From the NCBI GenBank assembly GCA_010093815.1, contig ML996578.1: 64,000 nt of DNA; one strand, given 5' to 3'. Positions within the stretch are counted from its first letter, which is position 1. The number at the start of each line of letters is the position of its first letter. Below, in pieces: positions 1 to 64,000 of the stretch. Made by a program: the position numbers and the translations under genes. This DNA is from Pseudovirgaria hyperparasitica. Taxonomy: Eukaryota. The notes below the pieces were generated by a model. It had not been told where the DNA came from, did no database searches, and saw only the letters and a program-made list of their open reading frames with translations.

Positions 1-917
1 AGAAGAGAACGTATGCGCAGACAGGGCGACAGGAATGAATGCAAGGCAAGGAAAATTTCAAAAATGAAAAAGAAAAAGGGAAGAGACGAAAAGGACAACT
101 CTGTTACAAGTTGCAAGTGTAAAGCTTGATGCAGAAGAGACTGGCATTGCAGTGCGAGTCTGAGAGCTCTTAAATATCACATGGTTTTCTGCGTACGGCA
201 CAGTCTCTCGAACGGACCACAGAGATCCAGCCAAAATTCTATTCTTGTTCAATGGTCAATCGGTTTCATCGAGCATGAGTAAACGCTGACTTTTCCAATG
301 AGATGCAATTCATCGTGAATGTATGTTTTTAGGATGCCGAAGCGCTGACGGGAACGGCCAAGCGCCTGCAGGGACTCGATTTGACCAGCCAATGGGAATG
401 ACTCCACCGGAACTTGTCGTACAGCACCATAATAAGCGCCAGCCAGCCACACGGAAGATCGACTGAGTACCGTGAGTTTATCGTACAAGATCTGGATCCC
501 GGATCGTTTCAAGTAGAGCCGCAGTCGCTCTGCGAGGTACCACAAACGGTTGGCATTGTTAGCAGGCGCTGAGGCTTGTCGAAGAGCCTCAATCTGTCCC
601 AAGCGCGAGGGTAAGATGCATAAGCCAAGCTGCCCTGAATTTCTAAAGGAAGCCTTCAAACTGAGGCAATCGACACAATCCATTTTATACAGAGGTTCAA
701 TCTACATGATGTTAAAGAATTGCACATGCGACCGAATGCCGCTTGGTAATTACTTAAATAGATAGATGTGTTTGAAAGTTACAGCCCGGCCCTAAGATAC
801 CGACTCTCACTAATTAATACACTAATGCACATATAATAAATACGTGATAATTACATTTATTTATGCGTAAGCGCAAGATAGTACACGTGAAAAGGCATAA
901 AAAGGACAAAATGATAA

Positions 918-998
918 TGACAAGAGTGGGACTTGAACCCACGCATCTTTCGATACTAGCACCTGAAGCTAGCGCCATAACCACTCGGCCATCTTGCC
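918..998 (-). tRNA. tRNA-Leu(CAG), intronless, long variable arm
   Basis: Reverse complement GGCAAGA-TGGCCGAGTGGTTATGGC-G-CTAGC-TTCAGGT-GCTAG-TATCGAAAGATGC-GTGGG-TTCAAGT-CCCAC-TCTTGTC-A folds as a cloverleaf with anticodon CAG and discriminator A. Confidence 0.95.
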
Positions 999-1416
999 AA
1001 TGAATGGAAAACAAACGTCGGGTAGATTATATACTAGGCCGTGTAATCGCTTTTCAGACCATGACATTCTGTGTCGATTCCGACTCAGGCGCTTTGGTCT
1101 TGGGTATATCAATGGTCTCTATAGTGGTTTTAAGGTAGTCATGTAAATATAAATGCACAAGGTCCTTTTCTAAGTGTCATCTCGGAATACTGTTAGAGCA
1201 GCTATAGCATACTCAAGGAGAATGACTTCAGACATATGTACTTAGATGATGATGATTATGGACATGGGTACCCGAAAATATGCTTATCAAGAGACGTTGA
1301 CCTCCTACGCCCGCTTGTTGACGAAGTGCAAGATGTAAAACTTTGTGCAAAAAAGAAACTCCCGCTCGCGGCCTCAAAAGGACTTTTATCGAAAAGGTCG
1401 AATGGCACAAGATCGC

Positions 1417-3325
1417 TCACTTGCTACGTCCTCTATCGTCCATGTGCGTACCGTTGGACCCATTAGTTGATCCATAGTTTGCCAACATGGAATCTGTCGC
1501 AGTCGGCATCAGGCTTTCGCGTTCCTCCGCTGCCTGTGCGCGCTCTTCCAGCCCTTCCCGCCCAATCTTCTTACTCTTCCTCCAAACGTATCCTACAAGG
1601 ATGATACCGATGATGAATGCCACGCCCAATAAGACAACATTGACCGGAACCGGGTCGTCGTTGAACACCTCGTGGGTGAGAGCGTCGAGACCTGACTGGG
1701 CAAAATTGAGCACGCCAGCCAGACATATAATCAACCCATACACCTTTCCAAAAGTCGTGAATCCGAAGACTTTCGCAGCGTAATCAGAGACAGTAGTGTA
1801 ATAAAGCGGGCGGTAGACGACGAAGAGAACAACATTAGCGTAAGCAGCCCACATATGCGGTATAACGCCCAGCACGCCGATAGAGGTAGCAATCACGACG
1901 AGCACAGAGAGGCAGAACTTGGTGCTTGTGTTGTCAAGAATAATCCCGATGAACGGGACGGCAATGACACCTCCTAAGGGAAGTGCAACATCAAAGAAAT
2001 CGTTGATTTCAACGGCTTTGGAGTATGAGCCTAGGAGATAGGCGTACTGTGTTCGGATCGTTGCGACGAAATAGTTGATCCGGAGCATCTGTACAATAGT
2101 GAAAAGTGCAATTAGTATGAACCAAGGCGTTTGTATTTGCTCAAGGGCAGACTGGCCATGCAATATACCCCACACACCACTAGTTTCACGCTTCTTCTCT
2201 TCGCTTTCGGTCTGTTGAGATGCATCGGCAGTACCGAGAAGTTCGGTGATGTCAGACAGAATGCTCTCACGGCGAAATCGGCGTTCTTCACGAAGCCGCT
2301 GGACCTGACCTTCATCCTCTATCTCGTTGTCAGAGTCATGGATGTCTGCAGCCTCGTCATCAGCGTGAGCTACCAACTCTCCCACGGTCTTGTAAGATTT
2401 TGACGGCATGAGCGTAAGTTGAACGATGAGGGTGAGGACCGGGACAATCAGATAGACCAAGAAGAATTTCTTCGGAGTGAAAGTTTGATTGCTGGCCTGG
2501 TATATCAACCGATAGAAAAGGAATATCGCGCTTGAACTGTCGAAAGCTCCGGTGAGTAGGGCCAGGATGAGGCCAGAGTTCTGTGGGAAAGTGTTGCTCA
2601 ATTGGAAGGATGAGATGAAGATGAAAGGTCCGCCCAGAGCAAGAAATAAATATCCAGGTATAAAGCCATCGAATGGAAGGTCCCAGGAGAACGCGAAGAA
2701 TAGAGCCCCTACAGCCAAGGATGTCGAGCCAATGATTCCGCTCACCCGAGGACCAAACCGATCAAGTATCGTTCCAACAGGAAGGGCGCATACGTTTGTG
2801 GCAACCGCTGCAATTGTGAACATTAGGTTCAATCTGACCAATGTTATAGTCTGACAATCACGAAGATGTTTCCGTCTCCTACCTCAACTCTTGCTCATAG
2901 CATGATGGAAGATGTTGCTCTTCAGGAGAGCACAAGTCATGGTAGGCACCCTCTGCTATCAGTACTGGTTTTATGGCAGCGAAACCAAATACAACTCCTG
3001 GAAATAGTGTTAGAGTGTACTTTTGAAATATGGTGTTGCGTACGAACCGGCAGCGAAGAGGCAATATACAACAGCGGCGCCAACCTGAACTGGCTTGTAG
3101 TGAGTTTCAATCCTTAATCTTAAGTTCTGTCGTGGAGAACATACTGATTCTTTTGGTTTTTGACACCTCGAAAGCTCCAACCGGTTCTTCGTGGGCAGCA
3201 AGAGGTACCCATTCTCCCACTGGATTGAACGATAGCTTGCGTCCGGGCATTCTGTTAGGTGACTGCTCGCGACTCCATGACGGCTCATACTCCTCCAGCA
3301 CGGAAACACGCTCAGCGAGCGACAT
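1417..3325 (-). CDS. FMP42: FMP42-like (LAT3/SLC43-type) MFS transporter, about 3 introns in the 5' part
   Basis: Spliceable pieces MSLAERVS..., VYCLFAAG, VVFGFAAIKPVL...CYEQELR, then LNLMFTIAAV...LPVGTILDRFGPR; many TM segments; FGFTTFGKVYG. Confidence 0.85.
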
Positions 3326-4244
3326 TGCTGCCGGAGGGGCTACAGCCAATGTCCTTCGTAAAAAGAGGGTATGTAGTGGAAACTCCGAAATGGATCAGTG
3401 TATTCTGCTAGGTAGCAAGCTTCACAGGACAGGCTTCCCACGTCAGTTCGGCGGAGTTGCAGAACTAAGAGAGTTGACGGCTCAACGATAGTGTAGACGT
3501 GGGGTCGATGAGCAATTGACCAAGTGAAGCTACTGATACAGGATGGTAATTATAATTGAGAAGAAGTGAGGAGAAAGAGGGACAACCATGACGATTCTCT
3601 CATTGAAGCCCCGCGTGACGCAAGAGCCGAGCCAGGATGGATGCTTGGGGGAAGCTCTGGTAAAAAGTTTTGCGCCGCGTGACGCCTCCACAACTGCCGA
3701 TCTCCCCAGCTGCCAGGCACCCTTAATCGCTGATGCGTGCCGACAACGTGCCTAGAGCATGGTCGGCCGACCTGTTCCCGCCAAACAACATATTTTCGAG
3801 CATACCCTGTTGAATACCGTAGCTCTCATTCTCCTTTGACTTCAAAACGGATCTCAGCAAGATAAGAAGGATATTCTTTCGCTGGTCTTCGCCCAATATT
3901 AAGAATTATAGCCCATCAATTCTGAAAGTAACATCTTTCTCGCAGCTTCTCACTTGTATCTAGTATCGATGTACATTTCTGCTGCTCTTTCTACCTAGTG
4001 ACACTTATAATGCAACCCAGCCCTAGTCGACAATACCAATTCTCGCAGGTGGATCCGTACATGGGGCAATTGACAGGTACCAAGACGGAGTACCGCATTA
4101 TTTTATCAAACATACTACTCAAACGGCGCCCTGCTCGCAATCAAATGTACACATACCGGCCCCCTGACAAGCCAAATTTACGCCGTTGTCAAATGATATC
4201 AAGAATTCCTCCGTCACATAGCCAACTCTGCACGCATGTTTGCA

Positions 4245-6390
4245 TCACCGCTCCTGCTCCGTGACGATTTCTGCCTTCTTTTCTGCTGTCTCGTCCTGTT
4301 CCTGCCTCTCTTCGAGTCCTTCCTCCTTCTGGACCTCGGGTTCATCCTCTTCCTTCATCTCAACGTCTTCTTTTTCGATATCCTTGGTATCAGCAGTGGG
4401 CTGAACACCTGGCTGGTCTTCTGAAGTTTGTGCGGAAGCTTCACCGTTGGCCGTCGCAGATGTGGCTGGTGCCACGGCGATCGTGTCTTGCGGTGAGTCG
4501 GGAGGGGTGACAGCGGAGAAGCCGGGAGCAGATTCTTGTTGGGGTGAGCTCGTTCGTGTCCGTACTGCTGCCGCTGCGTTTGAGTCACCGGCCGAGGGGC
4601 CAGCAGCTGATGGACTTGCGGCGGCTGAGGGCTTGACATCTTCGTCCTCACCGTCTTCCTCGTCGGCATCATGTTCGTCGTCATCCATATCAACGTCTTC
4701 GTCCCCAGGAGCAGGCGAACTCTTTAATGAGCCGGTTCCATTGGCCGCGGGTCTTGCTGAGGACGCACGTGATGCATCGGCGGCCGGGGAAGCATTTTTT
4801 GTGTTCCGTCCACTGGCATCGCCGTTAATGCTCCGCGTTGGAGTTGCATTTGCGCTCTCGATATCTGGGACTGCGTTGACGTTCTGATAATCCATAATGT
4901 TACGTCTTCGTGGGCGGCCGGGTTGACGTCGCACCCCGGCGCGGCTCGCTTGCTCTTCATCGTCGCTTTCGGAAAGGTCGCCATCTTTAGTCGTGTGTTT
5001 ATCCCATCGACGCTCGGTATATCGTACATCCGGGTTGGCATCAGCGTCCATATCGTCCATTGCATCGTCGGCCTCGTCATCCATACCCGGCACCATTGGG
5101 GAGCGGGGAACGTCTTGCATTTGCACAGACGGGTCGCCCGTGCGTCTCAAGTTTTCGATGACATTTGTTAGTATCTTTTCCAGATATTCGCGAGAATTTG
5201 CGTTGTCCATGTTCGATGGACGAACATCGAGTTGGAAGTCTGGCCCGAAGTAGTCGTAGTAGTCATTGTATGGTAGATCGTGGCCCATTTCGTGTCCGAC
5301 GAGCTGGCCAGTCTCATATGCCCACGTTCGCGCAACATTTCTCATAGTATAGCCACCACCACCGAGCACCAGGGTTGGCAAGTTGAAGCTCTTGACATAG
5401 TTGACGCAGTTTGCATGGCCTCTCATACTCAAGTTGAAGCAACCCAGTCGGTCTCCCGACAAGCTGTCGCCCCCACATTGTAAGACAATGGCTTCAGGTT
5501 TGTAATAGTCCATTACAGCCTTGATGGTTGGTTCAAATACTCCTTTGTACGTCTCATCCGTAATACCATCCCTGAGTGGGAAGTTGACGGAGTAGTATTT
5601 GCCATTGCCGACACCAATGTCGCGAAGCTCTCCAGTACCTGGGAAGTATTCTCCGTATTTATGGAATGACACCGTCATAACACGGTCGGTCGTGTAGAAC
5701 GCCTCTTCAACACCATCACCGTGGTGCACGTCGATGTCGATATAGAGAACCCGCTGCTTGAAGCGGAGAAGCTCGATGATTCCAAGGACAATGTCTGTAG
5801 GTTCTGGGTCAGCACGACTGGCATTACATCACTTCAAAACTCGACATACCGTTTACGTAGCAGAATCCACTCGCTTCAGCCTTTTTCGCGTGATGCAGAC
5901 CACCGGCCCAGTTTATGGCGACGTCGCATTTGCCTCTGTTCAAGCGAGCGGCACCTTCCATGCTTCCACCAGCACTGATACCGCAAAACTCAAACAAGCC
6001 ATCGAACACAGGGCAGTCGTCTCCCACGTTGTATTTTCCTTGCTCTTTGGAGTAGCTGTCCATGTTGTCTGGGGTAACCTTTTGCAGAAACTCGACATAT
6101 TCATCGGTATGGAACTGCGTCATCTCAAATTTTGAGGCCGGCTTCGCGCGCTATGGTAGAATTAGCGGTGTATGTAAGATTATAATGGGAACTCCACACA
6201 CATATATCTCCATTTTTTTATACAGGTCGTAGTTCATGATCAAACTGTGAGCCATTCGTATACGATGCGGCTTCATCGGATGTCCCGATACGTATGAGTA
6301 GTTTCCAACATCTGAATCATAGAAATATGCGACTTTCTTTGGTTGCGATCCATTGAGGACATGGTCGTCCAGAGGCGCAGCGAGCGCCAT
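4245..6390 (-). CDS. RPD3: Class I histone deacetylase Rpd3/HDAC1, 2 introns
   Basis: [55 protein letters not shown]; long acidic C-terminal tail. Confidence 0.97.
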
Positions 6391-6841
6391 TTCGTCGTCG
6401 CAGGTTGGGTGTAGAATGTTTTAGACTGTTGTGGTCACTGACGAGCTTTAATTTTAGTTCTGAGTGAAGTCTGAGCTTAAGCGTTATGTCTTGTGTCTGA
6501 GTATGTGTTTATTGTGGAAGAGCATACATGGAGCTTCTAAAGTGGCAGGGCATCGCCCGCTTTTACACCAATTACGCGACAGGGCCGAGCGGCGCGTTGC
6601 GGTGTTGCGGGAGAGCTAAACGGCGAAACGATTCGCCGAGTGGCCGACCGGAGCTCAGTAAATGGATGGCGAGTTCGTGGAGCTCTCGTTGACACTGTAT
6701 TTGTCGACTTTAACTTTCGTCGCATTCCATTCACTTCCTTCTCGCTTCGCAACAGTCTTCATTCAACCTGTCTCACGCCTCTCTGTTCCTCCTTCAACTC
6801 CAGAACCTACGTCCGCGCTCCTGTTAGTCACATCTATCCTC

Positions 6842-8026
6842 ATGGACAGGTTAACACGCATGCTAGCCGCCGCCCAAGGCATGGGCGGCATGGGAGGCGG
6901 GCCTGCTCAAGTGAGTCTCTTCTGATATATGAGTCGCGTGCTTGCCCACGAATATACCTCACTGGTCATGTCTCTTGGGATTTCGAGCTGTGTGCTCGAT
7001 CTAGGACCCAAGACTGATGACACTATTCATAGGACACAAACCTCATCGACAACTCCGAAACCGTCTACATATCCTCTCTCGCACTTCTAAAGATGCTAAG
7101 ACATGGTCGTGCTGGTGTTCCCATGGAAGTGATGGGACTGATGCTTGGAGAGTTTGTTGATGACTATACCGTCCGAGTGGTGGACGTCTTTGCGATGCCT
7201 CAAAGTGGTACAGGAGTTAGTGTAGAGGCTGTAGATCCGGTGTTCCAAACGAAGATGATGGAAATGCTCAGGCAGACAGGTCGACCGGAGACTGTTGTCG
7301 GCTGGTACCACTCACATCCTGGTTTCGGCTGCTGGCTATCATCCGTCGATATTAATACCCAACAGTCGTTTGAGCAACTGACTCCCCGAGCGGTCGCCGT
7401 CGTTGTCGATCCCATCCAATCTGTAAAGGGCAAGGTCGTCATTGATGCCTTCCGTCTCATCAACCCGCAGACTCTAATGATGGGTCACGAGCCCAGACAA
7501 ACGACGTCGAACTTGGGCCATCTGAACAAACCTTCCATTCAAGCGCTTATTCATGGCCTTAACAGGCACTACTATAGCATCGGTATCAACTACAGGAAGA
7601 CTGGACTAGAGGAGAACATGCTCATGAATCTTCATAAGCACGTCTGGACGGAGGCCTTACAGATGGCCGATTTCAGGACAGAGGGGAAGAGAAATCAAGA
7701 CAAACTACAACGTCTAGTTGGACTGGCGGAAGGCTATGAGAAGCGTGTCAAGGAAGAGACTGAGCTAACGAAAGACCAACTGAAGACAAGATATGTTGGC
7801 AAGGTGGATCCCAAGAAGCGTGCGTATAAGTCTATAGCTGTACGGACGGATACTAACAACTATCTTAGATCTCGAAGACGTCGGACAGCAGCTCATTGAG
7901 GACAACATCGTGTCTGTCTCGCGCCAAATGATTGACAAGGAAGCCTCCGTACCAAACAAGCTGAACCGGACCGCAAACGGATCAAAGGCAAACGCAGATG
8001 CAGACAGCGAGATGGAGGAAGACTGA
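6842..8026 (+). CDS. RPN11: 26S proteasome lid JAMM deubiquitinase Rpn11, 2 introns
   Basis: [13 protein letters not shown] exon; [31 protein letters not shown] motif [17 protein letters not shown]; last exon ends ...MEED-TGA at 8026. Confidence 0.97.
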
Positions 8027-10409
8027 GCACCATCGACGTCTGTCATGAGGATTATGATTATGGGTTTGGCGAGGATAGGACCATGTGCTATACCACTGCC
8101 CGCTCCGGACGTGATCTTGGGCATGCATGGAGCGGTTGATACATATACTGGAAGGTATTCGCATCCAATCGGTGCGTAGACAACAGAATCGGACCTTAAT
8201 GAAACGCATCGAGTCAGGTTGATGATGACAATTCACGAGTTACTCCGCTACATTTAGCTTGGACTGTCCTTCCATCTTCCACGGTCTCCTCTCAAACCCA
8301 TGGCCCTTCTTCACCCGTCGTCCTCGTCTGTAATGCAGCGTTCGCAACAATGCCGCAAAGATACCTCCTCAAAAACCTGTTCTTGTTCCTCCGTTATTTC
8401 ACTAAATCCCAACACTACATCGCCCAAGTACCATCAGCACTCTTATACCCTCGTGCTTCCAACCGTTTGCGCAACTTCTCCACCGTTCCTGCCATCTGCC
8501 CTTCCCATTTAGACTTCTATATCGCCTTGCCAACAAATTCACCCAGAACTGGCAGCATTAAATTGCCATGCCGCACCTTCGATAGATTCACACACTTTTG
8601 TGGCTAATATGTCAGTCGCATCCTCTCAATTAGCAGCCGTTTCGTGTCGCGCTACACGCACGCAAAAGTTCCAGCACAGGCTCTTGCACCAAATACCCCG
8701 CATTATCCATCGAGGCCTCAAGAATACTGAAGAGGTGTTTCTGCCTTAGAGCTTAGGCATCACGGTGGGCCTTAGATATATAGAAGCTTCTTCAGTCAAC
8801 ATTACAAAGCAGATGGCAGAGTGCAATGATGCATGCTGTGCAGTCTTGCCACTCCAAGGTATTCTGTCATCAGTCAGAGATTACCCGACTATCGTGTGGA
8901 GGGCGCGCCACATCATACATGCATAAATAGCAAAGTAGATGCAGCAGGGTGAAGATGATGTTGACAGGAGCGGTGTACTCGCAACACATATTAACAATGA
9001 TGTTTCCAATAAACCGTCGTCGAAATCATTGATCTTATGTACACAATTGCATCGTACTTCTACAATAATTATTACAACTTCTGCGCATTCGAAATGCAGT
9101 AGATGGTGGGGGCCAGGCCAAAAGAGCCGTTGGATGTCAGCCAATCACGTAGACCTGTTACCCGTGCTGAAACACCTCACTTCAGACTCAGCGCGTCCTC
9201 GTCTGCCTCTCATCGTGTCTCCTCATTCCGTCTCTGCGACAGACGTCCACCTCGATATCTTGCTTCGATGCATAACCGGGCGAGTGAAAGACCTCCAGGT
9301 CAGAAGAGACGCGTCACCTCTACATACAGGGCCAAGTCTCGTGAGTCAGGCAGGATTCAGCAGACACATGACACCCGCATGGCCAAAGGGAAGTGATTTG
9401 CCATGAGATACTCATTTTCTTACACTTTTCCTGAGTTGGGGGGTAGAGGAAGTCGTGATCAGAAACATGTGAGACGAAGAAGTGGTGGAAAAAAGGTAGG
9501 GTGATGGAATTTGCACTGCAGAATATTGTTTTTGATGCTATCTTTCATATGCCAAACACGCAGACACACCATGGAAGAGGAGATATGAGTACCGGAGTGC
9601 ACAACAGTCAGTCCACAATAGCGATGTTAAGAGCATACTGCAAAGCGCGCGCGATTCCTATCATCTCAAGCGGGTATCATGACCCACGCGAAATCCTGCA
9701 ACACAAAGCCCCAGCGAGGCGGCTACAGAGTTATGACCTTGGCCACTCCATGCACTCACGATGGCTACAAGCTGGGAGCAGAAGAAACACAACCTTCCAC
9801 AGCGTGCTGGGGAGCATCGAGCAATCCCCCAGCAATCCGTTTCGCGCCTCTGTGCGCTGGTGTCTTGATTGGCTCACACTGCGTCCACGGATGGCGGCTC
9901 GCGTGGCATCTCCTGTTCATCGACTATTCTCTTGGCACTAATGTTTCACGATCCATACACTATTCACTTTCTTGTTCCTTCTCTCACTATTCGCGCTGTG
10001 TGTGAGGCCCTCTATATGCTTCACTACATGTCCATCGCCACTTTTTCATTCCTTCTACTTCCAAGATGGCTGTCGCCTCCTCACGTTATTCAAGAGTGCT
10101 ATTGTTCAACTCACGTTCCCTTGCACAATAGGACTTTTGAACCATGCCGACTTTGTCAAGAATACGTTGTGTGTTCGTTTCCGTCATTACCTGACGCTTG
10201 AGTTCTTATCTTTGGCCTTTTAACAGCTCGCTTCTCGCTATCGCAACGCTTCTCAGGACCTCGTACTTTCAACATTCTCACGCAGGTCGTGTATATACAT
10301 ACTTTTTTTATTCTCATATCTGGCAAATCAGGCAACGATATTACCACCATACAATCCATCTATTCTATTCGAGTCCCTCCGATATCCAACTAGCCTCACC
10401 CATACGGAA

Positions 10410-11576
10410 ATGCGATTCATCAACTTTGCTACAGTGCTGGCATATGTGGCTGGGCACGTCGGTGGTCACTCTTGGGCTGAACAGGATGTCGTCATTGACG
10501 ATAACGGCAACTACGTCGGCAAATTTGGGTACATGCGATCATACATGGCTCGGACCGACCCAGGCTGGGACCCCCTCAAGGTACAAAATCTTGTGGCCAA
10601 CGGTCCAAATCAACGCATCAGCGACTCCTCGTTGGTGTGCAAGGACACACAGCAAACTCCCCAGTACAGTGACCAGTATCCGAAACTGAAAGCGGCGCCG
10701 GGCAACTATGTTGCAATAAGGTACCAGGAGAACGGGCATACGACTTTCGCCGACTTGAAACTGTTGGAGAACAAAGTAAACGGTTCTGCGGTATGGGTCT
10801 ACGGTACTGCCGACCCTAAAGAGGGGGAAACCTTTGGAGATGTGCTTGCGTGGACCAGCGATGGTAGCGGCGGCGACAAGAGAGGCAAACTGCTCACGGT
10901 AGCAGATTTCGACGACAAGAGATGTCATGAGGTCAGCGACAAGCCAGTCTCCGTCCAGCGACAAAAGGATTTCCCAAACAACGGCCCTCTCTGGTGCGAG
11001 ACAAGTGTTCGCCTCCCGGAGGATGTGCCAGCGGGCAAGACCTATACTCTGTACTGGATCTGGGACTGGCCTAGCACTCTCGGCGACTTCAAGGACGAGT
11101 ACTACACCAGCTGTCTAGACATCGATCTTGTCGACAAGCCAGACCTCAGCCCCGTCGACACAAAGTACGTAAAGAACGGCGGCACCGGCCTGGCCCTCGA
11201 GCAACAAGACCCCAACACCAAAGCCGTGTCGGACTACAAGTCACGCACCGCCTCCTCGCCCGTCCCGCGCACTCCCGGCAGTGCCCCAACCGGCAGTGCC
11301 CCACTCGTCAAGGAATCTCTAGCTCCAACCACGCCAGTCTCCTCCGCAGCAGACTCTATTCCCACCCTCATCGGCCGTCCCGGTCCCGGCGCCGGCGATA
11401 CGAATGCCACCCCAACACCGGCTCCTGACGCCGACGGCATGGTCACAGTGACTATCAAAGAAACCGTCTACGTCACCCAGCCTCCGCCTGTCGCAACACC
11501 GTCCACTGCTCCATTAGGGCAGAGTCCAGACGGTGCTGTCGTTGTACCCGGTCGCAGGCGCGCGTTCTACGCTTAA
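10410..11576 (+). CDS. Secreted protein with His at predicted mature position 1 (DUF7492-like, LPMO-like) and Pro/Thr/Ser-rich tail
   Basis: Signal-peptide-like N-terminus then HSWAEQ; YQENGH; YTLYWIWDW; EYYTSC; intronless 388-aa ORF. Confidence 0.8.
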   Translation: MRFINFATVLAYVAGHVGGHSWAEQDVVIDDNGNYVGKFGYMRSYMARTDPGWDPLKVQNLVANGPNQRISDSSLVCKDTQQTPQYSDQYPKLKAAPGNYVAIRYQENGHTTFADLKLLENKVNGSAVWVYGTADPKEGETFGDVLAWTSDGSGGDKRGKLLTVADFDDKRCHEVSDKPVSVQRQKDFPNNGPLWCETSVRLPEDVPAGKTYTLYWIWDWPSTLGDFKDEYYTSCLDIDLVDKPDLSPVDTKYVKNGGTGLALEQQDPNTKAVSDYKSRTASSPVPRTPGSAPTGSAPLVKESLAPTTPVSSAADSIPTLIGRPGPGAGDTNATPTPAPDADGMVTVTIKETVYVTQPPPVATPSTAPLGQSPDGAVVVPGRRRAFYA

Positions 11577-13251
11577 GCTAAAGCGACAGACGCTGCTGTA
11601 GTCAAATCTTTTCAGTCTCGACATCTCCAGCAATGTGACAATTTCGTTCGTTTTTCGGCGTTTGTGCGCATCTTCATTTGGTCATCGGCATAGCGCTATA
11701 GAATTAGGACACCTTTTTTTAAACCACCGCATTGCTGGCGCTCTGGGCGCTTGGGCTATATTAAATGCCAAGGAGTTTTGTGTGTGGGTCAGGGCGTTTT
11801 CTTTTTTTTTTTTCTATCTGTCAAGGCTGCATGTATGTGTCTGTGTGTGATGCAGAAGAAACAAGGCATTGTTGGTATGGCATAGCGTCGGCGTCTTTTT
11901 CCCTGTATCGTGTTCCCATTTTGTAGTACCTGGGGGGCTGCCTGGACAGGCGCCAGATAAGTCAGTCTGCTTATATGAAAGGGTACTCTTCCCCAATTCT
12001 TGCCCTGAGCCGTGTATAGGTGCAGTGCTGTTATGTATGTATATCTGTCTGTCAACCAAAGATATCGAGTTATAGAGCAAAGTCACGTGCGCCCCCTCTA
12101 CAGGCGCTGATTGGCCACGCACCCAGCCCGCGGGGCAAGAGCGCGCAGCACACCCGTCGTCGAACACCGTGACATCGGAATATAACCACCCTACCCGCCC
12201 GTAATTAGCTGCCAAGCACACAAGACTTGCCGTCCGTCCAAGCTAGACTTGGCACTCCTCCCCGGGAAGATTCCTAGTCGTCTTTCTACAGATGGGATCT
12301 TAGGGAGAGAGGAAGGTGAACAGTTGATTGGTCGGGTAGCTGGTGGCCGGGGAAGGTGGAATCTGGGACTGGGGCGTGGAATGTCGTGACGTTTTCGGAG
12401 GGTTTGATAGTGACGGCGGGTTATATGTGCTAGCTGGGGCGGGAGATTGCGATGGGCGGTTGGTGCCAGATTGTTGGGTGGGTGGTGGGTCGGGCGCGGC
12501 GCGGTGTGGTCTTGGGCGATGGGTGCAGGAGGAGAAGCTTAGATATTCATATGTATAGATTGCTCTGGCGTATAGGGGGTGTTGTATGGTGGAAGGTAGT
12601 GCGTCATGCAGCGTTGTAGAAGGTGTTAGTATCGAGGCTATAATCATTCATCCATCCATCCATCCATCCATCTTATCAACATACCCTCCCATGAAACACA
12701 CAGTAATAAACACAGCATGAACTCACCTTCTAAGCGCTATCAGCACCTGATCCTGCCCTGCCCTGCCCTGCCCCTGCGTACCATTCATCTAACCACACAG
12801 GAAAGCCTCTCCCATTCTCTCAACATCTCCTATCCTCTCCTCCCACCCCATTGGCCTCACGCACACAATAAAGGGCAACCCAGGCAACAGCCATCGAACA
12901 CCGTGATCGCGATCCAGACCGCGTCTTTTTTTTCTCTTTGGAACAGAAAGGGTGGCCAAGTGCCACAGGGGGGATAGTGGTATGATCGGTGGATGTGGTT
13001 CTAGGCTCTGTCCACCTAGGCAGCAGGGGAGGGGAGCTTTGGCTGGCTGGCTGGCTGGCTGGCTGGCCAGAAGCGCAAGGTTTGTTTGGTGTGGGTGGAG
13101 TCACGTGTTGCGGTCTGGAATATGGGTGGGTGGTTATGCATGTGTGTGTGATGGTAGCTGAGAAGACGATCGGATATACATATATGTGTGTGTATGTATG
13201 TTATATATATCTATAAGAGTTACCACGCGTAGACGCAGCTAGAAACCTATG

Positions 13252-14830
13252 ATTGGCTACTCACCTATCAAAGAGGCAAGCACTTTCACCCCTGCATCCT
13301 AATACCCATTGGCTAGGAGTAGCATTCCTTGGCATATAGTCGTGATTAGATGTATCCAGAATGAAAAAAGGAAAGTGGACTCTTATGTCGATCGTTTCTC
13401 GACGTGCTTAGCATTACGTCCGCGGTATGTGGAGTCTATAGACCAAGAAGCTTTCCTATTAGTCGGACAGGTGTCTAAAGAGGGAATTTTATCTCTTAGT
13501 CGATCGTTTTCGCGGCTGCTTTGGTGTGCATCCGCAGTGCATAGCCAAGAAAAGATCTCATTGGTCTAACACACCTTCAAAGAGGAAATCTTAACTCTCT
13601 GTTAATCGTTTTCGCGGCTGCTTTGGTGTGCATCCGCAGTGCATAGCCAAGAAAAGATCTTATTTGTCCAACACACCTTCAAAGGAGAAATCCAATACTC
13701 GTGTTGATCGTTCTCGGTTATCCTGCAGTACATCCGCAGTGCGTTAGGTAGAAGGTGGAGAGGATGTCGAGCCTGACATTAATGCGCATCCTATTGGTCG
13801 GATACAGATCTAAAGGGGATATTCCATCTCCATGTCGATCGTGCTCTCGGCTTTCCATCGGGGAGCTCTGCTAGTCTTCCGTAGGTGGATAGATTCTAAC
13901 TTAACTAGGTATAGATACCGGTAGTGGAAACCATGAATACTATTGGCTCACGGACTGTCGAGAGGGAAAGTAGATTCTCATGTCAATCGTCTTCTCGGCT
14001 ATGCGCCGGGGAACTATCAAAGCCTTCCGTAGCATGGGCTCAGCGACCGATAAAGATCTCATTGGCCAGACACGTCTTCAAAGGAGAAATCTCATCGGCA
14101 TGTCGATCGTGCTCTCGGCTTTCTGTCGGGGGAGCGTTGTTCGTCTTCCGCGCATGGACGGTATAAGATTCGGCCAAGCATGGGAGTGATGAGAGATATC
14201 TTATTGGCTCATGCACTGCCGGCGAGGAAAGTGGATCTTGTCGCTGATCGTGTTCTACCACTACGTCCGCTGTGCATTAAGGAGTGGGACTGTGCGGGAG
14301 AGCTTGACTATACTGAGTATAGCCCGTCGATGATAGAGTCTCCTCGATATATAATATACGCTTATTGGCTGATATGTCTGACTAAAGAAAGACTTGACTG
14401 TATCTAGCATAGATCAGACCAGCCGTTTTCTCTACGCTCATTGGCCCACGCACCACACAAGAGGAAAGTGGATTCCACATGTCGATCGTATTCTCGGCTT
14501 GCTAGTTTCTGCATCCGGGGGGCTCATGCCCCTGTCTTCCGTCCCCAGCGCTTTACCCAGAACTTACTAGACGACCTGCGGGGCTCCAGAACGCTATGAG
14601 ACATCATTGGCGCAGCCGAGTTCAAAGAGGGAATTTGAATGCTGTGTCGATCGTTTTTTCGGCTATGGTGGACGGACATGTACCCGCATTAGCCTCAACT
14701 AGACAGCTCCACCGTGCTATACTTGGAGGTGGGTACGTATCCACAGATGACTCCACTATCTTACAATGATGTCATTGGTGCATCTGACTTCGGAAGAGGG
14801 GAATCTGCGTGTTATGTTGATCGGTTTCTC
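13252..14830. repeat. Degenerate array of a tripartite ~55-bp motif separated by variable spacers
   Basis: ATTGG/ATTAG/ATTTG at 13345, 13458, 13560, 13662, 13793, 13942, 14061, 14203, 14440, 14606, 14774, each followed 39-41 bp later by a TGTCGATCGT-like motif; partial units at 13252 and 14364. Confidence 0.9.
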
Positions 14831-16534
14831 GACGATACATGATGCGGTTCCGGTAGAGTACATACGCACCCTGACATCCAACCCGGTCTTCCAGGGGTGC
14901 ACGGTATCCACACGTGCGTGTAGAACGATGGGATCAGCTTCTTTGCACTTCCATTACCGAAAGTGATAATCTTCCGCTTTTTCTCATAATCTACCACCGT
15001 TGACCGAGGGCCAAATCAGCAAACCGTCATCCTACTCTGATCTCCGTGAGACTACCTCTTTCCGTGCATTTCCACTGGCAAGCCGACAAACTTGCAAACC
15101 AAGAGTACCCTCAACTTAACATAAACGTACTACCCGTAGCTATCTTCTTGTGCTCGATATAAATTCACGCGTCAAGAGCCTAGCCGCCTCCCCGAAATGG
15201 CCGAGCCTGAGACAGACTGAGTGATTGAAGCGGTCTGTGCGGGACTTTTCTCGTGATACCGAGTGGTGCCCACTCAAGATATCCAACCCGCACGTCTCTC
15301 TTGCTTGTTCCCTATACACCATGACAAACCAAAGCTACCGCAACGTCGCACGTAACATATGTCGACATCCATCGATATCTTCCCCAACAAGAGTGGCCTC
15401 TGCCTCACATGGTACCACCACCCCATCGCCAGCTCACAGCCTCTATCTGAAAACACTCCACGATGACACCACCTCCTTCCAAACAAACCTCACCAAGAAG
15501 AAGTTCTCCCACGCCCCTTCACGTCATTACTTGGCTCGTATCGATCTCCGCGTGCCGGTCGTTGCAATCGTGCGAAGTATAGATGTCGTTGGGCGGAGCG
15601 GCAAGGAAGGCCTGGCTTGAGTCGTGCTCTGCGAGCTTGCTTCCGCGCTATAGCCCAATCACAAGCTCAAACCACTATTCCTCGCTCTCCTTCCGCCATA
15701 GCGATACACAGTCCAGGATGTATCATGTATGCGTAGATCGAAAGCGGCCGACTCTGCTCGTGGTGTGATTCCAAAGCCGTAGGCATAGGTGAGTGAGGTG
15801 GAGCCATCATGTGCAGATGATGCATCCATCCATCCATCCATCCATATCCATAGCGGCGGCGTCCGTGGGGCCGAAACCCGTTCGAACAGGCAGGCAGGCA
15901 GGTAGGTATCGCGTCGGCGGTGAAATGTGGATGTGGATGTGGAAGTGTCCTGCCAGAGACCAAGGGAAACGATAAAAAAGCACGCTCGTACCTCGTGGCA
16001 CGGATTTTACGAGCGGTGCTGTAATACTAGTATATCGAGCGAGTCCAAAGCAGGACGGCCACCTATCAATGTACTCTGGATAAAACAAACATTGTCGGAT
16101 GGCGTTATTAGGGGCCGCAATCGCGGAGCTTCACTCGGTTCTCTACTATCCTACTATAACCCGCTTGTTCATTACAATAATTCGCCGTCTGTATTTGTCC
16201 TTGTTGGGTCGATTTGTAGTCTCAGATCTGCGCATCTACTGCACGTGCGTACGTACCACCCTCAGCCTACGTACTTATCAGTCGTGTTTATGTACTTAAG
16301 TAAGAAGATAACTCTAGCTCCTTGTAAATAATTTTTCTTAACTCTTACCTACCGTTCTTACTCCCAAAAGCGGTAACTTGGGTGCGGGACTAGTAGAGTT
16401 CAGATTTGTTGAATACGGAGGATAAGAAATATTAAATACATATATATAGAGAGAGAGAAAGAGAGAGAAGTAAAGGATGCGGGCGGCGGAGTTTGAACGA
16501 CGGCAAAGGGGTTGACTTTTGGTCTCGTTGTGTG

Positions 16535-16601
16535 TCTGTCTGTCTGTCTGTCCGTCTGTCTGTCTGTCTGTCCGTCTGTCTGTCTGTCTGTCCGTCTGTC
16601 C

Positions 16602-16633
<32 letters not shown>
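16535..16633. repeat. (GTCY)n tetranucleotide microsatellite
   Basis: Uninterrupted GTCT/GTCC run. Confidence 0.95.
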
Positions 16634-16636
<3 letters not shown>

Positions 16637-16860
16637 CTTGTGTACGTCCCGTGGATGCGAAATTCTTTTCACCTGTCTCGACGACCGGGAGGGGGGACTT
16701 GCGACACGCATGTATATGTACGTATGTACAAAACCACATGGATGTAAGCAAACGGGAGGAACCATCTTATTACGGGAGTGAATTGACAGGAAACGCTTCT
16801 TCATACGATGCCCATGCGCATGCTGGCGTCGGTAATCTTCTTATAGAGACCTACACACTG

Positions 16861-16900
16861 ATAGACTTATAGACTTATAGACTTATAGACCTATATACTT
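16861..16900. repeat. 8-bp tandem repeat (ATAGACTT)n
   Basis: ATAGACTT x3, then ATAGACCT and ATATACTT. Confidence 0.85.
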
Positions 16901-17186
16901 CTATACCTCACGCTACTATATACTAATCGACAAAAATAATCCCAAAAATCCACACATATACAGTATAGTATAGTCATGACATGCGCGGACGTTATATCTA
17001 TCCCTTCCAACTCCACTCTCACAAAACAGTATAAATGCTGCCGCCCATATAAACCAAACCTCCCAAAAATCCCAACGATAACATACCCGAAAATGCGTTC
17101 TTCGTAACGGTCGTCTAATCCATGCGTCTACGCAATCTAATCAATGCCTCCACCCACCCCTCCCCATCGCCCTCTCACACCCACAC

Positions 17187-20100
17187 TCACGCAGGCGACG
17201 ACGGTACATCCAAAACACCCCTCCCAACCAGCGCGCTCTTCCGCGCAATTTTTTCAGCCATACCCTTGATAGGGCCCCCAGCCAACAGCTCAAACACGCT
17301 GACCTGCGCCCTCGCCTCCCTAAAGATCCAGTTACGCACTTCGACAGCCACGAGACTGTCGACGCCGTAGCTGCTGATGGGCTTCGAGGTGTCGATGTCT
17401 GTTTCGGGCATGAGGAGACTGGAGGCCAGCTTGGCGACGAGTGCGTCGAGGACGAATGTGGTTGCTGCTTGGAGCGATGCAGCGCCTGGGAGGAGCATGT
17501 TGAGAGATGCGGATTTCGTTGCTGTCATTGTTGGGGTTGATGTTGAGTTTGTGGGCTCCGGGATGAGGTCGAGGCGGCGGTACCAGGAGAACCTGTTGTC
17601 GTGGGCCCAGAGCGGGTTGAAGATGGAGGACTGGGCAAGCAGGCCGCCGGACGAGATGCCGAGTATAGTCTCGGCGGGTGGAAGATCCGCGTCTGGTGTA
17701 TCCGGCCTCGTCGAGAAATGGGGCGTCAGAAGGGCCTGAACTTCTTCCATCGTAATAGTTCCCACACCGTCACTCTTCAACCCCTCGACGATACCAGACT
17801 TTTCACTTCCTGCAAGCCAGCCAACGCCGGTGGTGACGGTAAGAGCAATGGCAGACCCGCGTAAGCCTTGAGTCTGACGGTATGTTGCAAGTGCGTTCTG
17901 GTAAGCGTTACCGGCATTGTAATTGGCCTGGCCTCGTGTGCCTACGACGCCTGCTACGCTGCTCATGAGGATGAAGAAGTCAAGATTGTTCGGGAGGAGG
18001 GTGTGGAGATTGTACGACCCTTCAATCTTCGGTCTCGCTGCTGTACAGTAGGTGTCGTAAGACATCTTTTCAAACAAGGTGTCGGAAAGAGACATGGCGG
18101 AATGGATGAGACCAGCCAAGGGAGGAAGCTCGCATTCGATTCGGGTGATGGTGTCCTTCAGCTCTCCAAAGTTGCACACGTCACAGGCGTAACCCTTGAC
18201 ATCTGACGCTCCCATTTGCTCCAACTCGACCATCTTCTTATAAGCGTCAGGGCTGTTCGCTCCGGATCGGGAGATGATGGCCAAATACTTGGCGCCATGT
18301 CTGACGAGGTATTGAGCCAGACTGTGGCCAACGCCACCAAAGCCTCCAACAATCATATACGTCGCATCCTGTCTTAGCGCGAGCGAACTTGGTCTAGGCA
18401 CCACTGCGACCGTTGTGGAAGCATTGGACGTGACGACGACTGGATCAGACGATTGGCTCAAATCATTCAGCGCGGAGGAGATCTGGGACATGTCATAGAT
18501 CCGTGTACCTTCCAGATTCCGCATGACTCGCGGCATGCTGAATGCTTTCGTCATGGCGTCATGAAATTGGTGGTTGCCTTTTCGAGCTCGTCTTGACATG
18601 GAAGCGTTGAGGTCAACTCTGGTATAGGTGAATGGCATTGTCGTATCTGGTAGGACGAGGGGCTTCTGTTTCTGTAGCCACGGAATGTCGATCACATGGA
18701 CAATGCGACTGCCTTCATCTGTTTTCATTTAGCAAAGAATTGCAACACAAGAGTAGTTCAAGATCATACCTTGAGATAGACAGTCACAAACCGCATCAGT
18801 GATCTCCTCGTCCTGACCCAGTACCACTAGTTCAACACCCTCTTGCCCTGTTGCCTCTAGTATCACTTCAGCACAGTCCTGTTCATCCTCGATCAAGATA
18901 GTAGTTTGGTTGAAGAAGATGCTATCGTGCATTGCAAAGAGCTTGCGCCATCTTCTGATCAGATCCGCTTTCTGTGCTTGGCTCTTGACGACTATCCAGA
19001 CTCTAGTGCTCTCATGCTGATGGCTCATGCTGATATATCTTATCAAACTGAGTGCTGTTTCGTTTGTGGTGCATAGTAAGAGTATGCTCGTGGCATGGGC
19101 ATGTGGCCCCAAGACTTTGTGCGAAACGACAGCATCATGAGACAACGCACAGGCTTCCTCGTATTGAACTCCTTGTGGGAGAAGCTTGACTGAGCTGCGT
19201 GGTACGCGCACTCTGTTCCGAACCAGGCCACCCGAAGGTTCAAAAATGACGACACGGTCACCTAGGAGTAGATCAGAGAATGTCGCCCGTGAGCCTTGTT
19301 TAGTTGGTGGAAGTCTTGAGATGAACCCAGCCGCAAACTGTCCGAGGACGGTATTTGTTGTCTGGCCACTGAAGGTATGGTAGTCAACCGATCGAAGATG
19401 GACCGCTTTGATCGAAACTTCGACCTCGTCATCAGCCAGCTCTGTTGTCATCATCTGTTCATCTACCACGAAGCGTAATGAATCGTATTGGCCAGCGGCT
19501 CCTATGTCCAGACTTAGCGGTCCTGGCTCCTGTTCGAATGACGTTTGCACCAGCTTTGCTTCTCTACCACACTCGACCTGGAGCAGCTCGTTCATGTTGT
19601 TCATTTCTTTGACCCTCGGAATCATGACTTTTCCGTCGCGGACTGCATACTCGTATTCCTCGCGATCGTACTCTTCCACAAAGACACTTCTGAAGACAGC
19701 AACCACATTTTTAGCCGCACTCCGTGACTCGTCCTCGCAGTCGAGGTCCAACGTGTACAATGCCAAGCCAGAGTCCTCATTGCGCATCGATCGAAAGATG
19801 CCATGAACAGGGGCTAGATCAGGGCGGGAGCATTCAATTTGTGCGCCTCGCGTGAGCCAAAGTGTACCGGACGAGTGCATGGTCAACTGTCGAAATGCTT
19901 GAAAGTCATGTTCGGACATGCCGGAGATGAACGGACGCTCGAGCTCCAACAGCGATATGCATTTACGATCTTTGCATGCAGTAGTAGCAGTTTCGACATC
20001 CATGACCACTGCACTATGGCCTTGGCTCAAAAGCTCCGCCTTGACTGCGTCTGTGAGTGCGTTGATTGCTTGAGAAACTTCCGTAGGTTGGACCAGAATG

Positions 20101-23100
20101 ATTTCGTCAACAGCATCAGCCACTTGCAGGCTTGGTGACGATTGAGGCCGAACTAGTCCGCAGATAACAGCGAAACCATCGCGTTGGAATCGCTGATGAA
20201 TGCTGTTGAAGCCTCGAGCAGCCAAAAGTTCATTTGTAATTGTTGGGTTCCAATCGCTCCTAGCACCCGTCGTGTTTTGCTGTAACAGTATGATCTTGGC
20301 ATCCATATTCAGTAGCAATCGCAGATTGTCCAAAACCACGCCAGCGTCTTCAAGCTGAACGCTGTCGACGTTGAAGATGAGTAAATGGTACGTATTAGCG
20401 ACATATCCTTGTTCTTGCGGATCTTTGTGTATTTGCAGAGGCCTAAATTCCAAATGTCCGGCCCAGTTCTCGAGCTTCTCGCAAATTCGTTTCCCATTAT
20501 CATTGGTATTCGTAACGTTGTATTGAAAGAACGGCGGCGCAGTCTCTGCGCTGTGCAACGAGTGCAGTAGCATAGACTCGACGAACGGCATTGACCGCTG
20601 GCCAACCTCCAAGACCGACCCCTTCGGGGTCTTGTGCGCAAGAATGGAGCAATAATGTAACAAGAAATCGTCGATCGAAGTGTCATGTGATAGGGATGTC
20701 GAGATAGACTTCGTCCCGAGGTTCACGTCCTCGTTCCAGACAAAGGCACTACATAGCTTCGCCTTTGGATCAATAAAAGTACTTGCGTTGGATGCTTCGG
20801 TAGGAGCATCGAATCTTGTATAGCCGACACCTTCGAGGATCACTTTCGGTGCACTGAAATCCTCATTTCCGAATATCATGTTACCCTTCACGCCTCGAAG
20901 ACCATGCTGAGACGAAGTCGCATAACCTCTAAATGTTCCTCCAGTATTTTGGGGAAGATCGGCAGAGACATAGATACGTTCGATTGATGTCGGCACCATT
21001 GAGTCGGAGGCAGTCAGTACAACCGTCTGGAAAAGGCCATCGAGCGTCGTAGGATGTAGCAGATGGGGCTGCTCAAAGTTCTCTGGTAGAGAAGACTTGG
21101 TATCAGGAATCCTGATGGTAGCCGTCACCACGCCAGATGGCGATAGTTTTAATTGGTGTACTGTCTGGAACATTGGGCCGTATTTCAAGCCGGTGGCCTC
21201 GAATTTGGCATAGACATCTGCGGGAGCCACGGGCGTAGCGTCTACGCAAGATTGTTTGTATATCTCTTGTCTTTTGGTCCAATGTAGCTGTGTGAGTTTT
21301 GTGTCCTTGTATAGCACTCTGAATTCCCCACTGCAATGCTCTTGCCAAGGCTGCTCGCCTAGCCGTGCTGTGATGTGGAAAGCATGAATCAGAGTGCTCT
21401 GCGGCAGTGATGCTGGAGATGCTGTGTCCTTTGGTCGTATTGTTAGGCTCGTTTCCAAGCCTTGTGGCGTTGTGGGTATAATCATAGCCTTGCCAATCTT
21501 AACATTCTGCAATTCGAAGCCTTGCACGACTTGCTCAGTATCCAAAATCTGTCGAGCTGCTTCGAGGACCATGCATAGCATGCCAGCAGCCGGGTACAGC
21601 ACGGTACCTTGGACTTGATGGTCCAAGACCCATGGCATTTCCTTGACCCTAATCGTGTTTCGCCATTTCATATCGATGTTGTTCGAGTCTGGCGTCAACG
21701 CGCCTACGAGATCCAGGCGAGGCAGTTTTCGAAAGCGATATGCAGCGCTTGCACGAGCCTCATGCCAGTAAAGCTTGGAGTGATTCCAAGGATAGGGTGG
21801 TAGATCCGTGATTAGCTTCGAGTCGGTACTCCCGTTGCGGCACAGGCTGGATAGCGAGACAGGGTACCCATGGGCCCATATAGTGCCCATGGCAGATAAT
21901 AAGCTTTGGGCAGAATGCTTGTTTCGTATCAGGGTAGAAGCGTATATAGGCTGTGGCTGCCCCATTCCCTCGAATATTTGTCTTATGCTAGATTGTAATG
22001 TTGCATGGGGCCCGATTTCAACGATAATATCTGCTCTATGGGAGGCTTCGTGGTAACGCTTTGTATCTAGATTATACGCCATTAACTTTTCCAGCGCTGC
22101 GGTAAACTCGACTGGAGAAATCAGATTAGATATCCAGTATGATGGCCCAAGATCCAATTGACGCTCGTTAGGATACACAGTTGAGAACATCCTGGGGGCG
22201 CCATTCTCCGGCTTGGCAGTAGGACGAATGTGCTTGATTGCATCGGTATACTTGTCCACGACCTTTCGCATGTACGGTGAGTGGTACGGACATTCAACCT
22301 TGAGTAGTCTTGCAAACACGCCGTCAGCATCGAGCTGTGCTCTGAGCTTCTCAATCCCAGCAGCGTTTCCGGAGAGGGTCACGTTTTTGGGACTGTTGAT
22401 GCAAGCCACCACAACATCACTGACGCCCGAGTCTTTGATGGCCTGTTCTGCTTCATGTCTGGACAGACCGACTGCCATCATGCTGCCCTGTACGTCAGGG
22501 TCTCGTGCCAACGCTGCGCTACCGCGGCCACGATGGTATGCCAAACACCAGGCATCCTCTCTTGAGATTCTGTGCGACGCATATGCAGCTGCGATCTCGC
22601 CGCTAGAGTGTCCGATGACCGAAACCGGTTTGACGTCCCAGCTGCAAAGTAGGTCGACTATCGCGACCTGGAGGACAGTACACAGGGGTTGACTGTATTC
22701 AGCTTGGTCCAATTTTGAGTCATACTGGTTTCGGGAAAGCTCTGTCAGGGCGGACCAGGGTGCTCCGAGACTCTGCATATACCTATCGGCAGCAGCGATA
22801 CTTTGACGGTATGTGTCGTACACGAGGAGCTCATGTCCCATTCTTCCCCAGTGGCCGCCCTGGCCGTTGAATACGAAAGCGATTTTCGGATTGTCGGTAC
22901 TGCGTTGGACGGTTGGAGCTGTCAAGCTTGAGCCCAACGCGGTATGCAAGTCAGTTGTCGAAGTTGCAACGGAAAAAGATCTCCATGCAAAGGTCGAGCG
23001 CCGAGAGCACAAGGTGTAAGACAAGTTACTCGCCAGCTCCTCGTCCACAAGATCTGGGCGGTGGAAGCCATCTAGGTAGGAGTGAGTGGTATTCATCAGC

Positions 23101-24676
23101 CTCGTGACTCCACTTTGCTCAGGTGAAGACCACACGTAAAGCTTTGGTGATGTTGTGCTTTCAGGCTCGGCTATCCCATGTATGATCTCAAAGGACATAT
23201 CGCTTGAAGCTTCCGAAGGCGAGATGCTGTCAATGGACAGAACATTATGGTTCCCGACAAGCCCGTGATTTCGAAGGTAGCTTGCAGCATCATCGATGAT
23301 AACGTGGGCCAATGTTCCGCCAAAGCCAAAGCAGTTGATCGATGCCCGCCTGATACCATGGGTAGGCCAGGTTGTGAGCTCTGTGGGGATGGTCACTCGG
23401 TAGGCGTCCAGGTCATTTTCCGGACTGGGTTTCTCAAACCATAGATTTTGGGGAATGAGGCCCTGTTCGACGGCCATGATAGCCTTGAGGATGCCAGCAA
23501 GGCCAGCACAGCCTTCGAGATGACCAATGTTTGGCTTCACGGAGCCGCACAGAATGGTCTCACCAGGTCGTCTGTTGGCGCCGATTGTTCGTCCTATTGC
23601 ACGCAACTCGGCCGCGTCTCCCGCAGTTGTCCCAGTGCCATGAGCCTCGAAGTATTGTGTGTCGAGCATGCTAAGACGTGCTTTGCGGTATGTAGACGCT
23701 ATGAGATCAGCTTGAGCGTCACTGCTGGGTAGAGTGATTCCAGGAGTCTTGCCATCCTGGCAGACAGAAGAGGCCCTCACAACAGCGCGGATCGTGTCAT
23801 TATCGCGGATCGCATCATCCAAGGATTTCAGAACCAGAATGGAAAAGCCTTCGCCTCGGGCGTATCCGTTGGCACGGTGGTCGAAAGAGTAACACTTGCT
23901 ATCTGGACTGAGAAAGTTCAGCTGACCCATGCTCATGATTGGATCCGGTGCAAGTATGGCACCAACGCCACCTGCAAGAGCGACGGTGGCCTCTCCCGTC
24001 CTGATGCTCTCACAGGCTAGGTGGAAGGCGACAGACGAGCCGGAACAGCCAGTGTCCAAGGTCATACTAGGACCTCTGAGGTCGAAGAAGTGGCTAATCC
24101 GATTGGACAGAAATGCAGTGCTGTGGCCAGTGGAGCCGTAGACTGGCAGATTCTCTGCATCGATTGCAGCGCTGGACAGATATCAGTGGAGGTCATATAA
24201 AAATTCGGGAGGACAACAAACAGTGGTTGATAGTCTTTCATGAACGAGCCGACGTAGCATGAGGCCTGGCTACCGGCGAGCTGGGACATGCAGATGCCGG
24301 CATTCTCAATAGCCTCGTATGCAGTCTCGAGTAGAAGTCGTTGCTGAGGATCCGTGGATACGGCCTCGGCAGCGGTCAAGGAGAAGAATGGGGCGTCAAA
24401 GGCAGCAATGTTCTGTTCCAGGAAGTAGCCACCACGGACGTTGATGGAGCCATGTCTTTTCGAGTCGGGATGCCAGAAGGCGTCTATGTTGAATCTATCT
24501 TTGGGGATATCCTTCAAGGCACAACGAGCATTGACGAGGAAGTCCCAGAACTTCTGGGGAGAAGTGGCGGTATCAGGAAAACGACATGAAAGGCCTACGA
24601 CAGCTATTGGCATAGCAGGGTCATACTGTGGGGCACTTTTGGCAGATGGCGAATGGAGATTGTGTTGCGATGCCAT
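17187..24676 (-). CDS. Highly reducing iterative type I polyketide synthase KS-AT-DH-(psi)MT-(psi)ER-KR-ACP, 2 introns (~24172-24221, ~18720-18769)
   Basis: KS PIAVVGLSCRFP, DTGCSGS, EAHGTGT, NIGHLEG; AT GHSSGE; DH HQVQGTVLYPAAG; KR IVGGFGGVG and YNAGN; ACP YGVDSL. Confidence 0.95.
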
Positions 24677-27389
24677 GTCCTCCTACACAACAGCAACAAC
24701 AACAACAGGCGAGTCGCAGACGTCCGCACAGAGTATGAAGAAGTCCAGCAGCACGAGGAAGAAAGGATAGCCAAAAGAAAAGGGCCGAGAGTGAGAGCGC
24801 AGCATGCTAAATGGAGGGCGAGAGTGGGGAGGAGATGGAGTGGCGATGGATATATATGTAGAATATGCACATTGATGGTGAAGTCGGGACAAGGGTCAGC
24901 GGCAGGGTAGAGAGATGTTTGGGACGTTGGGAGAAGGCCATTGAGGACGGGATAAAAGAGAGGGATTTGTGGTGAAGGTTATCGGCAAGGAGAATAGAAG
25001 GGGGAGATGGCGGAGGAATTAGAGAGACAGCCAGTGGTCAGTGAAAGAGAGTTGGGGAGTTGGGGGGAGATGGGGAAGTTGGGAAGTTTTGGGGGAGAAA
25101 GGGAAAAAGGGAATAGCCAAGACTTTCGAACGCAGAGGCGGGCAAACTTGGAAGTCACGGACGGTTGTTTGTTTAGGTGGAGGAGGATGGATTGATTAGG
25201 TAATTAAGGACGAAGAGCCAAGCTCAGTCAGTGGCTCTGTTGCCGAGAACAACTTAACACATCTTAACAGATGACAGACCGGCTCACTTTTCTCACCTTG
25301 CTCTCATCATCATCACTTTCTTGCCGTCAGACTTCCTCACTTTTTACTCACTGACTCGCCATCTCTCATCTCATCTCATCTACGACAAGTCTGGGGAGGC
25401 TACAGGAAGCACGAGTGTAGTGAGTAGTAGTAGTCATACCGGTCGGGAGTAGGCATGATTTGATTGGGATCGAGGGTACTCGAGTCAGGCGGTGGGCGGG
25501 TGGTCAGTGTCAGTGTCAGTTTCGCGACATGTATGTACCTCGGGAAAAAGCCATAGAGGTTCGAGATGTTACGGGTCTGGGTCCTGAGGCGGCACACAAG
25601 ACAAGAATGCGATGCATCTGGACGATTGTAGGAGTAATTACGGCCGGTAATGTAATGGGCATGTTTGATGATATTGCAGCGAGTGAGTGTGATGGAGCGG
25701 GACGGGGAGCAGGTTGGTGGATGTGCAGAGCCAAGAAGAGTGAAGCCACGGGAGAGAGAGAGATGAAGAGTCAGAGTCAGAGTCAGAGTCAGTCGAATGG
25801 ACGGTGATTTGATTAAGAGACGATGCAATGCAATGAATAATGGATGAATGGATGAGTGAATGAATGTGAGGATGTGAATGTGACAGTGTTATGGTTCACT
25901 ACTCGTGGAGCAAGTGCGTGCAGGAGCAGTGGTTGTGCGGGCAGGTGCAGGTGGGTGTGTCTGCAGCCGAAAGGGGAAAGTAGACTGAAAGAGGAAAGTG
26001 GAATGGAAACGGTCGCGTGGCCAGGACAGACGCAAAAAAGGAGTGGGTCGGTCAGGAAGAGGCAGCATCAGCATCTCAGTAATCAAAGACGTGCATACAC
26101 TTATCTGCACGATTGCGCGTTATTGCGTTATTGTGTGATTGCGCCATTGTACTATTATTGCACTCTGCACTATTATTGCACTGCACTGCTCAATACCGGG
26201 ACTGCCCTGGAGAGCGTGCAAAATCACAGTGCATTATCCTCTGCACTATAGGTCGGGTGGTGTTGCACCATGTATTACTATTACTGTTACTATTACTGTT
26301 AGGCTATCAGGCCATTCAAGGTTGACAAGGTAGTGAGTGTCGGGTAGATGTAAGGCAGGAAGTGCCCCACCAGTTTCATCAACTGGCAGGAACGAGTGGC
26401 AGCAGCAGGCGACAACAAGGATGGCGATGACGATGACGATGTGTCTGCATTTGTCAGGGAGGGCAGGCACGACAGATGGCACTTGGCTACCTTTACACAT
26501 GGCAAGCACGACGAGGGCAGGGCAGGGCAGCTAATTATGGCAGGCACGCGCGTGGCAAGACAGGGCAAGGGCGACCGGCAAAGATGCACGTAATTCCCAC
26601 CTGGCCGGGCAGGGACTTGCATCCTTCAATCTTTAATGCGATGGCGACTTGACCGTGTTTTGTATCTTGTATTTTACCTTGTTACTACTTATTAATCACC
26701 TGCCAACAGCCTGAATCTACAGCAGTCAACAGCAAGACGGGCGAAGAAGACAGTATAAAACACGTTACTAATCCATCTCTACCTCTCTCCCTCTACACCC
26801 ATACTGTCGCAACTACAGTAGCTGTCCGACACAGGTCCCGGGCTGTCTGCTGCTCTGCTCCACCGTGACACCTCACTGCATAGCTGCACCACGAACTGCA
26901 ACACTGCAGCATTCATCACTGTGCACCGGACGTCCCCTTGAATCAATCAATTACCTGGTCGTCTTGAAACCCACACAAGCCAAAACCAGCAATGCAGCCC
27001 GCCTGGTCCTGCAGTGCCTTCGTCTAAACCTGGTCCTGGCCGACCGAGCGGGGCGGCTGCACACCTTGGGCACCAGCTTGGCTGGCCCGCTGATTAACCG
27101 GCGCTCGCTTCCGAGCTTCTACCACACACTTCATATTCATCTCCCTCCATCATCACCACCACTCCATACCACACGCACCGCACGCACCGCGCAACTCTTC
27201 CTTTCAATCCCTCGGCTACATAATAATACTACTCCTCTTATACACATGCGACATCATGCTTCAGACTTGTCCACTTCTTCGTCCGCGAATGCCTTCGTCC
27301 ACGACATGACAACTTGCCTGAACTGCTACTCTGCTCTACAGACACTCCCTTGCTCTCGTCCTCGCTCTCGCACTCGCTGAACTTTGTCC

Positions 27390-29198
27390 ATGATGATGAT
27401 CCTCCACGTCCACTTACCTCCTATTCGATCCCTGTATCCATTCGTGTACTTCATCGCTGTCGCCGCCCTGCTCGTAGTCGCCAATTGTCGTCACCATAAT
27501 CTGCTATGCGTAACAACAGATGCGAATTCTTGCTCTGAGTCCTGGTCCTCACAAAAATCGCTTGCTGGACGAGTTGATGGCCAACGCGTCTTGGATGATG
27601 TCCCTCATGTCCCACACCGCTCTCTGACTCCTGACGTCCTCGATAAGCTGCTCTCTGCCCTTGACACACTGCAATCTGCTTTCTTTCAAGTCTGGCTCGG
27701 TATCTGGCCAGATGCCATCGATTGGACCTCCGCAGTCATGGGTGCACATGTGTCTGCCGTCTTGTACACTCTAACTCGTGCCACAGAGTACACGCTACCC
27801 CAGCTAGGCAATGTCGAAAATACTGTCAACCGCTTCTACTCCCAGATCGCTGCCTTTTACTTTGGCCAAAATGCGTTTGCCCTTAGGACTCAAGCATACG
27901 ATGACATGCTTTGGGTAGTGCTCGGTTGGCTCGAGCCTGTCAAGCTCATGAGGACACATTCCGACCGCCACTTTCCACATCCACATTCATGGCACGGAAC
28001 CCAGTACCAAGCGGCCTTTGCCCATCGCGCCAATTTGTTCTGGGAACTGGCCGCCGACGGATGGGACACAACACTCTGTGGCGGAGGTATGGTCTGGAGT
28101 CCATACCTTGAGCCTTATAAGAATGCCATTACAAACCAACTGTATATCACAGCTTCGGCTGCCATGTATCTGCACTTTCCTGGAGACGATAACACGTCTC
28201 CGTTCGCCAGGGGTAATGACAGATCCCGCCAAGGGGATAAGGGACCCTACGACAAACGTTATCTTGATGCCGCCGTCACAGCCTACGCCTGGCTCAACAA
28301 CAGCGGAATGACGAACCAGCAAGGCCTCTATACTGATGGTTTCCACATCAAAGGTTGGAATCATAACGGAAGCATTGGGACTGCTAAATGCGACAAAAGG
28401 AACGAGCAGGTCTATACGTACAATCAAGGCGTCATTCTGTCCGGTCTGCGCGGACTCTGGGAAGGCATAGGCCATTCACAGTATCTGGAGGATGGCCACA
28501 AACTAGTCGACAGCGTCATTAGAGCAACTGGCTGGGTTGATGGAGCTCACAAGCCATCCTATGACTGGAAGGGCTTAGGCCGTAACGGCATCCTCGAGGA
28601 CGCCTGCGACAGCTGGGGTGATTGCGACCAAGACGCTCAAACATTCAAGGGTATATTCTTCACTCATCTCGCACATTTCTGTGAACCCTTACCACGTGAG
28701 CCTGTGGCCTCCGGAATGACGCACTCTGCCTCTCCCGCCCTCGCATTGTTGCACACCCAGGCCTGTCAAAAGTACACGCCATGGCTGAAGCACAATGCAT
28801 ATGCTGCTCTGCGAACCCGCGATGACAATGGAGTGTTTGGGCAATGGTGGGGAGAGCCCGACTGTGACTGGGAATTCCAGATATATGGCAAAAGCACTTC
28901 GTGTACCATCGGCGTCGCTGTTGATGCTAAAGGTAATGACGGCCACCGTAACTGGGGAGGATCTGCGAAATGGAGGCCCCTTGCTTGCCACGGGGATTCA
29001 CAAAGTAATTGTACGCCGCACTATGCTTCACGTGCCCGTATCCCACAACGAGCCGGTCCGGTGCCAATATACTCGGCAGGTAGTAAAGATGCCTCTACAA
29101 CAAAGGACTCGAATGACCGCGGGCGGGGCAGGACTGTCGAAAGCCATAGTGGTGGTGTTGCTGTCCTCCGCGCCCTATTCGAGCTCGACAGCCTTTGA
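27390..29198 (+). CDS. Glycoside hydrolase family 76 protein (start uncertain)
   Basis: AYDDMLWVVLGWL catalytic DD pair, CGGGMVW, YKNAITNQL, YTYNQGVILSG, QTFKGIF. Confidence 0.85.
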   Translation: MMMILHVHLPPIRSLYPFVYFIAVAALLVVANCRHHNLLCVTTDANSCSESWSSQKSLAGRVDGQRVLDDVPHVPHRSLTPDVLDKLLSALDTLQSAFFQVWLGIWPDAIDWTSAVMGAHVSAVLYTLTRATEYTLPQLGNVENTVNRFYSQIAAFYFGQNAFALRTQAYDDMLWVVLGWLEPVKLMRTHSDRHFPHPHSWHGTQYQAAFAHRANLFWELAADGWDTTLCGGGMVWSPYLEPYKNAITNQLYITASAAMYLHFPGDDNTSPFARGNDRSRQGDKGPYDKRYLDAAVTAYAWLNNSGMTNQQGLYTDGFHIKGWNHNGSIGTAKCDKRNEQVYTYNQGVILSGLRGLWEGIGHSQYLEDGHKLVDSVIRATGWVDGAHKPSYDWKGLGRNGILEDACDSWGDCDQDAQTFKGIFFTHLAHFCEPLPREPVASGMTHSASPALALLHTQACQKYTPWLKHNAYAALRTRDDNGVFGQWWGEPDCDWEFQIYGKSTSCTIGVAVDAKGNDGHRNWGGSAKWRPLACHGDSQSNCTPHYASRARIPQRAGPVPIYSAGSKDASTTKDSNDRGRGRTVESHSGGVAVLRALFELDSL

Positions 29199-29613
29199 GC
29201 TGTGGATTTTCGTACAATAAAACGAAAAACTGGGGCCACGATATCCTAGCAATTTCAACACGTGGATTCAAGTCAGTATTACTTCGAGCCATCAGGAGTG
29301 AACTGCTGCAGCTCTGCGCGCTGGAAATGACCTTTAATCTGCTCTTATACGTTCTCTCGCGTGGTTCACTAGGTCGTATCCCTTGGACCTGAACGGACTT
29401 GAACAAGGTATCCTTATACGGCACCTCCCTGCCACGTGGCACACGACAGACCACCAACTCCCCCCACGCACTCGTAAAGCTCAAAGTCACGAAATCCGGG
29501 GTCATCGTGTGTCATACAGTAAGAAGTTAAGCCCCAATTCGGCGGCTTCTTTGCAGCTCTCTACTTCTTCCCAGTCTACACCTCCACCGACCAGGGAAAC
29601 AAAATCGATCAAG

Positions 29614-30788
29614 ATGATTTCCGTCACAACGACCAAAAGTAAGCGTAGGCCTTCATTCAGAGACTTCATCATCCGCGTGCGTGATTTCAAGGCATCCGTT
29701 TCTTCCGAGGGAGCACTACGGAGCTCTAAACCACGTCAGGGCTCAAGTTCTTCGTCAGAAGGCGAGAGCGCTCGGCATACTCGCGACAACGTAGGAACGA
29801 AACACCATGAACCAGTTGTATTCGATACTAGCATCGCTAGAGATCCGTTACTACTTAAGTTGGCTGTTGTCATACACAGGCCTCCAACAATGTCTCACGG
29901 TGTGAGCGCCGGAGGCCTGAAACAACACATATGGTCCTCGTCATACATCACGACCTCAGTCGCCGACCCACCACTCCCACCGTTCCGTTTGCTCGATCTC
30001 CCCGGCGAACTACGCAACCAGATCTACGAAAACATCTGCATCCTCCCGGACCCAATCAACGTCGGCAAGATGCCACGATCTACGGCCCAAGGGCGCCCAC
30101 AAACCATCCTCCCCTCAAGCGAAACCGTACGCAACGTCCTCCGCTTCCTCGCCACCAACATCCAAATCAACGCCGAAGCCCTTCCCATCTTCTACGGCCG
30201 CAACACCTGGGAAGTCGCCCACAACGCCACCACTGAACACAGCCCCTCTCCGCCATGCACCACCACAACCACAGAGCCCACATGCGCGCCTTCACAACCT
30301 TCTGGGCCGTCGCCGATATGACCCGCTGCACCTGCGACACTCACTACTACGAAGCCGTCGCCTGGCGCCGCGCCTGCCTCTCAGCAAACTCCCTCGCCGT
30401 TCTCTTCCCAAACCTCGCCTCCTACACCCTCACCTTCTCCTGCGACGACCACAGCTACACCATCCCGGCCTCCGTCCCCACCCTCCGCTGCTCCATGACA
30501 AACGTCTGGCACCACCAGCTCATGCGCCGCCAACAACTTGCCGAGTCGGACCCTGAGATCCGCGACCGCTGCTACGCCTGGATCCGCAAAGTCGCCGAGC
30601 TCGAACATGAACAGTACCGCGCCGGCCCGCCCGTGAAGCGCAGGGTGGAGTCTGGTCCCACGCCTGCCATGCGCGTGGTGTTTCAGGGGGTTTGTGCGTG
30701 TATGGTGCCTGAGGCGTTTGCTTGGGGCTTGGCAAAGTATGCCGAGGAGGCGCGTTTGAAGCGTAGCATGGGTATCAACTGGGCTTGA
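29614..30788 (+). CDS. Fungal protein with F-box-like 'FRLLDLPGELRNQIY' motif; apparent frameshift near 30240
   Basis: PFRLLDLPGELRNQIYE and INAEALPIFYGRNTW motifs; coding-like composition continues in a second frame (ORF 30255-30788). Confidence 0.55.
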
Positions 30789-31605
30789 CTGGGCTTGGCT
30801 GTGCTTGGCTGGACTTGATTGGACTTGATACCAGGTTGTGTTGGGGGTTTGGGCGTCTGGAGTAGGATGGTATGACATGATATGGCATGGCACGACACGG
30901 CATGACGTGAAACGGTATGGATTAGAACGGAACAGTATGGAACAGAATACCACAACGTCAACTCAGACACGACAGAGTCCATCACCAGCAGTCCGGAGGG
31001 GTTTTCGTTTTCTGTTTTCTGTTTATTCCGGGCAACACAGTCATGCATGCACATGGGCGTTTGGTTTGTTTCCATGGGCCTGCATATTTGCATTCTGTTT
31101 CTCTCTTTCTTTGTCTCTCTATCTCTCTCTCATTTGTCCATCTCACTCACTTGTTCATCTCCATCTCCACCTGATGGCCGACAGACAGACAGACAGACAG
31201 ACATACAGACATCTTCATATCATGGAGGCACACTCGGGCGTCACAAAAAAGGATTCATGTCCACTTTTGCTTTTTTTTTTCTATCAATGGGGCTGTTTGC
31301 ATAGAGTGTGGAATAAGTGGGTAGGTCATGTGTGTTTATATATACCCCTGGATACGGATACGGGATACGGATAACCTTATTTGTGTTATGGGATGGGTTG
31401 GGGGTTTCGGGTGTTGGAGATGACTGGATTAGGTCGGTTTTAGGAGGCAGAGGTAGAGGTAGAGGTAGAGGTAGAGGTGTTTTATGTTATCTTTGTGCTC
31501 TTTTAGATGGGTCTTGGTTGTGACTCTGGTATTGAGGATCGGTATATCCCTTTTCCACGAGTGCATGTCATTCGTGCTACACCTTTGCGTGTCTGTGTTC
31601 CATCT

Positions 31606-31610
<5 letters not shown>

Positions 31611-31645
<35 letters not shown>
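31611..31645. repeat. (TG)n microsatellite
   Basis: Direct reading. Confidence 0.95.
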
Positions 31646-31647
<2 letters not shown>

Positions 31648-31780
31648 CGAGCGATGCCGTGAGAATACTGAACATGGTTTGAACGTAAGACTATGAACGT
31701 GAACAGTGGTTACTCAGACTCCTCAGCTCACCTCAGCTCAGCTCACTACTCTTCTATCGTATACTGTATGCTTTATACCG

Positions 31781-31848
31781 TATCCCATATCCCATATCCC
31801 ATATCCCATATCCCATATCCCATATCCCATATCCCATATCCCATATCC
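31781..31848. repeat. 7-bp tandem repeat (TATCCCA)n, about 10 copies
   Basis: Direct reading. Confidence 0.95.
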
Positions 31849-32542
31849 AACATCCCATACACCGTACCATCCATGGCCCACTCACTCACTCACTCGCTCA
31901 CTCTCTCACTCGCTCATGGTGTCCTCCCCTAATACGCCGTTACAAGTCAGTCATCAATGTATGCACCACGCACTTCCTCAGGCAACGCTTCGTTCATATA
32001 CTGCCCTAGACGGACATTGGGACTGAGACTGAGACAAAGACAAGGACTGAGACTGAGACTGAGGCCCTGGTTCGTGCTGGTGGTGGTCAGGTTGTGTGTG
32101 ATTTCTTCTTTTTCTTCCTTGGGCGCGGAGGGGTTTCTGGGAGGAGGTCTGGACGGCTGGCGAGTGACGGTTGACGGCTGATGGTTTGTAACTGGTGATT
32201 GACTGAAGGATAAATATTTGAGAAGATAGAGACAGAGAGCGTATGTGATAGACGTGTGAGGGTGTGTGAGGTATGTGAGGTATGTGTGGTAAGTGAGGTC
32301 CACTACCGCACCCGAGCCTCTCTCACCACCGCCTCACACAACACAACACAAATCCACAAATCCACAAATCCACCCCCAACATCCCCAATTACCCTCAAAA
32401 CACATAAAAACACACATCCACGCCATCTCCCCATCCTCAAGACCCCTCAGACCCCCAAAAAATACCCCCAAGCATGCCCAGAGCTTCAAAAACAGCCAAA
32501 AACGAAAGATTCGCCAAAATTGCAAAAGAAATATACTCATAT

Positions 32543-32648
32543 ATGACTTAGGGAGGATCGAACCCAAGACCTGGTAGCAGGAATCATATTCCAGTGTTGC
32601 AAGAGCAGGATTATAAAGTTCAACGTGATACCACCCGACCACGGTAGA
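32543..32648 (-). pseudogene. Degenerate tRNA-like / Pol III element
   Basis: A box TGGTCGGGTGG (32641-32631) and B box GGTTCGATCC (32564-32555) on the minus strand; acceptor and T stems do not pair properly. Confidence 0.5.
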
Positions 32649-33039
32649 TGATTAACTGTAAGCGGCTGAGAATTGTAAAACTTGCGCGCATTATATAGGG
32701 TGTTAAAGGGGCGAGCTGTGACGTATTGTGAATTGGTTGCACCCCTTGCGGGAACAACCATCGGGGCTAAGCTGGTTCACGTGTTCTTCAGGCGCTGTTC
32801 AGGTGCTGCTCAGATCTCTGTCCTTTCAGGTGAAGTCTCGAGCTAGCTTTGTCGTGATGATGAGTTTTCAAGAGCAGTTTTCTGAGGCTACGTCCTTGCA
32901 TTTTTCAACCCATCAACGCCGTGCGTGCAGACGTGAATCCTCACGACGCTCCAAGGTACAATCTCGTATCGTTTTTCAAGTCGACTTGCCATTCAACTTA
33001 AATATTGACAACCTTCCAGCTCCTTCATACCCTCCTACC

Positions 33040-33479
33040 TCAGTCCACCGTCTCGCCGGCCTTCAGCACAAAGCGACCCGAATAATGAATTTGATTCTCT
33101 TGAGCGATTTGCAGCGCATAATGCTCGGACACGCCCAAGTCTCCCGACACTGTCCACTCGAAAGTCCCACCCGTTGCTGTCGCTGTGTGCACTCGTCAGA
33201 CCCAATACTCTTTGACTCGCCAACGAAATATCACATCTTAAAGAAGGCAACATTTACAGGTCAGAGTTGCGACTGTCTTCATATTGCCGCTCGAGCCTTC
33301 TTGTAGAGTGATGCTCACGGGCTGATGACATGTCAGTCTTAGCCAGGAACTGCGAGACACAGGAGGCTAGGAGAAACTCTCAGGCGTACCGCGTCTGTAG
33401 GTGCTACGTATTCGATCGTATATGTCTTGCCGGTTTCGACTGCTTGCGGTATATTGGTGAAGAAGAGGATGCCACTCAT
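33040..33479 (-). CDS. 98-aa stand-alone Kre9/Knh1-like (Ser-Thr-rich GPI protein N-terminal) domain; exons 33479-33390, 33321-33258, 33182-33040
   Basis: Two canonical introns (GTACGC..CTGAC..CAG; GTAAAT..CTGAC..CAG) join an open frame: MSGILFFTNIPQAVETGKTYTIEYVAPTDA-PVSITLQEGSSGNMKTVATLT-STATGGTFEWTVSGDLGVSEHYALQIAQENQIHYSGRFVLKAGETVD*. Confidence 0.8.
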
Positions 33480-35454
33480 GGTGGGCACGATGAGAGGACA
33501 AGGTTGTTGGAATGGAAAGGAATACAACACAGAGACACTCAGCGCGATGGCACGACACCATTCAGCTCTGGTAATCGCTATGCATATCGTTGCCCCTCTA
33601 CATAGCGAGTCGTACTCGGCTACGCTGGCTGGTGATGTCAGGTCTGTGGCCCCGATCCAGGGGGCCTGAGGATCTTCAGCGACGAGGGTTCGCGATCGAG
33701 GCGCTCCTATTGCCAAAACAACATCAAAGCGCCTTGGAATGACATTTTGGATATATTTCGGATCGGATCGATGTGGTATTCGCTGTCTCTCTTGTTCTAT
33801 ATGAGGATATGTCAATGCGAGTTGACGTAGAGTCGCTTGTTGTGCAGCACTAGGGCGTCTGCTCGCGGACACAACAGCGACGAACCCAGTTCACGGTCCA
33901 TTGTCCGAACCATGAATGCAACCAGGGATGCCTCTTTCAGCTCACATACCACTTCAGTACGGCGCATCATGAGTGGATACTATTTGAGCGATAGACGGCT
34001 TGAACTGAAGATCTCCATATTCTTCTTGAGCCACAGTGTTGCTAGCTCCGCACACGACCGAGATTGAGTTCTGAAGCTGCTCGGGTCAGAACATATGCTC
34101 TACCCTTGTCAGTGATCATCTTGACTCGTTGACAGAGTTGTAGTCGGTGGCGAGCACCTATCGGTCACTCGGAATATGCAAGAGGTGCATAAGAACGTTG
34201 ATCTGAGTCGTCCGTGCAATTTCCTACATCTCTTCTTGACAGACTGACGATAACGCACCTGAGCTCACCGGCCAGTATTGACTACAACGATGAGCTACTA
34301 CACTGTTGTATAGACTTCAGGAAGCTCTCAAAACAGAGGACGCTAGGTCCACATCACCGTGCAGACAAAATAGGGATGAGTAGGATAATAACGATGACTG
34401 AGATAACGGGCACAAAAGCAGAACATAGAAGACATTCCCCAATCTCAGACAGATACCAACGGATAGAATAAGCCACTCCGCACACGACACCTTCCGAAAG
34501 ACTAAATCGCCCCTTCCACCATCCACTTGTACCACCACTGCCTTCCTCTGTTTGTATCGCTGTCTTCAAAAATAGGCCCAATCGAGAAGAAATCAAAGGG
34601 GAACATGCCAAGCTCTTATTAAACCTCATGTGCTACATACATACAGGAGAGCCATTTAGGGCGAGATTCCATAGACATGGCTCCAATGCATCGTACCCGA
34701 CTCCGCATGACCCTGCATGACCCTGCATCCGCACGCTCAAAGGACGTCTCCGACTGGGCATGAAACGTTGACAAGTGAGTGGCCAGCCCAGCCCAAGAGC
34801 AGTAAAGATATGGTATGTCGTTGAAGTTCGAAGAGTGCTTGCAGGGGTGCGAAGACGGGCAAGGGGTGACCACATGGAGAAACACCTGCATATCTCGCAG
34901 CATCCCTTTGGACGGGCCGACTCGACGGTCCGTTGCGTGACATGCATCGATCAGGCTCCGAGTTCCGTTTACTGGCGGTCGAGCTTGGTATTGGGGAGAT
35001 TCGAGATATGGTCGTTGAACTTCTGTAGACACAGCAGGGGTGTTAGTGTGAGGTAAGAGTCCGTACGACGGCTTTCATCTCAGATGCTAGCCGAGGGCAA
35101 GGCCACGTCGCTTCTTCTTGATGGAACTCGGGGCTTGGAGAGATTTGACAAGATTATTGGGCCATTATGCTGGAGACTGGGTCGTTGTAACATCCTCGTT
35201 GAGGTTCGTGATCATACTGCAGGGTCATGAGGCAAGGAACCGCGGAATGCTCACACCGGACCGTGTATCACAACGTTTGTACCTTGATGTTTGCACACTG
35301 GAAGTCTGCGTATGTGTCTGATTGTAGCGTATACTGCTTTCATCCGTGTCTGAGCTGTCCTAGTGTAGAGTCGTCCGGAACAATTTGTGTCGCGCCACTG
35401 CTCTAGCATCTGGCCAGTCGATTAAAATCGATTTTCGTAGAATCCCACTCCCGC

Positions 35455-37560
35455 TCAAGAATATAGCCTATCATCGTGCAGAAGATCTACAAATTGCTCA
35501 TCGCTGTACGTAGATACAGCGATACGTCCAACATCGTCCATTGGGCGGATGTCTCCGATCCTAACCCTAACGTTCCGAAACTTTCGCATCCGCTCTGCTG
35601 CGTCCATCGCAGTTCCGTCTGGCGGTACATGTACGAATGGATTGTCACGTATCATCGACGAGATGTTCATCGCAAGATCAGGAGCTTTGCGTATACGGTC
35701 CAGCACCACGCCCCAGACACCAACTAGAACCATGATCGACGTAGCCACGAGAAGGAGTGTGAGCCAGCCAGTATTGCAGACAAGAACCACCTCTCCATCG
35801 GTAACATTGACTCTCGTACTGCGTACAGCCATCCCGCCTGGTATCACTGTACCTGCGTCTTCACCACCAGGGACATTACCTGGTAATTTATTGGGTACCG
35901 TCGTTAGGCCCATTCCTGCTACCTGGAAAGTGTTCCAGACCTGTGTCCAACGCCAGCTGAACGTTTCGTCCGTCAGATTGTTGACGTGAACACTTTCGTC
36001 GATCGTGCTGTTGTATGGAGCCCAAGGTCGCGTCAGATACCGCTGCGCGAATGTAGGCTGAAAAAAGTATATATTGCACATCATGAATTTAACCATGGTG
36101 TCAAGGAAGATCGAGGGTGTATCACTTGTTCCGCCGTCTAAAGTGGTCCAACCAGTTGGGCGATGTGCTTGTATGGATTCACGCATCCGAGTACCGGTAC
36201 AATTTCGCCCAACGCAAGAGACGTCGAGCTCGACGTAGGTAGTCCGGAGGTCGCATGATGCCGCTGACCATTTCATGTTGTCGTTAATGCCAGCGTAACG
36301 AACAATGCGAGAAGTAAGGCTAGGGTCACTGCTATTCCGGCGAAGGGCAGCTTCAGCAACGGTCTGGTTACCGAAGCTGACCGCAGTGTATACACATCTG
36401 TTATTTTTGATGTAGAACTCGTCCTCACTGATCTGTTGTTCAGGCCAAGGGGCAAAGTCAGGAGTATCCTTATAGTCTCGGTGTAGCCTACAATCCAGAT
36501 ACATGTATTGTGTTTCCTACCGAGCAATGATGAGTTAGAGTCAAAGAGTTCTTAGAAGTGGTTAAATACCAGCTTGAAAGTCGAATTGCTTGTACGTCCG
36601 AGACTCGACATGGGGAGTCCTACTAGACTGGAGGCGACCGTGTTCTCCGATGTCAGCTCATACCAGCCTTGCTCATCAGGTTTTGCAGTCTTCGCTGCCG
36701 CTTCCAGGAACGGGATTTTCAGGTTTCCCCAAGCATCCATCGTAGAATTCTTCATTTCCGCTGGTGCCATTAGGGACGAATGAACGAGTCCATGGAGAAC
36801 GGTCTCTGTCAAAGCAGGATCGGCGGTGTAGTGTGCTATATTTTCTGGCAAGAATTCTGACTCCGCATGGTTGAGATACAAGAGCGTAGCCCCCTTTGAT
36901 GTTGTTCGGAATTCAAATTCGATGATACGCAACGAGGCCTGGCCACCAAGTGGCGAAAAGGCCCATAAAAATATCAGCAATACCCCTAAAGCACCCATGC
37001 GTTGAAACTTGAGCTGTGTCATAATGGTCGCAAAAATGGTCGTACTACCTAGTAATTGATCTAGTGTCTGCAATCTTTCGCCGTTCTCGAGTCTCCATAG
37101 TGCAGCAGCATGCATGGTTTGGCCGACGATAGCAGCAAAGAGGATCGGGAAGACAGTTGGGCCCTGGGACACCATTAATGCTGGCCAGAAATATTGCGAT
37201 GCCGTTGATACTCACATACTTGGCAGTGTCCTCGATGAGCTTCAGATGTTTAATGTACTGCACACCAACGCCACTGTATGTATATACAAATATACCCTGG
37301 ACAAAGAACAGACATGAGATTAAGATGGTGATCACATCACCAATGCTTGCCAGCTTGTTGACAAATCCGACTTTCCGTAGAGGTTGCGCATCTCCATGCC
37401 AGCGTGAGAACGTGATTGAGTCTTGCAGTGTAGATTCAGCTCTCATGGGTTGCTTCGGTTTGGGATTGGCTTGTTGTTCATCCCCACGCTGACCCATGTC
37501 CTCAGGACGGTCGGAGATTTCATGGGAGCAGAAGAGGCTGTCCAAGGAAGTGTGGGACAT
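35455..37560 (-). CDS. Fungal-specific multi-pass membrane protein of unknown function, 2 introns (start uncertain)
   Basis: GPTVFPILFAAIVG...WRLENGERLQTLDQLLGS, WAFSPLGGQASLR, C-terminal TM plus SSMIRDNPFV and VRIGDI; three consecutive ORFs separated by intron-like gaps. Confidence 0.75.
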
Positions 37561-38099
37561 GAGGAAGGAAGCTAACGCTTCGTTCACTCTGAGGCATGGT
37601 CGCTTTAAAGGATACGGTCATTGCGGCGTAGTACAAGACTCAACAATTCTTATCAACAATAGCTTCGGCGGTAAAAGCACTGAAAGGTGCGCTAAGCGCC
37701 GGACCCACTAATTCTAACAGCATAGCCGCTAGTAGAGAAATAGACTATGACAACGTCCACTACACAACTTGGAGCCAGCCATGACCTTGGACGCGACCCG
37801 ATCGACGGTCAGTCATTCATTCATTCACCTAGCTACTTGATGTTGGGCAGCTAACATGAAAGTAAAATATACACAGAAGAAGTGAAACGAGGTCATCTGC
37901 TGAACAAAGTTCCAAAGATGCACATCAGCTAGCCCGGAAATGCGGCAATATGCCGAAGATTGTGAGTAGAGCAGATGTAATTGAGAAAAAAGCAAACGGA
38001 AAGGAGGAGGCATGTCGTTGACCTGCAGTTTGAGCGATACCATTCTCCTCCACTTGTTACTCTCGAGCGAGACGCAGAGAAAGTCTAGAAAGGCGCTCT

Positions 38100-39227
38100 T
38101 TAATATTGCTTAGCCTCTCCATGAACGGTGGGTTGACCTTTGGGCGATCCGACGTTCTTGCCGTAAAACCCATCCACATTACCTGGAGTGTTGTTAGTCT
38201 CAGAGAGCCAGACATAGAAATGAGATTACTCACCAGAAGGGTAGTAGTTGCAGATGGTGTACCACATTGCCAAGCTGGTACCGCGGCAATCGTACGTGGT
38301 GCAGCCGACAGAGGTCGTCTCCTTCCAGACCACCTGGCTCAGATGACCCCAATCATGGAAGGTTGCCATGTTAGGTTCATAACCTTCAGCGCCTGCGTTG
38401 TTGGCATTATTGTAGTAGGAACCGAATTCACCGTTGTACCAGCCATCCGAGATTTGAGACGCAAGATTGGCGTCGGGTGCACTGGCAGCAAGATTCTGAC
38501 CATAGCCTTCACTGTTTGCATTGTCAGCTAGTCGACCTTGAGGGAGCTTGTGCAGTATAAAAACTTACGTGAAGTGTCCCCATATGCACTTTTGCGCATA
38601 AGCATTAGCAGCATCAGCCAGAGTCTGGTTCCAGACGAGGTCTGTGGCGGAGTGGTTGGCACGATGGACATTGTGTTGATAGAGAACTTTATCCTGATAG
38701 GAAGCACCCTCATTTGGCGGAGACGGAGCTGAAGATGGCTTGGGAGCAGCGGCAGATGGAGTAGGGGCCGGGGCCGGAGGTGCTGGCGCGGAATAACCGT
38801 GGTTAGGCTCTGGAGCGGGCGCTTGATATCCGTGGGTAGGCTCCGGGGCAGGGGCAGGTGAAGGCTCGGACTCAGGTGCAGGCTTTGGAGCTTGAGCATC
38901 AGGCTTAGGGGCAGGCGCAGGGGCGGGCTCAGACTCAGGTGCAGGCTTTGGAACTTCAGCATCAGGTTGAGGAGGGGTTACCTGAATGGGCGAAGACTCC
39001 TCGTTGTTCGGAGATGGCTCATAAGAGTGTTGAAGCGGGTCCTCAGGGTGTTCGTCCTTTGGCGGGGCCTGCTGCTCGGGCTCGGGGGTTGGAGCTGGAC
39101 CGTCAACGTAGACGGTCTGGACCACAGTCTCATACTCCCACTCGGTAACGAGAGCACGCTTGAGCTGTACTGGACCAGAGAGAGCAGTGGCCGCAAAGGC
39201 GGCGATGAGAATGGCTGAAGAACGCAT
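38100..39227 (-). CDS. Secreted CAP/SCP/PR-1 (Pry1-like) protein with Pro-Ala-Glu-rich linker, 2 introns
   Basis: Signal peptide MRSSAILIAAFAATALS; HNVHRANH..LVWNQTLA; spliced YGQNLA, WGHLSQVVWKETTSVGC, YTICNY. Confidence 0.9.
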
Positions 39228-41350
39228 GTTTGCAGAACGTCGAGCTTCTTCTTGATGTTTGAATTTTCTTCGAATCTCAGGTCGACTGAGCTGGCCGTTC
39301 ACAACAAAGTTAGCATGTTCCCAAGATTCATTCTTGGAGTTTGGGAGTAGAGGTGAAGATGACTAGACAGCATATTGAGAAAGAAAGAGCATGGAATGAC
39401 AGGTGACAGCTGTCATGCGGGTGTATAAAGTCCGAAAGCAGCTACGTACATTGATAGTATAGCAAGGCCTCACGGAGGTAGACAGAAAGCGACGGAGGTA
39501 CGACTTGAGCGCACGGTGGATATTGTAGAAGGAGTGGACTGCCGAGTGGCAAGGTAAAGAGCGTGTACTTGTGCGAGGACAAGAAAAAGAAGAGAAGGTG
39601 AAGAGCAAAGGAGTGACAGAAAGGTCGGTGAGCGTAGTAGTTAAGAGAAGGGTAGAAAGTAGAGAGGGAGGAGGTGAGGTCAAGAAAAAGGTCTGGGAGG
39701 TGGAGAGTGGAGGTGCCGGGGGGTCACGGGGTCGCATTGTCCAAGTGGTACCTGCCCAGAGTATGCTCGAGTGTTTTGACAACTTGTCACTCTCATACAA
39801 GCAAGGTCTAGCGTGGGCCTAAACGAGATTGAACGCGCGGGGATTGGCCGTGTCGGTCCCCTGGTTTGCTCACTTTTGGCAGGCTCGTCCAGGCCATTAT
39901 GAATCAACGGCAGGTACGATGGGTGGAGTGTTGGGAAATGGCAGGAATCAACAAGTTGAAGGATGGCGGTTGGCTTTGCTCGTCTCGGAATCGCCAACAC
40001 TGTAAGGAAGATGCACTCGAGCGTCACGCAGCGTCGGACAGAATCGAAACAATGTACAGCCGTTGACGGTTGCGTGCTGCTCGGAGATTTAGTCTAAACA
40101 TTCCGGGCCTCCACACGAGAACAAAGCCTTGCTTTAGTCCTGTTGCTCGTCATACCACGCACCATTCCATTAATTACCAAATACACAGCACACAGCACGC
40201 AGGCAAAAGAAAATACAGCGGCTGTCTCGTACGCCATCGCCCAGCATCCGCCAACAAAAGGCAGATTCAGCCTGGTTCATGGGTTATTAAGGCCAAGGCC
40301 AAGCAAGGCCAAGCCAGCAACAGTTTGTCCGTCGTGGAGAACATCCGGGCATCAGATCGCGGCAGATCTGCTTGAGCGACTGGCGAGAACAGGTAGGTAA
40401 CGAGTGCTCGTGCATCAAGTCAGAGACAGAGACAGAGACGTCGACATAAAACCAGAGTGGAGTGGGTGTTAATAATGTGGATGTGTGTGCACGAAGTTTG
40501 GGCGAAAAGTGAAACACAGAGTAGAATGACGTTGGACATGCGGAGGGGATAAGGTAGGCTGCCCTTGTCAAATGGTGGTGGTGGTGGTGGCGGTGGTAAG
40601 TGGGGTACCTTAGCCCTGAACATCAATGATCAGTTAAAATTAGGGGGATTAGGGTTGTTTGAGATTCACAAGGTCGACGCTAGACAGGGAAGTGAAGCTG
40701 CTCAGCTGCACGAAAGTCACCTAAACACCACCACATTGGCCGCCACGTCTGAAGATTCTCGTCGGTTCGCCGGTTAGAGTTATCGATAAGCCGGCACCAT
40801 AATACACCATTACCCCTGATTTCTGGCAATTTGGGCTGACCTGGCTTCCCGACTGGCTGGTTGTCCCCTAGCTTGATTTCGGTTTGGCTTGCGTCCTTCA
40901 TTTCTGACAGGTCAGCCTCCAAAGTGCTTCTTGTTTCAGGTGACAACCAGTAGACGAGCAAAGACGACGAACCGCTGTTGCTCTGCTGCTCTGTCGCTCC
41001 CCGCCGTGTAAGCTGTGTCATATCCTCCTCGTCGGCATCGTATTTACAACCGTCCGTTTCAGCATGTCGACACCACTCGACATCTTCATCTCCAATCTAC
41101 TCACTTCGCACCGTGAACTTGAAGCGCGCGCGCTGTTCAAAGTGACTTATGGTCACGGAGATCGAGAAAGGCCAGAACGATTGGCGTGAGGCAGGGATAC
41201 CGATGCTGCGAAAATATATCTGGAACTCTTCCAGAATCCTCCATCTACCATAGTCGTCAACTCGTCATTAAACATAATACCGTCGAGGCGCCGACTCCGA
41301 TCCATAATTAGCACCTAGAATTCTAGATTAGACTTTCGAATCCTCCTCAA

Positions 41351-42106
41351 TTACTTTTCTTTTTGCGTGGCTCCACCGTCCACCGTAATCTTCTGTGTCT
41401 TTACGAAGCCTGCGCGTATCAAGTATTCGCTCGCTCTGTTCCTCGAGTGGTCCAATGTATCCTGCTCCTCGTTCTGGCCCATTCCGCTCTCATCTCCCTC
41501 TCTCCACTCATGTACAACCAACTATAATCCTACCTGGAGCAATCAACGCTTAGCGTTCGTGATGTGGGTCTGACTGCAACGCGCGAAACGAACCGATACG
41601 AACGATGCAGGGCCCAGCAGTGCTGTCACTGTTGAGAGAGTGCCGACCGACTGGCTCTCTGAACTTCATGTAGAGGCTTGCGATACAGCGAATGGTCTCG
41701 TCAGGTTTGTTTCAACGTACAGTAGCTGCATGACAGCTGCTAGTAAAGTGGGTGCACGACATACCGATGAGCTGATACATACACTTGCCATTGTGTTATG
41801 GTGTCTGAATCCATCATCTTTATGCCATTTGTCTACTGTGTTGCAGCAATGCCTCCATTGTTCACAAGGACATCGACATGGCCTCCCACAAATTCAGAGA
41901 CACATTTCTCTCGGATATTGTCGATGTCGCATAAGTCGCAAATTGCAGAACTGACTGCCCTCTGGTCCGCTCCAGTACTCCAGCTGAGTGTACACTGTGT
42001 GCTCGAGCTGTTCTTTAAGTGGCGATAGAGTTCGACCAATTCCTCGAGCTCCGCAGCTAATGACTACTGTTTTCGGCACTGAGGGAGCTCTGACTTTGAG
42101 AACATG
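41351..42106 (-). pseudogene. Degraded short-chain dehydrogenase/reductase
   Basis: Remnants TVVISCGARGIGR, HVDVLVNNGGIA followed by a stop, YVETNLTRPFAVSQA and GFVKTQKITVDGG lie in different frames. Confidence 0.7.
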
Positions 42107-42608
42107 GATGTGCAGGTGCGTGCACGCGACATTCTTCGTATGTACAGTACTGACGTGTCCTTTAACGTCGGTGTACCACATATTTGGCGAATATTGCAAT
42201 ACAGCTACTGCACTGCATAGGCCTGTAAGACCTTTGTTTCAAAACTGTGATGCTGCAGCGTGCCTCGACACGACTGACAGAATTTACGTTGCTCACTGTC
42301 TACAGCCGACGAAGAACAAAATCGCGACCAGAAATGCGCACTACAGCACAATGGTCGTCCCGTGGTGTGCTACAACTATCTTCCTGGGGTATTCGCGCTG
42401 CACAGCTAGCCACTTCACTGACGATGGCAAACACTAGCAACTGCAATTTTTTTTTAAACAAGGAGCTCGACAAATTAGTACGTGGCTCGACTGAATATAT
42501 TAGAGATATGTGAAGAGCAGGCAGATTCATCGACTATTGCACCCCGTTATACCATCTCTTATAATTTTCCTATCATCCGTGTTCCCTAGGTCTTTTCCGA
42601 CATATTTC

Positions 42609-43551
42609 CTAGCCACGGCGGCGCGTAGAAGGCGTCTTTGAACGCGTCGATTGCGCTGGAGTTGCAGGATCCAGTGGGGTGTTCTTCTTAGCCACAGTGG
42701 CATAGGAGGGAGCGTTCTTGCCTTTCGACTTCTTTACAGCTGGAGCAGTGTTCCAGTAGTAGATCATTTGCCCTGCAAGAACCAAGTTCAGCACGAAGCC
42801 GGCAATGAAACCCCATAGTATAAGAGGATCGGGCACTTCTTGTAAGGTTGTGAAGACGCGTGCAAGGGAACCTGCAAGGTAGTTGAAAACCTGCAATCAT
42901 GTCAGTATTTTCAAATTCAAGACGTCCAGTCTAAGCAAGACCTACAGCAAACGCGCTCAGTTGGCCTGTGGTCCCTTCTTGATACACAGTCCAGATCTGA
43001 GGAATTTTGCTCGCGACACCAAGGACACCAGCTGCAGCTTGGAACATGGCCAAGCGATTGACGTCTACAAGACCGGCATTCTCGTTGAAAAGCGCATAAC
43101 CAGTTGCCGCGAGTCCTGCGATCCAAGCGCCCGCTGCAGGCCCTTTTCCAGAGAAGTGCAGAACCAGTGCGGAAATCGCTACGTTCTGAATCAATATCAA
43201 GGCAGTCTCGCCGTATGTACTGAAGGGAAAGCCATGACGGTAATTGTATGCCAAGCTAATGATGTATGCCGACGTCTCGAGCGCGTACGAAGTAAACGAT
43301 AATCCTTTCGCAGTCTTCGTCTGTAGAAGCTTGATAAGCTGTGGGACTTTGACAATAGCTGAAGCGCCAATTATCGCGATCCCAAGCGCTTTAGAGACCC
43401 CGAGCTTTACGCATTCTGGGTGATTGAGGAGATCGAAGTCTTCGACTACAGTTTTGTAGCAGTATGGTCCGATAAGATCGCGGCCGGCCGTGACGATGGG
43501 CGCCGGGAGACGATGAGTGACTTCCTGAACGTAAGGTCGGATCGCGTCCAT
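42609..43551 (-). CDS. MPDU1: Mannose-P-dolichol utilization defect 1 homolog (PQ-loop), 1 intron
   Basis: SKALGIAII..SAIVKVPQLIK, GFPFSTYGET, ASKIPQI..TGQLSAFAV-FNYLAGSLARVFTTLQEV. Confidence 0.93.
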
Positions 43552-44048
43552 CTTGATGCCGGTCTTCGAGGAGTCGGTGAAAGGAGTGAAGTGTCTCAAG
43601 GAGAGTTAAAGAAGGAATATCAGGCGACAATACCGAGTTTACTGTTTTGGGGCAGTGAGCTAAAGTGCCACATTGTCCTTTCTAGTGGTAGTGTGCACGG
43701 ACCTGGAAGGTAGCTTGGACAGTCTGGGGACATGTCTCTGCCTGAAATGTGCCTGAAATATGCCTGAAATGTCCCCAGACTAATGTCCTAGCACTGGACA
43801 AGCTGGATTAACACAGTTGAGCAACAGAGACCTTTTTTATCTGACGTGCCACTGGCTGCAATTATATTCTGCTACGAGCGACCCTACCTGATCTTCTCAG
43901 TTCAATGTCAACTTCACCGAATTGGCATTATTGAAATCCTCTTGAGCCTTGCTGAGCTTGCGAGTCATTCGTCCTAAAGCAGGGCTGCGGCGCAGCAAAC
44001 CACGAATCGGAATACCTTAATATATAAGATCCCAGCGACCCAGGGAGG

Positions 44049-44786
44049 ATGCTCAAAAAAGTGGGCACAGACACGGCGGGAATACCCCTCACGGATGATG
44101 TCGACACACAAATCAATCAGGAGGATGCCATCAAATACTGGTCTTCAACCGCCCCGACAGTGGACGGTATGCTTGGGGGCTTTCCTCAAGTCTCCTCCAT
44201 AGATCTACGCGGCTCGCTCGCCTTTCTGACAAAGCTTCAACGAGCTTCCAAGCAGCACCCTACCACAAAGCTACTCACCCGTGTAGTCGATTGCGGCGCA
44301 GGCATTGGCCGCATCACTACCGGTCTGTTGGTCGATGTCGCGGAGACTGTTGATATTGTCGAGCCAGTGAAAGAATTCACAGATCGATTTGAGGCGCTGG
44401 AAGAGTACAAGGTGTTGAAAGAGAAAGGCAAGATTGGTGATATCATTGTGCAAGGGCTGCAGACATGGACGCCAGTGCGAAATTACAGTGTAATCTGGAA
44501 CCAATGGTGCCTCTGCCAGCTCAAAGATAAGCAAGTGATCGACTACCTGAGAAGATGTACGCCGTACCTTGAACCTGGCGGCTGGATCATAACGAAAGAG
44601 AACGTTCTACGGGGCCTCGAAGACCAGGATGAGTTCGACAAGCTGGATTCGTCCGTATTGCGCTCAGAGACAAAATTCAAGCACCTCTTCGAAGAAGCAG
44701 GGCTCAAAATCGTCGCCACCCAATATCAGAAAGGATTTCCAGCCGATCTCTATCCAGTTCGGATGTGGGCACTACAAGCAAAATGA
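44049..44786 (+). CDS. NTM1: Alpha-N-terminal protein methyltransferase Ntm1/Tae1 (start uncertain)
   Basis: TVDGMLGGF, VDCGAGIGRIT, IWNQWCL, ITKEN, FDKLDSSVLRS, GFPADLYPVRMWAL. Confidence 0.93.
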   Translation: MLKKVGTDTAGIPLTDDVDTQINQEDAIKYWSSTAPTVDGMLGGFPQVSSIDLRGSLAFLTKLQRASKQHPTTKLLTRVVDCGAGIGRITTGLLVDVAETVDIVEPVKEFTDRFEALEEYKVLKEKGKIGDIIVQGLQTWTPVRNYSVIWNQWCLCQLKDKQVIDYLRRCTPYLEPGGWIITKENVLRGLEDQDEFDKLDSSVLRSETKFKHLFEEAGLKIVATQYQKGFPADLYPVRMWALQAK

Positions 44787-45634
44787 GCTTGGAATCGATG
44801 CTGGGTAATACAACTTAACTCGCAATGTTGAGTGAGCTCTGTCAAGTGTCATACTTGTTGGCATGGTCACAATGCCGTCTTTGAAAGCCACAAACAGCTT
44901 GAGTCCCAGACTTTGCATTGCCAGTCGCCGACATCGAATATCGCGATGGAGACACAATATCGTCTTGCGCTAAGTCTCCGCGAATTGCGACCATACTGTA
45001 CACATATTGGAACGCTCGGGGAAATTGATTCTATCACCCATGACTTCCTACGAATCCCAAGCCCAGTGTGTACTCACTGTCATCGCCTTCTGCATGGTCC
45101 AAGATGTATAATACTTCAACGTCAATCGAGCTGATTGATGCTCGTAACTCATCACTGGTCTGGCAATTAATAGTCAGTAACAGCATGATGGTCTCAGTCC
45201 TTGTGATAGGGCACGAAGCAATAAGTAAACTCAGGAATCGAATCATAATTATGCCTGACTATTGTAGATACACGTGTTCTCGCCCGCATGAAGTACTCAC
45301 TCATGTTCGAGATGTTCTTATGCACAGTGCGTAATGCGACAATCATACGCATGAATCAGGATAGATCGTGCATGTGTTCACCCAACACGGTCAAGTCGGA
45401 AAGAAAAACCGCTGTGCAGCCTCACCATGCATTACACGCATCTCGCAACACAAGAACTATCGAAACCGCTCCCTTTGCCTGGCCTACATCTGCTTTGTCC
45501 TACACAGCTGCACTAGCGTCCATCTGACCACGCACAATGTGACGCAGCACAGTAGACACACATTCCCTCGAGCCCCATCTCTCGTACCCTCTCACTCTCT
45601 TCACCGGCCTATCCGTGTGCATCCGCTCATAAGC

Positions 45635-46210
45635 ATGACTGAGTCTGCCTCTATCCGTGCAAGAGGCCTCTCTTCCGCCGAACAAGTTGCTCTAGGCATC
45701 GGCGTCGCCTTCGCCGTCATCATCCCCTGCTCATTGCTATACGCGTTATGGAACAAGCGCTGTGTACGGCCTAGACGCTGCTACTACGAATGGACACGGT
45801 CGATACGACCCGTGAAGGAAGCCGCGCCTCGAAACGAAGGGGTATTACTGAGTGACATGGCGCAGACGCGCGAAAGCGCACGGCGGCCATCGCAATTCAC
45901 AATCTCGGCGCCACGGAGCGTGTATTCGCCAGTCAGTTCGCGAGCGGGGGTGCGCAGTTTGGCGATTGGGGCCACGAGGCAGGATAGCATCGCGAGTGAC
46001 GCGCCGTCGAGGTCGGAAGAGGAGGCGCTGAAGGCGCGGCAGGCGGAGGAGGCGGTGGATTTGTATAGGGTTACGACTGTGGTGCGGGACGAGACGAGTC
46101 TGCTGGTTGGCGGAGATGATATCACTCGTCTGGCGGAATTTCACTTCCCGTTTCATGGGAGGAGACCCGGCTCGCGACTACCTGAGGATATGCTGGTATA
46201 TGTGAAATGA
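45635..46210 (+). CDS. Small single-pass membrane protein, unknown function
   Basis: LSSAEQVALGIGVAFAVIIPCSLLYALW hydrophobic helix followed by a basic NKRCVRPRR stretch. Confidence 0.55.
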   Translation: MTESASIRARGLSSAEQVALGIGVAFAVIIPCSLLYALWNKRCVRPRRCYYEWTRSIRPVKEAAPRNEGVLLSDMAQTRESARRPSQFTISAPRSVYSPVSSRAGVRSLAIGATRQDSIASDAPSRSEEEALKARQAEEAVDLYRVTTVVRDETSLLVGGDDITRLAEFHFPFHGRRPGSRLPEDMLVYVK

Positions 46211-46340
46211 GGGAAAATGCTCTCTATATTACTGGAAATGCCCCTTTCAAGATGCTATGCTAGCCAAACCCACAAAATGCACACGGGGAACCACAATCGA
46301 ATCAAGTCGACCATCTGACCTCGAACTTGACTACCAGAAC

Positions 46341-47618
46341 TTACTTTGGCTCGAATCCTTTTGGGGGGTGCTGGCCGTCTGGAATCTCTAAATTGGTCGT
46401 GTAGATCTTGTTGCCGCTGGCACTACTCCAGGCATCCTTGATCTTTTGCAGCACTGTCCTGCCTGCATACTCAGCATCTACATTTGGTACGGCCCATCCA
46501 CCATTCTTGTACTTTGAGTTGAAAGGTCCGGCATACGACTGATTGAAGTACATGTTGCTCAACGCCACGGAGCCAGACGTAGAGCCCCACGAGCGCACCT
46601 TCTCTCCAACAACATCGGCAACGAACTTGAACACATTCGCGCCTACATCGAAGCGCCCGAGCGTGTCGAGACCCCAGTTGGCCTCGACAGTCGATATTTC
46701 GGAATAGTGATCGTAGAATGTGGAGTCGGTGGTGCCGACAAGAGACGAAGGGATAACATCACCGAGAAGGATACCGAGAACCTTGTTAGGCTGTGTATAG
46801 TCGTGGTTCTCATCAAAGGTGATGAGCACGAGTGTCTTGTTCATGAAGTTGCTATTCGATAGAAGCGGTTCGACAAAGTTCCGCGTCCACGTGCCGGCGG
46901 TCGTGACACTGGAGTCGTGACCATCGGACGTCATGTTCGGGGTGATGAACATCCATTGAGGTAGCGCGTTCGCCTTGAGGTCGTTTTGGAAGAGCGTGAG
47001 ATTCTTGATCAGGTTGAGACGTGACGGTTGCGTAGCGACAGAATCATATATGACGCAGGGATTGTGCTTGCGCACATACATGTTGGCACCTGTACGTGGA
47101 TTATCATATTCGGTGTCTTGGTACCCGGTGTACGGCATGTCTTCTTGGTATGAAGCCCATGAGATACCCTTGGCTTCAAGAAGGTCGACGATAGAACTTA
47201 TGTTTTTGGGGACGTTGTTATGGTCATCGTTGCTGTATTGATCAGTACCTGTATCCCAAATACGGAAATATTTCATACTTCATGCCAAAGTAGTCACCCC
47301 CGATTGCGGCAACATAATTCGGTTCACTGGGATGAGTGACACCATAGTAGCTTGAAAGCGTGATACCCTTCTTCGCAAGATATTGCAGACTGGCTGAGAG
47401 TAACCCATTAGTTCAGACCCAGTTACATTTTATAGCCGACAGAACATACGATCTCCAGCAGCTTTGTCGTAATTAGTGTTCTCTAGCCAAATTACAGCCA
47501 TACGGTCGAACACCTTCCCGGATACTTTTGCAGCAGAGGTTTGCGCAACATACTGAGTAGCCACTGTTGTGGTCGTGAGCAAGGCTGCAACGCCTGCCAG
47601 TGCAGAATCCAAATACAT
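46341..47618 (-). CDS. Secreted acid phosphatase, phosphoesterase family, 2 introns
   Basis: GKVFDRMAVIWLENT, VTHPSEPNY, YQEDMPY, YVRKHNP, WMFITPNMTSDGHD, LITFDEN, YDHYSEI. Confidence 0.92.
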
Positions 47619-48247
47619 CCTCGCTGAACCTTATTGTTCGAAAGGCATCAACAGGTGAAACTGAACAAGGCTAGAAGAACAGAAGGAAAATGTAAAAAGG
47701 TCCGACAGATAGCCGGACAAAAGTACCCAAATCCATGGTTTAGAGCTGCATTTTACTGATTAATTTGGGTCTCATCCGACCTTCCCGAACGACGACAGCG
47801 GATGACAAGAGCCCTGCATTAGCAGGATGGTGATTGGCGAGCTAATGGGCACGCTCCACGCTTCTATTTGTGAAGCAATCATTGGTGTGTAACGGCAGAC
47901 CCTAGATTGGCTACGGACATAATATACAGGATCATCCGATGCATTAATATTGACGCATGTGTTGAAGACGACGATTCTGATTTGCGGGGGGGCTTTTGCT
48001 GGGAGCGATTTTGTGAGCAATGCAGGGGCACGTTCAGGTGTTGGTGCCTTAGAAGCCTGGCGGGATTGGATATACCCGTGACGGGACGGAGACACCACGC
48101 TGTAGATAGCTCCAGACTGAGACATTTTGACATTCCTGTGCAGATGATGCCGTCACTTGATCCACAATCCGTCGAAGGTCTGTGTGTGTTTGACAGGATA
48201 TTTCTTGTCTTTTTTTACATCGCCGACACGGACTCTCCCAGGTAGCC

Positions 48248-50233
48248 ATGTATGAGCCTCAAGCAGATCGCGCTACCGGTCGCGACGAAGAGGCAGAGCA
48301 TCTGCTCTCGGAACGATACGAAGACGACTCGTTGGAATCTTCCCAACACGATGTAGCGAACAGTAGCGATACTGGTCTGTCGCCGGAAGCGAGTCAACAA
48401 TGCCAACCATCATTCTTCCTGATATGCGCCATCATAGTGCTGGTCGCCTTTCTGGCTCTGGCCGCATCGGCGGTATCGCAATGGTTTCGACACGGCGCCA
48501 ATCCTACAGTGCATGCAGTATCTCAAAGAAATGATTATGTCCTGGATCCAGCGTGGAATGCATATGCGAAGCCACAGAAGCGAATCTACGACTGGACCAT
48601 AACGGACGTCGAACTGAACCCCGATGGCGTCTTCAGACCTATGGTTGTCATCAACGGACAGTTCCCCGGTCCTATGATCGAATGCAATGAAGGCGACACT
48701 ATTGTAGTCAATGTTCGCAACGAAGCTGTGAATGCAACATCCATCCATTGGCACGGCATGTACCAGAATGGGACAAACTGGATGGATGGGACTGTCGGCG
48801 TCACACAATGTCCGATAGCACCGGGAGCCGCCTACACCTATGAGTTCTCAACACAGGGCCAATGGGGCACGTACTGGTATCATGGCCATAGAGGCGTACA
48901 AGCTTCTGATGGTCTACTTGGTCCTCTTATAATTCACTCCAAAGATGAAATTCAGCATCTGAAATATGATACGGACAGGGTGGTGATGGTTCAAGACCAT
49001 TACTACAACACGTCGAATGAGCTCCTCATGGATTATCTGAAGCCAAACCAGGAGAACGCCGAACCAGTTCCAGACAGTGCACTCATCAACGGACGCAATG
49101 TTCGTGATTGTGCTTTGCTACCAAACAGGATATGTGACAGCTCGATGGCAACTCTTCCCACCATGGTTCTGGAAGAGGGCAAGAAACATCGTCTGCGCTT
49201 CATCAACGTTGGCGCGTTTGCTGAATTTCAGGTACAGATAGACGAGCACGAATTTGCCGTCACCGAAGTTGATGGCACAGACGTCATTCCAGCTTACTTT
49301 CATCGACTTAATATCCTCCCAGCGCAGCGCTACAGTATTGTGGTCGATGCAAGCGTTACTACACAATCTGCGTATTGGCTACGAGCAAGGATGGTGACGC
49401 ATTGCTTCGCAGAGGAAAATGAAGAGATGGAAGCTGAGGTCCGGGCCATTGTTCAATACTCGGCAACGGAGCTACATGATATAGAGCCAAAGAGCAGGGA
49501 CTGGCCGGAAGTCGTAGAGGTCACTTGCCACGATATGAATACGACAGAGCTACATCCCGCGATACCAGTCGCAGCTCCTTCTGATGTCAACGATGTCATC
49601 CACCTCCGGTCAAATTTCGAGATTGGTAACTGGAAGCTCAGTCGCGGCTTTTTCAATCAGAGCTCGTGGCGTGCCTCGTCTAATTCATCTTCGTTGTCAC
49701 GTTTCATCTCGGGAGTCAAGACTGGCAACGGCGCTTACACATCAAGCCTATATAGATCGTTTGGGATCAATGATGAGGTCTTCGATCCATCTAGTGAGCT
49801 CACGTATCAAACCACGGGCATCCAGACGGTCGACATTCTAATCTCGAACTTCGACGACGGTTCACACCCTATGCACCTACACGGCTACAAATTTTGGGTC
49901 CTTGCGTCAGGTATTGGCTATCCACCAGAGAATCTTTACGATCCCGGTGTGCTTGATCTCAGTAACCCCTTGCGCAGAGACACAGCGTCTATCGAGGCTT
50001 ACGGATGGATTCTTCTACGGTTAAAGGCTGACAACGCTGGAATGTGGGCCTTTCATTGTCATATTACCTGGCATGCTGAGGCTGGGTTGATGATGCAGTT
50101 CCTTACGCGTGCTGACATCGTTAGCATGTGGAGTATACCCAACGAAAGCGAGAATCTTTGCATGATGGCAGGTCTCGAAAAGGGTGAGCGACCCCATGAC
50201 GAGATCTGGTTTGGCAACCGACCAGGGGTTTGA
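48248..50233 (+). CDS. Multicopper oxidase / laccase-like (AA1) with N-terminal transmembrane anchor, intronless
   Basis: Four Cu-binding motifs IHWHG, WYHGH, HPMHLHG, HCHITWHAEAGL. Confidence 0.95.
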   Translation: MYEPQADRATGRDEEAEHLLSERYEDDSLESSQHDVANSSDTGLSPEASQQCQPSFFLICAIIVLVAFLALAASAVSQWFRHGANPTVHAVSQRNDYVLDPAWNAYAKPQKRIYDWTITDVELNPDGVFRPMVVINGQFPGPMIECNEGDTIVVNVRNEAVNATSIHWHGMYQNGTNWMDGTVGVTQCPIAPGAAYTYEFSTQGQWGTYWYHGHRGVQASDGLLGPLIIHSKDEIQHLKYDTDRVVMVQDHYYNTSNELLMDYLKPNQENAEPVPDSALINGRNVRDCALLPNRICDSSMATLPTMVLEEGKKHRLRFINVGAFAEFQVQIDEHEFAVTEVDGTDVIPAYFHRLNILPAQRYSIVVDASVTTQSAYWLRARMVTHCFAEENEEMEAEVRAIVQYSATELHDIEPKSRDWPEVVEVTCHDMNTTELHPAIPVAAPSDVNDVIHLRSNFEIGNWKLSRGFFNQSSWRASSNSSSLSRFISGVKTGNGAYTSSLYRSFGINDEVFDPSSELTYQTTGIQTVDILISNFDDGSHPMHLHGYKFWVLASGIGYPPENLYDPGVLDLSNPLRRDTASIEAYGWILLRLKADNAGMWAFHCHITWHAEAGLMMQFLTRADIVSMWSIPNESENLCMMAGLEKGERPHDEIWFGNRPGV

Positions 50234-50935
50234 ATTCTCAGCTCTGGGCGATGAAGAGTAGCACTGTGAGACTTTCGCAGCATTCACCAGGCCAAATGGA
50301 ATGTTAAACGATGTACACCTGCGCCGAAGTCACCTGGCCAAGGAAAAACACTTCTATGCTGGAGCGTCAAAGCATAAATTCCATGCGACTATTGCAGGCA
50401 AAAATCACACGAACTGCTACCTGAAGTCACGTATTAAACAAGACTATCAGATACGGAGAGTGCAGAGGATGCATATGATTCGTCCGCGTGCCACGAAAGA
50501 TAAAAGTCGCATTACGTCACGTGGCCAGCCCTGCCGGGTATCTGAGCACCTTGCGGGATAATCTGCGCAGTACTCAACGATGAAGTAAACGCTCTACCAC
50601 TATTCACATGGAACGGAGAACACCATGTTGTCCTCTTCTCTTCTCTTAAAAGCCATGCGTCTGGCTTACTCTGTTAATAGAGGCGAGCTGCGGATTAGAA
50701 AACCCTGGATCTCAATACCAACCACAGAAAAAACCGGGGCTCGTACTCCTCGGTTCCATGTTACTGAAGACCACACCAAGCGCTCTGAAAGCGCTCTGAA
50801 ACAAGTTTTTTTATCGTTTTCGCTTTTGGAGTATTTAAAGGGATCCATATCCCTCTCTCAGACTTGTCTGGATAACCTACACTTCAACTTCACATCACTA
50901 AACACAAAGCGCCGCCATGTTTACTTAAAATCAAG

Positions 50936-52840
50936 ATGACGCATCCTACTTTCAGTTTTTCTAGAATACCCGAGGAGCTCCTCGTAAATATATTCGAGAA
51001 TTTAGCACCTCCAAGCCCAACCGATAGCGCACTAAGTCTTCGGACTCCGACCAAGTGCTCCCTGGAAAACACCAATACTCTCTTCCGACTATGTCAAACC
51101 TCAACACAGTTTGCTCGGATTGCACAACCGTTACTGGTTTCTTGGGCAGCCGACATCATTACCAGAGATGAAGTGCTCAGAGATCAGATTGGAGAACTAT
51201 CTCAGAAGAGATCAGCTCCGTCCAAGATAATACTGTTGCTGCGCACACTTATGACGCGCGTGGATCTGAGCGTCAACATCCGCGGCTTCACCCTTGATCT
51301 TTCGGGTCTACCAGACGAACATGTTGAGCAAAAAGCCATCACAGTCGGCTACTTGAAGCGTATCTTTGGCAAGGAAGAAGTCAAGAGGTGCTTCAGAGCT
51401 TGGGTCGTAGACAATTCTGCGAGCCGAAAAGAGTATTATTCATTCCAGATTCAACGCTTCCCCGAAAGGCTGCTGCAGGATATCGTGCAAGCAGCCAAAC
51501 AATGGCCAATGTCCGACACTTTTTCCAAAGCCGAGCTGCAGCTTCTGATCCGACAAGCGTATTCGATTGTCTCGGATTCGGAGCTTAACACTTCCATCTC
51601 CTCCCGCCTCTTGCGAGCCGCCTTCGAAGACGACAAGACTGGTGTCAATCTTCTCATAAACAGCCTAGCTCCACGGGCACAGAACCTGGCTATTCTTGCT
51701 GGCGACTACGGTACTCGCCTCGCAGGATCCACATGGGGTCGTAATCTCGAAACCTGGAATCTAAGTCACCAACCGCTCGATCTATTTTCCTCTCTGAGAC
51801 ACGTAAAAGTGACACATACGTCGCTTCGATCGTACGGTGCCTGCCTTGAATCGTACTTGCTCCGCGTTCCAAACCTCGAGTCCATCGAGATCGTACCACT
51901 CTTTTGCATGACCCAAGAGGATCTGGACGAACTGGAAGCACTCGAGAAAACGTCGCTCGTCAAGCATGTCACCATCCGCGGACCTCCACACAATTACTAC
52001 CTGGGCATTCTTCTGGATACCTTCGTACGGCTCGAGAGCCTCGCAGTCGAGATTGATTCGCCGTCCAAGTATACAGAGGACAGAGAGGACTCCCAGGAGG
52101 ACGTCGACACCGTACTGGCCGCGCTTGAACAGCAGAAGAAGACGCTGCAAAGCCTGAAGATCCGCTGCGTGGACTGGTGCTCCCAGGACAACATGGTGGC
52201 AGACTTTTCGCAAATGTCTACCCTCACGCATATCGAAATCGATGCGTCCATCCTGCATCTACCAAAGGACGGACATTCTGCATCACTGAACATCCCGGCC
52301 CTCGCAGACCGATTGCCGCCCGGCTTAGAGTCTCTGAAGATCAGTTACGAACCGGACGTAGAGTTTGCGTTCGTCAAGTGCATGGTCAGATTTCTGAAGC
52401 GCCTGACGGCGTCTCGAGGCGAAGTCACGAATCGGAACATGTCGTGGCCTGTACTCGATGTCACAGACGCCGAAAACGAACACTGCGAAAATGAATATCT
52501 GGTCAACGACAACACCTGCTGTTGGACAGACCCGTCTGTCGAGCAAGCCTTCCTCTCACTCCCAGGCTCGCGAGACTCCTTCTGGACCCACGCAACAACA
52601 CCCGCATTCGACATGCATGGCAACTCACCACCAGTCCTGCCCAACCTCCGATGTATCACCCTCGAGAGAATCGACGAAAGTCGCAAGACTCCGTCCTTGC
52701 CACTACAATGGACGAACACGGAGCGACAAAAGTGGTGGCTCCAGAAATTTGTGCAGAATCTCAAGGACTTGCACACGCTGTGCGTCAAGACGGATATCAC
52801 GCTTCAGATCGAGGGTTGGTGCTCAGGGGCCAAATCATAG
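50936..52840 (+). CDS. F-box-like protein with degenerate LRR-like C-terminus
   Basis: FSRIPEELLVNIFENL, LFRLCQTS..FARIAQPLL, repeated LxxLxI (PNLESIEI, RLESLAV, PGLESLKI); 634-aa ORF. Confidence 0.7.
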   Translation: MTHPTFSFSRIPEELLVNIFENLAPPSPTDSALSLRTPTKCSLENTNTLFRLCQTSTQFARIAQPLLVSWAADIITRDEVLRDQIGELSQKRSAPSKIILLLRTLMTRVDLSVNIRGFTLDLSGLPDEHVEQKAITVGYLKRIFGKEEVKRCFRAWVVDNSASRKEYYSFQIQRFPERLLQDIVQAAKQWPMSDTFSKAELQLLIRQAYSIVSDSELNTSISSRLLRAAFEDDKTGVNLLINSLAPRAQNLAILAGDYGTRLAGSTWGRNLETWNLSHQPLDLFSSLRHVKVTHTSLRSYGACLESYLLRVPNLESIEIVPLFCMTQEDLDELEALEKTSLVKHVTIRGPPHNYYLGILLDTFVRLESLAVEIDSPSKYTEDREDSQEDVDTVLAALEQQKKTLQSLKIRCVDWCSQDNMVADFSQMSTLTHIEIDASILHLPKDGHSASLNIPALADRLPPGLESLKISYEPDVEFAFVKCMVRFLKRLTASRGEVTNRNMSWPVLDVTDAENEHCENEYLVNDNTCCWTDPSVEQAFLSLPGSRDSFWTHATTPAFDMHGNSPPVLPNLRCITLERIDESRKTPSLPLQWTNTERQKWWLQKFVQNLKDLHTLCVKTDITLQIEGWCSGAKS

Positions 52841-53357
52841 AACTGTATTTTCTGGGGAAATCTTTTTCAAACATTTAAGCGTCGTTCAATCTTTGCATAG
52901 CTTGGTTGGGGATCTTTCTTTTTTTATTTAACTTTATATAGCATATAAATCTTGTATAGATATCATGTAGCCTCTGTTTAGTTTTACGGCTAATGCTCTT
53001 ACAATCTAAAAAAAAGGCATTAATAGTAAGGTGCAAGCAAGTGATTGATTGAATATAATATGCTCATATGTGATTACTTATCAGCGAGGTACGGGTATTC
53101 GAACGTAATGCTCCTCGGACTTTAATGTAGTCACAGAGCTAATACTGTGCATTTCAAAGCATTCTGATGTGTATACAGGGGTGGTAGTTATCCGATACCC
53201 GAGTTTAAAGCGGGGCCGCGGTCCAGGAGGTTGCTTGTGCACGGCCACGGATGAGTATATACAACCCGAGACATCAGCACTCTATCTACTCTAAATAAAA
53301 AGGCCGCTCCACATTACAATACAACAAACAAATAATCTCTCTCACAAACCCACACAC

Positions 53358-53359
<2 letters not shown>

Positions 53360-53413
<54 letters not shown>
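53360..53413. repeat. (CA)n microsatellite abutting a start codon
   Basis: CA run ends directly at the ATG at 53414. Confidence 0.95.
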
Positions 53414-53415
<2 letters not shown>

Positions 53416-54300
53416 GTCAACCCCACAATCACGCCCAGGCCTCCTCTACATAAACTCAGGCATCAAGGACCCAGCCACACTGTCCCCTCACCAGTATACC
53501 CAGGTCTACAAAGACAAGCACATCCCCGACGTCGTCGCAACAGGCAGTCTCCACAGCGCATCCTTCTACTACGGCGCCGCCGACCCGTCCGCTGCCGCTG
53601 CCGCCACCATCACCACCCTCCCGTACCTCGTGCTCTACCACTTCGACGACCTCGCACACGCACTCACATCCGCGCTCCCGGCCGTGCCGCTACAGTACAG
53701 CGGCCTCCCCGGCAGCGGCCGTCTCCCGGACCTAGCACATTTCGACACGCGCAGCTACGCGCTGTGCGCACACAACAAGCCGCATGGCGTGGCATTTGGT
53801 ACGTCGACTGTATTTGTATTCTCGAAAGCGGGGAGGGGGGCCCTCCGTCTATGTATTATCATCACCTTATGGCGGCGGCTACGGCGGAAGCCACGACGAT
53901 CAACCAGAACAAAGCCGACCAATCGAGCTACTAATTAGGCAAAGCAGCCTCTCCTCAGCGTAGTGCTCATGACATGATGCCCCTCGGACGAGCGTCACGG
54001 CGCAATGACGTCGCGGCGTGGTACGCGGACGAGCACTTTGGCATGCTGGATGGCGTGCCGGGATATCTGGGCAGCCTAGCGCTATGAGCTCGTAGCCGGA
54101 CCAGGGACAGAGCCGACGACAACAGTGCTGCCGAAGATGCTCGTGCTGCACGAGTTCTCGGGCGCGGAGGTGTTTACGAAAGGCTCGGCGGGGCAGAAGG
54201 CGTTTGCGGGCGAGCATGACGACGGTGTGGGCGAAGAGGGGTGATGGGCGGGATATCACGGCGGCGGAAAGCAGGATGTACGTACAGGTTGGGGGAGGTA
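53414..54300 (+). pseudogene. EthD/DABB-like tandem-domain protein with frameshifts in exon 2 (intron 53799-53938)
   Basis: YKDKHIPDVV, PYLVLY, FDTRSY in exon 1; WYADEHFGMLDGVPGY then TGA at 54085; RYELV..LVLHEF and TVWAKR..RMY in shifted frames. Confidence 0.65.
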
Positions 54301-54968
54301 TTATGACGGTAGGGTCGGGGCGAGGATGTGATTCTGTTGGCTTGAGGACTGCACGCGAGAGATGCATTTGGGTTGGCTTTTTGATGCAGGAAATAGATGC
54401 ATGGAATGCAATGCATGCATGTGTATAGTGACAGTGACAGTGACAGTGATGGTTGATAGAGCAAGCCGGGGATTTGCCGGGCGGCCAATCATCGAGCGCG
54501 GGGAAGGGGGAAAGGTGGCATGAGCCGGGGAGCTAGAGAGAGAGCTAGGGGGAGCTTATGTGGCCATCAAGGTGCGTCGCTTGGGTGCGCCGGGATTACT
54601 GCTTTGGGCAAGTCGTCGAGGATGAAAGAGGGGGGGAGGGGGGGAATCCAGTGGGGCAGTGTGGGGCATCTGTTGCTTGAGCTTAAGCTTGAAGTTGAGC
54701 TTGAGATCTTGCTCATCCTCATCAATACTCATCAATCACATCGAGCGAAACTACCAACTGGCCCTACTGCCACTACTATAGCATGATTGCTTTAAATTGA
54801 CAGCCGTGCTGCTCGTGTGCTGTGCCGCGCCAGATTGATATTACTCTCTCTCTCTCTGTCTCTCTCTCTCCCTTCGTCTTTTGTTTTGACTGTGATTGTT
54901 GTCATACACTCTCACATCATCCTACGGCATCATCCGAGTCCCCGCCGGTCCGAAGTGCTCTCGTCACA

Positions 54969-56015
54969 ATGGCGATCTCACGCGTCTTCACTCGCGCCTC
55001 TTTCCGCGCCCTTGCCCAGCGAGCAACCCTCGCTCCAGCGCGTCAAACCCCTATACCCTCACGAGCATTCACAGCGTCACAACAAGCCCAGCAAACGCGT
55101 GGCCCGCCAAGTCCGCCCTCAGACGACACCGCCGACCCAGCACAGGCATACCTAGGCACCACAAAGCGTCTCCCGGAGTTCAACCTGACCAAGAAAGTCG
55201 TCCTCGTCACCGGCGCCGCTCGCGGTCTCGGCCTGGTCCAAGCAGAAGCACTGCTGGAAGCCGGTGCAACAGGTGCGGCGCCATCTGCCCTCCAAACATC
55301 CTCCCATTCCCAACTTCCCTAACATCAGCCACTAGTGTATGCCCTCGACCGACTGTCCGAGCCGTCCGAACTCTTCGCTCCGATCGCAGAACGTGCTGCC
55401 AAAGAACTAGGCACATCCCTGCACTACACCCAGATCGACACACGTGATGTCGCGGCCCTACACGCCATCATAGCCGACATTGGCGCCAAAGAAGGCCGTA
55501 TGGACGGGCTGATTGCCGCCGCTGGCATCCAGCAGGAGACGCCTGCGCTCGAGTACAGCGCCGAGGACGCAAACCGCATGTTCCAGGTCAACATCACGGG
55601 GACGATGATGACGGCGCAGGCAGTGGCCAAGCAGATGATCAAGTTCGGCAACGGAGGCAGCATGGCCTTTATTGCGAGCATGAGCGGCAGTGTGGCGAAT
55701 CGCGGCTTGATATGCTCGGCGTACAACGCGAGTAAGGCCGGCGTGATTCAGCTAGGGCGGAATCTGGCCAGTGAGTGGGGCGAGCACGGGATACGGGTGA
55801 ACACAATCAGTCCGGGTTATATTGTGACGCAGATGGTAGAGGAGCTGTTCAAGGAGTATCCTGAGCGCAGGGAGACGTGGCCGACGCAGAACATGCTTGG
55901 CAAGTTGAGCAAGCCCGAGGAGTATCGTGGAGCGGCCGTATTTCTTCTTAGTGATGCGAGTAGCTTCATGACTGGTGCTGATCTGAGGATCGACGGTGGG
56001 CACACTGCTTGGTAG
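54969..56015 (+). CDS. Short-chain dehydrogenase (D-arabinitol/polyol dehydrogenase-like) with mitochondrial presequence-like N-terminus, 1 intron
   Basis: VLVTGAARGLG, IASMSG, YNASK, IRVNTISPGY, TGADLRIDGG; Arg/Ala/Ser-rich N-terminus MAISRVFTRASFR. Confidence 0.9.
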
Positions 56016-56234
56016 AAGTGGAAGGTCTTCTAGCGTTCCTGCACCTGTTATCCTTATGCAAGATAGTAAAAGGGGTGGGTACCCTGTCTTACCCGTCCGA
56101 GCGAGGCGAATGTTTGGCTGTTTTTACTACATACATGGATTACAAGAATCTGAGGCTACTTTTTTCTTTTGGTTACATCACTTCGTGGGTATCATATAGT
56201 TCCTCAATCGAGGAGCAATAACATATAGCCTGCA

Positions 56235-59200
56235 CTACTGCTTTGCCATGCGGGCACTCCACCCGTTCATGCTTCTCTTCACGCCCAATGTCTTTCTCTG
56301 CGGTGCCACATTCGGTCTCTGCCCAACGCTGGTCCGATGGAGTGTGCTGGCAGGGCGAAAGCCAGTCGGCCGTGCTATCAGCTCTACCCTGATGTCTTCC
56401 TCTCTGCTGCCCATGGCGTTCCCAGCATGCCCCTCAGTGGGGGCATTCCCACGCTCCGAATCCTCCGGCGGGGCAGGAGAGCTACTCAACAAAATATATC
56501 GCGGAGTCTCAGACTCTGATTCCGAGTGTGGTCGCTTTCGCGGTCGATTGTCCATGGGTGTCAGGCGAGGCTTGCGAACACTATTATCAGCCGGCTGCAA
56601 GCTTCGAGGAGGCTGCGACGCCGACGTATTGGAGATATCTTGAAGGGCTTGGATTTCCCGGTTTGGCCTTCTCATGGCCGCTAGACCTGTAGGAGTTGGT
56701 GTGAAGGTCCCAGGACCTTGAGAGGATCCTTTCTCTGCCCCACCCGTGGCTGGTCTAGCAGGGGTTGATCTGCCATGAGCAGAAGAAGGACCAAGTGTCC
56801 TCCTAGGTGGACCGAAGAAGGATTTGATATTGCCCTGACCCGAGCCTTGTGTCTTGAGGGCCGGCCTCTGATTAAACTCATGTAATGATGAACTCACCGA
56901 TCGATTGATGGCTTGTTGTACTTTCTTTGCTTGCTCTTGCTCACGCTGTTGCGTCCAAGCCATGCCAGCACTCATGAAACCGCTGTTCATTGTTGTAGAC
57001 GCAACAGAAAAGTGTTGCATCTGGTTGATAGAGGTGGCGACATTCGTATTAGTGGTTGAAGCCCTCTCATTCCATCGGTTACCCTTGAAGCCATGGTCAT
57101 CGTCCACTTTCTCGCGTCTTGAGAAATCAGATGCATTTGCATTCCTGTCACCAACCCAGTATGAACCTTCAGGGTTGCATGACTCGCCGTCCAGGGGATA
57201 AGCATCATCTTCGAGCCTATCGACTTCAGTCTGAGCCTGATGCAGCGTCTGCTCAGCAGGGCAAGCTCGTCGGAGAACCCGTGCAAAGCCTTGCGTAGCC
57301 GTAAACGTAATCGGAGGGCCTTGCCTGGCCATATTGTCCGTTGAATCCAGAAAAGGAGAAAGCTCTGTATCTTGGTACTGAGAGCTTCTCATAGGGCAGC
57401 TGATATAGAGCAAGGCTTGCGCTCGCGTCATACCGACATAAAGCAGTCTCCGCTCTTCATCATGGTCTTCTGCGCGAGAATGTGGTATGGACCCTTTGTA
57501 CGCAGCCGGGATGAAAACGACTGGCCATTCGAGACCTTTAGCTCCGTGTATGGTCGAGATGGTGACCTGAGGCGTGGCTTCTCCCTCTGACTTTTCCACC
57601 TCCGTAGACAAGGCAACGTTTGATAGAAAAGTCGTCAATGCGTCTGCTGCCTGTGAACGTTCCCGTTGCTCTGCAGCGTCGATGACTGGCAGAGCTTCAT
57701 TGTCGTTGACAGCATCATCCATGCTCATTCCGGTTGCGAGCGTCATCAGCTCCTGTACATTGTCCCATCGTGATCCGAATTCCTCGGTCTCGGGATATTG
57801 CTTCTTCAGGTACTCCTCAAACGAAAGTTTCTTGAGCAAATGCACCATGAGATCAAAAAGCCCACCATCTTGGTTCTCTAAACCGTCTAGTCTCTTCTGG
57901 GAAGTCAGAATGATGTTTACGAAGCTTTCTATTCCCTTCTGCGCGGGCTTGCTAATGGCTGTCCTCGGTTTCGAGGTACCTTGGGCGCTCCCAAGTGCGA
58001 GCCTCCACAGCGATGTCTTTTTCTCTTCTGCTTCGGCAAGCAGCTTCTTACAAGTTTCCTCTCCGACTTTTCGTGAAGGAGTGTTGATAGTACGGAGCAC
58101 AGCGTCGTTGTGATCAGGGTGGTTGATGACTCGGAGATAATCGAGAATGATCTTAACTTCGACCCGATCGAAAAATCGGTGACCACCGACCATACGATAA
58201 GGTATGCCTGCCCTCCCGAGCTCGCGCTCAATGCTATTGGACAACGCTGCTGATCGTAAAAGGACAGCAAAGTCATTGTACGTCAGCAGACGCCCCGTCA
58301 GAATATGGACTCTCTTTATCTCTGCAACAAGCCACTTTGCCTCGTCCATTGCAGTCGGTAATTTCCGAAACACTGGCATCTCACCGACTGAATGGGTCGC
58401 CAAGAGTCGCTTCTGAGGTCTGGCCTTGTCTTGCTCGATGACAGTCATAGCAGAAGCCAGGATTGCCCCTGACGATCTATAGTTCTCCTCGAGATTGATC
58501 ACTATTGTATCATGCCATTGTGCCTGCATCTGATTGAGGTTCTTAATTTCGGCTGAGCGGAAGCCATAGATGCTCTGATCAGGATCGCCGACAATTGTGA
58601 TCCGATTGTGTCTTTGTGCAAGCAGCCCCATCAACTTGTACTGTACGTTATTCGTGTCTTGGAACTCGTCAATCAATACAACCTCGACGTTGTTGACGCA
58701 TTGAGGATACTCGATGAGGAGGTCGACGCAGCGGAGGAGTAGATCATCGTAGTCAAGGAGATTGGAAGACTTGAGCGTTTCCTCATACTCTTCATATACA
58801 GCCGCAAACTCTTGCTGATCGACGCCTTTCGGATTCGTTTGGCCACTCTTAATATTCTTGGCTTTCATCCCAGATATCCGAGCACGGGCGCCTTTAGGGT
58901 CGACACCATAATTCCTCCTCTTCACAATCCTCTTTATGATAGCGATACTGTCGGCAGAATCCGCGATTCCGAAATTCTTCGCGATGCCGATGTGCTGGCC
59001 GTATGAGACGAGATACCTACGAGCAACCGAGTGAAACGTCCCCAGGACCAATTTGGCAGCCGTCTTCTCCCCGACCAAGCCACAGATTCGGTCGCGCATC
59101 TCTCGTGCCGCCTTGATTGTGAAGGTGCATACCACGAGATCCCATGGCCGGTACTTGTGCTCCAGCAGATGGTACGCGACCCGCGCGGTGAGGGTCTTCG

Positions 59201-59300
59201 TCTTTCCAGATCCCGGTGGTGCGAGGACTTGGAGCACCGAGGCCGGGCTGGTGACTGCCCTGTGCTGGGCAGCATTCAGCCCGTCAAGTAAAGCGTCCAT
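56235..59300 (-). CDS. SRS2: UvrD/PcrA-family DNA helicase, Srs2-like, intronless
   Basis: APPGSGKT, VLIDEFQDTN, VGDPDQSIYGFRSA, LEENYRS, STIHGAKGLEW, EERRLLYVGMTRA. Confidence 0.9.
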   Translation of the reverse strand: MDALLDGLNAAQHRAVTSPASVLQVLAPPGSGKTKTLTARVAYHLLEHKYRPWDLVVCTFTIKAAREMRDRICGLVGEKTAAKLVLGTFHSVARRYLVSYGQHIGIAKNFGIADSADSIAIIKRIVKRRNYGVDPKGARARISGMKAKNIKSGQTNPKGVDQQEFAAVYEEYEETLKSSNLLDYDDLLLRCVDLLIEYPQCVNNVEVVLIDEFQDTNNVQYKLMGLLAQRHNRITIVGDPDQSIYGFRSAEIKNLNQMQAQWHDTIVINLEENYRSSGAILASAMTVIEQDKARPQKRLLATHSVGEMPVFRKLPTAMDEAKWLVAEIKRVHILTGRLLTYNDFAVLLRSAALSNSIERELGRAGIPYRMVGGHRFFDRVEVKIILDYLRVINHPDHNDAVLRTINTPSRKVGEETCKKLLAEAEEKKTSLWRLALGSAQGTSKPRTAISKPAQKGIESFVNIILTSQKRLDGLENQDGGLFDLMVHLLKKLSFEEYLKKQYPETEEFGSRWDNVQELMTLATGMSMDDAVNDNEALPVIDAAEQRERSQAADALTTFLSNVALSTEVEKSEGEATPQVTISTIHGAKGLEWPVVFIPAAYKGSIPHSRAEDHDEERRLLYVGMTRAQALLYISCPMRSSQYQDTELSPFLDSTDNMARQGPPITFTATQGFARVLRRACPAEQTLHQAQTEVDRLEDDAYPLDGESCNPEGSYWVGDRNANASDFSRREKVDDDHGFKGNRWNERASTTNTNVATSINQMQHFSVASTTMNSGFMSAGMAWTQQREQEQAKKVQQAINRSVSSSLHEFNQRPALKTQGSGQGNIKSFFGPPRRTLGPSSAHGRSTPARPATGGAEKGSSQGPGTFTPTPTGLAAMRRPNREIQALQDISNTSASQPPRSLQPADNSVRKPRLTPMDNRPRKRPHSESESETPRYILLSSSPAPPEDSERGNAPTEGHAGNAMGSREEDIRVELIARPTGFRPASTLHRTSVGQRPNVAPQRKTLGVKRSMNGWSARMAKQ

Positions 59301-59636
59301 CAAGGCATTGGTGTGGTGAGTCTTCGTAGTCGAGCGGAGGAGATGTTTCTGGAGGACGCGACAGCGCTAGCGCCATAAACACGCTAATGATACGCTAACA
59401 CGTGATGGGCAATTTGCGTCTATGTATAAAATCTGTGGAAGACTGTTGTGCGCGCAAGGGTCCGTAGAATACTTATCTATATATAATGACAATTGCATAC
59501 TAACACGTGGTGCATAGAAAGGTCAAGTAAGTGAGCTTTACATGCGCTTTATATGCGCTGCAACTCAATGCTTGCTTATATTCATGTACTATGTAGTTCT
59601 TAAGCTTGAAGAACGACTAAACATCATGATCTATTT

Positions 59637-61472
59637 TCAGGCCTTGACCTCGATCTTCTCGCTGCGAACCTTCTCGTCCGAAGAGCTACCTTGGCGAGAC
59701 AAGTCTCCCTCCTCAATGTCCTTTGTCTGGTGTGCCGCACCAATCGGCAGTGCGTTTTCGAAGCTACGGCCCTTCCTCTCGGGACCAAGCGCTGTGGTGA
59801 CAGCAATTCCAATAGCGATGATAGCTGTTGCGATTGCCATTGTAGGACCATAGGCAGGTACTTTGTCACCGCTCGTGCTTGTAACGAACAGACTTCTCCT
59901 CTCAGCGATAGCGTTGACAATTTGCGCGCTGGGCGAGCTGATCATGTTACCGAGCTGGTATGTGATACCAGGGAAACTGGAACGGAAGCTTGGCGGAGAA
60001 AGCTCATTCAAGTGAATTGGAATCACACCCCAGGCGCCTTGCACGAAGAATTGCATGAAGAAGCCGCTGGCGGAAAGGCTGCGCTCGCCTTCTGGTAGCA
60101 CCCAGGCGGGTATCATCAAACATGACATGAGAGCAGCCACAATGATGGCTCGCCTGCGACCGAACCATTGAGACACATAGCCGATGATCGTGCCACCGAC
60201 GCAAGCACCGGTCTTCATGATGATGCTGGCTCGGCTAGCGGGACCATTCGAGAGCTCTTTGCTATCTTTCATGAATGTAGTGTACGAGTCTTGAGAGGTG
60301 TGAGAGTCTGAAGAATGAGTTAGTGACTTGGTCTAGAGTTCTGAGTAGTTCTGCTCACAGTAGTTGAACCACGTCATCAATATGATGCAGTATACGACCA
60401 TGCGCCACTCTTGCTTGAGCATCTGCTTCGTCTCCAACCAGAAAGCACCAGGAGCAACAGCCTTCTTGCCGGCCTTTCTTGCTTCGATGAATTGTTTCGA
60501 TTCTGGGAACAAAGCACGAACGAGACCCATGCCGATACTAAGCCCTGCACCAGCCCAGAATACGGTCTTCCAAGAGTTGGTTTCGCCGCCAACAGCCAGA
60601 TTGGCACATGCCTAGACGAGTGTAAGCGTACAGAATCTTTGAGGTTGGTATGAGTATGGGCTTACGGCAAGGACATATCCGAACGAATATCCCTGTTGGA
60701 GGATTCCACTCATCAATCCACGAGCTTGGGTTCTGACTTTATTAGCTTCGGAATTCCCAGTGCTAAGCGAATGTGTATGAGGACTTACGGGCAATTCTCA
60801 AGAGCCATGGCGATTGCGTTGCCATAAACACCGCCCATGAACAATCCAAACAGTGATCGGATTGCGAGGAACTGGCTAAAGGTGCCACAATAGATGGTTG
60901 CAACCTGAAGGATACCCAGGATGATCATGTTGATGACCATCGGCCATTTACGACCTGATAGCAATTAGAAATGATATTTCGCCATTTCATCGATCGGACT
61001 GTGAGGGAGGTATCATACCGAATTTGTCACCTGCAAGTCCGAAAAATGCAGCACCGACTGAACGGAGCAGAAGCGTAAGAGTAATAGCCGTCGTGATGTC
61101 AGTATTAGTCTTGCCATAGTACTTCGCCAGCTTGGTCGTTTGAATTGACAACGAGTGGAAATCGAACGCATCGGCAGTCCAGGAGAAGAGTCCAACGAGG
61201 AAGAAGAGCCAATCCTTGAAGCTCAGCTGAGCGAACATGGTAAATGGATTCTTGAGTGGTTCGGGCGACTGCCATTCTGTGCTACACAAGCCAATGTGTT
61301 AGAAATTGTGAAGAGGTATTATGCATTGGCTGAGTCGGTCTTACTATGTTTCGCCGAACTCATTCGTAACAACCACTCGCTGCTTCCAGACAAAGAGGTC
61401 TCTGAATGATTGTTTCGCCGTAGCCAATGTGCCACGGACAATGGGGTCCGCAGGCTCATTTTGTGTAGCCAT
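59637..61472 (-). CDS. JEN1: Jen1-like carboxylate:proton symporter (MFS), multiple introns
   Basis: WTADAFDF, ITLTLLLRSVGA, ARGLMSGILQQGY, QFFVQGAWGVIPIHLNELSP, YQLGNMISS. Confidence 0.9.
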
Positions 61473-63311
61473 GATGGCTGTAGATAAGTAAGCTGGCGGT
61501 GAATTCTATATGGATGCGAGCTGCGGGCAAAGACTGCTCGTTATCAACGATCGGCCCAGGTGGACGGTCAAGATGCAGAAGTGACGCAGGGAACTCCAAT
61601 GATGATGGCTCGCATGGGAACACCCTTTTATACATGTGCGGTGGTCGTACCGCGCTGCCAGACGGGTTCAGCGGAGTAAACCTCAAGCATCACACGACTT
61701 TTCTGTGTCCGGGTACATCGAAACGCAGCCAAGAAAGCCCAGACCGCCACTGCGACGGTGCCGCATCCACAGCTCGACAACCACAAGCCACTACTACTTG
61801 ACGTCGATATAGTCAGCCCTTGCGTGTTGTCGATTGCTTTGATCTAAGACCTTTCAAGCAATGATGTGGTACAAGAGCGGTAGGTTGATCCTTGTTTTGC
61901 CCGTCTCGATGCCATCTCCGAGTCGAAACCGTCTTGAAGATTGCGGAGAGACAGTATAGAGGATGGATGGAGGGGTGTCTGTGTGAATAGCCCCGTTACC
62001 CCAGATACCCCAGTATCAATGTCCCCCGCAGGCAGGGATGTGTGGGCTGGCCAACCTTGTGACAGCCCATTGCCGGGATTGGTATTCTATCCGTGGTAGC
62101 TTCTCACCAAGAAGGCCCGGCACCGGGCCTGCAACCATTCCAAGATTGAGGGAATGCCGGAGTACTACGCTGCTATAGTCCAATCCGTAGTCGCAAGGCA
62201 ACGCTGAGAGAAAGCAGTGAAGGGGAAGAACAAGCTCTGCCATGCAGCCACCGCGCAATCCAAGACGGGATAGCCTAGCGCTGGTTCCTAAGACGCGGTC
62301 TCGGCGTAAGCTTAGTGGGTACGGACTTCTTGGCAAGTTTGGTTTGTCGTTGGTTTGGCGTGTGATATGGGTGTAGATGGCGGAAAGACATGGCAAGAAT
62401 CCTTCGAACACCAATATGTGAGGGATTGACCGGCGGGCTATTCGTTGCCAAGACTATACAGTCACCAGTCATTGGTTCGGCGGCACAGTTCCAGGCATGC
62501 TATCAACGGCATTCTGTCCGTGAGGTTTAATATTGCCCTTGCGGGACGCGGCCAGAGCTGAGAAAGGCTCATTGGGTCATCTAGCCGGCAATGTGTAGTT
62601 ATTGAGGCAGCATCTAATTAAGTCAAAGAAGGACACGGCTTGTTATTGAGAGGTGCACACAAGCCTCACCAAGAAACCAAGCAAGACAAACTGGCCACAC
62701 CAGACATCGGCCCCTTGGAGACACGAGATACAAGGTTGAGTTGACAGGCTTGTTTGCACTGCTTCAGAACAAAGTCTGTGTGGGCCATATGCAATCTGGG
62801 ATTGATCCTGGGTATTAGATTTGGTGCAAGATGCTCGGCCGACAGCTAGATACATACACAGTACACCGTCAGATCCAGTTTAGTTCCCCACCGGAACCAC
62901 AAGTAACGTCACAGCGTGCATGGCACACGTGCCTGGGCCGTACTCCACATAATAGGCGACGGAAACAGTAACCCATATTCTGACATCTGCCGGCGTCATA
63001 GTAGTGCGATGGTGCTGTCAGATCTTTGGGGTGTGATAGGACAATATGCTGGTCTCTGCCATGTGGCCTCAACAGTCGCTCTTCGAGTGGGTTTCATGTT
63101 TGATTCTAGAACCGGATTGGCTTTTCCGCATATCAGATTCGGCATCGCAGCAGGGTTGACGAGTCTTGATTACTCAAAGTATCTGGCAATCACCATATGG
63201 GCGGACAAGAAAAGCGCCGTGCTAGAAAGATAATACCAGATCTCAAATACAACCCATGTAGCGCTTGTTGCTTTGTCGATAGTGTGAAAGATAATTAGCG
63301 ATCGGTGCAGC

Positions 63312-64000
63312 TTACTCCAAGAGGAAAGCCTGGTATGTCGGATTATTCGTCTCTTCCGTGAACGGGTACCGTATTTCCTTCAGGAACTCTTTGATTCCCG
63401 TTTCCTGGCCCGCTGGGACTTGGATGCCAGCAAGAATCTTTCCAACATCACCGCCATAGTTCCGATAGTGGAAGAGAGAAATGTTACAGCCTGGTTGTAG
63501 AGTGGTGAGGAATTTGAACAGCGCGCCTGGTCGCTCCGGAAACTCAAAGGAATATAGACGTTCATCCTGGACATTGCTTCTTCCACCTCCAAGATAACGC
63601 AGATGCGACTTGGCTAGCTCGTCACCAGACAGATCCGTTGCTTTCATACCGTCAGCCTCGAGTCGCTGAATAAGCGTCGCAAGATCTTTTCTCCTTGTCA
63701 TGGCGTTCATGGAAACACCCATGAGGATATGTGCCTTGCCATCGCTGTTGGCATTCCGTAGACGATAGCTGAATTCGGTTACAGAGAGGGGGTTCACATT
63801 CTTTATAAGACTTGCGAATGCGCCAGGTTGTTCCGGTATGACAACGCTGAGCAACGCCTCCTTGTTCTCTCCCAAAGCTGCACGCTCAGCCACGAAGCGA
63901 AGACGATCAAAGTTCATGTTGGCACCAGATGCGATTGCAACCAGACCTCGGTTGGTGTTTGCAGACGGATGCATCTTGATATACTTCTTGATACCTGCAA
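63312..64000 (-). CDS. ILV1: Biosynthetic threonine dehydratase, C-terminal regulatory domains (5' part outside window)
   Basis: SGANMNFDRLRFVAERA, VTEFSYR, FEFPERPGAL, ISLFHYRNYG. Confidence 0.95.
   Translation of the reverse strand, partial: AGIKKYIKMHPSANTNRGLVAIASGANMNFDRLRFVAERAALGENKEALLSVVIPEQPGAFASLIKNVNPLSVTEFSYRLRNANSDGKAHILMGVSMNAMTRRKDLATLIQRLEADGMKATDLSGDELAKSHLRYLGGGRSNVQDERLYSFEFPERPGALFKFLTTLQPGCNISLFHYRNYGGDVGKILAGIQVPAGQETGIKEFLKEIRYPFTEETNNPTYQAFLLE

Follow-up and report, generated by a model that had tools for sequence, protein, structure and literature searches.

The gypsy insulator of Drosophila carries about a dozen direct Su(Hw) sites of ~12 bp, set ~30 bp apart inside a retrotransposon, and in fission yeast clusters of TFIIIC B boxes are heterochromatin boundary elements. 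In the cyp51A promoter, the repeat carries SrbA and CCAAT-complex sites. The cyp51A promoter repeats of Aspergillus fumigatus (TR34, TR46 and variants) are 2-4 nearly identical copies of 34-53 bp that lie inside the promoter and are young and azole-selected.

An array of 11 units in a window of 64,000 nucleotides (64 kb) from Pseudovirgaria hyperparasitica resembles these repeats (PMC7711461): both are tandem duplications of short DNA, putatively regulatory in our case, in a filamentous fungus, with a copy number that changes by unequal exchange. In contrast to the cyp51A repeats, the array is an old one whose 11 diverged units measure 102-237 bp, and it occupies the space between two genes' 3' ends. 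As in the gypsy insulator, direct copies of a putative protein-binding core with variable DNA between them would form one cis element; the core is, in contrast, a 60-95-bp assembly of several boxes with putative binding, whereas gypsy contains single-factor sites and belongs to an animal. The array shares with the fission-yeast B-box clusters repeated short boxes without a gene product, and its GTCGATC is loosely B-box-like; it nevertheless falls short of the B-box consensus because one T is missing, and no tRNA-like context was found with Rfam or ARAGORN. Promoter and intergenic minisatellites likewise consist of non-coding units, tens to hundreds of bp long, that follow one another head to tail and evolve by duplication and exchange, but the array differs from minisatellites in general by the contrast between boxes and linkers, by a core spacing held within 1 bp across deeply diverged subfamilies and by its position between 3' ends. 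Finally, polycistronic snoRNA and tRNA gene arrays also have short tandem units with conserved boxes and a variable remainder, and the array departs from them in having no C/D or H/ACA boxes, Rfam match, cloverleaf or common fold. In the portions available to us of work on fungal CGATCG/CCAAT motifs, on intergenic tandem repeats and on MATE/Spe-motif elements (supplements and subscription journals being outside the scope), no such array is described.

On the plus strand, from 13345 to 14880, sequence reading and profile give 11 head-to-tail units, all in one orientation, which derive from an ancestral unit of ~100 bases (about 102 bp). A 72-nt core profile recovers all 11 in the 64-kb window (E 1e-10 to 9e-17), at the very starts proposed in the initial annotation; its only other matches there are at 13248-13281, a partial unit (E 0.077), and at ~13154-13172, an inverted fragment (E 0.3). 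The features of the locus are as follows.

10410..11576, plus strand: left neighbour, DUF7492 gene (Pfam PF24320, E 3.6e-80)
13151..13183, minus strand: inverted unit fragment at the left edge, with ATCGT, a pyrimidine stretch and a box-4 remnant (profile envelope, aligned 13154-13172, E 0.3)
13248..13281, plus strand: partial decayed unit, ATTGG, N14 and AAAGAGG without an ATCG box (profile E 0.077 and sequence reading)
13345..13457, plus strand: unit 1, ATTAG variant with CGA for CGG, subfamily B (profile, alignment, tree)
13458..13559, plus strand: unit 2, 102 bp, ATTAG variant, subfamily A (repeat families, alignment, profile)
13560..13661, plus strand: unit 3, 102 bp, GTTAATCG variant, subfamily A (TRF, repeat family D8)
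13662..13792, plus strand: unit 4, ATTTG and GTTGATCG variants, subfamily A (alignment, profile)
13793..13941, plus strand: unit 5, subfamily A, long form CGG-N28-CCG (pattern, alignment, profile)
13942..14060, plus strand: unit 6, subfamily B, GTCAATCG variant (pattern, alignment, profile)
14061..14202, plus strand: unit 7, subfamily A (repeat families D1, D3, D4 and D7, tree)
14203..14363, plus strand: unit 8, subfamily B, GCTGATCG variant, CGG box lost (alignment, profile)
14364..14439, plus strand: decayed extra unit, ATTGG, N15 and AAAGAAAGA, ATCG box degraded and displaced (sequence reading)
14440..14605, plus strand: unit 9, subfamily B (pattern, alignment, profile)
14606..14773, plus strand: unit 10 (pattern, alignment, profile)
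14774..14880, plus strand: unit 11, GTTGATCGG variant with CGA for CGG, right end of the array (pattern, alignment, profile)
16926..24682, minus strand: right neighbour, highly reducing polyketide synthase gene (KS ... KR-ACP; Pfam, open frames, spliced RNA contigs)

The locus is a tandem repeat: TRF detects a 102-bp period and the direct-repeat families D1-D8 span the array. It is also unique within the window. The gapped pattern ATTGG-N10-18-purine box-N8-22-GWYRATCG has seven matches in 64 kb, all in the array and on the plus strand, versus 0.01 expected from shuffled sequence, and the composite sub-motifs are equally confined to it (5, 6 and 7 matches versus 0.06, 0.25 and 0.01 expected). 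The core reads, on the plus strand, ATT.G at 0, a purine box at about +19 to +29 and (G)ATCGT at +44 to +50, followed by CGG at +53 to +58 and by CCG 16-17 or 28-29 nt further on; it measures 60-95 bp, is kept in almost every copy, and its first three boxes stand about two helical turns apart. From the start of ATT.G to ATCG, units 1 to 11 measure 46, 45, 45, 45, 45, 44, 45, 44, 45, 44 and 46 bp, which corresponds in 11 of 11 to the 39-41 bp that had been given for the distance from ATTGG to TGTCGATCGT. From ATCG to the next unit the distance is 57-193 bp, varying by up to 136 bp, and the unit periods are 113, 102, 102, 131, 149, 119, 142, 237, 166 and 168 bp, with no helical phasing seen from unit to unit. 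The 237-bp period of unit 8 contains the decayed extra unit at 14364, which the core profile missed at E<=10, while the three 102-bp units are nearly all unit, without spacer. Units 7 and 8 are a dimer that repeats units 5 and 6 (periods 268 and 261), and the inverted fragment pairs at 13155-13170 with unit 6 in a 16-nt inverted match of 94%.

The four boxes of the initial consensus are all present, but ATTGG is exact in only 8 of the 11 units, two having ATTAG and one ATTTG. The emphasis placed on a CGATCG palindrome is not supported: it is intact in just 6 of 11 units, the first CpG being lost in five, and the invariant part is ATCG (11 of 11; ATCGT, 10 of 11). In 10 of 11 units the next box, at +53 to +56, is CGG or CGA, the CGG box being lost in one to three; CCG lies 16-17 nt past CGG/CGA in six units and 28-29 nt past it in units 5 and 7, as does the second CCG of unit 6. 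Hairpins can be picked out by eye (TCTCGG...CCGGGGA, and stems round the purine box), with no common register across units.

Boxes and linkers differ sharply in conservation. Over all pairs of units, identity is 0.91 in ATTGG, 0.85 in TGTCGATCGT, 0.69 in the purine box and 0.69 in TTTCTCGGCT, versus 0.34 and 0.40 in the linkers. Between subfamily A (units 2, 3, 4, 5 and 7) and subfamily B (units 1, 6, 8 and 9), the same boxes keep 0.90, 0.85, 0.67 and 0.65 identity while the linkers are at 0.21-0.32, the random level, as expected from the earlier statement that boxes and spacing are kept and the intervening DNA has diverged; the mean column identity of the aligned repeats is 43%. Since the linkers have been randomised between the subfamilies, the array is old, and it is an old tandem repeat that is locally still rearranging. 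Contrary to what had been supposed, the linkers are not free: members of a subfamily have homologous DNA between their boxes, and the 'spacers' can be aligned from unit to unit and contain additional common boxes. Rather than being unrelated inserts, these 'spacers' have diverged from a single ~102-bp ancestral unit and have taken up insertions. Patchy exchange between units occurs as well, and it can mimic local conservation: units 2 and 3 have the same sequence at offsets 57-101, but only 61% identity ahead of that stretch.

We tentatively favour, at a little under even confidence, the reading that this is an old array of composite docking sites on double-stranded DNA for transcription-factor-like proteins, with the binding itself putative. 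The array would have grown from a ~102-bp unit through duplication of single units and of A+B dimers, unequal exchange and insertions between units. Each core would offer a composite double-stranded site to sequence-specific proteins, the CCAAT-binding complex being a likely partner along with factors of the zinc-finger, GATA-like or Zn-cluster type, and the whole array may serve as one multi-copy element acting in cis, whether enhancer, silencer or boundary, in the gap between the DUF7492 and polyketide synthase genes. The main rival, which we consider rather unlikely, is a functionless, decaying minisatellite-like repeat whose box pattern comes from chance, from post hoc choice of the boxes and from patchy unequal exchange or conversion.

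The column statistics bear on both. Firstly, the variance of column conservation is reached by 1 of 2000 uniform-rate simulations on the inferred tree, and the count of very variable columns by 46 of 2000. The conserved columns also cluster (lag-1 autocorrelation of 0.51, a value attained in 0 of 5000 column permutations; A versus B alone gives the same result), and in a non-circular test the per-column changes in four independent parts of the tree co-vary, modestly, with 160 of 20000 permutations reaching the value; these variance, clustering and combined lineage results argue against a functionless repeat. The box-versus-linker comparison foreseen in the initial annotation goes the same way, 20% of box columns versus 44% of linker columns differing in five independent sister pairs, a contrast with some circularity, since these data also served to define the boxes. 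Secondly, the decaying minisatellite finds support in the 20 highly conserved columns (at least 10 of 11 identical) and in the longest conserved run, both within uniform-rate expectation (reached by 342 and 432 of 2000 runs, respectively), the former being not exceptional. Correlations between independent lineages, weak or null (r 0.01-0.25), favour it as well: r is 0.08 per column between one set of sister pairs and another (reached in 5529 of 20000 permutations), 0.19 between subtrees A and B (1345 of 20000), 0.01 between A and C (8957 of 20000) and 0.25 between B and C (451 of 20000). So do the visible recent exchange (the identical 3' part of units 2 and 3, and the dimer duplication), the loss of boxes in several units, the decay of whole units at 13248 and 14364, and the setting in a microsatellite-rich, gene-free gap. 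Thirdly, the geometry of the repeat is hard to square with such decay. Between A and B the linkers are random while three separate short boxes stay at 0.67-0.90, so that conversion tracts would implausibly have to be confined to the same 5-10-bp boxes in every unit, and the core spacing holds to within 1 bp whereas tail lengths differ by as much as 136 bp.

Statistically, the case that the boxes are under selection is real but not overwhelming. The earlier proposal of such selection gains support from the clustering and the combined lineage test and none from the count of conserved columns or from two null lineage comparisons. With that column count and the weak lineage comparisons as caveats, the boxes are conserved above the inter-box DNA at fixed spacing, as in a homotypic cluster of composite sites. 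Further observations count against the docking-site reading: no promoter seen in the RNA contigs adjoins the array, the composite motif is absent elsewhere in the window, the boxes are decaying, units exchange sequence patchily, and all the evidence comes from paralogous copies in one genome.

The convergent genes have their stop codons at 11576 and 17187, which leaves the 5.6-kb gap annotated at the outset, and the RNA contigs place the array between the 3' ends of convergent transcripts. These contigs come from two runs of one study and were treated as RNA, being spliced at GT..AG introns. They cover 6001-12089 and 16926 onward; those of the DUF7492 gene extend to about 11996-12089, and those on the polyketide synthase side begin at 16926-16927 and, where spliced, confirm the one intron of that gene (18719-18769). 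The array sits in the 4.8-kb gap between the two sets, which has no cover apart from scraps at depth 0.9-2 in bins 12539-13472 and 15341-15807, a lack that carries no information on expression; no promoter adjoining the array was seen among the RNA contigs. A DNA contig over 13075-13532 has a depth of 283, versus 273-279 in the long flanking contigs, which puts the left part of the array at single-copy depth; the 56-nt piece common to units 2 and 3 has a DNA depth of 638. Contig depth covers the left part; no piece of the DNA contigs lies over 13661-16643, though 0.99 of the sampled words are present, and this hole carries no weight as evidence.

A binding array for a regulator of the polyketide synthase cluster was rejected, the composite motifs being absent from every other gap of the 64-kb window. 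As the composite motif occurs nowhere else in the window, it is not a general regulatory module here, and the 28 long reading frames of the window scanned with Pfam include no Zn-cluster gene.

A more specific form of the docking-site reading, which we regard as a long shot, is a selectively maintained landing pad. On each of about 11 cores of 60-95 bp, proteins centred on the CCAAT complex would assemble along a single face of the DNA, and the cores would jointly serve as a chromatin boundary, insulator or transcriptional roadblock that separates a secondary-metabolite polyketide synthase gene from a housekeeping neighbourhood. If so, the array would be the fungal equivalent of gypsy's Su(Hw) array or of the fission-yeast B-box boundaries, built from a module undescribed before. 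Should the cores be bound, a filamentous fungus would have a natural regulatory or boundary element of many copies next to a polyketide synthase gene, which would give a handle on the insulation or tuning of such genes, and the grammar of one composite site could be worked out from its eleven natural variants. Should they not be bound, the locus would be an instructive decaying minisatellite that mimics box conservation.

It is improbable that the units are tandem genes, or precursors, of small non-coding RNAs, with the boxes as Pol III A-box/B-box-like promoter elements or as processing signals. Type-2 Pol III promoters consist of an internal A box and B box. Two boxes ~40 bp apart within a short repeated unit resemble this layout; ATTGGC.CA in subfamily B is like the first half of an A box, GTCGATC is like a B box minus one T, and a T-rich stretch follows ATCG, with T4 in units 2 and 3 and T6 in unit 10. 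The sampled RNA runs also leave room for small RNAs, for which they are poorly suited because their contigs are spliced and mRNA-like. Against this, the two boxes stand 5-6 nt closer together than those of tRNA genes, and a T-run terminator is missing from most units. Rfam, in a 6-kb scan at E<=10, has no match within units, its three matches (mir-297, SNORD22 and the L31 leader) lying outside them and far below the gathering score. ARAGORN finds 0 tRNA genes in the array at the default and 90% thresholds; at 70% it makes nine scattered calls in no common register, versus five in a control of equal length. RNAalifold gives 0 consensus pairs on either strand, and mean folding z-scores of -0.73 (plus strand) and -0.46 (minus strand) go with no common fold. 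Related candidates were rejected too: a snoRNA cluster, for which there are no C/D or H/ACA boxes, no UGAUGA/CUGA or ACA register and no Rfam match; an array of tRNA genes or of tRNA-derived SINEs, for which there is no cloverleaf and no Rfam match; and a CRISPR-like repeat-spacer cassette, since the repeats are diverged and the 'spacers' are homologous between units, with lengths of 57-193 bp. The repeat-spacer small-RNA cassette suggested earlier is thereby unsupported: no Rfam match in the units, no consensus fold on either strand, and 'spacers' that are decayed unit DNA.

Comparably improbable is the relic of a mobile element, now left as a single copy, whose repeats would be internal or subterminal ones that once bound a transposase or recombinase, or else retroelement promoter monomers. 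Arrays of protein-binding repeats typify the ends of transposons and the 5' regions of certain retroelements, which favours this origin, as does the inverted unit fragment at the left edge (~13151-13183). It is at odds with the 11 of 11 units in one orientation and with the single-copy DNA depth of the left part. Across 11814-16869, 20 frames of 77-145 aa (taken from 45 frames of at least 60 aa in the gap) yield no Pfam match at E<=0.1; long direct or inverted repeats at the termini are absent, the microsatellites of the gap alone matching the rest of the window, and the 64-kb window holds no second copy of the array. There is likewise no RIP signature. RIP is indicated by TpA/ApT above ~0.89 and (CpA+TpG)/(ApC+GpT) below ~1.03; the array, at 0.78 and 1.15, misses both thresholds, and a RIP-mutated repeat was rejected on these values. 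Its GC content is 0.486 and its CpG observed/expected ratio 0.96.

A decayed protein-coding tandem repeat, to which the 102 bp (34 residues, a multiple of three) of the three youngest units might point, is effectively refuted, in line with the original view that this is no protein repeat: of the other periods (113, 131, 149, 119, 142, 237, 166 and 168) only 237 and 168 are divisible by three, the six frames hold 24, 17, 21, 16, 24 and 26 stops per 522 codons, the frame in which a given box falls changes from unit to unit, the conserved positions form contiguous blocks of 5-10 nt that show no three-base rhythm, and five reading frames of the array scanned have no Pfam match.

Beyond the window, collections of prokaryotic, viral and metagenomic sequence were scanned, which, holding no fungal genomes, do not bear on fungal relatives. 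The three-box pattern occurs at at least 120 prokaryotic and 11 viral loci, all single, chance-like matches; among the matches listed, five match the profile at E<=0.01, with 15-19.5 bits and at most one per locus, versus 37-57 bits for the real units. The pattern scan of metagenomes returned at least 120 loci, each a single match with no second match or full-length profile match. Among the metagenome matches listed, the best partial profile matches have E 0.003-0.009, and 66 of the at least 120 have a match length of 56 nt, mostly representing one conserved bacterial coding-like sequence.

Some boxes resemble described binding motifs, which we note as leads. CCAAT reads on the minus strand in 8 of 11 units. 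Five of the 11 purine boxes match the BrlA-response-element consensus (C/A)(G/A)AGGG(G/A), as given in the accessible part of PMC3741515, and TCGATC, the complement of the white-collar-complex motif GATCGA given in the accessible part of PMC7493669, is found in 6 of 11 units, both consensuses being short and degenerate.

The array comprises eleven units (u1 to u11) lying head-to-tail on the + strand from 13345 to about 14880, and reading the sequence placed all eleven at precisely the starts proposed in the initial annotation (13345, 13458, 13560, 13662, 13793, 13942, 14061, 14203, 14440, 14606 and 14774). A gapped pattern of the first three boxes has seven matches in 64 kb, every one inside the array (0.01 expected), and its extension by the CGG box has five, against 0 expected. 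A profile of the 72-nt core retrieves 11/11 units (E 1e-10 to 9e-17); outside them, its only matches in the window are the first two remnants listed here, and the third, found by sequence reading, accounts for the 237-bp period of u8. The array repeat was not found elsewhere in the window, the rest of which matches only the microsatellites of the gene-free gap.

Remnants outside the eleven units
13248-13281, half unit (profile match, E 0.077)
about 13154-13172, inverted fragment of a unit (profile match, E 0.3)
14364, decayed additional unit (sequence reading)

From the start of ATT.G (CCAAT on the other strand) to ATCG, the distance in u1 to u11 is 46, 45, 45, 45, 45, 44, 45, 44, 45, 44 and 46 bp, and from ATCG to the next unit start it is 57-193 bp. 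The first three boxes are spaced about two helical turns apart and CGG follows one turn further, while the unit-to-unit distance is free; no common remainder modulo 10.5 was found among the ten periods (113, 102, 102, 131, 149, 119, 142, 237, 166 and 168; mean 142.9). A CCG box follows CGG at 16-17 nt in six units, at 28-29 nt in u5 and u7 (also the second CCG of u6) and at 21 nt in u10. The conserved module therefore measures 60-95 bp, and occupies nearly all of each of three 102-bp units. The variable spacers of the initial annotation are mostly diverged unit DNA with insertions, not unrelated inserts.

Occurrence of the boxes
exact ATTGG, 8/11 units
8-13-nt purine run beginning at +18 to +21, 11/11 units
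ATCG, 11/11 units
ATCGT, 10/11 units
CGATCG palindrome, 6/11 units
CGG or CGA at +53 to +56, 10/11 units

A tree of the cores has three groups: A (u2, u3, u4, u5 and u7), B (u1, u6, u8 and u9) and the pair u10/u11. Both among all units and between subfamilies A and B, identity is higher in the boxes than in the linkers.

Mean pairwise identity (all pairs; A versus B)
ATTGG, 0.91; 0.90
TGTCGATCGT, 0.85; 0.85
purine box, 0.69; 0.67
TTTCTCGGCT, 0.69; 0.65
linker 1, 0.34; 0.21
linker 2, 0.40; 0.32

The initial annotation had called for substitution rates to be compared between boxes and linkers, and the outcome is mixed. On the one side stand this identity contrast; the variance of column conservation, reached in 1/2000 uniform-rate simulations on the inferred tree; and the clustering of conserved columns, with a lag-1 autocorrelation of 0.51 (0/5000 column permutations), or 0.48 in the A-versus-B comparison alone (0/5000). 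Pooling four independent tree parts also gave a significant association, the observed value being reached by 160/20000 permutations, and the number of very variable columns was reached in 46/2000 uniform-rate simulations. On the other side, a count of 20 highly conserved columns was unexceptional (reached in 342/2000 such simulations), as was the longest conserved stretch (432/2000), two sets of independent sister pairs gave r 0.08 (5529/20000 permutations), and parsimony steps compared between subtrees gave r 0.19 for A versus B (1345/20000), 0.01 for A versus C (8957/20000) and 0.25 for B versus C (451/20000), all counted as not supporting heterogeneity. Between sister pairs, 20% of box columns differ versus 44% of linker columns, a partly circular contrast, since these same data served to define the boxes. 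It is likely, though unproven, that the boxes are under site-specific constraint. The core spacing supports this, being constant to within 1 bp where the tails differ by as much as 136 bp. Nor would patchy conversion readily account for the maintenance of three separate boxes of 5-10 bp in subfamilies whose linkers have been randomised. A functionless, decaying minisatellite, with which the unexceptional column count and run length are compatible and the clustering and fixed core spacing less so, is unlikely, though it survives best among the rivals.

The best-fitting reading, to which we give slightly less than an even chance, is that each core would form a composite docking site for sequence-specific proteins on double-stranded DNA, because the boxes are short, their spacing follows helical turns, the unit distance is free, and RNA and coding signals are lacking. 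Small RNA genes, for which the boxes would be internal promoter-like elements, are improbable: the three Rfam matches at E<=10 all lie beyond the units and far under the gathering score; ARAGORN reports no tRNA in the array at the default or 90% threshold, and at 70% nine scattered calls in no common register (five in a control stretch); RNAalifold finds no base pair in either strand, and single-unit folding z-scores average -0.73 (+ strand) and -0.46 (- strand). A mobile-element relic, which could have left such repeats, is equally doubtful; no Pfam match at E<=0.1 was found in the 20 scanned of 45 listed frames of at least 60 aa in the gap. A decayed protein repeat is very improbable, as the initial annotation had argued, with 16-26 stops per 522 codons in all six frames and boxes in differing frames.

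Candidate partners of such docking sites are leads only. The CCAAT-binding complex might bind the minus-strand CCAAT, exact in 8/11 units, and CGG...CCG would presumably suit Zn-cluster proteins. The purine box might attract a C2H2 factor, five of the eleven fitting the BrlA response element consensus given in PMC3741515. A GATA-type factor might recognise TCGATC, which is present in 6/11 units and complementary to GATCGA, the white-collar motif (PMC7493669).

Non-coding tandem repeats with sites for protein factors are already a known kind of element. They include CTCF-binding macrosatellites, the gypsy Su(Hw) array, the B-box boundaries of fission yeast and, in A. fumigatus, the promoter repeats TR34/TR46. 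Unlike all four, the present array is built of eleven deeply diverged copies of a 60-95-bp core with several boxes, it sits between two 3' ends, and no host element can be identified for it. Searches of open-access literature brought up no account of a comparable layout.

Several features record the history of the array. Firstly, an A+B dimer was duplicated (u5+u6 and u7+u8, periods 268 and 261). Secondly, in the stretch 13446-13649, u2 and u3 (102 bp each) are identical at offsets 57-101, whereas 22 of their first 57 positions differ; the mosaic boundary is sharp. This mosaic suggests a recent event of unequal exchange or conversion within the array, and its identical 3' and diverged 5' parts indicate that exchange between units is still ongoing. 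Thirdly, differences show the usual transition bias of about 2:1, and RIP left no signature (TpA/ApT 0.78, (CpA+TpG)/(ApC+GpT) 1.15, CpG observed/expected 0.96). The left part of the array has single-copy DNA-contig depth (283 versus 273-279 in flanking contigs), and a 56-nt piece common to u2 and u3 has about twice that (638). Neither DNA run has contig cover over 13661-16643, although the two contain 0.99 of the sampled words; this is uninformative and probably a filter effect linked to microsatellites.

The window is fungal nuclear DNA, as RNA contigs with spliced GT..AG introns and the gene content establish (histone deacetylase domain, MFS transporter, multicopper oxidase, UvrD-type helicase, highly reducing polyketide synthase).

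Neighbours of the array and microsatellites of the gap
10410-11576, + strand, CDS of the DUF7492 gene (Pfam E 3.6e-80)
16926-24682, - strand, highly reducing polyketide synthase (Pfam domains, RNA contigs)
16529-16633, (TGTC)26
13040-13067, (TGGC)7
12645-12672, (CATC)7
15823-15845, (CATC)6

RNA contigs of the DUF7492 gene begin far upstream at 9065 and extend past the CDS to 11996-12089; those of the polyketide synthase (stop codon 17187) start at 16926-16927, giving a 3' UTR of ~260 nt. The placement between the 3' ends of convergent genes is thereby upheld, and the transcript ends at 12089 and 16926 put the array in a 4.8-kb gap, at 1.2 and 2.0 kb from the two gap ends. In the polyketide synthase, KS, KR and a C-terminal ACP domain of SdgA type were identified; contigs of both RNA runs cover the gene, which has a single confirmed intron of 51 nt (18719-18769). 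The 28 long reading frames scanned contain no obvious tailoring gene or Zn-cluster regulator. The DUF7492 protein weakly resembles LPMO_10, below threshold (E 0.018). Such tetranucleotide microsatellites are abundant in the gap; (CATC)7 and (CATC)6 match one another, and (TGTC)26 matches a further run at about 31180-31211.

One 5176-nt contig of RNA run X3 spans several genes (6688-12089), with GT..AG introns at 6911-7032 and 7820-7868 and an opposite-strand CT..AC intron at 8864-8918, so that around 8.2-9.1 kb transcripts from the two strands must either overlap or have been merged. A metagenome pattern scan matched at least 120 loci; among the matches listed, 66 are of one length, 56 nt, and mostly represent a single conserved, coding-like bacterial sequence (ATTGGTCAGCC...GTTGATCGTGGTCTCGG) that has no relation to the array described here. 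Loose ends of DNA contigs at 6280, 8501 and 9534 (run X2) share one linker-like sequence, apparently an artefact of the library rather than part of the genome. The window has a single tRNA gene, tRNA-Leu (CAG), at 917-999 on the - strand.
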